DNA of 64,000 nucleotides from an uncultured virus (IMG/VR IMGVR_UViG_3300028048_000070) (IMGVR_UViG_3300028048_000070:1-64000); one strand, 5' to 3'. Shown: positions 1-64,000, numbered from the stretch's first letter. Numbers and translations are program-made. Notes: a model not told the origin generated them from the sequence alone.

Positions 1-93
1 AAATACTACTGTATTTCCCCATTTAACTTGAGTACATACTGTATTACCCCATTTAACAACAGTAACATATGTACTACCCCATTTTATTGCCAT
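1..93 (-). CDS. KWG-cassette protein, N-terminal part only (continues beyond left edge)
   Basis: ATG at 93; reads MAIKWGSTYVTVVKWGNTVCTQVKWGNTVVF; preceded by 28-bp site at 101-128. Confidence 0.85.
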   Translation of the reverse strand, partial: MAIKWGSTYVTVVKWGNTVCTQVKWGNTVVF

Positions 94-100
94 ATATTAT

Positions 101-128
101 ATATAGCATAATACTAGTAAGCGTCATA
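101..128 (-). repeat. 28-bp cassette-boundary site, copy 1 (dif-like 11-6-11)
   Basis: minus strand TATGACGCTTA-CTAGTA-TTATGCTATAT. Confidence 0.95.
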
Positions 129-145
129 GAAAAAATATAATATTA

Positions 146-667
146 TTAAGAAAAAATAATTGATTTTATAGTTATATTGCATTCTACATATCCATAAGCA
201 TTATTTCTAACATAACATTCAAAATTGCAATATGTTGTATTAGTATAAGATGATATATCTATTGAACGAGTGTAAGTCGATGGAGATGTAGACGTATGGC
301 AATCACCAGTAGTACCAGCAAGGCTTCCTCCTATATATAACAAATATAATATATCATGGGAATAACCACCACCTGTTATTGTTTCTGTGAATGTAAGTGT
401 AACAGAATTAAATAAAGAAAAATTAATACTTTTATTTGTACTTTTTGATAAGTACATTGTAAGACTAGAATTTTTTTTAATAATTTGGGCTACAGATGCA
501 GTTGGAAAATAATTATTAGATTCAAATCCACCAGTTAAAGGATAAGAAAAACTACTTCCATCATATCCTCCAACAGGAAATACTTTAGTACTTCCCCATT
601 TTACTACTGTACAATTAGTATTACCCCATTTAACAGCAGTAACTTCAGTATTACCCCATTTTATCAT
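146..667 (-). CDS. KWG-cassette protein (putative variable adhesin/receptor-binding protein), 173 aa
   Basis: triple KWG(N/S)T N-terminus ending VFP, S/T/N/Y/G-rich variable body, C-terminal I-x-F/L-S. Confidence 0.85.
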   Translation of the reverse strand: MIKWGNTEVTAVKWGNTNCTVVKWGSTKVFPVGGYDGSSFSYPLTGGFESNNYFPTASVAQIIKKNSSLTMYLSKSTNKSINFSLFNSVTLTFTETITGGGYSHDILYLLYIGGSLAGTTGDCHTSTSPSTYTRSIDISSYTNTTYCNFECYVRNNAYGYVECNITIKSIIFS

Positions 668-674
668 GTATTAT

Positions 675-702
675 ATATAGCATAATACTGGTAAGCGTCA
701 TA
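675..702 (-). repeat. 28-bp cassette-boundary site, copy 2
   Basis: TATGACGCTTA-CCAGTA-TTATGCTATAT. Confidence 0.95.
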
Positions 703-710
703 GGAATTAA

Positions 711-1289
711 TTAACTAAGTATTATTTTAGATACAGTAAATGTATTTGTAGCAGTAAAAACCCTATTATCCCAATACCAATAGCCAGTAATATATAATTT
801 ACCTGCTGATGTTATCCAAGATCTAGCTGTTCTATAACTTGAAAGAGTATATGTTGTTCCACTACTCACAGATGAAATATCATAGTTATATCCAACATCT
901 TGTCCACTTATAGTAACTTTAGCACTATATGCACCTCGCCAATCTCCAAGATCAAAAGTTACTGCTATAGATGTATAACTATTTAATCCTATATTATCTT
1001 TTGTAAGGAATGTTATACGAGCACTATCATAAGTTTTAGTAATTCTTGAAGTTCTAGATCTATATAGATTTCCATTAGTTAAACTCCAGTCTGTTTCACT
1101 TTCACTTGGAGTAGCATCACTTCCTCCATCTGCAGATGATCTAAAACCATTAGTAAATGGAGGACTTAATACACCACCATCTAATCCACCAGCAGGAAAT
1201 ACTACTGTATTTCCCCATTTAACTTTACTACATACTGTATTACCCCATTTAACAACAGTAACATATGTATTACCCCATTTTATTGCCAT
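711..1289 (-). CDS. KWG-cassette protein, 192 aa
   Basis: same N-terminal triple KWG module, divergent body. Confidence 0.85.
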   Translation of the reverse strand: MAIKWGNTYVTVVKWGNTVCSKVKWGNTVVFPAGGLDGGVLSPPFTNGFRSSADGGSDATPSESETDWSLTNGNLYRSRTSRITKTYDSARITFLTKDNIGLNSYTSIAVTFDLGDWRGAYSAKVTISGQDVGYNYDISSVSSGTTYTLSSYRTARSWITSAGKLYITGYWYWDNRVFTATNTFTVSKIILS

Positions 1290-1296
1290 ATATAAT

Positions 1297-1324
1297 ATAT
1301 AGCATAATACTTGTAAGCGTCATA
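1297..1324 (-). repeat. 28-bp cassette-boundary site, copy 3
   Basis: TATGACGCTTA-CAAGTA-TTATGCTATAT. Confidence 0.95.
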
Positions 1325-1328
1325 GAAA

Positions 1329-1904
1329 TTATGAAAATATTAATTTAGTTAAAGTAAGTGTAGCAGTTACATTTCCATATTTTGAATTTTTACTAATATT
1401 ATATTGGATTTGTAATTTTCCAGTACCTTTTGGAAATTTGGAAGTATCAGATATATCTATTTCTCCTTGAAATCCGTTATATTTGGTTATATATACATCT
1501 GTACTACCAGTTGGCATTTTTAAATATATTTTAGATAATGAAAAAATATTATTTGGTAAACTTAAACTCCATGCGATATTTATTTTTGTATATTTTGTAA
1601 AATCAATAGATTGAGATGCTGATTCTATCCAACCAAAACACCAATATTGAGTAGATGATCTATTACCAATTTGCATTGAATATGTAGGATTTCCACTTGT
1701 AAAAGTGGATGACCATTGAGTTGTAGCTCCATCTGTATTATCACAAAGACCGACTTTAATTCCTGTATTAAATGGATATGAAAAACTAGAACCATCATAC
1801 CCACCAGTAGGAAATACTACAGTACTTCCCCATTTAACTTGAGTACATACCGTATTACCCCATTTAACAGCAGTTACCCATGTATTACCCCATTTTATTG
1901 CCAT
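1329..1904 (-). CDS. KWG-cassette protein, 191 aa
   Basis: same N-terminal module, divergent body. Confidence 0.85.
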   Translation of the reverse strand: MAIKWGNTWVTAVKWGNTVCTQVKWGSTVVFPTGGYDGSSFSYPFNTGIKVGLCDNTDGATTQWSSTFTSGNPTYSMQIGNRSSTQYWCFGWIESASQSIDFTKYTKINIAWSLSLPNNIFSLSKIYLKMPTGSTDVYITKYNGFQGEIDISDTSKFPKGTGKLQIQYNISKNSKYGNVTATLTLTKLIFS

Positions 1905-1911
1905 ATATAAT

Positions 1912-1939
1912 ATATAGCATAATACTGGTAAGCGTCATA
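1912..1939 (-). repeat. 28-bp cassette-boundary site, copy 4
   Basis: TATGACGCTTA-CCAGTA-TTATGCTATAT. Confidence 0.95.
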
Positions 1940-1944
1940 GAAAA

Positions 1945-2511
1945 TTAATAAAGATATATACTTGATATATTAAGATTCATACTTCCTGCAAAAACCATTT
2001 GACCAGAAGTATTAAAGTATCTATAAAGGCAAAAACTACCTGTTATGGATGTAGATATTGGATATTCTTTACCAGAAACTGGAACACTATCGGTAGTAAA
2101 AGAATAGTTTGAACCACTAGGATTGTTAATAAATGCATATGTATTTGTTATTTTTATAATATCATTACTAACAGAATATGTATAATTTATTTTAAACTCT
2201 GTATATTGAGAAAAATTTATATTTGTATTTATAGATTGAATATAAAAACTATAATTTTGATTATTTTTAGTATAATAATTTGTACAGGTAAAATTTAATG
2301 CTGTTCCAGATGTTATATTACCAGATGGAGAAATACTAGCACTATTTCCTGAACAAGATACGTTAAATCCAGTACTAAAAGGACCAATAAAAGTAGATCC
2401 ATTTATTCCAGCATCAGGAAATACTATAGTATTACCCCATTTAACAATAGTACATACTGTACTACCCCATTTAACAGCAGTAACTTTAGTATTACCCCAT
2501 TTTATTGCCAT
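1945..2511 (-). CDS. KWG-cassette protein, 188 aa
   Basis: same N-terminal module, divergent body. Confidence 0.85.
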   Translation of the reverse strand: MAIKWGNTKVTAVKWGSTVCTIVKWGNTIVFPDAGINGSTFIGPFSTGFNVSCSGNSASISPSGNITSGTALNFTCTNYYTKNNQNYSFYIQSINTNINFSQYTEFKINYTYSVSNDIIKITNTYAFINNPSGSNYSFTTDSVPVSGKEYPISTSITGSFCLYRYFNTSGQMVFAGSMNLNISSIYLY

Positions 2512-2516
2512 ATATA

Positions 2517-2544
2517 ATATAGCATAATACTAGTAAGCGTCATA
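2517..2544 (-). repeat. 28-bp cassette-boundary site, copy 5
   Basis: TATGACGCTTA-CTAGTA-TTATGCTATAT. Confidence 0.95.
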
Positions 2545-2559
2545 GAAAAATATTATTTA

Positions 2560-3084
2560 TTAAGAAAAAATAATTGATTTTATAGTTATATTGCATTCTA
2601 CATATCCATAAGCATTATTTCGAACATAACATTCAAAATTGCAATATGTTGTATTAGTATAAGATGATATATCTATTGAACGAGTGTAAGTCGATGGAGA
2701 TGTAGACGTATGGCAATCACCAGTAGTACCGGCAAGGCTTCCTCCTATATATAAGAAATAGCTTATATCATGGGAATAACCACCACCTGTTATTGTTTCT
2801 GTGAATGTAAGTGTAACAGAATTAAATAAAGAAAAATTAATACTTGTATTTACACTTTTAGGTAAATAGAATGTAACTGTATCATTGCCTATCCATTGAT
2901 TAACAGTTACAGTTGGAAAATAACTAGTAGTAGATGCAAATCCACCAGTTAAAGGATAACTAAAACTACTTCCATTATATCCTCCAACGGGAAATACTTT
3001 AGTACTTCCCCAATATACTGCAGTGCATACTGTACTACCCCACTTAGCAGCAGTAACTGTAGTACTACCTCATTTTATTGCCAT
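2560..3084 (-). pseudogene. KWG-cassette gene with TGG->TGA nonsense at codon 5; close paralog of 146..667
   Basis: ATG GCA ATA AAA TGA (3072-3070) GGT...; 525 nt to TAA at 2562-2560; 3' ~285 nt nearly identical to 146-430; absent from ORF track. Confidence 0.85.
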
Positions 3085-3091
3085 ATATTAT

Positions 3092-3119
3092 ATATAGCAT
3101 AATACTGGTAAGCGTCATA
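3092..3119 (-). repeat. 28-bp cassette-boundary site, copy 6
   Basis: TATGACGCTTA-CCAGTA-TTATGCTATAT. Confidence 0.95.
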
Positions 3120-3125
3120 GAAAAA

Positions 3126-3668
3126 TTAAGATGTAGAAAAATCTATTTCATATATTTTAAGTGTAGCTCCTTTAATGTTGCTACTATTTATAGCACCAAT
3201 ATAGCACATAGATGAATCATGAGTTACTCCATCAGTATATTGAATTTTTGTTTTTACATTATTTGAAATTTCCATATAATGTGAATTTGAAGAAGGAGAG
3301 CTTCCAAACATTGATGCAACTACGCATTTAAATACAGAAAAACCTGTTATAGAATAATTTATTCTTATATATTTATAAAATCCAGTAGGACCAACCTTAT
3401 GATTACTATCTATCATTTCTATGTTAAAAAATCTAATCCAACTAGTATTATTAGCAACTGCAGCTGTAAATAATAAATGATCAGATTGTAATGATGTACC
3501 AGTAGCCCAAGGATATATTTCTTTAATAATAGATGAATTTATTTGCCCATAATAATACCCTAATCCTCCAGCTGGAAATACTACAGTACTTCCCCATTTT
3601 ACTACTGTACAATTAGTATTGCCCCATTTAACAGCAGTTACATATGTATTTCCCCATTTTATTGCCAT
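3126..3668 (-). CDS. KWG-cassette protein, 180 aa (start at MAIKWG)
   Basis: start moved from 3677 to 3668 by alignment with paralogs. Confidence 0.85.
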   Translation of the reverse strand: MAIKWGNTYVTAVKWGNTNCTVVKWGSTVVFPAGGLGYYYGQINSSIIKEIYPWATGTSLQSDHLLFTAAVANNTSWIRFFNIEMIDSNHKVGPTGFYKYIRINYSITGFSVFKCVVASMFGSSPSSNSHYMEISNNVKTKIQYTDGVTHDSSMCYIGAINSSNIKGATLKIYEIDFSTS

Positions 3669-3675
3669 ATATAGC

Positions 3676-3703
3676 ATACAGCATAATACTGGTAAGCGTC
3701 ATA
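3676..3703 (-). repeat. 28-bp cassette-boundary site, copy 7
   Basis: TATGACGCTTA-CCAGTA-TTATGCTGTAT, followed by a second GCTATAT (local duplication). Confidence 0.9.
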
Positions 3704-3710
3704 GAAAATA

Positions 3711-4367
3711 TTATGATATTAATATTATTTCAGATATCGTACCACTAAATACAGCATATGCTCCATTTATATCTATTCTTATAATAAATCTGGTATATGT
3801 TGTATCATTATCCCAAGTTCCATTAAAATTATATGTTCCACCAGTCCAAGTCATTGGATAACTAGATGAAGCAGCCCATGTAGATGCATTACTTGTATTA
3901 CCTCTAGTATTACCATCTCTTTGAATATAACAGTTATTTAATGCTGTATATCCAATAGTATTATATTTAACGGTTCCAACTTCAATAGAAGGATATGCAT
4001 AATATCTTGAACTTGAAGTGCTGATATTTAAACTGCATACAATTTTTATTTTTGTAGTATTTTTAAACCAAGTATTAGTATAACCATTTGGTGCAGCAAT
4101 TAGACATCTGCCAGCCATATCACCAGTACTTATTGATATATTTGTACTATTTAAAGTCATAGGGCATACATTAGTATTTATATATGATACATATGTACTA
4201 GAATTCCAGTCATTTCCAATATTAGAATTAAATGGATTATTACCATAACTATATATAGCAGCACCACTAGCATCAGGAAATACTACTGTACTACCCCATT
4301 TAACTTGAGAACATACTGTACTTCCCCATTTTATAACAGTACATATAGTACTACCCCATTTTATCAT
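3711..4367 (-). CDS. KWG-cassette protein, 218 aa (first cassette in transcription direction)
   Basis: MIKWGSTICTVIKWGSTVCSQVKWGSTVVFP. Confidence 0.85.
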   Translation of the reverse strand: MIKWGSTICTVIKWGSTVCSQVKWGSTVVFPDASGAAIYSYGNNPFNSNIGNDWNSSTYVSYINTNVCPMTLNSTNISISTGDMAGRCLIAAPNGYTNTWFKNTTKIKIVCSLNISTSSSRYYAYPSIEVGTVKYNTIGYTALNNCYIQRDGNTRGNTSNASTWAASSSYPMTWTGGTYNFNGTWDNDTTYTRFIIRIDINGAYAVFSGTISEIILIS

Positions 4368-4374
4368 ATATATA

Positions 4375-4402
4375 ATATAGCATAGTATTGGTAAGCGTCA
4401 TA
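4375..4402 (-). repeat. 28-bp cassette-boundary site, copy 8 (array-terminal, most divergent)
   Basis: TATGACGCTTA-CCAATA-CTATGCTATAT. Confidence 0.9.
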
Positions 4403-4409
4403 GAAAAAT

Positions 4410-4445
4410 AAAATATCAGTAGAGCTTTTGCTCTACTGATATTTT
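4410..4445. terminator. intrinsic terminator hairpin between HTH operon and cassette array
   Basis: perfect 16-bp stem AAAATATCAGTAGAGC-TTTT-GCTCTACTGATATTTT. Confidence 0.8.
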
Positions 4446-4458
4446 TATAGTATATTTA

Positions 4459-4689
4459 TTATTCCTCATCAGATCCTAAATTAATTTTCATTGTAAGAGT
4501 TTGCTTTAAAGTTACAATAGTTTCTCCTTTAGTATTGACTCTTACAGTTATATTAGATGAATCTTTTTTAGATTCTTTAAATTCCTCTAATTCTTCCTCA
4601 CTAAGATCTAAAGCTTCTATAATCTTATCAGCATTAGACTCAGGTGATTCAAATGTAAGTTTATTAAGTTTTCTAACTGTGATTCCCAT
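4459..4689 (-). CDS. hypothetical protein, 76 aa
   Basis: ORF with AGGAG SD. Confidence 0.7.
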   Translation of the reverse strand: MGITVRKLNKLTFESPESNADKIIEALDLSEEELEEFKESKKDSSNITVRVNTKGETIVTLKQTLTMKINLGSDEE

Positions 4690-4714
4690 TTATATACTCT
4701 CCTTTTCTAAATTT

Positions 4715-4900
4715 TTATTTACAGGAATTATTAATATAATCATATACATTTCCTCGTGTAGTTTTCCATTTACCCATTTTAAATCCTTTCATCTTTCCAG
4801 ATCTGAAAAGATTATTAACAGTATCAGGAGAGCATTTGAGCATATCTGCTACCTCTTTTGTTGTAAGAACCTGTGATAAATTCTGCTTATTAGATGCCAT
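4715..4900 (-). CDS. excisionase-like (HTH_17/MerR-type) DNA-binding protein
   Basis: VLTTKEVADMLKCSPDTVNNLFRSGKMKGFKMGKWK matches the Xis-like wHTH pattern; GGAGG SD. Confidence 0.8.
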   Translation of the reverse strand: MASNKQNLSQVLTTKEVADMLKCSPDTVNNLFRSGKMKGFKMGKWKTTRGNVYDYINNSCK

Positions 4901-4927
4901 TTTATTTCCTCCTTATTTTTATAATTA

Positions 4928-5527
4928 TTATTTAACTTGATCTTGATATTCAATATATCCATCAATATCTTCAAAATAAATAGCATTAATAGCTTTTATC
5001 TTACCAGTTTTTCTTTCAATATCAATATCAACATTAACAGATGTTTTTCTTATTTCAGCATCTTTATGAGCTTTAATAAGAATATGAGATAATGTTGCTC
5101 TAGATATACCAAGTATTCTTTCGGCTTCAGAAATAGATACTACTGTAGGAACACTACAGTTAAGATAATAAATTCTAACATATTTTGCATTAGGAGCTCT
5201 TGAAATATTAATAGATTTAAGATAAGGATCATTTGTATTAGTAGGAACAATAATAACTCTATTGATAATAGTATCAACAGTAGTATTATCTTTATTATCA
5301 GAAGATAATGATGAAGTAGGATTAAATCCTATAAAAGGATTAGGCTGTCTATCAAGAACAAAATTAAGAGTAAGTGTAACATTAGTATTCCAGCTTGCAT
5401 CATCATTCATATTATTATAAATCGAGTATTGAAAAGGACTATAAAGATTTAAATGAAAACCAGACTGGTAAAGAAAATTAAAAAACTGATTTATTGCAGG
5501 ATTATTATAGTTATCAAATTCATTCAT
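4928..5527 (-). CDS. hypothetical protein with putative HTH
   Basis: SISEAERILGISRATLSHIL helix-turn-helix-like segment; GGAGG SD. Confidence 0.6.
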   Translation of the reverse strand: MNEFDNYNNPAINQFFNFLYQSGFHLNLYSPFQYSIYNNMNDDASWNTNVTLTLNFVLDRQPNPFIGFNPTSSLSSDNKDNTTVDTIINRVIIVPTNTNDPYLKSINISRAPNAKYVRIYYLNCSVPTVVSISEAERILGISRATLSHILIKAHKDAEIRKTSVNVDIDIERKTGKIKAINAIYFEDIDGYIEYQDQVK

Positions 5528-5630
5528 ATCATATACCTCCTTTAAAAGTATGTTAGTAGTGCGATAATACTTTACAATTATATCGATTCTGGCTCGATTA
5601 TAATAAAGTAGGAGATATAATAAAAAATAA

Positions 5631-5660
5631 ATTTGGGAGGTGAATAACTACCTCCCAAAT
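5631..5660 (-). terminator. intrinsic terminator
   Basis: ATTTGGGAGGT/ACCTCCCAAAT stem followed by T-tract on minus strand. Confidence 0.75.
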
Positions 5661-5672
5661 ATTATATTAATT

Positions 5673-6236
5673 TTAATTAATAAAATCTTCTTCTTCAACT
5701 TGATCTTGAGGAATAGGTTTATTTGTTTTTGGATCTATAAAGTAGATAGCATTTCTAATACCGGTTGTGATTGCTTCCTGTTCAGTTTTTTCTCTTAGGA
5801 TTCTATGAGAAACAGTACCTCTTCCGAATCCAAGAATTTTATCCCATGTACTATAAGAATAAGTATCACCAATATCTGATGTAATTTCTTTTTTAGCTTT
5901 AGAGGTATTAATAGGTTCATTAACAGCTCTTTCTATACTCCATCCAAGATCAAATATTCTAGAATGAAGTGTATCAATTTTTATATTTTCACGTTTTGCA
6001 ATTTCATAAAGAAACATTTCTTTTCCTGTCTTAGGATCAATAACTTTTTTGTTAGCATATCCAACAGGAGTTGTAATAGCTTCTGTTAATGACATACCAT
6101 TAGCTAATCTTTTCCTAATTGTACTAAGACAATAATGTTTAGTTTCAGCAATATCTTTAAGAGTTGAAAATGAATAGTTTCCAGACTCATCAGTTATAAT
6201 AATTCTAGTAGAATCTACCATATTTTTGCTACCCAT
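5673..6236 (-). CDS. nuclease-less paralog of the HNH protein C-terminal repeat region (putative DNA-binding protein)
   Basis: three repeats aligning with 6294..7499 C-terminus (GWSIERAVNEPIN vs GWSIDKALNTPIN; KPIPQDQVE vs KPIPQNEVD); AAGGAG SD supports MGSK start at 6236. Confidence 0.7.
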   Translation of the reverse strand: MGSKNMVDSTRIIITDESGNYSFSTLKDIAETKHYCLSTIRKRLANGMSLTEAITTPVGYANKKVIDPKTGKEMFLYEIAKRENIKIDTLHSRIFDLGWSIERAVNEPINTSKAKKEITSDIGDTYSYSTWDKILGFGRGTVSHRILREKTEQEAITTGIRNAIYFIDPKTNKPIPQDQVEEEDFIN

Positions 6237-6293
6237 TTTTATTTTCTCCTTATTTTTATTATTCATAATTATAATATATAGATAATATTAAAT

Positions 6294-7499
6294 TTAATCA
6301 ACTTCATTTTGTGGTATAGGTTTACCAGTTTCTTCATTAGTAAAATAAATTCCATTTCTAAATCCCGTAGTTAAAGCTTCTTCTGCAGTCATTCCAGAAT
6401 TTAATCTATCTATCAAACATCCATTAGACAATCCTAAAATGTATTCCCATTCATTTGTAGTGAGTATAGTTCCATTAAATGTAATATATCTAATAGGATT
6501 ATTTATAGGCGTATTTAAAGCCTTATCAATAGACCATCCTCCTCTTACAACCCTATCATATACTAATTTAGGATTGATACCATGTTCAATAGCAATATCA
6601 GATAAAAATCTTTCTTTTCCAGTATAAGGATCTTTTATTTTTACAATATAATCATTTATAGGCGTATTTAAAGCCTTATCAATAGACCAACCTAAATTAA
6701 TTATTCTATTATATAAATTATAATATTCAATATTATATATTTTTGCCCATTCTGAAATGGTATGTTCTTCATTATTATATTTTATTATTACATTATTTGA
6801 TGTATTATTTGCTTGAACCTCTTGAGTAGTCCATCTACAATTAGAAGGTTCATAATTTCCATCATTATTAATTCTATCAATAGTAAGATCATCGGAATAA
6901 CCATTAGCCATAGCCCAATTATAAAAATTTATAAATCCATTTTCTCCTAACCATTCATCACAAATGGTAATTCCTCTACCTCCATATCTTTTATAATGCT
7001 TATTATTACTATTAAAACATCTATGCTTCATTTTATTATATTTACCATATATCTTAGTATTATATAATCCATGTTTTGTAGATGAATCAACTATCAAACA
7101 TCCACAACTTCTTGTATGTCCATTCCTTAATGCATGCCCTCTAACAATTGTAGTATTTCCACAATCACATTTACAAACCCATTGTGTTTCTCGCCCTGCT
7201 GGACCTATAAAATCTTCTCCTCTTTTTATAACTGTTAATTTTCCAAACCTTTCACCAGTAATATCTTTTAATTTATTAGATTTACATTCTTTACAGCAAT
7301 GCACATGACCATTAAGAAGATTATGATGAATAACTGTAATTTTATTTCCACAATCGCATTTACAAATCCATCTAGGTTCATGTCTTTTAGATGAAGGATA
7401 AATATAATCTTCTCCTCTTTTTTCTACAACAAGTTTATCAAATCTTTCCCCTATAAGATTTCTCCAACCTTTCTTTGTAGAAGTTATTTTATTAGACAT
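6294..7499 (-). CDS. free-standing HNH homing endonuclease
   Basis: two GERFxKL..W.CKCDCGN modules, SCGC, YGGRGITICDEW, LTIDRINNDGNYEPSNCRW. Confidence 0.9.
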   Translation of the reverse strand: MSNKITSTKKGWRNLIGERFDKLVVEKRGEDYIYPSSKRHEPRWICKCDCGNKITVIHHNLLNGHVHCCKECKSNKLKDITGERFGKLTVIKRGEDFIGPAGRETQWVCKCDCGNTTIVRGHALRNGHTRSCGCLIVDSSTKHGLYNTKIYGKYNKMKHRCFNSNNKHYKRYGGRGITICDEWLGENGFINFYNWAMANGYSDDLTIDRINNDGNYEPSNCRWTTQEVQANNTSNNVIIKYNNEEHTISEWAKIYNIEYYNLYNRIINLGWSIDKALNTPINDYIVKIKDPYTGKERFLSDIAIEHGINPKLVYDRVVRGGWSIDKALNTPINNPIRYITFNGTILTTNEWEYILGLSNGCLIDRLNSGMTAEEALTTGFRNGIYFTNEETGKPIPQNEVD

Positions 7500-7675
7500 A
7501 ACATATCCTCCTTTAAATTTTATATAATATAATTATTATTTTGTTATACGTATTGTAAAATAATATTTTGTATAAATTTTCTTAATTATTATAAAATCCT
7601 ATGTACCCGGTGATATGTTATGTAAGTTCTATATACAATAGCTTAATAAAATATATAAAATATAAATAAAAATAG

Positions 7676-7701
7676 GAGGGTAGGCTTTAAAGCCTACCCT
7701 C
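7676..7701 (-). terminator. intrinsic terminator after capsid gene
   Basis: GAGGGTAGGCT-TTAA-AGCCTACCCTC. Confidence 0.8.
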
Positions 7702-7762
7702 TTTATATTACGACATATCAAATATCAACAAATATAAAGTAATTATTGATTTTAAACTTAAA

Positions 7763-9517
7763 TTAGTTCTGAGCCGGTTTGAGCCCACTCCTATTGAGAA
7801 TACGACACCTGCTCTGCACAGGCTGGAATTCGTCCACAAGGAACCTTTCGAAACATGTAACAGCCGGAAGTGCGGGATTCTGGATGTTTCTAAGTTCATT
7901 AGACACGTACATCTGGTAGTCGTAAATCCTGTAAGTAACACGGTTACTGTTGTGCGGCATGATGAGGATTACTAAATCGTTTTGCCACCTGAGCTTGTCA
8001 CTACCGATGAACTGGTAGACTCTCTTGTCACTAGTAACAACAGTTCTCTTGAAGTCCAGATCAACCGGACCAATGCTGCTCGGGCTGCTGTAAGTATACT
8101 CAACAGGAGTAATCTTTCTGACCAGATCAGGATCACCAAAGATAGTAATAACCATGTTCGGATCATTCAGAACCTGAAGCATTCTAGTAACTTCACTATC
8201 GAATGCATCAAAGAACATACTATGTCTCCAGGTCAGAGGATCAAGAGCATATCCAACAGGCGGAGCATAGTCAAATTCCATATAGCCTCTGCTATTCTCA
8301 GGCAGTCTCTCATAAGATTCATCCAGATACTGCTTAATCTTATCATCCTTGTAGTTAGCCAAGGTAGTCTTAAGCAGGCTCATGATCTTAGTCAGCTGAT
8401 TAACCTGATACAGAGCAGCAAGATCCTTAACCTCTTCGGGGCTGATAGTAACACTCAGCGGAATAGCATTCGGAATTTCAATCAGCTTAGTATCAACCTT
8501 CCACTTAACAGTGCAGGTATCAAGCATATGGTTAGCAGTATCCAGCTCAGCAGCAAGCATAACTTTCTTCACTTCACCCTTAGCAGAGATAACAGTGAAG
8601 ATATTCTTATCCATAGTACCAGCAAGAACATCAGAGATCTTCTTGTTAGCAGTAGCAGATTCTCTCACCACAAGCTGAACAGGAGCATTGAAGCTTCTCT
8701 CATACTGATTATAACCAGGCTGGAACAGAATGTTGACAGGGAACCAAACATTTTTAACTTCACCTTCATCTGCTGCAGTTGCAACAGGTCCATTGGGACG
8801 AATGAACCCATCAGCATCAGGCATAATATCACCTTCAGCAATATACATCTTCTCAATCTGAATAGCAGAGATGTGAGTCTTAATGCTAAGAGCATCGAGC
8901 TTAGTACCACCACAAAGAGCAAGAACATCAGTCTCACCAACTTCAGGCAGTTCGAGTTCAATATTATAAACCGGGTTGGAAGCATCAATGGCAGGAGTCA
9001 TCTTGTTCTGATCAGTGAACATATCGATCTCATTGCCCTGAGTATCAACCAGGATTCTCTTCTCCATGCTCATGGTGAACTTGGGTCCTTCAGCAACGAC
9101 CTTCTGAATAGCACCCTTATCGAAGACCATGTTCATAAGGATATTCTTATGGACAGGGAAGGTCATACCAATAACAGGGTTATAGTCAGCCATATCAGCA
9201 TGCTCGAAAACTGCTTCAACGTCATTTTCAAACTGCTGTTCCATCATTGCATACTGATCCTCAATATAACCAGGATCATTCATGAAAGGATCATTGGAAT
9301 TTTCATCCATGAAATTGCTGCAGAAGAACTCCTTCAGAGCTTCCTTAGCTGCAGGACGACGAAGAACCTTCTTGGGCTCCTCAAAGATATCCATACCAGA
9401 CTCATTAAGCAGGTTCTTAGCAAACTCTGCAAAAGACTGCACATAATTTGTCATCGGATCTTTAGAGTAAGAACCACCAACAAAACCAGTCTTGGTAGAA
9501 AGCTTACCAATAGGCAT
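7763..9517 (-). CDS. probable major capsid protein precursor, 584 aa
   Basis: strongest codon bias in window, strong AAGGAGG SD, late-type promoter upstream, terminator downstream, size and context of AR9-like head module; assignment is inference. Confidence 0.6.
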   Translation of the reverse strand: MPIGKLSTKTGFVGGSYSKDPMTNYVQSFAEFAKNLLNESGMDIFEEPKKVLRRPAAKEALKEFFCSNFMDENSNDPFMNDPGYIEDQYAMMEQQFENDVEAVFEHADMADYNPVIGMTFPVHKNILMNMVFDKGAIQKVVAEGPKFTMSMEKRILVDTQGNEIDMFTDQNKMTPAIDASNPVYNIELELPEVGETDVLALCGGTKLDALSIKTHISAIQIEKMYIAEGDIMPDADGFIRPNGPVATAADEGEVKNVWFPVNILFQPGYNQYERSFNAPVQLVVRESATANKKISDVLAGTMDKNIFTVISAKGEVKKVMLAAELDTANHMLDTCTVKWKVDTKLIEIPNAIPLSVTISPEEVKDLAALYQVNQLTKIMSLLKTTLANYKDDKIKQYLDESYERLPENSRGYMEFDYAPPVGYALDPLTWRHSMFFDAFDSEVTRMLQVLNDPNMVITIFGDPDLVRKITPVEYTYSSPSSIGPVDLDFKRTVVTSDKRVYQFIGSDKLRWQNDLVILIMPHNSNRVTYRIYDYQMYVSNELRNIQNPALPAVTCFERFLVDEFQPVQSRCRILNRSGLKPAQN

Positions 9518-9672
9518 AATTTAATCCTCCTTGTAATTATATAACTAGAATGAAGGACGTTAAGACAATCTAGTTATTTAGACAATACATAGATTTTTAT
9601 TTAATTTTTATTATCAAAATACATAGAAGCTTAGAGAGTTACTTCTAAATATTTTATTTATTAGTTATTAAT

Positions 9673-10713
9673 TTATTTTTTAGAGTTATTAATATCCTCT
9701 ATAACTTTAGAAATAGTACGGAATACAGACATAAACTTAATATACATAGCATAATTTTCTAAATAAGGATTCTTATCAAAGTTGTTTTGAATATAATCTA
9801 TTAAGATATTCTTAGTTTTTTCTACAAAAAGAATAAGTCTTTTTATAGCATCTAAGTTCTCCATTGTTTTAGGAATAGAATTTATTCCTTCTCTTGTAGT
9901 AATAATAGTCTCATATAGATCTTTATAATCTATCTTTAATTGTAATACTCTTATACGTTTTTGGTCATCAGTAAGTGAGTCATAAATTTGTTCTTCAGAA
10001 GTTTTAATATCTTCATCAGAAATATTATCAGAAGGGTCAGCAGGAGGAGCATCTTCTGCTGCAGCTCCATCGGTATCTCCACCACCTTCATCTGTACCTT
10101 CTCCAGTAGTATCATCCCCTTCAGCTGTGTCTTCACCACCACTATTTGAATCATTCATGGTGAAATCATCATCAGATGCTCCATCATCTGTTGCTCCTGC
10201 ATCAGCAGTCTGATCTGCATTAGTATCTCCTTCTGTATTAGTAGGAGCATCATCAGTACCAGCTGCATTATCAGCATTATCATTAGTTTCAGCAGTATTA
10301 TCATTACTAGTATCTGTATCTTCTAATGTAAAATTATCTTCTTCATCAGCAGCATTATTACCAGTAGTATTTGCTGTATCTGTAGTATCATCTCCTGTAG
10401 TAGATAAATCCTCATCATCCATGGTGAAGTTATCTGTATCATCACCTTCTGCAGGAGTTTCGGTATCATCTTCTGCTGTAGCATCAGTAGCTCCTAATTC
10501 TTCTGCAGCTTGTTCTGTAGATTCATCAGGATTTTCTACTGCATCTTGAGCAGTATCTTGTGGAGTCTCTTCTCCAATATCTTCATCTTCTTCATCATCC
10601 ATGGTAAAGTCATCATCATCATTAATATCTTCACCATTAACTTGAATTTCATTAAGATATTTAGAATAGCGAATTTTATTTTTTCTAATATTATCTAAAC
10701 TAAATATAGCCAT
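9673..10713 (-). CDS. acidic, largely disordered head-associated/scaffold-like protein
   Basis: D/E/T/A-rich tract with 4x D(D/N)FT(M/L) motif and helical C-terminus; adjacent to capsid gene. Confidence 0.55.
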   Translation of the reverse strand: MAIFSLDNIRKNKIRYSKYLNEIQVNGEDINDDDDFTMDDEEDEDIGEETPQDTAQDAVENPDESTEQAAEELGATDATAEDDTETPAEGDDTDNFTMDDEDLSTTGDDTTDTANTTGNNAADEEDNFTLEDTDTSNDNTAETNDNADNAAGTDDAPTNTEGDTNADQTADAGATDDGASDDDFTMNDSNSGGEDTAEGDDTTGEGTDEGGGDTDGAAAEDAPPADPSDNISDEDIKTSEEQIYDSLTDDQKRIRVLQLKIDYKDLYETIITTREGINSIPKTMENLDAIKRLILFVEKTKNILIDYIQNNFDKNPYLENYAMYIKFMSVFRTISKVIEDINNSKK

Positions 10714-10718
10714 ATATC

Positions 10719-13331
10719 TTACTCCCTTCCTCTAAGTCCAGATACAGGCTCCATAGGAATTCTACTACCTTTTCTAGCAAGACCATAATAGATTTCCTGT
10801 CTTCTTCTCTGAAGGTTTTTCTGAATAGTAAGTAAAGCTCTATATTTCTTAGTAGATCCAGATCCTTCAGCTCTTTGAATTTCTCTTTCTAATACTTTAA
10901 GTTCTATATCAATTTCATCTAATATCAGCATCTTTTCTTTTCTAGAAGTATATGCTGATTTAGCCCACATAACAATAGGTCCCAATATAGCAAATGTAGC
11001 AGCACCTACAGCTGTTCCAGCAGCTGTAGCAGTACCAGCAACAGCTCCAATACCAGCCCAAGCCATAAGAATCTTAATAGATTTAGAAAGACTTCTTTTT
11101 ACCTGTCCAGTAATAATCTCTTCTCTATGATCGGTAGATAAACTAGACTCAATACCTTTACAGAGATGATTAAACTCCATATCAAGATCTCTAGAGAATT
11201 CTTTCTCTTTTGTAGAAAGATTCTTAAGTTTTCCTTTAATACCAGTCCAGGCTAATCTAAGATCATTTAAACTAAGAGGTTTCTTCTCAGGTTTCTGTTT
11301 CTGCTTATCTTCAACAGGTTGTTGCTGTTGTGCAGCAGAAGCTTTATTATTAGCTTGCTTAATCTCTTTTGTATTATGGGCAGTATTATAATCTACGGCT
11401 CCAGGAGTTTTAATAGCTCCTCTGATTTTATTAGCAGGATTAAGATCATTAACAGCAGCTTTTAAATTTCCTTTAGCTCTATTAATTGCATCTTCACTTA
11501 TACCCATAACTTGAGCACAGAAATCTAATCTCTCTTGATGATCTTCATAGAGATCAAAAGTATCTCTATCAATATTTGAACAGGTATACTTTATATAATT
11601 ATATCTAGGATTAGCTTCCTCTCTACAAAGAGAAATAAAATCTGTGAAAGCATTATCATTTCCTGCTTCTAAATAAGGACTAAGAATCTCATATACTAAT
11701 CCTGCTTCTTCAGCAGTAATAGTAGCAGCATACTTTCTATCATGTAATTTATCCATAATAGCAAGTATAGGAGTCTCAGTAAGAGTTTCTAATCTATTAG
11801 AAATTTCATTTAAATTACAAATCAAAGATTTCTCATAATTAGTAAATCCTTTTTCTACAATTTGAGCTTCAGATAGAATGACAGAATATTTGCTTCTTAA
11901 GCAAACATCAAAACTATTCTCACCTAAAGTAAAGTAAGCATAAGAATCTTTATTATAAAGAATATTATTCAAGCATTGTATTACAGGATTAATAAAATTA
12001 TAAGCTTCTTCAATAGTTCCTTCATAACTATAAGAAGCTAATACTGTAGAAATATGTTCATTAGAATCTATATGATTAATAATATTATTTTCATTAATAT
12101 TATCATCTTCTCTTTTAATTCTATGAATATTAAGAGGAGATTCTTTAGCAGAAGTTTTCTCTATGGTAGATAAAAATTCCCCAGCATCTTGAGAATCAGT
12201 AATTAAGTTATGAATTTTAAAAGGATTAATTTCATTAGAAGTAAAACTCATCCTTTCTTTATTACCATCAGCATAATAAATTTCATCATTAACTCCAGCT
12301 TCCCAAATGCAGTTAAGGGTATCTACTAGAGAATCTATATCCTGAATATTATTTTCTTTAATAAGACCAATAATATTAGAAACTTCTTTATGAGAAAAAG
12401 AATCTAATCCTTCAAAAATAGCTTTAGGATTATATTCAATAGAATTTACTCTAGAGAAATCTTTTAAAGTCTCATTAATAGTAGATAATGCTACATTATT
12501 TTCAAGATTATCTCTTGCAATTTCTATAAGAGAATCAATATTCTTATTAGAATCTATTTTCCAATTATATAATCTTGAAAGCCAATAATTATTAGTATTA
12601 GTATCTTCTGTATATAAGAATCTAACGCTTTTATCAGAAGCTAAAGGAAGAACTTTAGATTCATTAATAGCTCTTTTATAAGAATCAATATCTTCTTTAG
12701 TATTATTATCTCTTAATAAAAAATAATCGGTAACTTCATATACAATATCAGAAGGATCAATTTCAATTCCTTCTGAGTAATATAAATAAGATAACTCTTC
12801 TAATACAATATTCATCTTAATAAAAGGAGATATTGTATATGTATCTACATCTTCACAAATGGTAAAGATTCTTTCTTTATTAGACTTAGCTTTATTAGAG
12901 AAAGATTCTAATTTAAATTTATTAGATAGATTTTTATGATTTTTAATAATTCTATCTATAGATTTATACATCTTAACAGTCTCTAATAATCTATCAGAAT
13001 TAACCTCTCCTATATTAGAGGATCTAATAGTATCTAAACAATCACCAAAATTAGAATTCTCTACAAGAGGAATAATATCATTTATAACTACTTGACAATA
13101 TTTCTCAAGTAAGTCATATCTATCATCTTTATATAGAGACTCAAGAATAGAAATAGCATCTTTATAATCTGTACAGTTATTAAAGAAAGTTTCTAACTTC
13201 CATTTATAAATAGAATCATTTGGAACATTAGAAAGATCAATCATATCTGCAGATTCTGTAATTGTTTTTCTTTTCTCAAGATATCTTTGTCTTTTGTAAA
13301 CATACTTTAAATTTAATGGTTTACTAACCAT
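10719..13331 (-). CDS. putative virion structural protein, 870 aa
   Basis: late-type promoter at 13359-13372; hydrophobic G/A segment plus coiled coil at C-terminus. Confidence 0.5.
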   Translation of the reverse strand: MVSKPLNLKYVYKRQRYLEKRKTITESADMIDLSNVPNDSIYKWKLETFFNNCTDYKDAISILESLYKDDRYDLLEKYCQVVINDIIPLVENSNFGDCLDTIRSSNIGEVNSDRLLETVKMYKSIDRIIKNHKNLSNKFKLESFSNKAKSNKERIFTICEDVDTYTISPFIKMNIVLEELSYLYYSEGIEIDPSDIVYEVTDYFLLRDNNTKEDIDSYKRAINESKVLPLASDKSVRFLYTEDTNTNNYWLSRLYNWKIDSNKNIDSLIEIARDNLENNVALSTINETLKDFSRVNSIEYNPKAIFEGLDSFSHKEVSNIIGLIKENNIQDIDSLVDTLNCIWEAGVNDEIYYADGNKERMSFTSNEINPFKIHNLITDSQDAGEFLSTIEKTSAKESPLNIHRIKREDDNINENNIINHIDSNEHISTVLASYSYEGTIEEAYNFINPVIQCLNNILYNKDSYAYFTLGENSFDVCLRSKYSVILSEAQIVEKGFTNYEKSLICNLNEISNRLETLTETPILAIMDKLHDRKYAATITAEEAGLVYEILSPYLEAGNDNAFTDFISLCREEANPRYNYIKYTCSNIDRDTFDLYEDHQERLDFCAQVMGISEDAINRAKGNLKAAVNDLNPANKIRGAIKTPGAVDYNTAHNTKEIKQANNKASAAQQQQPVEDKQKQKPEKKPLSLNDLRLAWTGIKGKLKNLSTKEKEFSRDLDMEFNHLCKGIESSLSTDHREEIITGQVKRSLSKSIKILMAWAGIGAVAGTATAAGTAVGAATFAILGPIVMWAKSAYTSRKEKMLILDEIDIELKVLEREIQRAEGSGSTKKYRALLTIQKNLQRRRQEIYYGLARKGSRIPMEPVSGLRGRE

Positions 13332-13412
13332 AATTCAAAGATCCTCCATAAAGGGAATATTAATATAAAGTTCAATTTTATAGTTTTAAAGAAAAAATAA
13401 AATAAATATTTT

Positions 13413-13443
13413 TGCCCCTAGAGCCATGGATACTCTAGGGGCA
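13413..13443 (-). terminator. intrinsic terminator
   Basis: TGCCCCTAGAG/CTCTAGGGGCA 11-bp stem. Confidence 0.7.
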
Positions 13444-13511
13444 TTAGGAGAAATAGTGCGACCACCATAGGTGGTACAATGAACACTCATGTTCTATCAT
13501 TATTATATTAT

Positions 13512-14570
13512 CTAATTGAAATTATATACTATTTCATTAATTCTATCTGGTGTTACTCCAAAATCTTTTTCACCAATACTATTATTTCTGTGTATATATA
13601 AACTTGCTCCATAAGGTTTAATAAAATCTTTAATAGATCTCATTACCTCATCAGAACCATGCTTATCATTATCTGGATATATATGTAAATCAAAGAAGAA
13701 TATCTCATAATTTATAATTAGATGAATTATAAATCCTAAATAACTAGTTCCAGTTACAGCAGCAAATATTCCTTCTTCATTTCTTCTTAAATTATACTTT
13801 ATACTTAATATATCAAAAGGACCTTCTGCTATATGTATCTGTATTCTCTTCGGTATAGTTAAATCTATACTAATTGGCATTACATACATCTTTTCTGTAT
13901 TATCCATCTTTCCATGAATATTATAATTAATATATCTCTTATCTATACCTTTATACAATAATCCTTCTGGACATATTCTTCTAAGATTAACAAAATTATT
14001 ATCTAAAGATAAAAATCCTACAAAGTTATCATTTAATGCTTGTACTATATTAGGATGTCTAGTTAATTGTGTAATATTATTATATCTATATTCTAATATA
14101 TCTTTTAAATTTAATATTATTTTTTGTTTTAAACATTCTTCTATAGAAAGAGATACTCCTATTCTATCTTTTATATATTGCAATTTAATATTTGCTAATG
14201 AAATATTAAATACATAATTATATATTGGATAATGAATAGAAGAGAATCCTTTAAATTTATTTGCTTTTACAGCAGCTTTAACCTGTTTATCTATTTCTGT
14301 TCCAATTTCTGGATTATATATTCCCCATTCTGTTAATTTAGAAGAAGTTATAACTCCTGAAGTTAAACATTTAAAGCAATGAAATACTGCAGCTTCTTCT
14401 TTACTTTGAGGAATTTTTATATACATATGACCGTGATCAGATGTTCTATTTTGTTCGCAATAAAAACAATTACAACATATTTCTCTACCAGAAGATACCA
14501 ATTTAGCATTTGGTATATTAGACATTATAAATTGAGTAAATTGATTACCAAATTCATAACTATTATTCAT
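13512..14570 (-). CDS. dnaG: DNA primase (Zn-finger + TOPRIM)
   Basis: CFYC...FHCFKC zinc finger; IAEGPFDILS and YPDND TOPRIM motifs. Confidence 0.85.
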   Translation of the reverse strand: MNNSYEFGNQFTQFIMSNIPNAKLVSSGREICCNCFYCEQNRTSDHGHMYIKIPQSKEEAAVFHCFKCLTSGVITSSKLTEWGIYNPEIGTEIDKQVKAAVKANKFKGFSSIHYPIYNYVFNISLANIKLQYIKDRIGVSLSIEECLKQKIILNLKDILEYRYNNITQLTRHPNIVQALNDNFVGFLSLDNNFVNLRRICPEGLLYKGIDKRYINYNIHGKMDNTEKMYVMPISIDLTIPKRIQIHIAEGPFDILSIKYNLRRNEEGIFAAVTGTSYLGFIIHLIINYEIFFFDLHIYPDNDKHGSDEVMRSIKDFIKPYGASLYIHRNNSIGEKDFGVTPDRINEIVYNFN

Positions 14571-14633
14571 ATTATAATCTCCTTTATCTTAACCTTCATT
14601 ATTATAATATATAATTAAGATTAAGAATAGAGA

Positions 14634-14987
14634 CTATTCTTTAAAAGATAATATAATAGATATAATTAATAAAGGGATTAATAAAAATGCAATTATTAAT
14701 AATATAGGTTTTATATCCATAATTATTAATGATGCAAATACTACAATTATAAATACAAGTATTAATCCAGCCATCATTCCTAAATGAAATAATACAATAT
14801 TCTGATCTCTACTTTTATCTAATTTAGATAAAATAGCAGTAGATAAACCTATTATCATAAGTGCTATTGATACAAATTTTCCTGCTTCAGTATTATATAT
14901 TTTATATTTAAAAAATTGAAATATACTGTTAATAACAATAAAAGCAATATCTGTAAATAATAAATATACTAATATAACATTATTCAT
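14634..14987 (-). CDS. membrane protein (about 4 TM)
   Basis: four hydrophobic segments; GGAG SD. Confidence 0.7.
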   Translation of the reverse strand: MNNVILVYLLFTDIAFIVINSIFQFFKYKIYNTEAGKFVSIALMIIGLSTAILSKLDKSRDQNIVLFHLGMMAGLILVFIIVVFASLIIMDIKPILLIIAFLLIPLLIISIILSFKE

Positions 14988-15035
14988 TTTATCTTCTCCA
15001 ATAAAGTAAAGAAAGAGAATGTAAATTCTCTTTCT

Positions 15036-15515
15036 TTAATCCTTTCCAGTTAAATCAACATCAAATCTTATTTCATAATCGGATAATCTATTTATGTTCA
15101 CAGCTTTACCAGAATTTTCTGTAGAGATTGAAATCACCATTGGGAGATTTGCTTTAAAAAATTCTTTCATCATAGGTAATTCACACATTACAAAAAATAT
15201 TTCTCTATATTTTAATAATTCATTTGGTAATATATGAGATTTAAAACTCATCTGTGGTAAAGAAAACATAAATTTATTTTTATCTGTCATTAAAGAATTA
15301 ACAGTTTCTCCAATATGGCTAATACCATAATCATATATCATATTACCAAGCATAGCAACATACAATTCATCTTTTAAATTAAAAAAGACGGGAAATAAGT
15401 TTCCTCCATCCATTTCTGCAAATAGTAATTGAAATTGATCTGCTTGATTAGGATCTATAGAATTTAAATCTCCAAGTGGTACTGACATTTTGCTTATATC
15501 TTTTGTAGTGCTCAT
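15036..15515 (-). CDS. hypothetical protein
   Basis: 159-aa ORF, GGGAG SD, hairpin terminator at 15008-15037. Confidence 0.75.
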   Translation of the reverse strand: MSTTKDISKMSVPLGDLNSIDPNQADQFQLLFAEMDGGNLFPVFFNLKDELYVAMLGNMIYDYGISHIGETVNSLMTDKNKFMFSLPQMSFKSHILPNELLKYREIFFVMCELPMMKEFFKANLPMVISISTENSGKAVNINRLSDYEIRFDVDLTGKD

Positions 15516-15545
15516 TTTATTCTCCCTATAAATAAAAAATAATAA

Positions 15546-15759
15546 TAGGAGAGGGGAGCATTTAACTCCCCACGACTAGCTTGATGGGTATTCTACTCTT
15601 TAGATAGAAAGAGCACCTCTCAGAATTACAGTTAGCTAACATGACCTCCTAATCGTTGGAGTGGACACTGGTCACTAATTCTAAGAGTTTTCTTGTCCAT
15701 ATATGATCAGTACATGGATGCTAATCTCCCTGTGCGTCTATCTCTTCCGCCATCTCCTA
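15546..15759 (-). ncRNA. tRNA-like structured RNA A (acceptor, D and T arms; large insert replacing anticodon arm)
   Basis: TAGGAGA/TCTCCTA acceptor; TG; GCG-GAAGAGATAGA-CGC D arm; GGGGAG-TTAAATG-CTCCCC T arm; insert closed by GATTAGC/GCTAGTC; GC-richer than flanks; no ORF. Confidence 0.65.
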
Positions 15760-15792
15760 TTATTTTAAAGTACATAGTATAATAAATTTTAA

Positions 15793-16041
15793 TTAAATTT
15801 TTTGTCCAAAAGCATGATTAACAGGTTTACCATATACGGTATTTACAGCTTTTTCAAAATCTGTAAATTCTTCTTTTGTCATTATTACTCTAATTTCTCT
15901 ATTACAAGTAAAAATACCTACATCTACAATATTTTCATTTTTAATAGAATAATTATAAGTATAATATTCTACTCCATAAAGATTAACTACTATATTTTGA
16001 ACTCTATTGAGATCTTTAGATTCTTTTATTCTATATAACAT
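15793..16041 (-). CDS. hypothetical protein
   Basis: 82-aa ORF abutting upstream ORF. Confidence 0.7.
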   Translation of the reverse strand: MLYRIKESKDLNRVQNIVVNLYGVEYYTYNYSIKNENIVDVGIFTCNREIRVIMTKEEFTDFEKAVNTVYGKPVNHAFGQKI

Positions 16042-16350
16042 TTAAACTCCATTTCTATATTTATCAATATCAATAATATCAAAACGGTTAGTTACATACT
16101 GTTTAAATAATTCTACCGTTTCTCTTGGAACATCATTTACTTCAATTTTATTATCCGATGAAGATACATATAATAAAATGGAATAATTACCATATTTATT
16201 CTTTTCTATAGAATACATAATGATATTATCTAAATTAATGTATACTTCTTTTTCATCAGAAAGATATATTTTTAAAATATGATGCTTTGGGTCATATGAC
16301 ATAAAATACTCCTTATTTTTTATATTATAAAGAAGTATTTTTGTATTCAA
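16042..16350 (-). CDS. hypothetical protein
   Basis: 102-aa ORF, TTG start. Confidence 0.65.
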   Translation of the reverse strand: MNTKILLYNIKNKEYFMSYDPKHHILKIYLSDEKEVYINLDNIIMYSIEKNKYGNYSILLYVSSSDNKIEVNDVPRETVELFKQYVTNRFDIIDIDKYRNGV

Positions 16351-16371
16351 TAACCTTTTTATGCATTATTA

Positions 16372-16680
16372 TTACATCAATTGACTTCCAGAAATAGCTT
16401 CTGCAACAGCATCAATAGCATCAACAATTGATGTTGGACCATCATTTCTATATAAAGCAAGCTGATGAAACAGAAATTCAGGAGCATCTTCAATAGCTTC
16501 TGCTATTAAAGCTCTAGATTCAATTTCTTTAATTTTAAGCATATCAGATATACCAAATGATTCACCAAATTTATGTCTATATTGCATCATTTCATTATAT
16601 AAATTATCGGGATTCATAGATTCCATAAATTCACATTTGTTTCTATTTCCTAAAAGACTAAAACCTTCCAAGACAATCAT
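16372..16680 (-). CDS. hypothetical protein
   Basis: ATGA overlap with upstream gene, GGAGG SD. Confidence 0.75.
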   Translation of the reverse strand: MIVLEGFSLLGNRNKCEFMESMNPDNLYNEMMQYRHKFGESFGISDMLKIKEIESRALIAEAIEDAPEFLFHQLALYRNDGPTSIVDAIDAVAEAISGSQLM

Positions 16681-16883
16681 TTGATATCCTCCATATCAAT
16701 GTCTAAATTTTCAAAATCAAGATCATCTTCTTCTTCAATCTCATTACTTTTAATTTCTGTTACATTAGTTTCATAATTATCATGGCATCTTCTTTTACAT
16801 CTTGTACAAGGAGAACTGCATCCATATTCTATTTCATTCTCCCATTTACCATTATGCTTACAACCGATACACGTATCAATCAT
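16677..16883 (-). CDS. small Cys-rich protein
   Basis: CxxC..CxxxCxxC, acidic tail, ATGA overlap, GGAGG SD. Confidence 0.75.
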   Translation of the reverse strand: MIDTCIGCKHNGKWENEIEYGCSSPCTRCKRRCHDNYETNVTEIKSNEIEEEDDLDFENLDIDMEDIK

Positions 16884-17107
16884 TTATTATCCTCCTTTTC
16901 TTCGCACTTAAAATTACAGATTTCATTTTTTAAGCATTTATCTAATTTATCAAATGATTCTTTTACACTAAAAGTATATTCCATACCTTCATAGCAAATA
17001 ATAAGAATATTCTGATCTTTATTAAGTATTAAAATATCTATTTTCTGAAAATCAAAAAGTACTAAAGTTCCATCATCTGTTTTAAGAAATATTTTAGAGT
17101 TTTTCAT
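16880..17107 (-). CDS. hypothetical protein
   Basis: likely start MKNSK at 17107 directly after stop of upstream small ORF. Confidence 0.65.
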   Translation of the reverse strand: MKNSKIFLKTDDGTLVLFDFQKIDILILNKDQNILIICYEGMEYTFSVKESFDKLDKCLKNEICNFKCEEKEDNK

Positions 17108-17108
17108 T

Positions 17109-17279
17109 TTATTTATCCTTTTCATTTTTCATAAATTTTTCAAAATCTTTATTACACTTATAGCATAAATAAAATTCAGTAGGATCAAAAATATAGTCAT
17201 TATATATTATTTTTGTAACGTCTCTCATATTAATTCTTTCTTTACATCTATCACAAAAATATTCAATTACTTTACCCAT
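17109..17279 (-). CDS. small zinc-finger protein, 56 aa (not in ORF track)
   Basis: MGKVIEYFCDRCK...YLCYKCNKDFEKFMKNEKDK; AGGAGG SD; early-type promoter at 17322-17331. Confidence 0.75.
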   Translation of the reverse strand: MGKVIEYFCDRCKERINMRDVTKIIYNDYIFDPTEFYLCYKCNKDFEKFMKNEKDK

Positions 17280-17396
17280 ATATTCCTCCTTTTTAAAAAT
17301 AAATTATTAATAGATTCATTATTATAATATCTATTTAAAAAATAAATTAAAAAAATATTGAGGAAGGAATTTATCCCTTCCTCAATAATATCCCAA

Positions 17397-18998
17397 TTAA
17401 CACATTAAAATGAAAGTTTCTACTTCTTCAATAATAATATTTATAGCTACAGTTTCAAGTCTCTTTCCATTTATAGATGGGTCCATATCTACAATACTAA
17501 AGTCAGATGAAATAATAGTAGCAATAATACTAAGAATATTATCTATTATGTTTTCATTTTTATATTTCTCCAATATTCTCGGATAAGAAGGTGAGGCTTC
17601 TACCAATATCTTTTCTTTTTTATTGATAGTTTTTCTACTGACTAGCTTCTCTACTTTACCAGAAATAATATAGGGAAGTATTATCATATTTTTACTTTTC
17701 AAAATTCTCTTAGCAGCTATTATCAGCTTAACATATTCTTCCCTATTAATAGAATGAATACTTTGAGTATCTTTAAACCAACGATAAAACATTGAAAAGA
17801 TTAACTGTTTTTGGAAAGAATTAATAGTATAATTCCCATCTGGTGTCATTAATACATTTTTCATATAGAGATCTATTTCTAAAGGATCAAATGGACCAAA
17901 TTGTACTTCAATATTCTTCATACATACTTGACCATTAATTTTATTTTGAAGATATAAACCTTCATTCATTCTAATAAGATTACTTTCAAACTTATCAAAA
18001 TCCGAAATAGAATCATTATCTCTCTTAGATGAAGAAATAGGAACGTATGAATACTCAAATGAAATATCTGTAATCTTATATGATGTATTCTTTCTAATAC
18101 TAGCATAGTTAAAACTAATGATATTCTTATCAAAAGTATATTTAGGCATTATATTAAGAATAATATTCATAACAGAATCTGTAGAATGTGTAGTAATATC
18201 TATAGATCTGATATCCTGTTTAATCCAAATACCTTGATTATTCTTTTGATTAGCTATTACATTAGTATATGCAGTATCATAGAGTTTAGAATAAATATTA
18301 ATAGAATTATCCATATGAAGAATTCTATCATAGAAGCTTAATAAATAATCATCAATTTTTGTATCTAATCTATGCATATAAGCATAGTTAGTTAAAAGTG
18401 GTATACAAAGATCCATAATAATTGACATCTTATGAAGTAACTTAGCATGATCATTTGTATACTGTAAAGATGGTGATTTAATATTAGTATAATTTAATAC
18501 CTGATAATAATTATCATTAACCATCTGTTGTACTTTATTTGCAATATTTGAATAAATAATATATCTCTCCATATCATAGAAAAATACATCTATAGGATAT
18601 GTAGAAACTTCAAATCTATCTATTTTAGATTTCATAGCAACTAATACAGATAAATATTCATTATCTGTATCATAATAATTACAAAAATAATTAATATATC
18701 TAAATAAATGTTCTCTCATGGCTACAGAGTTATAGCATTTTTTAGTAGATAAAATAAACTTATTAAAATTATCACCAAGATTCATAGAGATATCAAAATA
18801 TACACTTAAAGGTGCAATAAAGAATCCTGGTCTACAGTTAATAATAACTTCTTCCATCTCCTGTGGCCACCACTGGTCCACAGGAACAAATCCTTGTCCT
18901 TGATTTGATTTTGCTCTTCGCTGTACTTTATCCATGAAGTAAACAGCTGGAACTTTTCCTTCCGTTATTTTTGTGTATTCTTCACTCATGCTGCACAT
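17397..18998 (-). CDS. non-virion RNAP promoter-specificity (sigma-like) subunit, AR9 gp226-like
   Basis: recalled similarity to AR9 gp226 along its length (LQYTNDHAKLLHKMSIIMDLCIPLL, KLY, IMPKY..NIISF, SDFDKFESNLIRMNEG, EEVETFILMC); near chaperonin gene as in AR9; needs HMM confirmation. Confidence 0.7.
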   Translation of the reverse strand: MCSMSEEYTKITEGKVPAVYFMDKVQRRAKSNQGQGFVPVDQWWPQEMEEVIINCRPGFFIAPLSVYFDISMNLGDNFNKFILSTKKCYNSVAMREHLFRYINYFCNYYDTDNEYLSVLVAMKSKIDRFEVSTYPIDVFFYDMERYIIYSNIANKVQQMVNDNYYQVLNYTNIKSPSLQYTNDHAKLLHKMSIIMDLCIPLLTNYAYMHRLDTKIDDYLLSFYDRILHMDNSINIYSKLYDTAYTNVIANQKNNQGIWIKQDIRSIDITTHSTDSVMNIILNIMPKYTFDKNIISFNYASIRKNTSYKITDISFEYSYVPISSSKRDNDSISDFDKFESNLIRMNEGLYLQNKINGQVCMKNIEVQFGPFDPLEIDLYMKNVLMTPDGNYTINSFQKQLIFSMFYRWFKDTQSIHSINREEYVKLIIAAKRILKSKNMIILPYIISGKVEKLVSRKTINKKEKILVEASPSYPRILEKYKNENIIDNILSIIATIISSDFSIVDMDPSINGKRLETVAINIIIEEVETFILMC

Positions 18999-19084
18999 TT
19001 CTCCCTAATGTACAATTGTTAACGAGTTAAAAGAAGTCTTTACAACTTCCATATTTATAATATATATTTATTATTATTTTTGCA

Positions 19085-19867
19085 CTATTTCTTATAGTGC
19101 CCTATTTTATTATCTGTATTAACTAGTTTGTCTATATGTGGTTTTTTAAAATGACCAAAATTCTTCTGATTAGGAGATTTAAATTTAGAAGTTACAGGAA
19201 CAGATGATTTCATAAATTTATCATTCTGATTCTTCTCTTTATTCTCTAATCTCTTTTTAGTTTTTCTATCAGCATTAATTAATTCATTAGCTTTTCTTAT
19301 TTTATCATCTGCATGTTCTACTGTTTGAGCCCATACATTTTTACTATATTTTTTAGCAAGAGTTTCCCATCTTGATTTAGTAAATAAATCTCCTCTCTTT
19401 ATTTCTAAATAAGCAAAAAATATAGATTTTACATATCCTAATTCATTTCTAGGATTCTTAATTTTAGCTTTCTGTTTTAATGCTAATTCACTCATTTTAG
19501 AAGATAAGTCTTTTATAAACATTCGTCTAGAATTAAAAGCATAGCAATATGTAAAAATGAAATTAGCATCATTAGAATAAAATTGTACATCATAATTCTT
19601 TAAGGTTTTCTCCATTCTTACAGTACTCTTAGCAGGATAAAATCTAATTACTGTATCATAATAGAATTTTGGACTTATTTCAGATGGTATTTTTAAATGT
19701 ATAAAATAATCATCACTACCTACATATAAATTATACATTATTAGTCCATTTTCTCTAACTAATAATTCATCAAATTGTTTTTGATACATATTTTGATACA
19801 TCTGTCTATTGGTAATAACAGATGCACCTTTACCAGCAGGATTTTTAATATACTCATCAAAAGTCAT
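19085..19867 (-). CDS. hypothetical protein
   Basis: 260-aa ORF, basic C-terminus. Confidence 0.75.
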   Translation of the reverse strand: MTFDEYIKNPAGKGASVITNRQMYQNMYQKQFDELLVRENGLIMYNLYVGSDDYFIHLKIPSEISPKFYYDTVIRFYPAKSTVRMEKTLKNYDVQFYSNDANFIFTYCYAFNSRRMFIKDLSSKMSELALKQKAKIKNPRNELGYVKSIFFAYLEIKRGDLFTKSRWETLAKKYSKNVWAQTVEHADDKIRKANELINADRKTKKRLENKEKNQNDKFMKSSVPVTSKFKSPNQKNFGHFKKPHIDKLVNTDNKIGHYKK

Positions 19868-20244
19868 ATATTACTGATCCAGCCGTACATTGTTCTATAA
19901 TAAGACCAAGGACCAACCATCTGGCAATATGTATCATGATCAATACCAAGTAATACATTACTACTATAATCTCTAGATTTACTACTAGAATTAACCACTG
20001 TAGTTTCAGGTATAGTAAGAGTATCTCTATGAGTATAATCTACAGTATAATCATAATTCTTTGTATGATAAAATTCTATATGGTTAGTTGTAGTACTACT
20101 ACCGGGGATTAATGTAGTATGGTTAGAAGTAGTATAGTTATGAATATTACATTTATCACACTTACCATCACAATATTGCCAAGATTGTCCACATCTTCTC
20201 ATCTGATAATTAGTATAATCAATTCTGGGATCATAATTAAACAT
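19864..20244 (-). CDS. hypothetical protein with Cys cluster
   Basis: CGQSWQYCDGKCDKC; ATGA overlap. Confidence 0.6.
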   Translation of the reverse strand: MFNYDPRIDYTNYQMRRCGQSWQYCDGKCDKCNIHNYTTSNHTTLIPGSSTTTNHIEFYHTKNYDYTVDYTHRDTLTIPETTVVNSSSKSRDYSSNVLLGIDHDTYCQMVGPWSYYRTMYGWISNI

Positions 20245-20262
20245 AAAAAACCTTCTTTCTTC

Positions 20263-20295
20263 TATGGAGAAGGGAAATATATTCCCTTCTCCATA
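20263..20295 (-). terminator. intrinsic terminator after chaperonin
   Basis: TATGGAGAAGGGAA/TTCCCTTCTCCATA stem. Confidence 0.7.
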
Positions 20296-20307
20296 AAATC
20301 AAAAATA

Positions 20308-22140
20308 TTAATAATGTGAAGTCAATGCAGGAGCCTGAAGAATAGCTTGATTAGCAGTATACATAATCGTTACAATTTTAGAAATAGTTTCTAAAATCAT
20401 AGGCTCAGATTCAATAGAAGTAAGTACTAATCCATCATAATTACTTGTATTAATATTATAAGGCTTACCCCCTTCAATATAAATATTATCAATAATAGTA
20501 TCTATAGCTTCATCACTATTAAAAATTGTATGATAAAGAGCTTTAATAGTATTAGTATATGCAGAATTAATAATCTTAATCATATTATAAACATCAATAT
20601 CTTCAAAGTCATTTTCTTCAAGCATATTTCTAGTAATACAATAACCCATTGTATTAGCTCCATAACCAACACCATTCTTTGCTGCAGATCTAGTATTGAG
20701 TACAGCATCTTCTACTAAATCTCTCAAAGAATCTCTATCAGAAATAGAAATGCCACCAATAAAGAGTTCTACCATATTGGCTTTAACAGCATTAAGTTGT
20801 CTCTTTAAAGAACCAAGTACACCAATATTACCACCCTGTTCAGAATTAGACTTATATTGTGCTTCTAAGAAATTTATAATATTAGTATAAGTCTTACTAT
20901 ATACAGGATTACCTTCATCATCAGTAACAATATTTCCATTAACATCTTTAGCATACATTTTCTGAGGATCAATAAATCTTGTAATATTAGCATCAGCTTC
21001 TACTTCTACAGCTGTACCATAAAAATCACATACTGTTTTAAGTGTAGGAGCTAAACCACTTTCTTGATCAGCTTTTTGAATCTTATCATCAATATATTTC
21101 TTAATAGGTTTACATCCACAGAGATTAGAAATATGATCTACATAATTTTCATCTAAACCTGCATAATTAGTTACAATAAGTAACTGAGGTTTCTGAGAAT
21201 ATTCAGCTTCTCCAAAAGAGAGTAAAATCTGAATAATTCTTCTCATATAAGCATGAGCATCTCTACTAATTTGAGGAGCAAGAATAACAGTAGGAATTTC
21301 TTTTTGTCTATTATTTCTTCTTCCAATAACATTAGTTTCAATAATTTGAGCAAACAAAGCTAACTGCTCAGATGTATCAATAGGTTCAGCAAATTGATAA
21401 ATATGAACAGGATAATCTTCTGTAGATCTTATTCTACAGTCATTTCTTTCTAAATTATTGATCATTGCAGGATCAGAATATCCAGCTTCGATAGTAATAC
21501 CATTATAAGTCTTTACATAAGTATTCTCATTAGTAGAAGCAGAAACATCAATAAATACAGTCATTCCATATTCTTTATAAATCTGCTGAATCTGTTCTGC
21601 TACTTCTTTATTTCCATTAGATGAGATAAAAGCAATATTATAGATATCATCTAATGTACAGGCTCTACCATTTCCTCTAATTTTTTCACTAATAATACTA
21701 ATACACTTATCAAATAACCTCATAGTTTCATAAGGATCATATCCAAATTCACCATTAAGAAATGCTTGATTTAAAGCATCAAAAATAAGTGAAGACATTA
21801 CTACTACAGAAGATGTACCATCACCTACAGTCTTCTCTATATATCTAGTAGAATTTTCAATTTCAGATTTAATAGCCATTTCAATAGGATATTGATACTT
21901 AATACTCTTAATAATCTTATTACCATCTTTAGAATATTCAGCTACAATATCTACATCAGATGAACCTCTAAGAATAAGAGAATTAGATCCAGCAGGTCCC
22001 ATAGAATTAATAATAGCATCTTTAAGATCATTTAAAACTGCAGATTGAACCTCTTTAAGTTTTTGACCGGATACAATATTATTAACAGGCTTACTAGAGT
22101 TAACTAATACCCTCGGTGCTTGAGCTACTTGATTTGCCAT
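20308..22140 (-). CDS. groEL: phage GroEL-like chaperonin
   Basis: SMGPAG, SKDG, VGDGTSS ATP-binding motif, DLVEDAVLNTRSAAKNGVGYGA; start MANQ at 22140 with GAGG SD. Confidence 0.9.
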   Translation of the reverse strand: MANQVAQAPRVLVNSSKPVNNIVSGQKLKEVQSAVLNDLKDAIINSMGPAGSNSLILRGSSDVDIVAEYSKDGNKIIKSIKYQYPIEMAIKSEIENSTRYIEKTVGDGTSSVVVMSSLIFDALNQAFLNGEFGYDPYETMRLFDKCISIISEKIRGNGRACTLDDIYNIAFISSNGNKEVAEQIQQIYKEYGMTVFIDVSASTNENTYVKTYNGITIEAGYSDPAMINNLERNDCRIRSTEDYPVHIYQFAEPIDTSEQLALFAQIIETNVIGRRNNRQKEIPTVILAPQISRDAHAYMRRIIQILLSFGEAEYSQKPQLLIVTNYAGLDENYVDHISNLCGCKPIKKYIDDKIQKADQESGLAPTLKTVCDFYGTAVEVEADANITRFIDPQKMYAKDVNGNIVTDDEGNPVYSKTYTNIINFLEAQYKSNSEQGGNIGVLGSLKRQLNAVKANMVELFIGGISISDRDSLRDLVEDAVLNTRSAAKNGVGYGANTMGYCITRNMLEENDFEDIDVYNMIKIINSAYTNTIKALYHTIFNSDEAIDTIIDNIYIEGGKPYNINTSNYDGLVLTSIESEPMILETISKIVTIMYTANQAILQAPALTSHY

Positions 22141-22804
22141 TTTTATTTTCTTCCTCTTTTCTTGAATAATTTGTTCCAATCGGTATAAATTCATTATACA
22201 TAGTAAGATTATTTACATTATCTCTTATATATAAAGCATTATAAGCTCTTGGAGATATATAAATTTTCTTCTGTACAATATCAGTAAGTTCATGATTTGT
22301 AAAAAACTTATAATCTTTTACATAATATACTTCTCTAGAACTTAATGTTCTTTTTTCTTCTGTCTCTATTAATTTATTTATACCAAAAAATCTAGTTATT
22401 TCCTCTGCTTCTAAATCATCTTTCACATATATTCCAGGATTTACTCCTATTATATTAGCCTTATCAAATAGCATAGTAATAAAAGTATTTATCTTTGTAT
22501 ATGTAAGAGATCTATATAAAATATCTTTCTTATAAGTTTCAAAAAAGCTATTATATAATTCATCTATATCTGGTAGATTTTTTTCTGTAGATATGATAGA
22601 TAAAGGATTCCAATTTGTTCGAGAATATAAGAGTGATAGAATTAATCTATCACTCTTATTTAATTCATCTAATTTGAATGCCCGATTATCTTGGAATTTT
22701 TCTCGAATAAATCTAATTAGTCCAATATCTGTATCTACAAGAAAATTAAAATCTATTAATGTAGATAATATTCTACCACTTAGATTTATATTTGTAGTAC
22801 TCAT
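22100..22804 (-). CDS. hypothetical protein
   Basis: 234-aa ORF; LIDFNFLVDTD resembles a degenerate HAD motif I. Confidence 0.7.
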   Translation of the reverse strand: MSTTNINLSGRILSTLIDFNFLVDTDIGLIRFIREKFQDNRAFKLDELNKSDRLILSLLYSRTNWNPLSIISTEKNLPDIDELYNSFFETYKKDILYRSLTYTKINTFITMLFDKANIIGVNPGIYVKDDLEAEEITRFFGINKLIETEEKRTLSSREVYYVKDYKFFTNHELTDIVQKKIYISPRAYNALYIRDNVNNLTMYNEFIPIGTNYSRKEEENKNGKSSSSSTEGIS

Positions 22805-22813
22805 ATTTTTTTA

Positions 22814-23635
22814 TTATCCAAGCTCATCTTCCAAATTAGTGATAGGTTTATATGCATTACGTCCTGTATTGGCTTTATTACCATTGGAAGAAGGTTCAGA
22901 GTATTCATTACTAGCAGAGGAGAAGAATGAATTATTAGATCCTCCTCCACTATTATAATTCTTATCAATAGCTCCTACTTTTTCTCCAATTCTTCTAATA
23001 AGATTAGAACTTCTTGCAGCCTCATATCTACCAATATCATGATAAAAGTAAGCAGCTGCACCAGAAGCATGTCTAGCATAATCTTCAAGAAGATCTTTTA
23101 ACTGATTAAGTTCAAGAGAATCATCATACTCTTTCTTAAATCCAAGTTTAGAAATATCATTAATCTGAAGTAAATACTGATAATTCATATTAAAATTGAA
23201 TCTTTGATTAGATTCATACTGACCATTGGCATTTACTTTAGCAATAACAAGATAAGGTTTACCCATATCTCTACCAATAGCTATCATTCCTCTAGTCTCT
23301 CCAGTACCAGTATCTACGCCAAAGATATTAGAACTTTCAGGATTAGTAATAATTCTATCTACACATGTAGCAAATAATCTAGCCTTTGTAGGTGATAAGT
23401 GAATATATGCTAATTCATTATTTCTACCATCTTGTGCAGTACCAGCCTCAGAAATAGACATTCTAAGAGTACCATTCCAATAATTAAAAGAAAGTCTAAG
23501 ATTATCAACAGGGTTTCTAATAGAAAGTCTAGAATAATAAGTAGGATTATAAAGAGTATTATTCTGATTATTAGAATTAGAATAAGATCTATTATTTCCT
23601 CCCCCATTAGAATTATAAGAACTTCCCAGTGCCAT
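22814..23635 (-). CDS. putative single-stranded DNA-binding protein
   Basis: beta-rich core, N/S/G-rich linkers, acidic C-terminal tip LEDELG; function is inference. Confidence 0.4.
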   Translation of the reverse strand: MALGSSYNSNGGGNNRSYSNSNNQNNTLYNPTYYSRLSIRNPVDNLRLSFNYWNGTLRMSISEAGTAQDGRNNELAYIHLSPTKARLFATCVDRIITNPESSNIFGVDTGTGETRGMIAIGRDMGKPYLVIAKVNANGQYESNQRFNFNMNYQYLLQINDISKLGFKKEYDDSLELNQLKDLLEDYARHASGAAAYFYHDIGRYEAARSSNLIRRIGEKVGAIDKNYNSGGGSNNSFFSSASNEYSEPSSNGNKANTGRNAYKPITNLEDELG

Positions 23636-23679
23636 AATTATTTTCTCCTTTTTAAATAAAATAGTTAATAATAAAGAGC

Positions 23680-23883
23680 AGGTCCTATCTGGATGAGCAG
23701 ATATTAAAAGAAATAATAATTATATTAATAGAGCAGCTATAACGATGAAAATAGAGGAACTCTATGGCAAGAGTTTTATTTTACTATCAAGAAGGTGGTG
23801 ATAGATTCAGTATTTAGCCCCAATATTATATCAATTAACTCAGGATATTATTTCTTTCAGTTTTACACTTAAACTAAGGACCC
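23680..23883 (-). ncRNA. tRNA-like structured RNA B (acceptor, D and T-like arms; extended branched anticodon arm)
   Basis: GGGTCCT/AGGACCT acceptor; TA; GTTT-AAGTGTA-AAAC D arm; 13-bp GAAAGAAATAATA/TATTATTTCTTTT stem; ATCTG-CTCATC-CAGAT T-like arm. Confidence 0.6.
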
Positions 23884-24087
23884 AAAGCTATTATATTAAA
23901 TATAATAATATATATTATATATGCTATCTTAAAAATATTTCTACATAATATTTTTAAAAATACACATTAGGTAATTTTCCTTTCTTATTATTTGGGAAAG
24001 TATATAAACAAGACGGAAATATAATATATAAAATATACTTAATATAATAGTATATGATTGTTAATAAAATATTATTTTTTTATTATA

Positions 24088-24297
24088 TTAAAATTCAGGT
24101 TGAGTAAGTTTATTAGTATCAGTAGAAAGAATAAGTGTTAAGTTATAAAGAGATTGAACTGCTTCTTTTTCTGATACTCTGATATTCTGTACCCCAAGAT
24201 CTATAAAGTTTGATTTCAGATTTACAAATTTAGAAAGTTCTTCATTTGTTTCTTTCATAAAACTTCCTTTAGCCTGGATCGTATCTCCGTCGTAATC
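24088..24297 (-). CDS. rpoC: RNA polymerase beta' subunit, exon 2 (DYDGD...)
   Basis: begins GAT TAC GAC GGA GAT right after intron omega-G. Confidence 0.9.
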   Translation of the reverse strand, partial: DYDGDTIQAKGSFMKETNEELSKFVNLKSNFIDLGVQNIRVSEKEAVQSLYNLTLILSTDTNKLTQPEF

Positions 24298-24638
24298 CAT
24301 TATTATTCATATAGAGGCGTTGAAGTTATCTCTCTTCTATACAGTTCTTTTTTATGAACTTCTTTAAGTTTCCCTAAAGATTAGACTATATCTTCCTATA
24401 TATTAAATATATAGGCATACCCATTTTGAACTCACTTGAGTCCTCAAGAGTTACACTCATCACTCTTTAGTCGTTGAGCTTTCTTCTGTTCTAGAAGCTT
24501 AGTTGCTGATTGTCCAATCTCTAATATTATTACTATACTAAACTCATTACAGTTTACCATTTATATATTCCTATATAAACTTAGTAATTAGAGCTCTAAG
24601 GAGTTTCCAGCAGTTAAGGTATGACAGGCAATTAATTT
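24298..24638 (-). ncRNA. group I self-splicing intron (341 nt, no ORF)
   Basis: P1 AGGU/GCCU with U.G at 5' splice site; P AACTGCTGGAAA, Q AATCAGCA, R TCAACGACTA, S AAGATATAGTC; terminal G; P10 UAAUU/GAUUA. Confidence 0.93.
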
Positions 24639-26225
24639 ACCTCCAAGGCCCTTCAAATATAAATTACTCATCTGCATAGTATCTATAAATTTACTAGCAG
24701 AACTTTGTAAAATATCTTCCATCCTAATCTTAGGATAAAATCTATAATATTCTCCATCTATAATTATAGGTTCAGTTTCTGTAGTACTAGCAACTTCTAT
24801 ACCAGTATAGATAGTATTAAAATAACTATCATAAGGAAATCTAGTAATAGCTACAGTCTTTCCTTCTACTGATCTTACAGCAGCTACATAAATTACATCA
24901 ACCCATGTTAATGGTCTTCTTATAATAGGTTCAGGATTAGTTTCTATTTCTTCTTTAGGATTAGCAAATCTCTTTCCTTTGAACTGCATTAAATATACTT
25001 TATTTGGATCAGCATCTTTATCACTAATAGGAACTTCTATAGGAAGAAATCTATTATCATGAGAATAAACAAATTTCTTTAACTGATCATTTAATATATC
25101 ATCAGTAAAACTTAACATAGCATTATCTATTCTATAATAATGCACATTTCCTTCACTATCTACAACTTCATAATTGGTTACATTAAGAAATTCATTTTCA
25201 AAGAATTTTCTCATATGGAAAATCATAAATGGATAGAAATCTGCTGATACTGCAGCTAATGGCATAGCAGATTTATCTAATGTAACCATTAAATCATCTA
25301 TAGTTTCTTTCTTTAATTCTGGAGCTGATATAACAAGACGGGAGGAATAGTCACTGGTATAACCAGCATTCATTCTAATTAAACCAAATTTTCCGCCTAA
25401 GCCAGTTCCAGGATCTTTAATACTATCATTATTATTACCACAGAACCAATCATATATAGCTCTTAAAGTATCTTGTATTCTAGCACAAGTAGTATCAGCA
25501 ATAGATAAACCATAATCTGCATTGTCTCTTAATGCATTAGCAGCAGTAATGAGATTTACATATAAAGTATTAATCTGACCTACACCAGTATGTTTTTTAG
25601 TAGTATTAGCATCTCTATAATAAGGAGGAATTACTATCCATTTATTAATAAATAAATTCCCCTTTTTAAAGTTATGCTCTATATACTTTATTCTCATATC
25701 TCTAGATCTTGATTCTGTTCTCTTAAATTTAATTTTATCAAAATTAGCTTTAAGCCATTTAATACCAGTTCCTCCACCAGGATCTTCTATAAAAGAGCCA
25801 TCTGCATCTATCTTATATTTTTTTAATCCTTTTATAATAAAATTAAATTTACTATCTAATTTTATTAAACATTTATAACAACTTGGATCAATAAAATATT
25901 CATAAAGATTAATATAAGCAAATGTACCAGCTCTATCTGCTTGAGTAATACCAAATATCTCATTACTTAATAATCCATCTGAAGTAGGAACTCCACCTGT
26001 AGAAAAGAAAGTAGGATTAGTAATAGGTTTTAATTCATTTACCTTGATATATCTTTCTATATCTAATAATTCAAGAGAAAGAATTTCTTTCTTCCCTCTC
26101 TCTTCATAAGAAACTTCATTTAAATTTCTTAAAGAAATATCAGTATCATATTTTGAAAATATTTCATCTAAAGGATCTTCAAAATATCTGAAACCTACTT
26201 CTTCTTCATAAACAAAATCATTCAT
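24639..26225 (-). CDS. rpoC: RNA polymerase beta' subunit (N-terminal/catalytic half, probably virion RNAP), exon 1
   Basis: DGLLSNEIFG, VIPPYYRD, DYSSRLVISA, ITRFP; spliced product 598 aa with LGGDYDGD. Confidence 0.9.
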
Positions 26226-26301
26226 ATTATTTCTCCTTAAAAGAAAAGGATAGGATATTAAACTCCTATCCTAGGATTTAAAATACAAATAACTTAATAA
26301 A

Positions 26302-26901
26302 TTAAGCCCCTCTTAAATCTAAATCTATAAGAGACTTTTGTAATCTCTCTAGACAATAATTAATATCTTTTTCTTTAATATTAAAATACTCAATATAAAA
26401 CTCCTTATTGTTTATTATCTTTTGAATCCAATCATTAAGTGTATATCTATCTATATTAGTATTGAATATTAACCATTTAAATTTAGTATAATTCTTTTCT
26501 ATTAATGCTTCTTCTAAAGTTAATTCTAACTTTTGTACTTTATTATTTAAATTACCTTTATTTAATAAACTTAATAAATCATGTTCTCTTATATAATTTA
26601 TAGTATTTGTAATAACCCATTCTTTGGATTCAACAGCTTTTAATATTCCTATCTGAGATAGCACTTCATCTTCAAAAAATGATATATAAGAAGCCATTGT
26701 ATCATTCTGAGTTAAATAAGCTATAGTATCTTTTTCATCATTAGAGTGTAATACTATAGGTAAACCTATATATTCAGGAAATCCTTCAACTACTGTAGAG
26801 TATCTTCCTACTGTTACAGCAATTACATTATGCTTAATATCTTTTTCAGTAGGTTTTAATACTACTATAGTACCATTTACTAAGAATCCTGGATTTTTCA
26901 T
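26302..26901 (-). CDS. hypothetical protein
   Basis: 199-aa ORF, AGGAG SD. Confidence 0.75.
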   Translation of the reverse strand: MKNPGFLVNGTIVVLKPTEKDIKHNVIAVTVGRYSTVVEGFPEYIGLPIVLHSNDEKDTIAYLTQNDTMASYISFFEDEVLSQIGILKAVESKEWVITNTINYIREHDLLSLLNKGNLNNKVQKLELTLEEALIEKNYTKFKWLIFNTNIDRYTLNDWIQKIINNKEFYIEYFNIKEKDINYCLERLQKSLIDLDLRGA

Positions 26902-26913
26902 TAAGCTCCTTTC

Positions 26914-27513
26914 TTAGAGCCAATTTTCATGTTTATAAAGTATATCATAATAGAAGTTTTGCATACTTCTAAAATAATTATCTTTAATAGGAGAATAAGA
27001 ATATAAGTAATACATCATTAAATAATAATTTCTAGCTAATTGTTTTTTAGAATCTTCTTCTTTATCAACTTCTAAGTTATGATTATGATATAAAGAAATT
27101 AATAAAGAAATTATCATGAAAAGTGGCCTAAAAAATGTATTAACTGAAGATATACCTTCATCCATAATATGTCGAAGATCAAATCTAAACTCTTCTAAAT
27201 GTACAAGATTATATTTTAATAAATCTTCATTATCACGAGAGATGGAAATAAATGTTTCATAAATTAAAGAACAAATAGCTTCATCTATAATATTAATTTT
27301 TAGAATAGAATAATCAAATTCAGAATATATAGGTAATATATTATCAGGATTTATTGGTTTATTTGTGATGATAATATTAAGATATTCTAAACAATCCTGA
27401 ACAGATTGAAAAGAATGTTCGGATCTAATTCTATTTAAAAAAGAAAGTTTATCTGTTTCAAAGACATTCTGGTGAGTAGCTAATAGTGGTCTTAATTTAT
27501 TTATATCTTTCAT
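26914..27513 (-). CDS. hypothetical protein
   Basis: 199-aa ORF, late-type promoter at 27541-27554. Confidence 0.7.
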   Translation of the reverse strand: MKDINKLRPLLATHQNVFETDKLSFLNRIRSEHSFQSVQDCLEYLNIIITNKPINPDNILPIYSEFDYSILKINIIDEAICSLIYETFISISRDNEDLLKYNLVHLEEFRFDLRHIMDEGISSVNTFFRPLFMIISLLISLYHNHNLEVDKEEDSKKQLARNYYLMMYYLYSYSPIKDNYFRSMQNFYYDILYKHENWL

Positions 27514-27756
27514 AGAGAAATCCTTTTATATATGCAAGCTATTATAATAAGGTTAAAAAGTAAGAAAAATATACCAGTAGGAAAGAGCCTACTGGTAATT
27601 GTTAGATAATTTATCTATTCTATAATCTTCTAATAAACTTTTAGTATATTTTTTATTAAATATAGCCATTTTTTAAAATTATTCCTTCTATTATATATTA
27701 TATTTATAAAAACCATAGATAGGAATTTCCTATCTATGGTTTAATTATATTAAAAA

Positions 27757-28848
27757 TTAAAGATTATAGACCTTCTCTTTAGGATTGACCTTATTATGAA
27801 GCTTGTCAAGAGCACCTCTAATATTTCCAGCACCAGTCTTAGCTGCCTGCTTAACACCACCAGCAGCTCTTCCAGCAGCATCTTTCACATTACCAGCTGC
27901 AGTCTTAGCACCAGTCTTAATACCTTCAGCCTTCTCACCAGCTTTAGCCTTGACTTCACCAGCCTTAGTCTTAATAGGCTCAACTTTCTTTTCAAACTTA
28001 TCAGATCCAGCAACCTTAATAAGCTTAGAAAGAATAGCTGCATTAGCAAGATAGAACTTATTAAAGATCTTAATCAAATCCTTAACCAGGTTAGCATTAC
28101 TCTTAAGAGCATCATTTGCTCTACCAAGTCTCTCACCAAAGTTCTCAGCACCACGATCAGACTTAATATCCTTCTTCAGGCTATTAAGAGCATCATCTGC
28201 TTCTTTTCTAGCTTTCTTAATATCATTAAGAAGAGTAGTCTTAAGAACAACTTCTACAGCATCAGTAATCTCTCTAACTTCAATATTCTTTCTAGTAGAA
28301 GTCTGCTTAATCTCTTCAGAAACCTTTCCAAGATAAGCACCAGGTCCAAATGAAGGATGATCTGCATCGGAATCTTTGATAAAGCTACCAATTCCTGCAT
28401 TAATATACCCTTCAATCTTTCCCTTAGTAGCCCAACCACCAGTCTCTACTGCAAATTCTACATTATTGGCCTTAATATAATCAATTGCAGAATTAACCTT
28501 CTTCTCAGTAAGACCAATAGATGCCATCTTACGTCTAATACCTTCAGTATGCTCTGCAATAAAATCAATGATCTTCTTAAAAAGCTCACTGAACATGGTC
28601 CTAACTTTATCAACAGCAGCAAAGAATTTCTCCTTAAGAGATGCACCATTAGAATTCTCAGAGCCATCTTCATTCACATAAGTAATTTCAGTAGCATTCT
28701 CATAAAGATAAGCATGTTCAGTCAAAAGACAATCCATTGTAAATTCATTACAAGCTTCATAAACTCCGATAACCATGTTATCAAGAGCTTCAGAAATGCT
28801 CATACCTTCATACAGATTCAGTGTAGGCTGATCGATAACAGTAATCAT
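27757..28848 (-). CDS. abundant virion/inner-head protein (putative)
   Basis: strong codon bias; helical; C-terminal 11-mer K/A/G repeats; terminator 27711-27741. Confidence 0.55.
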   Translation of the reverse strand: MITVIDQPTLNLYEGMSISEALDNMVIGVYEACNEFTMDCLLTEHAYLYENATEITYVNEDGSENSNGASLKEKFFAAVDKVRTMFSELFKKIIDFIAEHTEGIRRKMASIGLTEKKVNSAIDYIKANNVEFAVETGGWATKGKIEGYINAGIGSFIKDSDADHPSFGPGAYLGKVSEEIKQTSTRKNIEVREITDAVEVVLKTTLLNDIKKARKEADDALNSLKKDIKSDRGAENFGERLGRANDALKSNANLVKDLIKIFNKFYLANAAILSKLIKVAGSDKFEKKVEPIKTKAGEVKAKAGEKAEGIKTGAKTAAGNVKDAAGRAAGGVKQAAKTGAGNIRGALDKLHNKVNPKEKVYNL

Positions 28849-28940
28849 AGTATTATAATACTCCTTTACTAGTTTAATAAAAAGTAAATTTTAACGTTAA
28901 AATATAGTATACTTTTTAAGATTATAAGAATTTTAATATA

Positions 28941-29555
28941 TTAAAAGAGATCATCCCAATTACTGAAGCTCTCTTCAATATCATTATCAACAAATTTGTC
29001 AGACAGTCCATCCACATTAGAGAACTGCTCATCCTCTTCAGGATATGCAGGAACAGTATTCTGATCAACTCCATCAAAATCAATATGATCATCAGAATCT
29101 TCGCCATTAGGAGCATATTCTTCATCAAGAACTGCAAGAATATATTCAGCAGCTTCTCTCAGATTCTTTCTTACATTTTCAGGCAGATCAGGAATATTTG
29201 TACTTTCAGGCTCAGTAGCCTCAGTAAAATACTTGCTCATATCAGTATCTTCCTCCACATTATCAAAATCTTCACTTGTAAGAGCTTTATTAAAAATCAT
29301 ATTAACATCAGTATCTTCACCATCTGAAGCATTTGTGAAACTATTAGCCGCAGCTGCTGCTGCATCTAAACCTTCACTATCGGGTTGATCAAGTTTATCC
29401 TCACCAAATTCATTAGCTTCTTGGATATTATTATCTTCTCCAAGATCATTATTTTCTTTTTTGCTAGATGGGGTTACTTCACCAAATTCTTTACTATTAT
29501 TAGTATGCTCGAAATCTTCATGTAAAGATTCCATATAATCTTTAAAGTTAACCAT
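28941..29555 (-). CDS. acidic hypothetical (putative head) protein
   Basis: D/E-rich; late-type promoter at 29603-29616. Confidence 0.6.
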   Translation of the reverse strand: MVNFKDYMESLHEDFEHTNNSKEFGEVTPSSKKENNDLGEDNNIQEANEFGEDKLDQPDSEGLDAAAAAANSFTNASDGEDTDVNMIFNKALTSEDFDNVEEDTDMSKYFTEATEPESTNIPDLPENVRKNLREAAEYILAVLDEEYAPNGEDSDDHIDFDGVDQNTVPAYPEEDEQFSNVDGLSDKFVDNDIEESFSNWDDLF

Positions 29556-29696
29556 AGTCTATAAATTATATCCTATATAAGAGGATACAACTCCTTTCTT
29601 ATATTATAATTAAGTTCAATAATTATAATATCATCGATTTATCTATATATTATATATGATATACGAGCTCATTTTGATATATCATATAATTATATA

Positions 29697-30767
29697 TTAG
29701 AATAAACCACCATCATTATCAGAAGAGTCATCATCTTCTTTTCTTCTCTTCTTTTTATATTCATCATCATCTTTTTCAGAATCTCTTTGAGCTTTTGTAT
29801 CTTTAAGAGCAAAGAAATTAGATAACTTCTTTAGAGTTTCTACAATTTTCATTTGTCTTTGATATACAACTTTTTTATGATCATCTCCTCGATCATCATC
29901 TCTATACTTAAGATTCTCTGCATTAATTCTTAAAAATTCAGCTTGAATAGCAAAATAATCAGATATACTCATTCCCATGCGAAGAACCCAATAAATTGCT
30001 CTTCTTAAGAACCCAAATATTGCTTTAATAGAACCAAATGCAAGTCCAGCTCCAAGAATGACTTTTATAAATAAAGGAAGTCCTGCAAGTATGGCAAATG
30101 GAGTTTCATTTAAACTATCAAGATCTCCATTATCAACTGACTCTTTTACACTGGATAAATTATTCTTAATACATTCATTACAGAGTTTATCAATATTACC
30201 ATTTCTACATTCATTATTGAACTGCTCAGCATATTGATATAAAACATGATTCTGAGATTTATTATAAGAAACTTTATCAAAGCTCATAGAGAAAGAATCA
30301 TGACCATTCTTAATATATTCAATACTTGATGTAATCAATAATGAGGTTCCTGCTACAACAGACATTACTCCCATATTATACAGCATAATAGGTAATTCAA
30401 TATTAAGAGCAAATGCTTTGGCAAAAGTTCTTTCCCTCTTTTGAATATTATCTATTACATTATAAAGTACAGTAACTTGTTTAGGATCTTCATTATATTC
30501 TACAATTAAGTCTCTAATAATATTAAGGCAATCAACTATCTGTTGGAAATTCTCTACTTTAGTAATAACTCCTCTAGACTTAGGAATAGTACCAAAGTCG
30601 ATTCCTACATAATTAGCTTTAATGTGTTCATAAAGTTTTCCAACAATATGTTCTACATTAGCCATCTTTTTAGCTTCATTGCAAAATAATATTTCTTTCT
30701 TTGTCTTATAGTCAGATAAATCATAATATTCATTTACTAATTGCATATATTGGACATCAGTAATCAT
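29697..30767 (-). CDS. putative virion structural protein
   Basis: 356-aa ORF in late operon; hydrophobic segment. Confidence 0.55.
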   Translation of the reverse strand: MITDVQYMQLVNEYYDLSDYKTKKEILFCNEAKKMANVEHIVGKLYEHIKANYVGIDFGTIPKSRGVITKVENFQQIVDCLNIIRDLIVEYNEDPKQVTVLYNVIDNIQKRERTFAKAFALNIELPIMLYNMGVMSVVAGTSLLITSSIEYIKNGHDSFSMSFDKVSYNKSQNHVLYQYAEQFNNECRNGNIDKLCNECIKNNLSSVKESVDNGDLDSLNETPFAILAGLPLFIKVILGAGLAFGSIKAIFGFLRRAIYWVLRMGMSISDYFAIQAEFLRINAENLKYRDDDRGDDHKKVVYQRQMKIVETLKKLSNFFALKDTKAQRDSEKDDDEYKKKRRKEDDDSSDNDGGLF

Positions 30768-30785
30768 AGTACAATTTATCCTCCT

Positions 30786-32288
30786 TTACCTATTATTTGC
30801 CATGAGCTTAAGCATGGACTTATATGTTTCTGTTTCAGTTTCTTTAGCAAGCATTCTATATGAAAACTCTTCGAAATATCTATTGCCATCATCAAACATG
30901 AATTTAGCAGATTCAAGAGCATCATCTACAATAGCAAATCCAAGAAGATTATAAGATTCCATAAAGTGTTTAGCAACAGTAGGATCGGTGATATCAAGAT
31001 TTTCTTCTTTATAAAGATCATCTGCATCTTCTCTAGAGATTACTACAGTAGTAATGGCAGAGAAATCATTTCTCTGTCCTCTTGCAATAGCAGTCTTAGC
31101 AGCTAAAGCTCTATTCTGAAGAAGAGCCCAGGTATCACCATATGCACCTTTAACTTTGGTAGACTTAAGGTCTTCTCTAGTGCGAGATAAGCCAAAAAGA
31201 AAATCAGTCATCTTAAGTTCACCAGTAATAGCTCTCATTACATTAAGAAAAGCTTTACCATCTTTATTATCATTAGCGATACGTCTAAGAATTTCATTAG
31301 AATCAACAGCAAGAGCTTTAGATTTAACACCAATAATAAATTCTGTTGCTACACTAGCAGTAGAAGAATTATAGAATCTTACAATGATAAGAGAAGGTAC
31401 AGCAGAATTCATTTTCTTAATATCTTGATCTTTAAGAAATTGAACATTTTTTACTGTATTCTTAATTCTAGTATCTCTTTCATTTTCTTGTTCTTTTTTA
31501 CGATCTTTATCTTTTATATTATTATTATATATTTCTCTTGTTCTTCCATATTTTTTATATAATTCATCATCATTAGCAATTTCTGCAGGTGTATACCCAC
31601 CATATTTTTTAGTAGAATCTTCATTAAAAGATTTAAAAGTAACTCTATAATCACCAGCAGATTCTTTAACTATAAAATCATTAATACTTCTTTCATTTAA
31701 TTCAGTATCATAAATCTGATACTTTTCAGCATCACTAAACATTTCCATTAATTCTTTCATCTGTTGATTAGAAATTTTAATGGAATTATCATTTTCAAAC
31801 ATACTATCTAAATTAAATTCATTAAGTTTTTCATTAATAATAGATCCTGCAATAGTAGCAGAATTATGCTGCACAGATCTAGCCGTTCCAATATCACCAA
31901 GCATAGCATTAATAATACTGGCCATAGCAGCAACATCATCTCCGCCAATATTAAGATTTTGATGGAATCTTCTTAAGTATTCAGCACCATTTTCAGCATT
32001 AGAAATATTCATCATCTGTAATGCAAGCTGAATAATAATACAACCCTTTTGCTCAATATATTTAGAAACCATTTGTGCTGTACTAGCACTAACAGTTTTA
32101 CTAATTAATACAGGATATACAGCAATTAATTTAGATGCAGCTTTAGCTGTAGAAGAATAAGAATATGAATCTCGTGTTGTAGCTTTACCATTACTAGCAG
32201 CATCTATTCCTGCTTTTGTAGCACTGATCAATTGACCTATATTTTTAATAGTCTCAGGATCAACAACTTCGTGCAGATGTGTTGACAT
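30786..32288 (-). CDS. putative virion structural protein
   Basis: 500-aa ORF; late-type promoter at 32315-32328; GGAGG SD. Confidence 0.55.
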   Translation of the reverse strand: MSTHLHEVVDPETIKNIGQLISATKAGIDAASNGKATTRDSYSYSSTAKAASKLIAVYPVLISKTVSASTAQMVSKYIEQKGCIIIQLALQMMNISNAENGAEYLRRFHQNLNIGGDDVAAMASIINAMLGDIGTARSVQHNSATIAGSIINEKLNEFNLDSMFENDNSIKISNQQMKELMEMFSDAEKYQIYDTELNERSINDFIVKESAGDYRVTFKSFNEDSTKKYGGYTPAEIANDDELYKKYGRTREIYNNNIKDKDRKKEQENERDTRIKNTVKNVQFLKDQDIKKMNSAVPSLIIVRFYNSSTASVATEFIIGVKSKALAVDSNEILRRIANDNKDGKAFLNVMRAITGELKMTDFLFGLSRTREDLKSTKVKGAYGDTWALLQNRALAAKTAIARGQRNDFSAITTVVISREDADDLYKEENLDITDPTVAKHFMESYNLLGFAIVDDALESAKFMFDDGNRYFEEFSYRMLAKETETETYKSMLKLMANNR

Positions 32289-32501
32289 CTGTTTACCTCC
32301 TAAAGGGTATGAATATTATACTAATGTTAAAAAATAAAATATATTATGTTCTAAAAAAATAAAGAGTAATATACTCTTTATTTTAATCTTCAGGTTCTCT
32401 TATTATATTAAATAAGAGTATAACAACCATGAAGATTTTAAATAATATAAGACCAATAGTATTTATTATATTCATTATATATAGTCCTACTTTCTTTTTA
32501 T

Positions 32502-32750
32502 TTATTTTATAAATTCTATTACTTTTCTATCTTCTTGAAAATCTTCACCTTTAAAGTTTGCCATAACTTTTCTATTACTTTCATCAAAAGCTCCACCCAA
32601 AGATTCAATTATTTTAAATCCAACTTCTCTTCTTTTATTATAATTATCTAAAGTTCCACCAAAATAATGAATAGCACCTACTATTCCAGCTCTAATTAAA
32701 TAGTCCATGTCTATATTCCTACTAATTATACTAAAAAATCTTCCTACCAT
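32502..32750 (-). CDS. hypothetical protein
   Basis: 82-aa ORF behind early-type promoter 32811-32820. Confidence 0.55.
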   Translation of the reverse strand: MVGRFFSIISRNIDMDYLIRAGIVGAIHYFGGTLDNYNKRREVGFKIIESLGGAFDESNRKVMANFKGEDFQEDRKVIEFIK

Positions 32751-32902
32751 GTTACGTTTTATTTCTCCTAATATATTAACAAGAGGTATATCATAAATAT
32801 CTCTTCATTATTATAATATATTATTATTTTATCTTTTACCCATTATAATTAGTAACCTGAACTTTAATATAATATTTCAAAATGGGAGTATTAAAATAAG
32901 AA

Positions 32903-34276
32903 ATGGCTAAGAATAACAAATATTTTAGTAATCTAGAACCAAGTACAGCCAATGATTCTAGAACAATCCCAAGTACTTTAAAACCTACAGAATATCTAAA
33001 TGATCAGTTTATGTCATCTGTAGGATTATATTCTAATAATGAATTAGAGAAAGCTAGATTTAGTAAATATTCTAGATTTGGTAGACCTCTTGATCCTTAT
33101 GGAAAGTTAAATGATTGTAGAGAATATTTGTTCTTTGTTAAACCTGATCTTCATATTGCAGTGCCAGCAAAAGAAGTTGGTATTGTAGATGAAGTAGTAA
33201 ATATACAGACAGATAATGGTAGACGAAAAAAGACTAGAATGAAAGTTGCTAAGTCTGAAAGTGTATATAATTTAGGTTTATCTTCTGGAGGCTCTCTTTA
33301 TTCTAAGTCATTAGATACTTATAATAATTTAACTCTTAATCCTCAATTAGATAATAATTCTTATTTCAGAGAATTAATTACATCTCATCCAAATGTAATA
33401 AGACAACTACAGAGAAGTGCTCCTGGTACTGATAATTTTTCTACTGTAGACCCATTTTGTCATTTATTAAGCTTCTCTGTAAATAGTTATCTTGAAATGC
33501 CAGGATCAGAAGCTTCTACTTTAGATAATCCATCTACAATATTTGGTACAAGTTATGAATATTTAAAAGATGCAGAAGAAGCAGATGAAAATCCTTCTTT
33601 TTCTCTTGAATTTTTAGATAATAAGTATCTTGATACTTATCATTTTTTTAAAGCTTATACTGAATATCATATAGCAAGAAAAAGTGGTTTAGTAACTCCT
33701 CCATCTAGAGATTATTACAGATATAAAAGACTCCATAATACAATGGGTATATATAAATTTATTGTAGCAGAAGATATGGAGACTATTATTTATTATGCAT
33801 ATTTCTGGGGAGTATTTCCCACATCTTGTCCTAGAGAAACATTTAGTGATCCTTTATTTAATGATGGACTTACTTTTTCTGTTAGTTTTAAATCTGCTTT
33901 TATGGAAGATATGAATCCCATTATATTAAAGCAGTTTAATAAACTTATGGGAAATGTAATAGATGCTTATGGAATAAATAAAGAAGTATGGCTACCTGTA
34001 GTAAGACAAAATGCTTTCTCTCAAGAATTATATGCCTCTAAAATTGGGCAACTTCCTACAAAAGTTGGCGATAATTCTTATGATACAGCATCTTTAGGAA
34101 CTCCTAATATTTTAAATGGAATGTATCCTACAAGTATGATTGATGGTGAATTACCTGTAGCTGCTTTAGTAGATGGAAGACAATTCTCTACTAATCAGCT
34201 TAGTGTCAATGCAGATAGACCAAAGTATAAATTAAGATGGTATGGTATACCAAAGGAGACACAAGTCAATGGCTAA
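32903..34276 (+). CDS. putative tail/baseplate (tube-like) structural protein
   Basis: YLFFVKPDL and IIYYAYFWGVFPTSCP motifs; late promoter 32860-32873; coupled to wedge gene. Confidence 0.55.
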   Translation: MAKNNKYFSNLEPSTANDSRTIPSTLKPTEYLNDQFMSSVGLYSNNELEKARFSKYSRFGRPLDPYGKLNDCREYLFFVKPDLHIAVPAKEVGIVDEVVNIQTDNGRRKKTRMKVAKSESVYNLGLSSGGSLYSKSLDTYNNLTLNPQLDNNSYFRELITSHPNVIRQLQRSAPGTDNFSTVDPFCHLLSFSVNSYLEMPGSEASTLDNPSTIFGTSYEYLKDAEEADENPSFSLEFLDNKYLDTYHFFKAYTEYHIARKSGLVTPPSRDYYRYKRLHNTMGIYKFIVAEDMETIIYYAYFWGVFPTSCPRETFSDPLFNDGLTFSVSFKSAFMEDMNPIILKQFNKLMGNVIDAYGINKEVWLPVVRQNAFSQELYASKIGQLPTKVGDNSYDTASLGTPNILNGMYPTSMIDGELPVAALVDGRQFSTNQLSVNADRPKYKLRWYGIPKETQVNG

Positions 34277-37200
34277 GAAATCAGTAAATTCAGATATCTA
34301 CAATTTATCACAATTAGTAGATGACGTTAAAAAGACTTTTATAGAAAATGAGACTGATGAGACTCTGGCCATTGGAATGTATGGTTATATTGGTGCTCTA
34401 GAGTCTCATAGATTACAAACTCAAGTCCAAATGACTGGAGAGTTATCTAATGAATCATTTCCTTCCAGAGCAAGACTTGAGAGAAATGTAATTACTCATG
34501 CTATAATGGCTAATATTGAGGACATTAATGCTATTCCTGCTAAGATGACTATATATCTGATTCTTAAAGAATCAGATGTTGATTATTATCTTAACAGATC
34601 TACCAGTACATTTACTATTGATAGGGAATGCCCAATATATATTGGTGATTATGAATTTCACTTAGAATATGATATTATTTTAAAACAGATTTATATTCCA
34701 GATAAAGATGTAAATACTTATGCAGCTTGGTATAATATTCCAGATAGAAGAGAAGTACCTACTTCTTCTGTAGATCTCTCTACTGGTAATCCTTATATTT
34801 CTCCTCCCGCTATTGTTAATATTGGAGGGCAAAATTATATTTATATTACTACTACTTTATCTCAAGTTTCTCATACTGTAGAACATAAGAAACTTGTTAC
34901 TTCTAATATTGTTGATAATAAAACTCTTAATTTTGAATTTGAAGATCAGTTAGCATATTTTGAAGTAGAAGTTGACGAATCAGATGAGGTAAAGTATTTA
35001 CAACCTGTCTTTGAAGGTGCTAGTGTACCAGATAATGCTTATATGTATTATTGTTGGTATCAATATATTGATACTAATCTTATCAGAATAAGATTTGATA
35101 GAAAATCTTATATGCCTGGTCTTAATGCAAATATTAATGTACTTATTAAGACTACTAAAGGTTTAGATGGTAATTTTGACCATAGAGGTCAGATTGCCGT
35201 ATCTTTATCCTCTGATAATTATGGATATAAAAATATTCCTATGATATTAGATCCTGTTACTTCTTCTGCTAATGGTAGAAATAGAAAATCTAAAGAAGAA
35301 TTACAGGCTTTAATTCCTAAAGAATTACTCTCTAGAGGATCTTTAACTACTATTACTGATCTAAATAACTATTTCTCTACATTAGATACAGAAGATGGTA
35401 GAATAGTAATTCAGAAAAAGATTGATAATCAGATAGAAAGAGTTTATTATGGTTATATGGTAGCTAAAGATAGTAATAATAACATTATTCCTTCTAATAC
35501 TATAGATCTTAAAGTAGGATTAGAAGATTTAGTATCTACTAGAATTCCTGGATCTTTATCTGATAGATATACTCTTAAATCTGGAGCTTGTATTAAATTA
35601 GATGAAAATGGAATGGGATATATAAATCATAATCCTCTTCAGGCTACTCAAGAAACTTTAGTAGCTGGAGCTGTAGCTAGAGGTCAATTAGTTAATGGAT
35701 CTTTTAAAGCTAAGATTATTGATGCTACTGTAGATAGTGTATCTGCAGAAGTATTAGTAGATGGTAATTCTGCTGGTTGTATTGTAATACCAGATAATTA
35801 TACTTTATATCCAAATTCTGCTAATCCTATTGATGTAGAAGATTTTATGCTTATGTCAGTAGGAAAAAGATATCTTTATAAGTTTGAGTATGTAACCAAA
35901 CAAAATGATCCTGTTATTAGATTACAAGATTCAGAATTAGATTGTTTAGATTTTATTAAAGGATATTACTATATTCCTGGATATGAAGAGAATAAAACAT
36001 ATTTTGATTCTATTCCTATTGCATTTAGAGGATATGAGAAGAATACAAGAATTGTTATTGCTCTTGAATATAGATTAAATAATAATCCTAATAAAGTTAC
36101 TACTTTTAGAAATGGTAGTCTTTATACATCTTTAAATTCTAATAAGACTACTGGAGATTTTGATGATATAGCTGCAATCTGTGGTGTATATACTAGAATT
36201 CTCTATGCAGATAATTATGATACAGAAACTTTTGAAATTATAAGAGAAGAAAGTAATGAATATACTATCAATATTCTTCAATCCTTTGAAGGAGAAAAGA
36301 CTATTGATATTTGGGCTGAACAAGGTTTAGTTACTTTAACTGTATCTCAGACCGATAATATAATTGAGAATGTATTTGCTATTTCAGAATTAGATATTTC
36401 TGGAGATGATTTCTCTCGTATTATAAAAATTGATGGTTATGTAGAAGAAACTAAACTTTATGTTAGAGATCCAGAAGCTTATGTAAGATATCAGACTCTT
36501 ATATTAACATCTAATGATGTAGAATATAAATATACATCTTATATTCCTTCGCTTAATGCTACTAATATGCCTACTGTATTAAGAGAAGGTGATATAATTG
36601 AATTTAAATATACTTATAGATCTCCTAATAGTAATACTCAACCTAGAATTGATATTATTCTTTCTGAAGGATTGGAATATGTACCATTCTCTCATTCTAT
36701 AGAAAATGAAGAGTATGAATATGCTGTAGAACCTGTAGAAAAAAATATTAGAAATGAAGGATTTACTTATACTAATCCATATGCTATTAGTATAAATGGA
36801 TATCATTTATATTCAGCATTTTACATGATGTCTATGGATGAAAATCCTTATTTACATTATGATTATGTATATGAAGGATCTGATATTCAGTTTATTGCTA
36901 ATAATATCAGATGGACTAGAGACTTCTTAGGAGATAATAAAGAAACATATCATCTTAGTTTTAATGCTATGCAATCTGTACAGGAAGATTTAGGATTATT
37001 CCCTACAGATGAATCAGGTAATAAGACTACTCCTTTAGTTAAAGCTATAGTTTTATTCTATAAGAATGATATACCTTATAGATATAGAACAATGAATTTA
37101 ACTTCTTGGGATGAAACGACTTATACTTTTACATTTGAACAGGATTTCTACGCTACTGATGTATTTGATAATGATAATAATATTAAAGTAGAAAATATGA

Positions 37201-38357
37201 CTCCTATTAATGTAAGAGAAGATAGAGTATTTCAGTGTAAATTTACTTGTGACTTTAGAGAGTATAATTTAATGTCAGATGGTAAGTTTACAGAAAAACT
37301 TTCTGATTTTATTGCTAGATTTGATATCACTGGAGATATAGAAGACTACTATTCTACTAATGAGAAGATTTTTAGCTTTATAGTAGAAGGAGAAAATACT
37401 AATCATGAAGAAGTTTATATCTCTATGAATGAAGCTTTTGTAGAAGAAGAAAGTATATTAGTAACAGTAAATGGTACAGAATATCAGATTAGAGCCGAAA
37501 AAACTTATATAGAATCTGGATTCATGGAGCCTACTAGTAAGATGGTTATTTATATGCTCTGTGGATTAGGAGATTATTCTAAATATAATTTAATGAACTA
37601 TGTACCTCTTATTGACAGAAATTGGACAGTAACCAATATCTATGATGTAGTAAATGGTGTTACTATGTATCATAACTATTCTGGTATTATGGGTTCCCAG
37701 ATAGTTCCATATGGAACCACTAATACTGATGAAGAAGGTAATAGTACCATGACATTAGAGGGGTACTATATTTATAGTGTACCTGTATTAGGATACGATT
37801 ACTGTAATAATGAAATTCTTGTACAAGAAGCTATAAATGGATTAAATTATAGAAAATCTTATATAGATTCTGTAATAGATAAATTAGAAAATTCATTTGG
37901 AATTGATTTTAAATTATTTAATACTTATGGTCCTTCTCATACTTATTATATTATTAGGGATACTAATGCTAATAATATTCTTGATGAAGAGAAAGAATAT
38001 ATTGATAGAGTAAATCTTACTCTTAACTTTAGAATCAAGCTTCAGTCTAGTAAAGATTCTTACACTAGAGATAATATTATTAAAGATATTAAGGAATATA
38101 TGGAAGATCTTGATAAATTAGGTGAAGTCCATATTCCTAATTTAGTAACTCAGATTACTAATACTTATAAAGAGCAAATTGTGTATTTTGAATATCTTGG
38201 ATTTAACTCTTATGGAGCAGATATCCAACACATTTATAGAGATGATGATAATGAAATAGATATCCATATTGCACCTGAGTTCCTCAATGTAACTAATGTA
38301 TTTGATGATGATGGAACTCTTAGTCCAGATATCAATATTTATGTATCTGGTATGTAA
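34269..38357 (+). CDS. putative baseplate wedge protein
   Basis: N-terminal baseplate-J/gp6-like features (TTKGLDGNF, SANGRNRKS, LTTITDLNNYF); start MAKK with AAGGAG SD. Confidence 0.6.
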   Translation: MAKKSVNSDIYNLSQLVDDVKKTFIENETDETLAIGMYGYIGALESHRLQTQVQMTGELSNESFPSRARLERNVITHAIMANIEDINAIPAKMTIYLILKESDVDYYLNRSTSTFTIDRECPIYIGDYEFHLEYDIILKQIYIPDKDVNTYAAWYNIPDRREVPTSSVDLSTGNPYISPPAIVNIGGQNYIYITTTLSQVSHTVEHKKLVTSNIVDNKTLNFEFEDQLAYFEVEVDESDEVKYLQPVFEGASVPDNAYMYYCWYQYIDTNLIRIRFDRKSYMPGLNANINVLIKTTKGLDGNFDHRGQIAVSLSSDNYGYKNIPMILDPVTSSANGRNRKSKEELQALIPKELLSRGSLTTITDLNNYFSTLDTEDGRIVIQKKIDNQIERVYYGYMVAKDSNNNIIPSNTIDLKVGLEDLVSTRIPGSLSDRYTLKSGACIKLDENGMGYINHNPLQATQETLVAGAVARGQLVNGSFKAKIIDATVDSVSAEVLVDGNSAGCIVIPDNYTLYPNSANPIDVEDFMLMSVGKRYLYKFEYVTKQNDPVIRLQDSELDCLDFIKGYYYIPGYEENKTYFDSIPIAFRGYEKNTRIVIALEYRLNNNPNKVTTFRNGSLYTSLNSNKTTGDFDDIAAICGVYTRILYADNYDTETFEIIREESNEYTINILQSFEGEKTIDIWAEQGLVTLTVSQTDNIIENVFAISELDISGDDFSRIIKIDGYVEETKLYVRDPEAYVRYQTLILTSNDVEYKYTSYIPSLNATNMPTVLREGDIIEFKYTYRSPNSNTQPRIDIILSEGLEYVPFSHSIENEEYEYAVEPVEKNIRNEGFTYTNPYAISINGYHLYSAFYMMSMDENPYLHYDYVYEGSDIQFIANNIRWTRDFLGDNKETYHLSFNAMQSVQEDLGLFPTDESGNKTTPLVKAIVLFYKNDIPYRYRTMNLTSWDETTYTFTFEQDFYATDVFDNDNNIKVENMTPINVREDRVFQCKFTCDFREYNLMSDGKFTEKLSDFIARFDITGDIEDYYSTNEKIFSFIVEGENTNHEEVYISMNEAFVEEESILVTVNGTEYQIRAEKTYIESGFMEPTSKMVIYMLCGLGDYSKYNLMNYVPLIDRNWTVTNIYDVVNGVTMYHNYSGIMGSQIVPYGTTNTDEEGNSTMTLEGYYIYSVPVLGYDYCNNEILVQEAINGLNYRKSYIDSVIDKLENSFGIDFKLFNTYGPSHTYYIIRDTNANNILDEEKEYIDRVNLTLNFRIKLQSSKDSYTRDNIIKDIKEYMEDLDKLGEVHIPNLVTQITNTYKEQIVYFEYLGFNSYGADIQHIYRDDDNEIDIHIAPEFLNVTNVFDDDGTLSPDINIYVSGM

Positions 38358-38397
38358 AACTTACATATAAAAATGATTCTAAAGGAGAATTATTATT

Positions 38398-39327
38398 ATG
38401 GGACTCAGAGAAGATAGAAATTATCTTAAAGAAAGAAAAGAATTTAAAAGAACTCTTGCTGAAAATGCTAGAAAGCAAGAGATTGAAAATATGAATAAAC
38501 TTAGAGAAGAGATTGATAATGCTAAGCTTATGCATGAAGCTAAGATTGATAACTTCTATACTTATAAAGCTGATGTAAAGAAGACTCTTCTTACTGAAGC
38601 TCTTGGAAGAATCTATAAAGGTTCTATTTTCCATATTACTGATAGAGAAGCTGCTCTTTGTGATAGCCTGCTTGGTAGCTATATTGAATCTACCGGTGTA
38701 GATACTATTCTTAAGAATATGAGATTTTCTAAATCTGGTCTTCTTGTAAGTATTTATGAAGCAGAACAGGAAGCTTTTGATGATATTACTAAGGATGCAA
38801 ATGCTGAAGATGTAACTTCTCAAACTATTGATCCTAAAGCTATTGAAGATTTCTGGGATAATATTGATAAGAATAATGATATTGATGATGTCACTAATAT
38901 GATTAGACTTAGAGTATCTAATGCTGAAGAAGATTTTATTAATAAGAATCAGGCTGATAAAGAAGATATCAAAACTATTCTTAAAGATACAGCAGAGAGA
39001 GTTCAGAATGCTAAGGCTTCAAATGATAATGATTATTCTGAAGCTGTAGAAGAGTCTGAAATGAGAATTGCTAAAGATAAGATTTATAATATTCAGCATG
39101 AAAGCTATCATAATGTATTTGATAGAATGGTTAGAAATATTTCTGAAGCTGTATTGAAAGATCAAGTTATCAAAGAACAATTTAGTCTTGATAATGGTAG
39201 ACTTGATATGGATAAGATTGTAGAATCTGCTAGATGTATGTATACTCTTCTTGAGATGGTATCTAGTCTTAAGATTGAAAAGGTAGATTCTGAATATATT
39301 GAATCTGCTCTTAAATCAATTAAATAA
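38398..39327 (+). CDS. putative virion protein, helical
   Basis: late promoter 38358-38371; AAGGAG SD. Confidence 0.55.
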   Translation: MGLREDRNYLKERKEFKRTLAENARKQEIENMNKLREEIDNAKLMHEAKIDNFYTYKADVKKTLLTEALGRIYKGSIFHITDREAALCDSLLGSYIESTGVDTILKNMRFSKSGLLVSIYEAEQEAFDDITKDANAEDVTSQTIDPKAIEDFWDNIDKNNDIDDVTNMIRLRVSNAEEDFINKNQADKEDIKTILKDTAERVQNAKASNDNDYSEAVEESEMRIAKDKIYNIQHESYHNVFDRMVRNISEAVLKDQVIKEQFSLDNGRLDMDKIVESARCMYTLLEMVSSLKIEKVDSEYIESALKSIK

Positions 39328-39333
39328 AATAAA

Positions 39334-39359
39334 AGGAGTAGGGTTTTATCCCTACTCCT
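39334..39359. terminator. bidirectional terminator between convergent genes
   Basis: AGGAGTAGGG-TTTTAT-CCCTACTCCT. Confidence 0.75.
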
Positions 39360-39363
39360 ATAT

Positions 39364-39960
39364 TTATTTAGTAACAGCAACTTTATCAATTAAATTTTTC
39401 ACATCTCTTATCTTCTTTTTTCTATATTTATTTCTTTCTTTTCTAAAAGTTTTCTTTTTCTTTTTTGTATTAACTGGAAGTTTCTTATATGATTCTGCAT
39501 TATCAGATTTCCATTTATCATGTTCAATAATATATTGAAGCATCGATAAAATATCTTTTTTGCCTTTATAATTTTGCTTATGATAATGATACTGTATATG
39601 TTTATTCTTTACTTTTAATTTAGATATTTTTTCTGAATTAGCATGATATAATTCTACTCCATATCTTGTTGGTTCTGTTGTAATTTTCCAAGCTGATGTT
39701 ATATTATCTATAAACATAGCATCATCTTCTATATACATCTTCATATAATTATGAAGAATAAATCTATCAATTTCTTCTTTATCTTTATTATAATAAGATA
39801 CTAATTTTGAACATCTATAACAATGTTCATATCCATGGAGTCTTGCATCATTTTTAGAACTAAATAAAATTATATCTTTTTCAGGAATAGAATTAACACA
39901 AATACAATCTTTATAGTGAAATACTTTTCTTTTGGAATCTCCTATAACAGTAAGACTCAT
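39364..39960 (-). CDS. protein with N-terminal Ada-like metal-binding domain
   Basis: KVFHYKDC...ARLHGYEHCYRC. Confidence 0.6.
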   Translation of the reverse strand: MSLTVIGDSKRKVFHYKDCICVNSIPEKDIILFSSKNDARLHGYEHCYRCSKLVSYYNKDKEEIDRFILHNYMKMYIEDDAMFIDNITSAWKITTEPTRYGVELYHANSEKISKLKVKNKHIQYHYHKQNYKGKKDILSMLQYIIEHDKWKSDNAESYKKLPVNTKKKKKTFRKERNKYRKKKIRDVKNLIDKVAVTK

Positions 39961-39977
39961 GTATTAAACCTTCTCTC

Positions 39978-40322
39978 CTAAATTCTTATAATAATATTAT
40001 CTACTCCTATAGATGTAACATTAACCATACTGGAAGTAATATTAATATTATCTTTAGATATAGCAGATATAGTTTTTTGTATTACAAAAATTACTTTATT
40101 TAAATAAAAAGCTGAATCTCTATATCCAGAATCATTAGAAGGATTATATTTTACATTAATATCAAGACCACCATATTGATTATTAATAAATCCTACATTA
40201 TTAGCATCAAGATATATACTAAGATTATTAATAAGCTCCGTTCTAAATTGAGGTAAAGAATAAATATTTTGTCTAAGATAAGAGATGGTAGAAGTAATAT
40301 TATCTGATTCTAAAACTGTCAT
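39978..40322 (-). CDS. hypothetical protein
   Basis: 114-aa ORF. Confidence 0.65.
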   Translation of the reverse strand: MTVLESDNITSTISYLRQNIYSLPQFRTELINNLSIYLDANNVGFINNQYGGLDINVKYNPSNDSGYRDSAFYLNKVIFVIQKTISAISKDNINITSSMVNVTSIGVDNIIIRI

Positions 40323-40342
40323 GGTTCTACCATCCTTTATTT

Positions 40343-40825
40343 TTATTCTTTAGTAGTATTTTCTACAGAATTAGATTCTGTCTCTTCTTCTGTTTCATCA
40401 AATTCAAAATCAATATCACTTTCTGGAGTGATAATATAACCAAATTTATTTGCTACTTCTACAATAATATCTTCTGCATCCCCAATAGATACATGAGTAT
40501 AAATCCAATCAAGAAGAGTAAAAGCAAGTCTAAAACAATCAATAGTTACATTTTTAATTCTTCTATCAAAAGCTTTATAGTATTTATCAAGAACTTTAAA
40601 TTTAACATAGGTTTTACCAATTTCTTCATCATATGTATCATCTTCAGCGCATTTAACTGTAGCTGTAAACTCATTCTTCATTTTAAAATCTTCACAATTT
40701 TTAATTTTAAAATATTTAGAATTATTAGAAACTTTCTTTGTAATAAATTTAATAAAATCTTCTTTAGCATTGCAAAGAGTTCCTTCGGTAACTTTAGTTT
40801 CAATATTAACATTTTTCTTAATCAT
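40343..40825 (-). CDS. hypothetical protein
   Basis: ATVKCAEDDTYDEEIG motif common in phage proteins; GGGAG SD. Confidence 0.7.
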   Translation of the reverse strand: MIKKNVNIETKVTEGTLCNAKEDFIKFITKKVSNNSKYFKIKNCEDFKMKNEFTATVKCAEDDTYDEEIGKTYVKFKVLDKYYKAFDRRIKNVTIDCFRLAFTLLDWIYTHVSIGDAEDIIVEVANKFGYIITPESDIDFEFDETEEETESNSVENTTKE

Positions 40826-40892
40826 TTTTATATCTCCCTATTAATAAGATTATATTTTAATATTGTAATGTATTATTATAAATTATTATTTA

Positions 40893-41636
40893 TTATTTTT
40901 CCATATCTGCAAAATTCTTTTCAATCTGTTCTTTTCTCTTATCCCAATCTTTTCTATGCATATCAATTAAAAAAGCAATATTACATGCAGCATGCCAAAG
41001 AGCAGGTAAGCCAGATTCAGAATCAACAGCATCTTCATTATCAATATATTCTAAAATATGTCTAAGTAGTGCATCTTTATATCTTCTTTTAGATACATTA
41101 ATCCAATTAGCGGGTTTATATTTCTTAGCTCCAAACATTCTAACTTCAGTAATTGCTCTTATAATTTCTGTAGGCATAAGAGTAATCTGAAGTTTACCTT
41201 TATCATACTTAGCAGCATCACCTTTTTTATTTAATTCTTCAGGATCATGCTTTATAAGTTCAGTTTTTTCAGTAGAAACAGTTCCATTATCAAGAACAAT
41301 AGAATTTGGTAATACATTAATGTCATACCAATACCCATTTATATACATCTGAGTATATCTAGGATCATTAGGATTTACTCTAGTTTCGTAATTTTCTGGA
41401 ATTCTAATATCAGATCCTGTAGTTTCATTATTAGTATTAATAGTAGCAGATTCAGATAATTTATATTTATTATAATAATCATCTGTTGCTGAGTTTTTAC
41501 TACTAGTAGAACTAATTTCTATATTATCTAAAGTAAGAGATTTACCAGTTTCTTCACTAGTAGCTGGTGTATCATCTAATATATTATCAATTTGATTATT
41601 TATATTTTCTTTTTCAAAGCTATTAAAATCAACCAT
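40893..41636 (-). CDS. dATP/dGTP diphosphohydrolase-domain (DUF5664-like) protein
   Basis: KYDKGK...FGAKKY..NW...DALLRH...DSESGLPALWHAACNIAFL. Confidence 0.85.
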   Translation of the reverse strand: MVDFNSFEKENINNQIDNILDDTPATSEETGKSLTLDNIEISSTSSKNSATDDYYNKYKLSESATINTNNETTGSDIRIPENYETRVNPNDPRYTQMYINGYWYDINVLPNSIVLDNGTVSTEKTELIKHDPEELNKKGDAAKYDKGKLQITLMPTEIIRAITEVRMFGAKKYKPANWINVSKRRYKDALLRHILEYIDNEDAVDSESGLPALWHAACNIAFLIDMHRKDWDKRKEQIEKNFADMEK

Positions 41637-41657
41637 TTTATATTTTTTATCCTCCTT

Positions 41658-42401
41658 TTAAAAATGTAAATAACCAGTATTATCTAAATAATTTATAGGA
41701 TAATCTGGATTATAATCTTTTCTATTAATTATCTGATTATAATGTTGATAAGAAGTAACACAATTTAAATATTTAATATAAATTTCTACTCTAGGCAATA
41801 TAGAATAATACTTATGTACTTCTCCATCTGTTACTAAATTATCATCTAACCAAATATTAGCATTAAACATATCGGTATATTTTTTACCAATATTATCCCA
41901 ATCTGGTTTATTTATATGCCTATGTAAACCAACTTCTGCTAATAAAATATCAGTTTTATTAAAATATGTAGGAGTTTTGAAAAATACATTTATACAAACT
42001 TGACATGGAGTTTGAATAAAATTATTTAATTGTATTAATTCAGAATCTATAAGTTTATGCATAAATTTATGATCTTCTGCTGCATTAGGAGAAAATACAT
42101 GAACAAAACTCCCTCCACCTAAAGCAAGATTCATATAATTTTGTCTATTAATCATTCTAAAACGTGGGCGTTTAGCCCCTTCTGGATCTTCATAAAGAAT
42201 TATTTTATAATTATAATAAAATAATTGAGATTCCATAACTCTGTATCGTTCTATAATATCATCCATTTTTTGAGGAGAAAGTCTCATAGAATCGATTAAA
42301 AAAGAAATACGTTCATTAAAATCTCTTGGAATAGAAGAATATTTAGATTCATATTCTTCCATTTTTAATATTCTTGATTTTTGTTTTGCCAAAAAATTCA
42401 C
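41658..42401 (-). CDS. rusA: RusA-like Holliday junction resolvase
   Basis: KRPRF, KPDWDNIGKKYTDMFN..IWLDDNLV, PRVEI. Confidence 0.85.
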   Translation of the reverse strand: MNFLAKQKSRILKMEEYESKYSSIPRDFNERISFLIDSMRLSPQKMDDIIERYRVMESQLFYYNYKIILYEDPEGAKRPRFRMINRQNYMNLALGGGSFVHVFSPNAAEDHKFMHKLIDSELIQLNNFIQTPCQVCINVFFKTPTYFNKTDILLAEVGLHRHINKPDWDNIGKKYTDMFNANIWLDDNLVTDGEVHKYYSILPRVEIYIKYLNCVTSYQHYNQIINRKDYNPDYPINYLDNTGYLHF

Positions 42402-42480
42402 CTCATTTATAATTATACACAGGTTATTTATAAAATAAAAAAATATAATAGAGGTAGAAGATATCTTCTACCTCTATTAT

Positions 42481-44172
42481 TTACCATCCTAAACTTCTTA
42501 CATCAGAAAAGTTTCCTAATAAACCAGCTGCTTTTTGAGCTAATGTTCTCTTTACTCCTCCCCAAAAATCATCTACATAATCTCTAGGAGCATCTCTTAA
42601 TATCATAGCAGCCATCTTTGCTAATCTAGTGAATTCATAGTCATTTAGATTAACTCCAGCCATTGTAGCTAAGTAATCCATTTCTGCAGTATTACAAATC
42701 AATCCCATCATTTTAGATATAAACATATCTGAATATAAATCTTTTAAAGTTATAGTTACATCAGCAGTATATGGTTGTCCCATAACATTCCATCTATCAG
42801 GACCACCTTTTGTTATTGATAAGGATTGTATAATTCCAAGATCACAGTTAAATATAGATTTATATGTAGCTCTTACTAAGAAAGGAGCTTCATAAGAATT
42901 AGCTCCATTTCCTACTTGTCTAGGACTAGCCATAGAGACTAATAATACTAAAGGCATATATATATTTAAGAATATACTTACAGGATCAGGATCTGGAGAT
43001 CTTAATTTAAGATTTATATTATAAGATTTAGAATAAGAAGAACCAGACCAAATCTCAGGGAATATAATTTTACCACCAGAAACTATAGTAGTTAATTCTC
43101 CAGTAATTCTGGATAATAAATTCTTTCCTACTAAAGCATCTGATAATTGACCTGCAGCATCAGCTAAGTTAGTTCCTAATTCTGTTACTGCAGATCCCAT
43201 AGCTTTCATAAGACCACCACCATCTTTAGTACCTAATATGAATTGAATTTCTCTTGCTGTCTGAGAGAATCCATTAGCAGTCTGAGCAATCATAGATTCT
43301 GTGGTATCATTACTAAAATCTTCACTAATAGAAGTTTCTGCATCTAAATAAAAAGGAACAACACAGTTACTACCAAAGATTTTAGTAAAATCGGTAGACA
43401 TAAAATGCTCAATATCTAATTTATATAATTGCTCATCTTCATTAGTACCAGGAATAGGTACAGATATATCTTGTATACCCATATAGAAAGCAAGAGCTCT
43501 TAATGCAGTATTAGCATACTTTTTATATTCTGGAAAATTCTGTGCAAAAGTATAGTATCTTCCCTCTTGATCAGTGCTGCTATTTCTATCACTATCACGA
43601 TGGTCATTATTAAGAGCATCATATAGATCTTGTGCTAATCCTAATGCTATTCCTCCTTTATTATGACCTTTATACATAAACATAGGTTCCCCAGGAGTTA
43701 AGAATAATATAGGCATAACAGATAAAATTTTCTGACTATATTTTCTTCCTACATGCATATCAGTATCATTTGCTGAATTTGGATTCTCTTCCATTATAGG
43801 ATCAACATCAGAAGAAAATTGATAAGGAATACCAAATATGCCAGTAATATTATCTGTTATTTTTTTAGCATAATTAGAACTAGATTTTTTACCATTAGCT
43901 TGATATATATTGCTATTATGTCTGAGATCATCTACAAGATCTGAATAAGATTCATATGTAACTTGATGTCCATATAATTCTTCAAATTCTGCATTATCAT
44001 CTATATTATCTTCTATTGAAGTATCTACATATTCATATCCAGGATTAGACGGAGCACTACTACTTTCATCTGGAGAGGCAGAAGGAGTCTGAGTATCTTG
44101 TGTATTAGTACCGGTATTATCAGTACTAGGAGTATCAGTATTAGGATTATCTGTTGAAGGATTATCAGGCAT
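42481..44172 (-). CDS. putative tail/baseplate hub structural protein
   Basis: follows giant tail gene; FPEIWSGSSYSKSY, APFLVRA, VTITLKDLY; late promoter 44194-44207. Confidence 0.5.
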   Translation of the reverse strand: MPDNPSTDNPNTDTPSTDNTGTNTQDTQTPSASPDESSSAPSNPGYEYVDTSIEDNIDDNAEFEELYGHQVTYESYSDLVDDLRHNSNIYQANGKKSSSNYAKKITDNITGIFGIPYQFSSDVDPIMEENPNSANDTDMHVGRKYSQKILSVMPILFLTPGEPMFMYKGHNKGGIALGLAQDLYDALNNDHRDSDRNSSTDQEGRYYTFAQNFPEYKKYANTALRALAFYMGIQDISVPIPGTNEDEQLYKLDIEHFMSTDFTKIFGSNCVVPFYLDAETSISEDFSNDTTESMIAQTANGFSQTAREIQFILGTKDGGGLMKAMGSAVTELGTNLADAAGQLSDALVGKNLLSRITGELTTIVSGGKIIFPEIWSGSSYSKSYNINLKLRSPDPDPVSIFLNIYMPLVLLVSMASPRQVGNGANSYEAPFLVRATYKSIFNCDLGIIQSLSITKGGPDRWNVMGQPYTADVTITLKDLYSDMFISKMMGLICNTAEMDYLATMAGVNLNDYEFTRLAKMAAMILRDAPRDYVDDFWGGVKRTLAQKAAGLLGNFSDVRSLGW

Positions 44173-44234
44173 TTTATTATACCTCCATTACTAATTAATA
44201 TGGAGTTGGGCTATTAAACCCAACTCCAATAATA

Positions 44235-47200
44235 TTAAAGTGAACTTGAAATAGCATCTAATTTCTGAATAATAGCAGATATATCAGAATTGATATTACT
44301 TACTTTATCCTGATTTTCGATACTAGTAGAATTAGAATTTACTGTAGCAGTAATTCCAGCTAATTTAGAAACAAGATCAACAATAGTAGGCAGTGCAGAT
44401 TCATATTTACTATTCTCTGCAATAATCTTTAAATACTCAAGAATACTATTAAGAGAAGTAGCAACATCATTAGGAGCACTATAATCTATAGAATGATTTA
44501 CAGCTCTAGATGAAGTTAAAGAATAATCAGAACTATTATTTGTTTGCCTAGCTATATCAGCTGCAATTAAAGGATCTACTTTATATTTTTTAGTATTTTT
44601 GTTTTTAGATGATTTTGTAGCTCCGCCTATAGGAGTCCAAAGACCGGAACCAGCAGCAGTTTTATTCATCATTGATCTTATAGCTTCATTATCAGCTTCC
44701 CAAGATTCAGCAGCTTTGCCATATAATTCATAATATCCGCCTTCATAGTCAGGCCGTCCAAAACCAGTAAGTTTATTGGCTAGAGTAGATCCATCTCCTA
44801 TCTTAAAATGATGTCTTGCAACCATTCCACCATTACGATTATATTCATTACCACTACCAGTATTTCCTTCTATGGTATGAATAGTTCCATCAGGATCAAC
44901 TTTTTCTACTAACCCGATATGAGAAGCTTTATTATTTGTAAATATTACAAAATCTCCTGGTAAAGCATCTTTTTCATAAAATGCTCCTGCTTTTTTAAAT
45001 TGATTTTTAAATGCTGTAACACCTACTTGCACAGGACCTCTAAGAGCTATATCTCTAGCTTTTGCATTACCATTATAATTTTTATCCATTAACCATGATA
45101 CAAATGATGCACACCATGGTTCCTTATCATAACCAGTAAATTTACCATAATCAGTAATATTACCTGAATTTGGTTTTCCATATGAACTATCATTTGGATC
45201 GTTGCATACACCACCTTCTTCGACACCAAGTTGAGATCTAGCTATATCAATATAACTAGCAGCTGTTCCCTTTCCTGGTGGGGTTGGTAAAGCTTTACCA
45301 GGTTCTAAGTGCTGCATACGATGAAAATCTCCAGCAGATCCTGAAGCTCCACCTACAAATTTATATAATGGTAATCCAGAACCTGAAGCAGTAGCTCCAC
45401 TCCAATCAGGTCTACCAAATCCAGTGAGTTTTTTATCCATGGAACTTCCATCGCCTAAAGTCCACTGATGTCTAGCAACAACACCACCATTACGGTTAAA
45501 TTCATTGCTAGATCCAGTATTACCTTCAATTGTAGAAATCTGTTTTCCATTAACAGTTTCTACAATACCAGTATGAGAAGATCCATTTTTAAATATTACA
45601 ACATCACCAGGTTGAGGTTCATTTGTCATTGCACCAGCACTTTTGAAATTATCCCAAAGACCTGATACAGCAGCAGAAATGTTTCCTTTTAAAGCTTTAT
45701 TTCTAGCAGTTTTATCACCATTAAATGTTTTATCCATAACCCAGGATACAAATGAAGCACACCAAGGTTGCTTATCCATTCCCATAAATTTACCATAGTC
45801 TGTAATATTACCAGAGTGGGGAATCCAGTTACCACTCTTATCTTTTTCACCAAGTCCACCTTCTAAAACACCAAGTTGAGATCTAGCAATTTCTATCATA
45901 GAATGAGGAGTACCATAACCAGTAGGATAAGGTTTTGCATGTCCATCATCTCTATCATCATAATCATATTCACTTGATGCACCAGCAGCTGATTTACCAC
46001 CTATATATTTATATAATGGTAATCCAGAACCAGTTCCAGTTGCTGTAGTTGTTGATGAAGATGTTGATGGCTGTTCTGTAGTATATCTCTTAGAAAGAAT
46101 ATATCTTTTTGCATCACTATTAGCATCAGTTACAATAGGTCCAACTCCAGAGCCATGACCAGCTCTTTTTCCTTGACCCATATACATCTCTACGTGACCA
46201 ACTCTATATTTTCTTCCAGAAGAAAATCCAGAAGTAGGTCTTGAATAAAGAAGTAAATCACCAGGTCTTAATCTATCAAGATTTGGTCCTGATGAGGTTT
46301 GCTGTAATGGATCACCACTTGTATATTTATCAACAATTATACCATTAGAACTATCTAAAATTTCTGGTGTAGAACCACCAGGATTAACACCAATCGAATT
46401 TTTAAGAACCCATTGAACAGTAGATGAACAGTCTGAACTTCCTTTAGATGGATCTCTTGCACCACTCATAGAATAATGAGATGTACCAAGAATAGAATTC
46501 ATCTTTTGCACAATAGCATTCTCTTGTGTAGTATTGCCACTAGATGTTGCTACGCCACCAGAATTTGATGATGTATCAGCTGTTGTTACGCTTGCATCGC
46601 CATTAGATTCAGTTCCAGCATTAGCTCCAAGACTAAATCCACCTGTAATAAGTTTAAATATACTTGCAGCAGTTCCACTAAGCCCTTTTCCAACAGCTTG
46701 AAATACTTTACTGAATGCACTACTAAGAATACTAGAAAGATTAGTACCTCCAGGAGCTCCAGATGAAGCAGCTGCTGCAGAACCTTGTGCATTACTACTA
46801 CTATTAGAAGAATATCCAGATGGGGCTGTTACATTACCAGAAGCATCAATTTCATAATGAGCTTCTCCATGTTTCTGACGCATTTCATCAGAAATATATC
46901 CAAATGGATCAGATTTATCATCCGGGAATAATGAGAATTTCCAATCTGAACCATATACATTTTTGATAGGCATACCAAGAGTATACATAGATCTATCTTT
47001 AGCCCAGCTTGGTGTATTTTTTGCTCTTGCTTGGAATCCCATTCCCTTAGTGAGTCCAGTAGATTTTCCATTAATTATTGCTAAATCAGCAAAACAATCA
47101 TGTTCATCTACATATCTAGGTAAAGTTCTTTTACCATTATTAAATACATCTGTAGCAGCAGCAAGAGCAGAAGGTTCAATTTTAGCACTACCATTAAATC

Positions 47201-50200
47201 CTTCTTCATATCTTGTTGCTCCTTTAGCAAACCAGCCGCCTTTAAGATGTTTAATAAGGTTTTCTGCATTAGCCCTACTATCATCTTTCATATCAACTTG
47301 GTTTGCCATTAATGATGCTTCTGCATATCTACCTTGAATTCCACCTTGCTCATTCTGAATAATATTAGCAGCACCTTTTAATTGTTGCTCACTAAGATTA
47401 TATTTCGGGAATTCAAGAACAGGTCCAGAAGCTGTACTAGAAGATGAAGTACTTACACCTGCAGTTGTTGTTCCAAAACTAGTATTAGCTGGAGGATTAG
47501 CAGAAAACTTATTTAAATAAGTTTCTCCATAACTCTTTCTTGTACCAGTCTGTTTTTGCCATTCAGAAGGACTTTCAAAATCTTTAAGTACAAGATCAGA
47601 TGCTTCTTGTAAATTATTAGTTGTAGTAAGAGTTTTATATACTCCAGGATATTTATTTTTAAGCTCATATACAAGATATTCTAATTGCGTATTAGGATCT
47701 GCTATAGATACGCCTTTAGATTTAACAAGATCATACAATCCTTCTTTTCTAGAAGGAGATGTCCATTGAACAAGTCCATAGCCATATTGATAATCTTTAC
47801 CACTACTATTTTTATCTGGATATCTTGGATGTAAGAAATGAGTTTTATCTAAAGTACCATTATCAATAGCAGCAGTATAAGATTCATCGGTATAATTACC
47901 TTTACCTGTTTCTCTTAATCTATTGGCACAAAGCTTTTCTAATTTATTAAAAGTAATTCCAGATTCACCATAAAGATTACCCATTAATCCAGCTGTACCA
48001 GCATCTGTAAGTCCAGCAGATTTAAGATAATTCCATACAGCACCATCAGATTCTTTAACTGGATTACTACCACCACCAGTAAGTATTCCAAGTTTAGCAT
48101 TATTAAGAATCTTTTTATTATATACAGTAGGAGCTCCTAATTCTGGATCATCAATAAGTATATTTCCTCTTGAATCAGATCCTCTAGCTACAACATAATG
48201 AGGATTTGGTCCAAATGGAGAATTTACTTTAGATTTATTAGATCTATCCTGTCCAAGTAATATAGTAGGATTACCTGACCCAACAGCTCCTCTAATAGAA
48301 TTTTTAGAATTAGTATAAGAAGTTCTAATTCCATTTGCTCCTAATATATCAGAGAAATAAGATGCTCTTGTACCTACACCAGAAGATCCAGCTACATATC
48401 CACCAGCTTCTGCCCAAGATACGGCATCATCAAGATTACCACCTCTACCATATGCTCTAAGCACAGTAGCAGCAGTAGCAGGACCACAGCCATTTTCATC
48501 TACATTAGAAGAACCAAATTTTCTATTAGAACCTCTTTGGGTAACATGAATGCCAGATCCAGTTCCAGTAACAAAGTTTTTAACTGTTGTAGCAGCATCA
48601 TCTACTATAGTTGTAGCGGTATTCCAACCACTAGATACTTTATTACCAACCCAATCTACTTTATCTTTACCCCATTCTATAGCATCTCCAACTTTATCGC
48701 CTATGAAACGTATAGCTCTTACAACTTTAAGAGCCATTTCCATAATTCCACCAGTAAGAGATACTATACTATTATTAATACCAGAATAAATATCTGAATT
48801 ATCTTTAACTAAGAAAGATTCTACAGTAGATTTATAAGTACTAAAATCTTTAGAATTATCAGAATATTCCCAAAGTTTAGATACCACATTTTTAATATCG
48901 GGAATAGAGCTTTTAGCTTTTGTAAATATTTCACTAATTTTATTTCCTAATGCATTTATAGCTGTAGGAATTAAATAACTAAATTTATATCCATAATTAG
49001 CTATTGTAGATATTACTCCAGTTTCACTACCAGCATCAGAATTATCAGAAGATATTAATCCTTTAAGATCTCCTGCTATCATATATTCTCTAGTAGCTTT
49101 TCCAATAGCACCAATATTATTAGCTTCTTTTACTACAAATTCTGCTACAGATTTTATTCCGCCTACAATCTTATGACCTATAAACGAATATACTGTAGGC
49201 ATAGTAAGAGCAGCTGAAGTTGCAACATTAGCAGCTGTTGATACAACTCCAAAAGGATTATCTTCACTTACTGTAGATTTATTTGTCCAAAGACCAACAA
49301 TATCTCCAGATTTAAAAGAATCAATATTTTGAGATACGGTATCCCCAATATCTTGAGCGATAGTTCCAGCTATTTCAATATAGGGTTCAATTGCAGTTTT
49401 AACTTTATTAGCTAAATCTTTTATAGAATTTCCAATCTTAATTCCTGTATATTTTATAAATAAACCAGGAACTATAGCTACTTTAGCATTATTAGATATA
49501 GCATTTGTAATTCCATAAAGAGGATTATCTTCCTTGATTTTAGGTTTAACATTAATAACATCACTCATCTTAGAAGATCTATTTATAAATACTTTTTCCA
49601 TATCACCAGCAAGACCAGTGACAGCAGTTATAGCTTCTTTTAAGTAATCTTTTCCTTTAGCTAATTTATTTCCTGCAGCAGCTATTAAGTTTTTAGCACC
49701 ATTAGCAACTCCTGTACCAAAATTCTTAATACCTTTTATAGCTTTAGATCCTGCAGATTTAACAGTAGTAACTGCTTTAGAACCTAAATTTTTAGCTCCT
49801 TTTGCAACTCCAACTCCAAAATCTTTTACTTTACCAATAGTACCACCAATAGCCTTTTTAACTTTTTCTTGTGTTGTATATTCACCAAGTTCATTATGAA
49901 CATATTCTTCAAGAGTAGCTCCAGGATTATTAGTAGCTTTTCTATATTCCTCAAGAGTAATCTTAGCTTCAGCTCTAGCTTTATCTAATCCACCAAGATC
50001 AACTCCAAATTTATTAAATACCCAGTATAATACATTAAATAAAACTTCAGTAGGTATAAGTCCTCCAATTCCGGGAATAGCATAATTAATAGCATTTAAT
50101 GCAGCTGCCAATAATCTTTGAGGAATTGTGGGATCTATAGTAATGCCAAGAATAACTTTTGCTCTAGGTTTTTCAAAACCATCTTCAAGAGCAAGAATAA

Positions 50201-53200
50201 TTCTTCCTATATATACAACAGTACCAATAGTACTTAATAATTTGCCAAGACTAGCACCACCATTTTGTGCAATAGCTTGACCTGCTGTTTCTGCAGCTTC
50301 ATCTGCAGCAGCTCCAGCTTGTTTTATACCAAGTTTATTAAATACCCAGTTAAAGATACTTTTAAGTCTATCAGCTATAGTAGAAATAAGACCATTATCA
50401 GCTACATCTGTTAAGAAATTAGTAGCTCTTTTTCCAAGATATTTCTCCGAAAATGATCCAAATACGGAACCACCTTCACCAGTAGTAAGTTTAGTGGCAC
50501 CTTTCTTAACAAATTCTGAAACTTTTGGAAGATTAGACCCTAATTTAGAAGCATATTTCATAGGAGCAGCTAAAGCTTTTCCTACAATAGGAATATTTCC
50601 TACAGTACCTCCTACTACTTTAGCACCTATAGATCCAATTTTCCCACCAAAAGCCATTCCAGAAACTAAATTAAAACCAGTAGTTTTAATTCCTCTGTCT
50701 ACAGCATAATCTGATACAAAATCATCTTTATCATAAGCAAGCATATTACGATTTCTAATGACATTTTCTACATCTTTAGATCCATAATATGCTCTTTCTA
50801 AAGGATTCATATCTTTACTACTTTTAAGAGTAGAAAGATCTATACCTTTACGAACTCTAGAGTCTTTATCTGTTCCTTCTAACTTATCATGAGCTTTATT
50901 AAATAACCATCCAAGACCAACAGCAGATAAAGCTGTAGCTAATCCACCACCAGTAATAAATTCTCCAAGGCCTTTAGTAATAGCTCCACCGATACCAGAA
51001 AGGGCTCCAGATAATCCACCACCAGCAAGATTACCAAGTAAACCACTTATAGCACTAGTAATAGGAGATAAAAATCCACCAATAGCACTAGCGGCTCCAC
51101 CAAGTAATTTCTTTAATTTATCAAATATTGTTTCTTTCTTTTCTTCTTTATTAATACCAAAAATTCCTTTAAGACTTGTAAGAAGACCTCCACCAAGAAA
51201 GAAATTATAAAATCTTGTTCTAAGATTTTTCTCTTCCTTTTCTTCATTCTTCTTATCCTTAGTTTCTTTATTAGATAAATCAGGAACCCATTTACCACCT
51301 CTAAATTCTTCATTTTCTCCAGTGGTAGGATTCTGTCTTGTATCTCCTTCTTTGGGCCCAGAATTTTCAGAAGATTTACTTTCTTCACTAGGAATTTTTG
51401 TATTTTCTTTAGCTTTATCAAAAGAATTTTTTTCAGGTAAATTAACTCCAAGATGTTGAGCAATAGCTTTAACAGGAGTTAAAATATTTTCAAGAATAGT
51501 ATTTCTTTTATCATCAAGAGGATGTTCATTTTTATCTTGCTCTATTCTATCTGCAAGAGTTTTATTTTCATCTTGTATCCATTTCTCTCTATCATTTTCA
51601 CTAATTTTTCTTAAATCAGCATTTGTCTGACGTCTTAATTTAAGTAATTTTTTATCGCTAAGCTTACCAGATAATCCTCTAAGATCATAACCTTTATATT
51701 CATCCTTAGAGAATTCTGCTTCTTGAGCAGCTCCCCAATTATCTAATTGATTATATCTTTCATTAAATTCTGCTTGTTTTGCAGTAAGTAATTTAATAGC
51801 TTCTTCGGCTCTTTTATTAGTTATACCTTTATATTTACCAGCTTTGATATCAGCTATTACTCTACTATAGTCTGTATGCTGAATACTCTTTTTATTAAAA
51901 CCAATACCAACTTTAGTAGTTGTAGTAGCTCTTCGCATAGCTGATCTAAGAGCATTAACAATTTTAGGATCAGCAGCTCCACCATTATCTAATGTAGCTA
52001 CCATAGTATCTGCTAAATCTTCTCTTTGAGAAGCAAGAGCTTTTCTAGCATTCTTTTCACTATTAGCATAAAAATGTACTCTTTGTACAAAATCTTTAGC
52101 ACCTTTAATATTTCCAGATGTTTCATATGCTGCTAAAGTTTTATCATAATCGGTAGCTTTATCTCCCATTGCTGCTACTCTTTCGGCAGCAGAAGCAGAA
52201 GAATAACCCATCTTTATATTATGTCTATTAAGAGCATCACCAAGCCCACCAATACCTTTAAATGGAAGAGCTGCAAGTTTTCCACCAAAAGTTAAGGCTT
52301 TATCTCCAGTGAATCCAATAGCTGATAATAATCTACCAATAGTTTTATTAAATATTTCTCCAATATTTCTTCCGATACGATGAATTATAGATTTTATTCC
52401 ACCTGTAACTTCATCAAGCATTTTAGTTCCCTTACCTTTAACCCAATCGGTAAGAGGATCAAAAAGTTTCTTTACATTTGTAAATATAGTATTTTTAAAG
52501 AAATCTTTTACTTTACCTATTCCAGTCTTTACATAATCAGCTAAGGGATCAACTACTCTAACTTTAAGTGAACCAATGATACCACCACGGCGTTTTCCAT
52601 CTACACCTTCATTTCCAAATAATGCAGAAGATATGAATTCTTGTACTTTTTCTTGATGTGCAAGCATATCAATACCAGCACCAAGTACAAAACCACCAAG
52701 AAGTCCTCCAGGAGCAATACCCATAGCTCCTAATACTGATCCTATAGCTCCAGATTTGGTAAGTTTAGGTAATCTCTTTTTAATAAAATTAGAAACTTTA
52801 GGAGGAAGCATTCCTCCCTTACCTTCTTCATCACCAAAAAGTTTTTTAGATATATCATCAGAGTTCTTTAATACATGAACTCCAGCACCAATAGCAAATC
52901 CACCAAGAAGTCCTAATCCAGAACCAGTCATAGCACCAGCAATAATAGCTCCAATAGTACCAGAGGACATAGTTTGAGGAAGAGACTTCTTAATTACTTC
53001 CATTGCAGATTTAGCAACATCTTTACTATCTTTATATTTCTGCCCAAAAGCATTTTCTAAAGACTCATCAATTTGTCTACCTGCATTAATTACTTTCTTA
53101 CCAATTTTACTATTTTTTGCATTATCATATAATTCTTGTTGTTTCTGCTTTTTTAATTTTGCTTTATATTCAACAGATTCTTTTATCTGATTAACTGTTG

Positions 53201-55994
53201 CTCTTATTTTATCAATACTAGCTTTTCCTTTAGCAGCTCCAGTATTAATAGCTTTAACTGCTGCTTCAATTTCTGATTCAGAAGCATCAGCAAATACTAA
53301 TTCTTTAATTTTATCAACTATTTTTTTATTTTTATAAGGTTCTCCACCTTCTCTATAACTTCCCCAATAGTCATCTTTATTTCCACCCTGAGCAACCCAT
53401 CTGCGATAATTCATAGCTTCTTGAGCTCTTTGAGATGACTTATTAGTTCTTCCTCTATAAAAAGGATTCTTCTCAGAAGGAATAATCATTTCTCCTTCTG
53501 ATACAGACACCATACCAGATTTAGTAACAAAACCACCTCTAGCACCACTAGGTTTAGAACCTCTATCAGAGAAGAATTCTACTACTCGACCAGCAGATTG
53601 TCTAGCGTGACCCCATACAGATCTACCCATTCCTCTAACTTGATCTTTCATAGAACCAAAATATTCTCTACCAAAATCAGATTCTTTAAAATTTCTCCAC
53701 TTTTCTCCAAGCCAGTTCTTTGCTTTATCTTTAAGCTCATCTATAGCTTTAGCAATATTTCCAGGAAGATCTTTAATAGCACCAAGTAAACCACCATTAG
53801 CAATCATCTGGTTAATATTATTATTACCAAAGAACATTTTAGAGAGTGCATCATTAAATTTATCTATTCCTCTAGTAAATATAGATGATCGTTCATCCTC
53901 TTTAGCTCTTTGTTCAGTTTTATTAAAAGAAGATTTTTTGAAAGTACCTTCTCTAGAATCATACTCATCGGTTATACGAGTAGTACTTGATCCCTCTCTT
54001 CTATTTCTAATTTGATCTTGTCTTTCTTCTTGTTCCTGTATTCTTCTAAGTTCTTCACTTATTGGAACATCATATCTATTATTTCTTCTTCTAAATGTTC
54101 TTCCTCTGCCTCTACTAAAATTCTGAGTACTTAAAGCATCCTCTAAGTATTTAAAAGAACTATAAAAACTCTGTAAATAGAAATAGATATCATGTCCTTT
54201 ATTATCTTTAAGACCTAATATAGAATTGGTATAAGCTCCAGTTTTATTCATATTATAGCTAGCTTTAGCAAGACCAGAACCATTAGAGATCATACCAAAA
54301 GTTCCTTGACCTGCACTAGCCATAAATTTATTATTACCAACTCTACTATTATAAACAGCACTACTAAAAGATCCAGCATGTTTATTAAAAGATTTCTTTA
54401 ATTGTTCAGCAGATCTTTTACTAATAATACCTTTTTGTGCAAGATCATTTAATACTGTACCAGCATCAGCAAAGGAGTCAATATTATTAAGAGTAAAATA
54501 CTCCATTACTCTATCAAAATCTCTAGAAAGATCTAATGTTCCTTTAGATCTATATGTCATCATAGACTCACCAGTAGAAAGTTTAGCATTATATTCATCG
54601 ATGAAATCTCTGGTAATAGTATCTTTTAATCTATAATTCTCTGAAGCAATAGCTTTTCTTCTTTCTTCTTTGAACTGTTTAGTTGCTTGATTAACAGTTT
54701 CCCACTTACCAGTTTTATAATTAAAGACTTTAGGAGTTCCTCCTAATTGAGAAATAATCATAGCTAACTGAGTAGGAATAACTTCAGTTAAGGCTTTTTT
54801 ACTTTCTCCATCCCAATCGACAGGACCTCTATTATATTTGGAATGATCAATTTTCTTATTGGCTTTAGGAGTAATATCAAGCGCATCTAAAATAGCACTT
54901 AATATACCTCCACCTTTACCATAAATATCAGTTTTTCTATTCTTAGATATATTTCTAGCTCTAGTAGATATAGCAGCAGCTAATTGAGTAAATCCACCTC
55001 TAAGGATATCTTCTGTTCTATTAAGACTCTTACCAAATTTAGAAGATTGTAATCTATTAGTAAGACCAAATACTGCTAATTGAGCAATAGGAGAACTAAT
55101 AGCTCCAGATTCAAAGATCATATCCAGCATTTCAGGGGATAAGAGATCTGAAAATGCTCCAAGTGCAGTAGAATTCATGAATTTAGTTTTAGCATGACTA
55201 CCCCATTTTTTCAAATTAGGTAATCCATTACCAAATACATCTTCCCAAGCAGAAGTTTTATATCCAGTATTATTAAATCCTTTTTTCTTAGTCTCATATC
55301 TCTCTGTGAGAATTCTATTAATATTCTCTAAATATTTAGTCTGCATAGCCATTTCTGTAGTAGCAGCCTGATAGAAATTCCCAGAGTTGATAATATGAGT
55401 ATTAATAGGCTTAGCTAAATCCTGATGAAGATTAAGAATACTAGTATTAATAACTGCTAAAGAGTTATTAACCATACCAAACATTCTGTTAGTAGTCTTA
55501 ATACTAAGCTTAGTATTAGCTTTACTAGCTCTTACTATCTCATCAGTAGAAGCAGCAGTAAGTTTCTGCTGTGTCATAGAAAGAGAATTAATAGCTTTGG
55601 TTTCTCCAGATGAAGACTCTGAAGAGTCTTCACCAAAATCTTCATCGATATCAAAGTCTAAATCATCAAAAGAGAAACCCTCTTTTTTCATATACTCATT
55701 AAGAGCAGCTTTCTCTCTTTCAGGGTTATAAAACTTACCTGTACGAATATCATCTAAAATATTCTTTTTCTGTTTATCAAATTCCCTAGTAAGTCTTCCA
55801 TCTGTTTCATCTAACTTATTTCTAATATTTCTTTTAAAATCTTTAGCAAAGTCATACATTTCCTTTGCAGATGAAGCTGTTTCAGTAATATACGATGTTA
55901 AGGTAGGATTAACACCTTTAATCGATTCGACTGTAATATATCCAGCAGACCTAAGTACATTCTTAGCATAGGTCTTCGGATCAAATCTAGCCAT
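44235..55994 (-). CDS. giant tape-measure-like tail protein with C-terminal cell-wall hydrolase domains, 3919 aa
   Basis: helical/G-rich N-terminal ~2450 aa; C39-like (GCGP..HYVV..DP), phage tail lysozyme (AGLMGNLYGES, GYGLVQWT), NlpC/P60 (DCSS, PGDLL, GHV), two CHAP (PWCASFVSW, SHxG, TIEGNT). Confidence 0.85.
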   Translation of the reverse strand: MARFDPKTYAKNVLRSAGYITVESIKGVNPTLTSYITETASSAKEMYDFAKDFKRNIRNKLDETDGRLTREFDKQKKNILDDIRTGKFYNPEREKAALNEYMKKEGFSFDDLDFDIDEDFGEDSSESSSGETKAINSLSMTQQKLTAASTDEIVRASKANTKLSIKTTNRMFGMVNNSLAVINTSILNLHQDLAKPINTHIINSGNFYQAATTEMAMQTKYLENINRILTERYETKKKGFNNTGYKTSAWEDVFGNGLPNLKKWGSHAKTKFMNSTALGAFSDLLSPEMLDMIFESGAISSPIAQLAVFGLTNRLQSSKFGKSLNRTEDILRGGFTQLAAAISTRARNISKNRKTDIYGKGGGILSAILDALDITPKANKKIDHSKYNRGPVDWDGESKKALTEVIPTQLAMIISQLGGTPKVFNYKTGKWETVNQATKQFKEERRKAIASENYRLKDTITRDFIDEYNAKLSTGESMMTYRSKGTLDLSRDFDRVMEYFTLNNIDSFADAGTVLNDLAQKGIISKRSAEQLKKSFNKHAGSFSSAVYNSRVGNNKFMASAGQGTFGMISNGSGLAKASYNMNKTGAYTNSILGLKDNKGHDIYFYLQSFYSSFKYLEDALSTQNFSRGRGRTFRRRNNRYDVPISEELRRIQEQEERQDQIRNRREGSSTTRITDEYDSREGTFKKSSFNKTEQRAKEDERSSIFTRGIDKFNDALSKMFFGNNNINQMIANGGLLGAIKDLPGNIAKAIDELKDKAKNWLGEKWRNFKESDFGREYFGSMKDQVRGMGRSVWGHARQSAGRVVEFFSDRGSKPSGARGGFVTKSGMVSVSEGEMIIPSEKNPFYRGRTNKSSQRAQEAMNYRRWVAQGGNKDDYWGSYREGGEPYKNKKIVDKIKELVFADASESEIEAAVKAINTGAAKGKASIDKIRATVNQIKESVEYKAKLKKQKQQELYDNAKNSKIGKKVINAGRQIDESLENAFGQKYKDSKDVAKSAMEVIKKSLPQTMSSGTIGAIIAGAMTGSGLGLLGGFAIGAGVHVLKNSDDISKKLFGDEEGKGGMLPPKVSNFIKKRLPKLTKSGAIGSVLGAMGIAPGGLLGGFVLGAGIDMLAHQEKVQEFISSALFGNEGVDGKRRGGIIGSLKVRVVDPLADYVKTGIGKVKDFFKNTIFTNVKKLFDPLTDWVKGKGTKMLDEVTGGIKSIIHRIGRNIGEIFNKTIGRLLSAIGFTGDKALTFGGKLAALPFKGIGGLGDALNRHNIKMGYSSASAAERVAAMGDKATDYDKTLAAYETSGNIKGAKDFVQRVHFYANSEKNARKALASQREDLADTMVATLDNGGAADPKIVNALRSAMRRATTTTKVGIGFNKKSIQHTDYSRVIADIKAGKYKGITNKRAEEAIKLLTAKQAEFNERYNQLDNWGAAQEAEFSKDEYKGYDLRGLSGKLSDKKLLKLRRQTNADLRKISENDREKWIQDENKTLADRIEQDKNEHPLDDKRNTILENILTPVKAIAQHLGVNLPEKNSFDKAKENTKIPSEESKSSENSGPKEGDTRQNPTTGENEEFRGGKWVPDLSNKETKDKKNEEKEEKNLRTRFYNFFLGGGLLTSLKGIFGINKEEKKETIFDKLKKLLGGAASAIGGFLSPITSAISGLLGNLAGGGLSGALSGIGGAITKGLGEFITGGGLATALSAVGLGWLFNKAHDKLEGTDKDSRVRKGIDLSTLKSSKDMNPLERAYYGSKDVENVIRNRNMLAYDKDDFVSDYAVDRGIKTTGFNLVSGMAFGGKIGSIGAKVVGGTVGNIPIVGKALAAPMKYASKLGSNLPKVSEFVKKGATKLTTGEGGSVFGSFSEKYLGKRATNFLTDVADNGLISTIADRLKSIFNWVFNKLGIKQAGAAADEAAETAGQAIAQNGGASLGKLLSTIGTVVYIGRIILALEDGFEKPRAKVILGITIDPTIPQRLLAAALNAINYAIPGIGGLIPTEVLFNVLYWVFNKFGVDLGGLDKARAEAKITLEEYRKATNNPGATLEEYVHNELGEYTTQEKVKKAIGGTIGKVKDFGVGVAKGAKNLGSKAVTTVKSAGSKAIKGIKNFGTGVANGAKNLIAAAGNKLAKGKDYLKEAITAVTGLAGDMEKVFINRSSKMSDVINVKPKIKEDNPLYGITNAISNNAKVAIVPGLFIKYTGIKIGNSIKDLANKVKTAIEPYIEIAGTIAQDIGDTVSQNIDSFKSGDIVGLWTNKSTVSEDNPFGVVSTAANVATSAALTMPTVYSFIGHKIVGGIKSVAEFVVKEANNIGAIGKATREYMIAGDLKGLISSDNSDAGSETGVISTIANYGYKFSYLIPTAINALGNKISEIFTKAKSSIPDIKNVVSKLWEYSDNSKDFSTYKSTVESFLVKDNSDIYSGINNSIVSLTGGIMEMALKVVRAIRFIGDKVGDAIEWGKDKVDWVGNKVSSGWNTATTIVDDAATTVKNFVTGTGSGIHVTQRGSNRKFGSSNVDENGCGPATAATVLRAYGRGGNLDDAVSWAEAGGYVAGSSGVGTRASYFSDILGANGIRTSYTNSKNSIRGAVGSGNPTILLGQDRSNKSKVNSPFGPNPHYVVARGSDSRGNILIDDPELGAPTVYNKKILNNAKLGILTGGGSNPVKESDGAVWNYLKSAGLTDAGTAGLMGNLYGESGITFNKLEKLCANRLRETGKGNYTDESYTAAIDNGTLDKTHFLHPRYPDKNSSGKDYQYGYGLVQWTSPSRKEGLYDLVKSKGVSIADPNTQLEYLVYELKNKYPGVYKTLTTTNNLQEASDLVLKDFESPSEWQKQTGTRKSYGETYLNKFSANPPANTSFGTTTAGVSTSSSSTASGPVLEFPKYNLSEQQLKGAANIIQNEQGGIQGRYAEASLMANQVDMKDDSRANAENLIKHLKGGWFAKGATRYEEGFNGSAKIEPSALAAATDVFNNGKRTLPRYVDEHDCFADLAIINGKSTGLTKGMGFQARAKNTPSWAKDRSMYTLGMPIKNVYGSDWKFSLFPDDKSDPFGYISDEMRQKHGEAHYEIDASGNVTAPSGYSSNSSSNAQGSAAAASSGAPGGTNLSSILSSAFSKVFQAVGKGLSGTAASIFKLITGGFSLGANAGTESNGDASVTTADTSSNSGGVATSSGNTTQENAIVQKMNSILGTSHYSMSGARDPSKGSSDCSSTVQWVLKNSIGVNPGGSTPEILDSSNGIIVDKYTSGDPLQQTSSGPNLDRLRPGDLLLYSRPTSGFSSGRKYRVGHVEMYMGQGKRAGHGSGVGPIVTDANSDAKRYILSKRYTTEQPSTSSSTTTATGTGSGLPLYKYIGGKSAAGASSEYDYDDRDDGHAKPYPTGYGTPHSMIEIARSQLGVLEGGLGEKDKSGNWIPHSGNITDYGKFMGMDKQPWCASFVSWVMDKTFNGDKTARNKALKGNISAAVSGLWDNFKSAGAMTNEPQPGDVVIFKNGSSHTGIVETVNGKQISTIEGNTGSSNEFNRNGGVVARHQWTLGDGSSMDKKLTGFGRPDWSGATASGSGLPLYKFVGGASGSAGDFHRMQHLEPGKALPTPPGKGTAASYIDIARSQLGVEEGGVCNDPNDSSYGKPNSGNITDYGKFTGYDKEPWCASFVSWLMDKNYNGNAKARDIALRGPVQVGVTAFKNQFKKAGAFYEKDALPGDFVIFTNNKASHIGLVEKVDPDGTIHTIEGNTGSGNEYNRNGGMVARHHFKIGDGSTLANKLTGFGRPDYEGGYYELYGKAAESWEADNEAIRSMMNKTAAGSGLWTPIGGATKSSKNKNTKKYKVDPLIAADIARQTNNSSDYSLTSSRAVNHSIDYSAPNDVATSLNSILEYLKIIAENSKYESALPTIVDLVSKLAGITATVNSNSTSIENQDKVSNINSDISAIIQKLDAISSSL

Positions 55995-56061
55995 ATTACT
56001 ATCCTTTCAGTAAATAATCTATTATGTTGTAGTTGAATTTGACTATACTATAGAAAAAAAA

Positions 56062-56092
56062 ATAAAGGAAGAGGAATTTCCTCTTCCTTTAT
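56062..56092 (-). terminator. intrinsic terminator
   Basis: ATAAAGGAAGAGG/CCTCTTCCTTTAT stem with T-tract on minus strand. Confidence 0.75.
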
Positions 56093-56095
56093 ATA

Positions 56096-56377
56096 TTATT
56101 TATTTTTAGTCTCATCTGCTAACTCATAAGCATTTAACTTTAAATAATCAGAAATATTTTCATACATACTATCCATGGAATCCTGATCAATTCCTCTAAA
56201 TTTTATTCTAGCAGGAAATACTCTAATTACTTCATGAGTTACATTATGAGTATGACAAATAATAGCCCACCCAAATACATGCAAAATCATATTAATAAAT
56301 GTAAGTAATCCTGAGTCTCTAAATTCATCCCAAGATTTATCATTTATCATTTCTTTATTTAATTCATTACCTCTCAT
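56096..56377 (-). CDS. hypothetical protein
   Basis: 93-aa ORF. Confidence 0.75.
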   Translation of the reverse strand: MRGNELNKEMINDKSWDEFRDSGLLTFINMILHVFGWAIICHTHNVTHEVIRVFPARIKFRGIDQDSMDSMYENISDYLKLNAYELADETKNK

Positions 56378-56380
56378 ATA

Positions 56381-57025
56381 TTAATCCTCTTCTTTATCAT
56401 CCTCATCGTCTTTTTCAATTTCTTCATATTCTCTTTTAATATTTTTATTATTAAAATTATAACATGAGAGATCATTTAGATCTACATTTTCTATAGTTAA
56501 ATTTTCATAAGGCCAAGCCCAGAAGCATCCATTTACAATAAGTTTATTTTCTGTATCAGAAATCTGATCGAATATAATCTTTACAGGGCAGAATCCTTCT
56601 TTAATAATCTTATCATCATTGTTCTTAAATTCTATTCCATAAAAATAAGATTTAATTTCTTTTCTAGTAAGATTAATTATAGTAAGATACATATAGTTAG
56701 AAGAAGTAAGAATAAATTCTTCTCCTTTTTGTACTGCATATACAAGTAAATTATATCCTAGAGTATGATAATTTCTACCAAAATTCATATAAGGTTCATA
56801 TTCATTAGTAGATTCATTATATTTAAGAATATCATAAGAACAGATATTCCAATAATGAGCTTCTGGATCTTCATATCTATAGTTATTTTCTATTATCTTC
56901 CATTTATTTTCTGGAAAATAACTATCATCAAAATCCGTTCCAGGTATTAATTCATTTGATGAAACTTTTACATATCCTTTTTCAATATAATCATTAATAT
57001 TTATTAGCCCTAAGTCCTTTGTCAT
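56381..57025 (-). CDS. hypothetical protein
   Basis: 214-aa ORF. Confidence 0.75.
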   Translation of the reverse strand: MTKDLGLININDYIEKGYVKVSSNELIPGTDFDDSYFPENKWKIIENNYRYEDPEAHYWNICSYDILKYNESTNEYEPYMNFGRNYHTLGYNLLVYAVQKGEEFILTSSNYMYLTIINLTRKEIKSYFYGIEFKNNDDKIIKEGFCPVKIIFDQISDTENKLIVNGCFWAWPYENLTIENVDLNDLSCYNFNNKNIKREYEEIEKDDEDDKEED

Positions 57026-57546
57026 AAGTAGTTCCTATAACCTTTCCTTTTTCATCAGCAATAATCCAACCAGGAGTTTTATTAATAGCTTTAACTCCGC
57101 CATGTTCAGGAATCATTACAGTAGAATTATTAGCAGGAACTCTAGCTTCTCTAGATGCAATACTCTTCCAAGCAAGCTGAACATCAGAATCAATTCTTCC
57201 ACCAAGAGGAAGTTTTCTTCCAGTCTGCAGATAAGAATACACAAATTCTTTAGAAAGGTTTACCATAGCTTGAGCATCATTTTTAGTAAACTCATACTTA
57301 TCAGCTAATTCTGTAGCTTCTTTAATAGGAAGCTTAGTAATATTAGATACAGCACTAGCTACAACTTTTCTTAATTCTTTAGAAGGATAATGAGTATCTA
57401 CTCCATTTAATGTACCATAAATATTAGTAGAATATTCGGTATCATTCATAAGAGCTTTCATAACTGTAATTTCATCTTTTTTAGATGCTGATTTCTGTTT
57501 AACATTTTTAGTTACAGTATCAATTACTTCTCTTACTTTCTCCATT
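56994..57546 (-). CDS. hypothetical protein
   Basis: likely start MEKVRE near 57545 with AAGGAG SD. Confidence 0.7.
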
Positions 57547-57693
57547 ATTATTTTCTCCTTCTTTATCAGTCTCATTATCATCAATGAATGTTATAGCATT
57601 CACCATTTTCTTTTTTCCACGTAAAGAAATAAACTCATTTAATTCTTCTGGCGTAGTATGACATAAAATTTTATAAAAATTTTCTTTATTCAT
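57520..57693 (-). CDS. small hypothetical protein, 57 aa (not in ORF track)
   Basis: MNKENFYKILCHTTPEELNEFISLRGKKK...; GAGGAG SD. Confidence 0.65.
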   Translation of the reverse strand: MNKENFYKILCHTTPEELNEFISLRGKKKMVNAITFIDDNETDKEGENNNGESKRSN

Positions 57694-57744
57694 TACTAAT
57701 TCTCCTCAGACCATACTAATCAATAGTTTGAGAAACATTAAAAT

Positions 57745-58134
57745 TTAATTTTCTTCAGTATTGACAGTATATGTAGAAGAAGATTTATAATTATCTTTCA
57801 AAAGAGATCCATTCTTTAAAGCTTCATCTACTTCAGAAGGTTTAATATCCATTAATTTAAGAGGATCAATAGATTCATCTCTATAAGCAATTTTTCTATA
57901 TTTACATTCAATGCTACAGAAAAGGCACATAGCTCCAGCTGTTAAAGTAAAACATCTATTACTTAATGCAGACATAGTCTTATCATATTTCTTATCAATA
58001 TTTTCAATTTCTTCTTTATATTTAAGATTCTCTGCTACAATAGCTGATATATGATTGATTGTAGCTTTCTGCAATTTAGGATCTAATTTAGCAAAATTAT
58101 TACTAAGATTTCTTAAAGCCATTTCATTTGTCAT
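57745..58134 (-). CDS. hypothetical protein
   Basis: AAGGAG SD; early-type promoter 58175-58184; C-rich motif CLFCSIEC. Confidence 0.75.
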   Translation of the reverse strand: MTNEMALRNLSNNFAKLDPKLQKATINHISAIVAENLKYKEEIENIDKKYDKTMSALSNRCFTLTAGAMCLFCSIECKYRKIAYRDESIDPLKLMDIKPSEVDEALKNGSLLKDNYKSSSTYTVNTEEN

Positions 58135-58167
58135 TTTTATTTTCTCCTTTTATATTTAATTTAATAC

Positions 58168-58184
58168 TTCATTATTATAATATA
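58168..58184 (-). promoter_or_regulatory. early-type phage promoter TATATTATAATAATGAA (representative)
   Basis: same motif upstream of several non-structural genes. Confidence 0.7.
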
Positions 58185-58225
58185 TGCTCAAAAATAATTT
58201 TTTATCAGTTAATAGTGGTAGGGTG

Positions 58226-58239
58226 AACTTTTCTATAAT
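58226..58239 (+). promoter_or_regulatory. late-type phage promoter AACT-N6-TAAT (representative of 12 copies)
   Basis: AACT TTTCTA TAAT upstream of rpoB; see findings for other copies. Confidence 0.75.
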
Positions 58240-58264
58240 CTATATATAGGAGGAAGCAAAATTA

Positions 58265-61200
58265 ATGGTATCATTAGATGATCTTAAAGAATTGGTATTA
58301 TATAAGAAACCATTCTTTTTGCCTATAGATCCTAAAAATAAGAAACAGGGATCTGCCATTATGCTTTTGACCCCAAATTATAAATCTTCTATGTTTGCCA
58401 TGACTGCTCCTTATGCTGTTAATAGAAGATATTTTGAATCTTATTATTTTGAAAGATCTATTACTAGATATATTAAGAATGAATCTGTATATGAAACTGA
58501 TGATCCTGGAGAGTATTTATTTGAAGAAGCTCTTTCCAGTAAAGATAGAAAAGCATTACCTGATTCAGATTTTGGATTACCTTCTCAAAGAAGATATCCT
58601 ATGCCTGATAAAGCACATGTATTATCTGCTATTAGATTCTTTAATCATGTTGAAGAAGAATATGAAGCTGAATTAGCTAAAAATATTATTAAAAAGATTA
58701 AAGCTTTTAATATGGCTGATGAAGTACATGTTGGAAAAAATAATAGATTTCTTCCTTATTGGGAGAAATCTGGATTAGCTAAAAATTTAAAAGAATCTGT
58801 AGTTGAAGAAGAAATCTATGAAACTTCAGATGATGATTATCTTAATGAAATTGTAGTAACAAAAGGTATTGATATTTTAAATAAGAAATTATCTTCTGCA
58901 TCTAATATTGTATTTTCTGGGTATAGAAGAGATATAAATGCTGTATCTAAATATATTACTAAAGAATATGGTATTTCTCCTTTTGAAGTATTGGATATAG
59001 ATCCTCCTAAGAAGATTGTAGTTATAGTAATTAGTGATCCTAATGCTGAAGAAGAAATTACTTATGATACTTTAACTCTTTATACTCCTAACGCTTTTAA
59101 AAAGAAGGGATATGATTTTGATTATAAGATTTATACTCAATTTATATTCCAGCTTTATGCCATATACAGAATTAAAGTAGTTGTAGGAACTAGAGTATTA
59201 GATGTATTTGCTGAGCCTCTTGCTATTCTCTTATCAGGTGCTGCTGATGGAAAATTAGATAATCCTAAATATGAAGATAAATTCTATTCAGAAAAGGTAT
59301 TTGCCTATATTATAGAAGAATATGGAATGGCAGAAGTTAAGAAAATTCTCATTGGAAATTCTTTAGGATTATTCTATAAATATGCTAAAGAATATTCTGC
59401 TAAATATAGAAAAAATGCTAGAAAAGCTCTTGGAGAATCTGATTTTGGAATCGAACAAGATTGCTATGATTATATAGAAGAGGCTAATAAACTTGCTTCT
59501 CTTTCTGAAGAAGAATTAGCTATTCCTGAATCTATTAAAAAGATTCAAAATATGGCTTCTAATCTTAAAAGAAGAATTAGAAGACAATCTGTATATAAAT
59601 TAAATAAAATTAAAAGAGATCTTGTTAGAGGTAATCTTGGCACAGAAGAAAGAGGTACTGGATTATCTACTATTCAACAACTTCAGACTGGCGATATTAC
59701 TGGTGAGTCTAAACCTGAAAATATAGAAGAAGGTACTTTTGAGAAATTTAAAGCTTGGTCTAAAGGAGATTATATTCTTGAAGGAAATTTAATGTATCTC
59801 TTTGAAGATAATATTAATTATGATATGCTTCTTAGACGAGCATTATATAAAGATAGACTTAGAAATGTCAAACAAGCTATGGCTATCTATAAGAATGTAA
59901 AAGCCACAATGCCTTTTATTAAATATACCTATCCTGATATTTATAGATATAATAAGAAAAATTTATTCTATGATCTTTCTTATTATAATGAAACCTTCTT
60001 TAAAAACTTTGATGAAGTAAATATTGATGATAAGACTAATTCATTAAGAAAATTTAAGATCTATGCAGAATTAATGAATAGATTAATCTCTTCTAATGAA
60101 TTAACTGCTTATACTAAGAAAACTATTTTTATTCCTATTCTCGATTGGAGACATAATAGTTCAACTAAGATGTGGATGTATAAAGAAGATGTCAATCCTA
60201 TTTCTGTAATTTATTATTATATGAAATTTGATCAGATGTCTCTTAAGAGATTATTTGCTAATTATAATGTCGTATTTTTAGGAGCTAAAAACTATTTTAA
60301 AGTAAACTTTAGTTCTACTGATTTTAGTAAGCCTAAAAATATAACTAAATTTATGATACTTATTAAAAGAATTATTACTCTTGGTTATAATTCTCCTGCA
60401 GATCCTGATCCAGAAGGTGAATTTGAAGATTCTCCAACTGGTATTGCTATGGATATTGTTGATAAAATTGAAAGATCACAAAATGTATCTATAGATAATG
60501 TATCTAAACTTGCAGGATTAAATAAGTCTATTGAATTATTTGATGATAAACCTAATAATATTAGTTCATCTTTAGATCCTGATAGTAATCTTAAGCAAGC
60601 TATTAAAAAAGAAATAGTGAAAGATGAAAAAGATACTGATCTTACTAAAATATCTATAACAGGTAAGACTGAAGTTAAAGATAGAACTAAATCTACTAGA
60701 GGAAGAAAAGCATCTGTTCCTGTAGAAGTTGAAAAAGTTACTGTAACACAGACTCAAGCAACTAGTGATACTAAATCATCTTCTGAAGATAAAGCTGTTA
60801 ATACTACATCTGAAGATGAAAAGAAAGATGCTATTCTTGATAAGATTGCTAATGTAGCAAATAATGCTAAATCAGTTGATGATGCTCTTGATAAATTAAA
60901 TGATGAAGAATTTAAAGCTCTTATTGTATCTTTACAGACTGACTCTGAAGAAAATGTAAGAGTAGATAAGGCTAGAGCATCTAAAATTATTCAAATTGAA
61001 GATGAATTTCATAAAAAAGAAGTAGCAGGAAAATCAGTCAAAGAGATGCTTGCACATGATCCTGCTGAGACTAAATTACAATCTACTAGTCTTAAAGTGG
61101 CATCTATTAATACTGACTGGAATAATATGACTTTTATGAACTTTGATAAAACTTATGATCCAGATGCTGATATTATTAAGATGCTTGATTCAATGCAGCA

Positions 61201-64000
61201 TTGGACTTTCCCGATTGCTGTTAAAAATATTTCCATAAAAGATAACTCTACTTCAGAAGATTATGTAGATCTCTGGACTATAGAATGTATCGACTTTAAA
61301 GGTACAAAATTTACTTTAAAAGTAGATATACCTAAGTTTATTAAAGGATCTAATCTTCTTAAGTTAAGAGGAAATGAAAAGAATGTTTTTATTCAATCTG
61401 TATTGATTCCTATTATTAAGACTAATTTAGATGAATGTCAGATTATTGGTGTTGGTGGTTATAATAAGATATTTGTAAGAAGATTTGGTGGAAGAAAAGG
61501 TCAGTCTATGCCAGCTGCAAATAAGCTTATTAGAACTTTAAATAAATTAATAAGAAATAATTCTACTCAAATTAATATAACTCTTGGTGATAATACTAAT
61601 GTATGTGCTAAGTATGAATTACCTATAGACTATATTGATGTAGCATCTGTTATTGATAGTATTGAGACCAATAAATATAAATTCTATTTTAATCAGGATA
61701 TTTTTAGAACAGAATATGTCATAGATAATTCTAAAGGAATTCCTATTGGAATAGAAAAGAAATATGATGCTAAAACTAAGAAAGCCACAGAATATATTAT
61801 TTATTATTCTGGATCTATAAAGAGTATTCATCCAAATGTTATTGGATATATGAATGAATTACTCTGCGGAGAGTGTGAAGAGTTTAGAAAAATTTATTCT
61901 AGTTTACCCTCTGCTGGTTCTAGGTATACATATTCTCAGGCTAGTATTTTAAATACTAAAATTCCTGTAATTATTCTTTGTGGATATTTAGAGGGATTAA
62001 TCTCTACTCTTAAGAAAGCTGGTGTAGCTTATCAGTTTGTACAAGAGTTAGATAGAGGATATAGATATTCTGATAGACATGATTATATCAAATTTAAAGA
62101 TGGATATTTACTTTATGAAGTAAATTATTCTTCTTCTTTACTTATGAATGGTTTTAAGGAATGCGATACAGAGTCTTATTCTATTAAAGAAGTAAATAGT
62201 AGAAGAATGTATTTAGAATTCCTTGAAAATTATGGTGGAGGATTAAAAGCAGATGGTATTGAAAACTCTTATGACTGTATGCTTGATCCTATAAGTAAAG
62301 AAATATTAGCTCTCTATAAACTTCCTACCGATTATGTGTCTGTAATACTTCATGCTAATAATCTTCTTTCAGATAATAAGTATGTAAGACATACAGATCA
62401 GGCTGGTAGAAGGTGGAGAAGAAAAGAATTAATTGCTGGATACTTTTATAAAGCTTTAACTAACTCTTATCTTGAATATGCTAACTCTTTAAGACGTAAT
62501 AGAAAATCTGTTAAGATTAGTATGAAACAATCTGCTATTATTGATCTTATTATTTCAGTAGATCCTGGTACTACTAATTACTCTACAAATAATGTAATCA
62601 ATGATGTAGAATGTACTAATACTGTTACTAATAAAGGATTAGTAGGAATGAACCAAGCTAGAGCATATTCCGTAAATACTCGTACTTATGATGAATCAAT
62701 GCTTAATGTTCTTGGTATGGATACTCCTTTCTCTGGGAATGTTGGTATTAATAGACAAGCCACCATAGATGCTAATATTGAAAGTGAGAGAGGATTAGTT
62801 AAAACTATAGATGGTGATGCTAGCAAATTATCTGTAGCAAAAACATTAACTATTACAGAGGGATTGACTCCTCTTGGATCTACTCATGATGATCCCCAAA
62901 GAACATTAATGACATATGCTCAGACATCTAAGCATTTGGTTAGATGCTTGAATAATGATCCTATGTTAGTTACTACAGGTGCAGATGAAGCATTGCCTTA
63001 TCTTACATCTAATATATTCTCTTATAAAGCTGCTCAAGATGGCACTGTAATTGAATTAGTTGAGCATGGTGAATTTAGAGATAACTATATGGTTGTCCAA
63101 TATAAAGATGGTACTACAGAATATATTAATCTTAAAGAAGAGATTAAGAAGAATTCTGATGGTGGATATTTTGTTCCTGTTAAATTATCTACTGATTTAA
63201 AATTAGGAGATAAATTTAAAGCAGGATCTATATTAGCTTACGATAAATTATCCTTCTCTAAATCTTTAGGAGAATCTGGTAATCTTGCTGGAGCTATTGG
63301 TACTTTAGCTAAAGTAGCAATAATTAACACAGATGAAGGATTTGAAGATTCTGCTGCAGTTACTGAAACTTTTGCTTCTAAGATGTCTACTGAAGTTATT
63401 ATGCCTATTGAAAAAGTTGTAGATAAAGGATCTAATATTATTGTCTATAAAACTTTAGGTGATAAAGTAATGGAAGGAGATACTTTATTTGCTTATCAAG
63501 CAGATTTTGATGATGAAGTTTATACTACATTACTTAAGAATCTATCTATGAATGGCGAAGGTATTTCTGAACTTGGTAGAAATCCTGTAAAGACAAAATA
63601 TACTGGAATAGTAACAGGAATAGAAGTATATAGAACTGTAGAATTAGAAGAATTATCTGAATCTCTTAGAAACTTTGTAGAAGGATATGAGCGTAATATA
63701 AAAAGAACTAAGAAAATTTATAATAAATATAATTTAGATACTTCTACATTACCAGTTATTGGTAAGATGGATAATATAGGAAAAGCTAAAAATGTATATG
63801 ATGGTGTAAAAATTATATACTATATTAAATATATTGATAAATTAGGTGTTGGTGATAAGATTACATATTATTCTAGTAATAAAGGAATTATTAAATATAT
63901 TATTTCTAAAGAAGATGAACCATATACCGATTTTAGACCTAATGAATCAGTTGATACTTTTATGAGTTTAAGCTCGATAAGTGGTAGAATGACATTTAGT
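58265..64000 (+). CDS. rpoB: RNA polymerase beta subunit with long N-terminal extension (probably virion RNAP); truncated by window edge, >1912 aa
   Basis: AGGAGG SD + ATG 58265; same frame gives DEGFEDSAAV, GVGDKITYYSSNKGII (63845-) and SISGRMT; absent from ORF track because no stop is reached. Confidence 0.88.
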   Translation, partial: MVSLDDLKELVLYKKPFFLPIDPKNKKQGSAIMLLTPNYKSSMFAMTAPYAVNRRYFESYYFERSITRYIKNESVYETDDPGEYLFEEALSSKDRKALPDSDFGLPSQRRYPMPDKAHVLSAIRFFNHVEEEYEAELAKNIIKKIKAFNMADEVHVGKNNRFLPYWEKSGLAKNLKESVVEEEIYETSDDDYLNEIVVTKGIDILNKKLSSASNIVFSGYRRDINAVSKYITKEYGISPFEVLDIDPPKKIVVIVISDPNAEEEITYDTLTLYTPNAFKKKGYDFDYKIYTQFIFQLYAIYRIKVVVGTRVLDVFAEPLAILLSGAADGKLDNPKYEDKFYSEKVFAYIIEEYGMAEVKKILIGNSLGLFYKYAKEYSAKYRKNARKALGESDFGIEQDCYDYIEEANKLASLSEEELAIPESIKKIQNMASNLKRRIRRQSVYKLNKIKRDLVRGNLGTEERGTGLSTIQQLQTGDITGESKPENIEEGTFEKFKAWSKGDYILEGNLMYLFEDNINYDMLLRRALYKDRLRNVKQAMAIYKNVKATMPFIKYTYPDIYRYNKKNLFYDLSYYNETFFKNFDEVNIDDKTNSLRKFKIYAELMNRLISSNELTAYTKKTIFIPILDWRHNSSTKMWMYKEDVNPISVIYYYMKFDQMSLKRLFANYNVVFLGAKNYFKVNFSSTDFSKPKNITKFMILIKRIITLGYNSPADPDPEGEFEDSPTGIAMDIVDKIERSQNVSIDNVSKLAGLNKSIELFDDKPNNISSSLDPDSNLKQAIKKEIVKDEKDTDLTKISITGKTEVKDRTKSTRGRKASVPVEVEKVTVTQTQATSDTKSSSEDKAVNTTSEDEKKDAILDKIANVANNAKSVDDALDKLNDEEFKALIVSLQTDSEENVRVDKARASKIIQIEDEFHKKEVAGKSVKEMLAHDPAETKLQSTSLKVASINTDWNNMTFMNFDKTYDPDADIIKMLDSMQHWTFPIAVKNISIKDNSTSEDYVDLWTIECIDFKGTKFTLKVDIPKFIKGSNLLKLRGNEKNVFIQSVLIPIIKTNLDECQIIGVGGYNKIFVRRFGGRKGQSMPAANKLIRTLNKLIRNNSTQINITLGDNTNVCAKYELPIDYIDVASVIDSIETNKYKFYFNQDIFRTEYVIDNSKGIPIGIEKKYDAKTKKATEYIIYYSGSIKSIHPNVIGYMNELLCGECEEFRKIYSSLPSAGSRYTYSQASILNTKIPVIILCGYLEGLISTLKKAGVAYQFVQELDRGYRYSDRHDYIKFKDGYLLYEVNYSSSLLMNGFKECDTESYSIKEVNSRRMYLEFLENYGGGLKADGIENSYDCMLDPISKEILALYKLPTDYVSVILHANNLLSDNKYVRHTDQAGRRWRRKELIAGYFYKALTNSYLEYANSLRRNRKSVKISMKQSAIIDLIISVDPGTTNYSTNNVINDVECTNTVTNKGLVGMNQARAYSVNTRTYDESMLNVLGMDTPFSGNVGINRQATIDANIESERGLVKTIDGDASKLSVAKTLTITEGLTPLGSTHDDPQRTLMTYAQTSKHLVRCLNNDPMLVTTGADEALPYLTSNIFSYKAAQDGTVIELVEHGEFRDNYMVVQYKDGTTEYINLKEEIKKNSDGGYFVPVKLSTDLKLGDKFKAGSILAYDKLSFSKSLGESGNLAGAIGTLAKVAIINTDEGFEDSAAVTETFASKMSTEVIMPIEKVVDKGSNIIVYKTLGDKVMEGDTLFAYQADFDDEVYTTLLKNLSMNGEGISELGRNPVKTKYTGIVTGIEVYRTVELEELSESLRNFVEGYERNIKRTKKIYNKYNLDTSTLPVIGKMDNIGKAKNVYDGVKIIYYIKYIDKLGVGDKITYYSSNKGIIKYIISKEDEPYTDFRPNESVDTFMSLSSISGRMTFS

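Follow-up and report, generated by a model that had tools for sequence, protein, structure and literature searches.

Genomic setting of the locus

The stretch of DNA analysed here (hereafter, the window) represents the first 64 kb (64,000 nt) of a 135.8-kb IMG/VR virus record that is rated approx. 50% complete; an identical contig of 287.9 kb also exists. The G+C content of this phage is 25-35%, and the sequencing runs matching the 10 kb around the element described below are labelled as bovine gut metagenomes. Between 64 and 90% of the words sampled from these 10 kb were present in RNA-library contigs, a figure that represents word matches and not reads on the element itself. The phage encodes RNA polymerase beta-like pieces, a GroEL-like chaperonin, a primase, a major head protein and a 3919-aa protein with lysozyme and CHAP domains; as judged from these predicted products, it is one of the giant phages that bring a multisubunit RNA polymerase of their own. 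The features relevant to the analysis (window positions) are as follows:

24088..26225, minus strand: upstream gene, phage multisubunit RNA polymerase beta-like subunit in two exons (24588-26225 and 24088-24300; PHROG 2986)
24047..24062, minus strand: AACA-N6-TA-type motif AACAATCATATACTAT, just after the stop of the upstream gene, conserved by position
23680..23883, minus strand: RNA B, the whole 204-nt tRNA-shaped element (direct reading, fold, covariance model and descriptor)
23877..23883, minus strand: 5' strand of the acceptor-like stem, GGGUCCU, pairing with 23680-23686
23860..23874, minus strand: D-like arm GUUU-AAGUGUA-AAAC, following U8 and A9; stem conserved in homologues
23706..23858, minus strand: long arm at the anticodon-arm position, a 13-bp stem (23846-23858 with 23706-23718) plus a 127-nt branched insert
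23687..23705, minus strand: AAU linker and T-like hairpin AUCUG-CUCAUC-CAGAU; T stem paired in all versions
23680..23686, minus strand: 3' strand of the acceptor-like stem, AGGACCU; no CCA follows, the next bases being GCUCUUU
23636..23679, minus strand: AU-rich spacer with the Shine-Dalgarno (SD) sequence AAGGAG (23645-23650) of the downstream gene (sequence reading)
22814..23635, minus strand: downstream gene, predicted 273-aa Whirly/PUR-fold single-strand nucleic-acid-binding protein (AlphaFold2 and Foldseek)
about 15545-15760, minus strand: RNA A, ending approx. 30 nt before a gene (fold and comparison with genome G001)

The upstream gene is split by a 287-nt group I intron (24301-24587), which lies approx. 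400 nt from RNA B and was matched by Rfam Intron_gpI with 46.7 bits (E 6e-11), i.e., below the gathering score of 50. PHROG 2986 covers positions 9-483 and 484-534 on the two RNA polymerase beta-like ORFs, and a relative carries this gene as a single unsplit ORF of 603 aa from which the intron is absent.

For the 273-aa product of the downstream gene, AlphaFold2 gave a model with a mean pLDDT of 69.8 (77-92 in core blocks), in which a core of two beta-beta-beta-beta-alpha repeats is flanked by disordered ends, including the N-terminus, and the C-terminal tip forms a short acidic helix. The top Foldseek matches of this model in the PDB were PURA, StWhy2, WHY2/3 and T. brucei MRP1/MRP2 (E 1.5e-4 to 2e-3), the last two being trypanosome guide-RNA-binding proteins. 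A protein atlas gave the same fold direction, as a lead only. Pfam and PHROG searches gave no match for the protein, a comparison of its profile with PDB chain sequences gave nothing significant (best E 0.16), a scan of GTDB genomes detected no relative, and tblastn against GenBank phages gave no match; blastn of 22800-24600 against GenBank phages gave short, low-coverage matches only. A large protein collection contained 103 relatives, whose alignments were used to fetch the loci compared below.

Structure of RNA B and chance expectation in a single genome

The tRNA-like elements that the first-pass annotation had claimed for RNA B, i.e., acceptor stem, TA, D arm, 13-bp stem, AAT and T-like hairpin, were all found on the minus strand at the positions listed above. 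TA separates the 5' acceptor strand from the D arm, and a single T separates the D arm from the 13-bp stem (GAAAGAAATAATA/TATTATTTCTTTT, one G-T included), which encloses 127 nt. The minimum-energy fold yields the same layout together with the inner hairpins CTATCA/TGATAG and AACTCT/AGAGTT. The T-like loop is not a canonical T loop.

The fold of RNA B had z = -2.17, and 5/200 dinucleotide shuffles folded as well. In the 135.8-kb record, 30 intergenic gaps with a length of 120 nt or more were scored, and 13 of them showed z <= -4 against mononucleotide shuffles; structured spacers are thus common in this record. An Rfam search of the 614-nt gap at 2512-3125 gave no match.

The genome-wide descriptor scan proposed by the first-pass annotation was also performed. 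A loose cloverleaf-with-insert descriptor produced hundreds of matches in AT-rich DNA and was useless; it was replaced by a strict descriptor, which was written after RNA B had been seen. The strict version matched RNA B alone in the 135.8-kb record, while RNA A failed it, and in a related genome the homologous RNA B site was the sole match. When applied to block-shuffled copies, the same descriptor found a mean of 0.39 matches per copy and at least one match in 7/28 shuffles. Considered in a single genome alone, the shape of RNA B is therefore a weak signal that does not go beyond chance. In phage DNA of 27% G+C, a cloverleaf-like layout by itself is no evidence, and it is the comparison with relatives that settles the matter: RNA B goes beyond chance because the same architecture occurs at the same place in relatives, with compensatory changes.

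Homologues, covariation and distribution

Related rumen-phage contigs were found to carry further versions of RNA B, so that six distinct versions are available, i.e., those of the window, L004 (identical to G001), L059, L060 (identical to L065), L061 and L064. All six lie in front of the same gene, with 44-62 nt between their end and its start codon. The conservation check envisaged by the first-pass annotation thus returned five further distinct versions, with compensatory changes, upstream of the same gene. G001, the source of L004, is a complete genome of 274 kb with RNA B at 54066-54276; when folded on its own, this version adopts the same layout (z = -3.28; 1/200 shuffles as good). The minimum-energy fold recovered the layout independently in 4/5 homologues, and the position of RNA B is kept even in a relative whose flanking protein is merely 47% identical.

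The acceptor stem was paired in 42/42 cells across the six versions, although 6/7 positions vary and double changes occur at positions 1, 2, 4, 5, 6 and 7; the pairs seen were GGGUCCU/AGGACCU, UGGCCAU/AUGGCCA, GAGUCCU/AGGACUU, UGGCCCU/AGGGCCA and UGGUGUA/UACACCA. Similarly, the T stem was paired in 30/30 cells with changes at all 5 positions, while the D stem GUUU/ARAC was kept apart from one change of U-A to U-G. In the homologues, the first 6 pairs of the long arm are kept and the distance from D arm to variable loop ranges from 73 to 160 nt; the inserts of the long arm share no common motif, only AT-rich low-complexity 7-mers. A U-rich sequence follows the 3' acceptor strand in 6/6 versions, and CCA is encoded in 0/6. 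The G+C content of the RNA B versions is 24-32%, as compared to 48-62% for the phage's own tRNAs.

For a covariation test, five sequences were aligned by fitting to a model (which leans towards structure) and compared against 500 shuffles. In this alignment, 98.0% of 99 cells pair as compared to 88.5% in shuffles, and the covariation score is 0.390 as compared to 0.201 (0/500 shuffles reach the observed value in either case). Seven pairs were changed on both sides, a number reached by 7/500 shuffles, whereas the number of further pair types was not above that in shuffles (10 vs. 11.0). When the partner strand was slid by 1-3 columns, only 29-61% of cells paired and 0-1 pairs showed two-sided change. 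Overall, these comparisons indicate a real tRNA-like shell, with an extended arm at the anticodon position, that is maintained by selection.

The 118-nt version in L064 was found by eye, and its D arm was re-parsed by eye with a 6-nt D loop; the minimum-energy fold of L064 does not form the D arm. The covariance model scored it at 16.4 bits (E 0.31), with two chance-level matches scoring higher; due to this low score, its membership is argued from its position and from the UAGUUUAA and CUCAUA motifs that it shares. L064 also has a canonical tRNA-Gln, located 222 nt upstream of RNA B on the same strand.

A covariance model (R1) built from five sequences found one strong copy per phage genome (120.9 bits in the 135.8-kb record and 104.1 bits in G001). 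With default filters over 20 sources, R1 missed the copies in the window and in L004; both were recovered with filters off. Among 12 IMG/VR loci of relatives of the downstream protein, RNA B was present in two (the identical contig and G001), while the seven that were read among the other ten (L007, L008, L016, L011, L012, L014 and L015) have spacers of approx. 100-190 nt without RNA B. Of nine metagenome loci, two repeat the window contig and G001; RNA B was present in L059, L060, L065 (identical to L060 over the RNA), L061 and L064, and the leaders of L062 and L063 are strongly folded and different from RNA B. No RNA B was detected by R1 in five genomes with a 51-52% identical homologue of the downstream gene, and the three leaders read among them have approx. 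130 nt each. Two R1 matches of 19-20 bits in these five genomes are antisense to a coding region and were rejected as chance. A pattern for the 3' part of the shell, CTTTTAAYATCNGCTCAT, matched 32 stretches in IMG/VR, two of which are real (the identical contig and G001); the others were chance matches or coding sequence. As R1 detected no RNA B in the five genomes above, it is dispensable. RNA B is, as judged from the sequence comparison, real and conserved; its function we infer from the features described below.

Extent of the tRNA likeness

The layout of a tRNA, i.e., a 7-bp acceptor stem, a 4-bp D stem and junctions of 2, 1, 3-4 and 0 nt, was found in all six versions (the D stem of L064 by eye only). 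Seven positions are invariant in 6/6 versions, i.e., U8, A14, A15, A21, one G in the D loop, C56 and A57; these are, in standard tRNA numbering, the positions that build the tRNA elbow. A15 faces U48 in five versions and C48 in one, so that Y48 is present in 6/6. The acceptor stem and the T-like stem (5-6 bp) stack to 12-13 bp in 6/6 versions. The T-like loop, which has 6 nt in the window, follows the consensus NNCAUNN with CAU invariant in 6/6 versions; U55 is present in 4/6 and the U54-A58 pair in 0/6. Position 1:72 is G-U or U-A rather than G-C. These data indicate that selection keeps the "top half" of the tRNA shape, while length and sequence may change freely in the arm at the anticodon position.

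At the anticodon position, 6-13 or more contiguous pairs surround 59-148 nt and there is no 5-bp stem with a 7-nt loop; a consistent loop of U33, anticodon and purine 37 could not be read at the fifth pair in the RNA B versions. ARAGORN called 0 genes in the window and in the 135.8-kb record, also when introns of 0-300 nt were allowed, and the RNA B site was still not called at an 80% score threshold. With Rfam, RNA B had 0 matches at the gathering score, and none of tRNA type when E values up to 10 were allowed. Given the long stem at the anticodon position, the missing decoding loop and the silence of the detectors, RNA B cannot decode, and a decoding tRNA was thus rejected. A tmRNA was likewise rejected, as 3:70 is G-C in 6/6 versions (not G3-U70), ARAGORN found no tmRNA and the T loop is not canonical. 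The Y RNA-like YrlA did not fit either, as the ends of RNA B form an acceptor stem, its long arm is closed by loops and there is no Rfam match. RNA B is thus a tRNA-shaped RNA without decoding ability.

Phage RNAs that are tRNA-like and non-decoding go back to the T4 era, and RNA B represents a new form of this known kind. The T4 genes rnaC and rnaD ("species 1" and "species 2") are annotated as small stable RNAs beside tRNA genes. Like RNA B, these RNAs are phage-encoded and non-decoding (119-139 nt in T4), and rnaC shows, as RNA B does, a tRNA-type hairpin next to the closing helix together with large extra arms. On the other hand, rnaC keeps a canonical T arm (CCGGGUUCGAAUCCCGG), while RNA B has an NNCAUNN loop and is AT-rich as a whole; moreover, rnaC is located inside a tRNA gene cluster, while RNA B occupies an mRNA leader far from tRNA genes in the lineage of the window (L064 being an exception). 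No sequence relationship between RNA B and rnaC or rnaD was seen. Where PMC3014915 deals with these T4 RNAs, their roles are stated as unknown. The combination of compensatory evolution, a defined partner gene and a variable arm makes RNA B a concrete system in which a processing signal, a regulator or a decoy can be tested, the partner being the gene of a predicted Whirly-fold RNA/ssDNA-binding protein next to a phage RNA polymerase.

Promoter-like motifs and the leader of the downstream gene

An "early-type" motif approx. 20 nt upstream of RNA B had been reported by the first-pass annotation. The motif itself (TATATTAT) was found 22-29 nt upstream as part of ATATATATTAT (23905-23915), but it is not enriched in the window: the 11-mer ATATATATTAT occurs in 3 copies in the window as compared to 1.85 expected, and 31/100 shuffles reach 3. 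The early-promoter reading of ATATATATTAT is thus unsupported. For phage AR9, the consensus sequences quoted in PMC5312081 are AAATATATATTAT-(6N)-G for early and AACA-(6N)-TA/G for late promoters; with AR9 spacing, a start at ATATATATTAT would fall approx. 15 nt before RNA B. The motif AACAATCATATACTAT after the upstream stop matches the late consensus given in that source and may act as a late promoter here; an AACA-N6-TA-type motif was also found after the upstream stop in L004, L060, L061 and L065. The full 16-mer AACAATCATATACTAT is not enriched in the window, and sigma-70-like sites are no commoner than in shuffles. No terminator-like site was found between RNA B and the downstream gene, which leans toward co-transcription; RNA B is thus most likely part of the same primary transcript as this gene.

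In the window, the SD sequence is predicted to pair with CUCUUU directly 3' of RNA B (P approx. 0.9). A similar SD-trailer pairing is predicted in L064, whereas in L004, L060 and L061 it is weak or absent (P 0.1-0.5). In relatives with 59-60% identity, this place is taken by other leaders that fold strongly (-86.7 and -80.9 kcal/mol) and whose SD has CACCUCC or UUCUCCUU as its predicted pairing partner (P 0.85-1.0). CACCTCC, which has 4 copies in the whole 135.8-kb record (both strands), was present in 3/9 distinct leaders examined (L060/L065, L061 and L063), and near-copies of it occur in the RNA B inserts of the window and L004. In leaders of this gene, an anti-SD-like CACCUCC or CUCCUU is often present as the predicted partner of the ribosome-binding site. 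That the CAU loop pairs with the region of the start codon was also considered and rejected, as only UCAU/AUGG is common to all versions and no compensating changes occur.

Proposed excision from the transcript and alternative explanations

We tentatively favor the hypothesis that RNA B is a conserved non-decoding tRNA mimic in an mRNA leader, which host tRNA-processing enzymes read as a module to be cut, although we would put its probability somewhat below even. In a tRNA, RNase P, RNase Z and the CCA-adding enzyme make their contacts with this conserved top half; as the conserved part coincides with the part touched by tRNA-processing enzymes, we infer excision as the most likely mechanism. 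Under this hypothesis, host enzymes would read RNA B as a pre-tRNA; RNase P would cut at its 5' end (about 23884/23883) and a 3' endonuclease after its acceptor strand, so that the long phage transcript would be severed between the RNA polymerase gene and the downstream gene. The cut would set the 5' end of the downstream mRNA and free a stable tRNA-shaped RNA of approx. 120-210 nt. A eukaryotic example of a tRNA-like element is the mascRNA of MALAT1, which is cut by RNase P and RNase Z from a longer transcript; RNA B would work alike if it is excised, a tRNA-shaped element separating two RNAs in both cases, but mascRNA is small and has no long arm, and the two are not homologous. If RNA B is a processing signal, giant phages with their own RNA polymerases may punctuate long transcripts by means of host tRNA enzymes. 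Several observations speak against excision, i.e., the missing U54-A58 pair, the silence of the tRNA detectors, a 1:72 pair other than G-C, the absence from relatives and, in the window and G001, the large distance to the phage's tRNA genes (the five ordinary tRNAs of G001 are at 362-1525). Moreover, the fixed placement 44-62 nt upstream of one gene, with no terminator between, is fitted equally well by an uncut leader.

Such an uncut leader represents the main rival to excision and has, in our estimate, a somewhat smaller probability. RNA B would then be a structured 5' UTR domain acting in cis, which stabilises the mRNA of the Whirly-fold protein or sets its translation, possibly by binding the gene's own product, and the tRNA likeness would be incidental or a protein-binding shape. 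The T4 gene 32 leader, which has a pseudoknot and is bound by its own product gp32, and the E. coli thrS operator, which mimics the tRNA anticodon arm, are precedents in which, as with RNA B, the gene of a nucleic-acid-binding protein has a structured element ahead of its AU-rich ribosome-binding region; the anticodon arm mimicked by thrS is, on the other hand, the part that RNA B lacks. The placement of RNA B directly upstream of the same gene in 6/6 versions, with no terminator-like site between, and the predicted single-strand RNA/DNA-binding fold of the gene product are consistent with such a leader, as are the other folded leaders with a predicted paired SD in 59-60% identical relatives, the predicted pairing of the SD with the RNA B trailer in the window and L064, and the occurrence of the rare CACCTCC in several leaders, with near-copies in the window and L004 inserts. 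However, L004, L060 and L061 show weak SD pairing or none, some leaders carry the anti-SD-like motif within RNA B and others outside it, and invariant junction spacing and elbow nucleotides amid an otherwise variable sequence are left unexplained. A further parallel is ChmC of nucleus-forming jumbo phages, described in PMC11077065 as encoded beside non-virion RNA polymerase genes, very abundant, and binding phage mRNAs as well as ssRNA (at 58 nM). ChmC (PhiPA3 gp61) and the 273-aa protein share the Whirly fold and a size of about 250-270 aa, and both genes adjoin phage multisubunit RNA polymerase genes, one of them intron-split. Against this parallel, hhalign of a 47-sequence profile of the 273-aa protein against PhiPA3 gp61 gave a probability of 0.35%, and without sequence similarity to gp61 we did not file the protein as ChmC. 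Excision and a cis-acting leader can be combined, as processing itself could be the regulatory step.

Three other explanations fit the data less well than these two. We consider it unlikely that RNA B, once released, acts in trans by occupying a host factor that reads the top half of tRNAs (e.g., a defence toxin, or a modifying or binding protein) or by scaffolding the variable arm. Conservation of the top-half features alongside a fast-evolving arm would fit such a decoy, and tRNA scaffolds reportedly stabilise inserted RNA in bacteria; the phage record of the window (G000) also encodes an RtcB RNA ligase (96528-97565, 162.8 bits), and RtcB-type enzymes repair cleaved tRNA. Yet RtcB is absent from G001, which carries RNA B as well, anticodon nucleases would find no anticodon loop to cleave, CCA is not encoded and no gene for a CCA-adding enzyme was found in either phage genome. 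In addition, there is one copy of RNA B per genome, and no complementarity of the insert to the phage's own genome was found beyond AT-rich low-complexity matches of up to 17 nt. A decayed tRNA gene, or a fold that arose by chance and has no function of its own, appears very unlikely as an explanation of RNA B: a shuffled genome is expected to contain the architecture 0.39 times, folding reaches a z-score of only -2.17, many relatives lack RNA B and tRNA detectors are silent at the site, but four helices stay paired by compensatory changes across six versions with almost unrelated acceptor sequences, the position is conserved next to a flanking protein of only 47% identity, and the low G+C content differs from that of the phage's own tRNAs. 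An intron-bearing tRNA gene, from which splicing would leave a normal decoding tRNA, is suggested by the group I intron 400 nt away and by the insert at the anticodon arm, but we regard it as extremely improbable. No Intron_gpI match was found in 23400-24200 at E up to 10, with the same library that finds the neighbouring intron; ARAGORN with introns allowed found nothing; the flanks at the fifth pair (AAAUAAU.../...UUAUUAUUU in the window, AUUAAUA... in L004) give no consistent anticodon loop; and the L059 insert folds largely into stacked AU-rich helices.

As a more speculative extension, which we hold to be quite unlikely, the tRNA shell may serve as an address tag for a phage message with very high expression, by which host tRNA machinery or the phage's own Whirly-fold protein is recruited for sorting, export or licensing of the downstream mRNA; the long arm would then be a payload on a nuclease-resistant tRNA scaffold, e.g., an anti-defence decoy that co-evolves with the host. 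If this were true, RNA A and RNA B would fall into a wider class of natural "tRNA-scaffolded" phage RNAs.

RNA A

The first-pass annotation had proposed a class on the basis of two RNAs of approx. 210 nt, 8 kb apart, and it was correct in that RNA A is conserved too; the two do not, strictly speaking, share the same architecture. In RNA A, 7-8 unpaired nt lead from the D-like hairpin to the long arm and the closing helix has at least 9 bp, i.e., its junctions are not tRNA-like, and RNA A was missed by the RNA B covariance model as well as by the strict descriptor. That both RNAs belong to one class is suggested by the first reading only. RNA A folds with z = -3.20 (0/200 shuffles as good) and its copy in G001 with z = -1.44 (15/200 shuffles as good). 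A motif pattern for RNA A matched two stretches in IMG/VR, both from the genome of the window and G001. Between these two genomes, the 5' sequence GAUGGCGGAAG..AUAGACGCA is nearly invariant, and the closing and T-like stems show compensatory changes, which indicates that RNA A is a real conserved RNA.

Elements in the leaders of the Whirly/PUR-fold protein gene

The trinucleotide CAU never changes in the T-like loops of RNA B, the tRNA-shaped element in the leader of the Whirly/PUR-fold protein gene; this holds for the window (23687-23702, minus strand), for L004 (the copy of the locus in the related complete 274-kb phage genome, G001) and for the related contigs L059-L061 and L064. In L004 the loop reads CUCAUAA, which is the exact anticodon-loop sequence of the phage's own tRNA-Met, and when the anticodon arm of this tRNA was compared by eye with the T-like hairpins of L059 and L004, 13 of 17 positions matched.

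An anti-Shine-Dalgarno-like motif, CACCUCC, which resembles the 3' end of 16S rRNA, recurs among the leaders of this gene. It was observed in L060/L065, L061 and L063, and as near-copies in the window (23792-23800) and in the L004 insert; the whole 135.8-kb record contains only four occurrences of CACCTCC. Its placement relative to RNA B varies by leader: some have the motif within the insert, others have it upstream of the whole element.

Two relatives carry strongly folded, G+C-richer leaders that differ from RNA B and occupy the same place, with proteins 59-60% identical; each of these leaders is predicted to hold its ribosome-binding site in a base-paired state:

L062 668-975, alternative leader, -86.7 kcal/mol
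L063 1175-1432, alternative leader, -80.9 kcal/mol

Genes upstream of RNA B

The RNA polymerase beta-like gene of the window is interrupted by a group I intron, which scores below the Rfam gathering score for Intron_gpI (50 bits); the G001 counterpart of the gene is unsplit and encodes 603 aa.

24301-24587, minus strand, group I intron (Intron_gpI, 46.7 bits, E 6e-11)

The C-terminus of RNA polymerase beta lies upstream of RNA B in L065, whereas in L060 (approx. 30-190) and L061 (approx. 942-1020) the upstream ORF ends in ...GFITGP(M/L)I. RNA B itself is identical in L060 and L065. As the ends of the upstream ORFs differ, a different gene therefore lies upstream of RNA B in some genomes.

Other structured regions and genes

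RNA A is kept in G001, with compensatory changes, and the ORF at 15036-15515 begins approx. 30 nt downstream of its 3' end. The 3' part of RNA A showed a weak Rfam match to cow-rumen-4 (RF02948; 24.1 bits, E 0.088, against a gathering score of 48.5).

15545-15760 (approx.), minus strand, RNA A, structured RNA, 36-45% G+C

Two long intergenic gaps gave very low fold z-scores relative to mononucleotide shuffles, and an Rfam search of the gap at 2512-3125 returned no matches at E values up to 0.1:

2512-3125, long intergenic gap, z-score -6.1
27514-27756, long intergenic gap, z-score -7.4

Among the other genes, that for an RtcB-type RNA ligase (162.8 bits) is present in the window's phage and not in G001:

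G000:C1:96528-97565 (outside the window), minus strand, RtcB-type RNA ligase gene, 403-aa open frame
6294-7499, minus strand, HNH endonuclease gene, strong PHROG matches
44235-55994, minus strand, 3919-aa protein with tail lysozyme, CHAP, NlpC/P60 and C39-like peptidase domains
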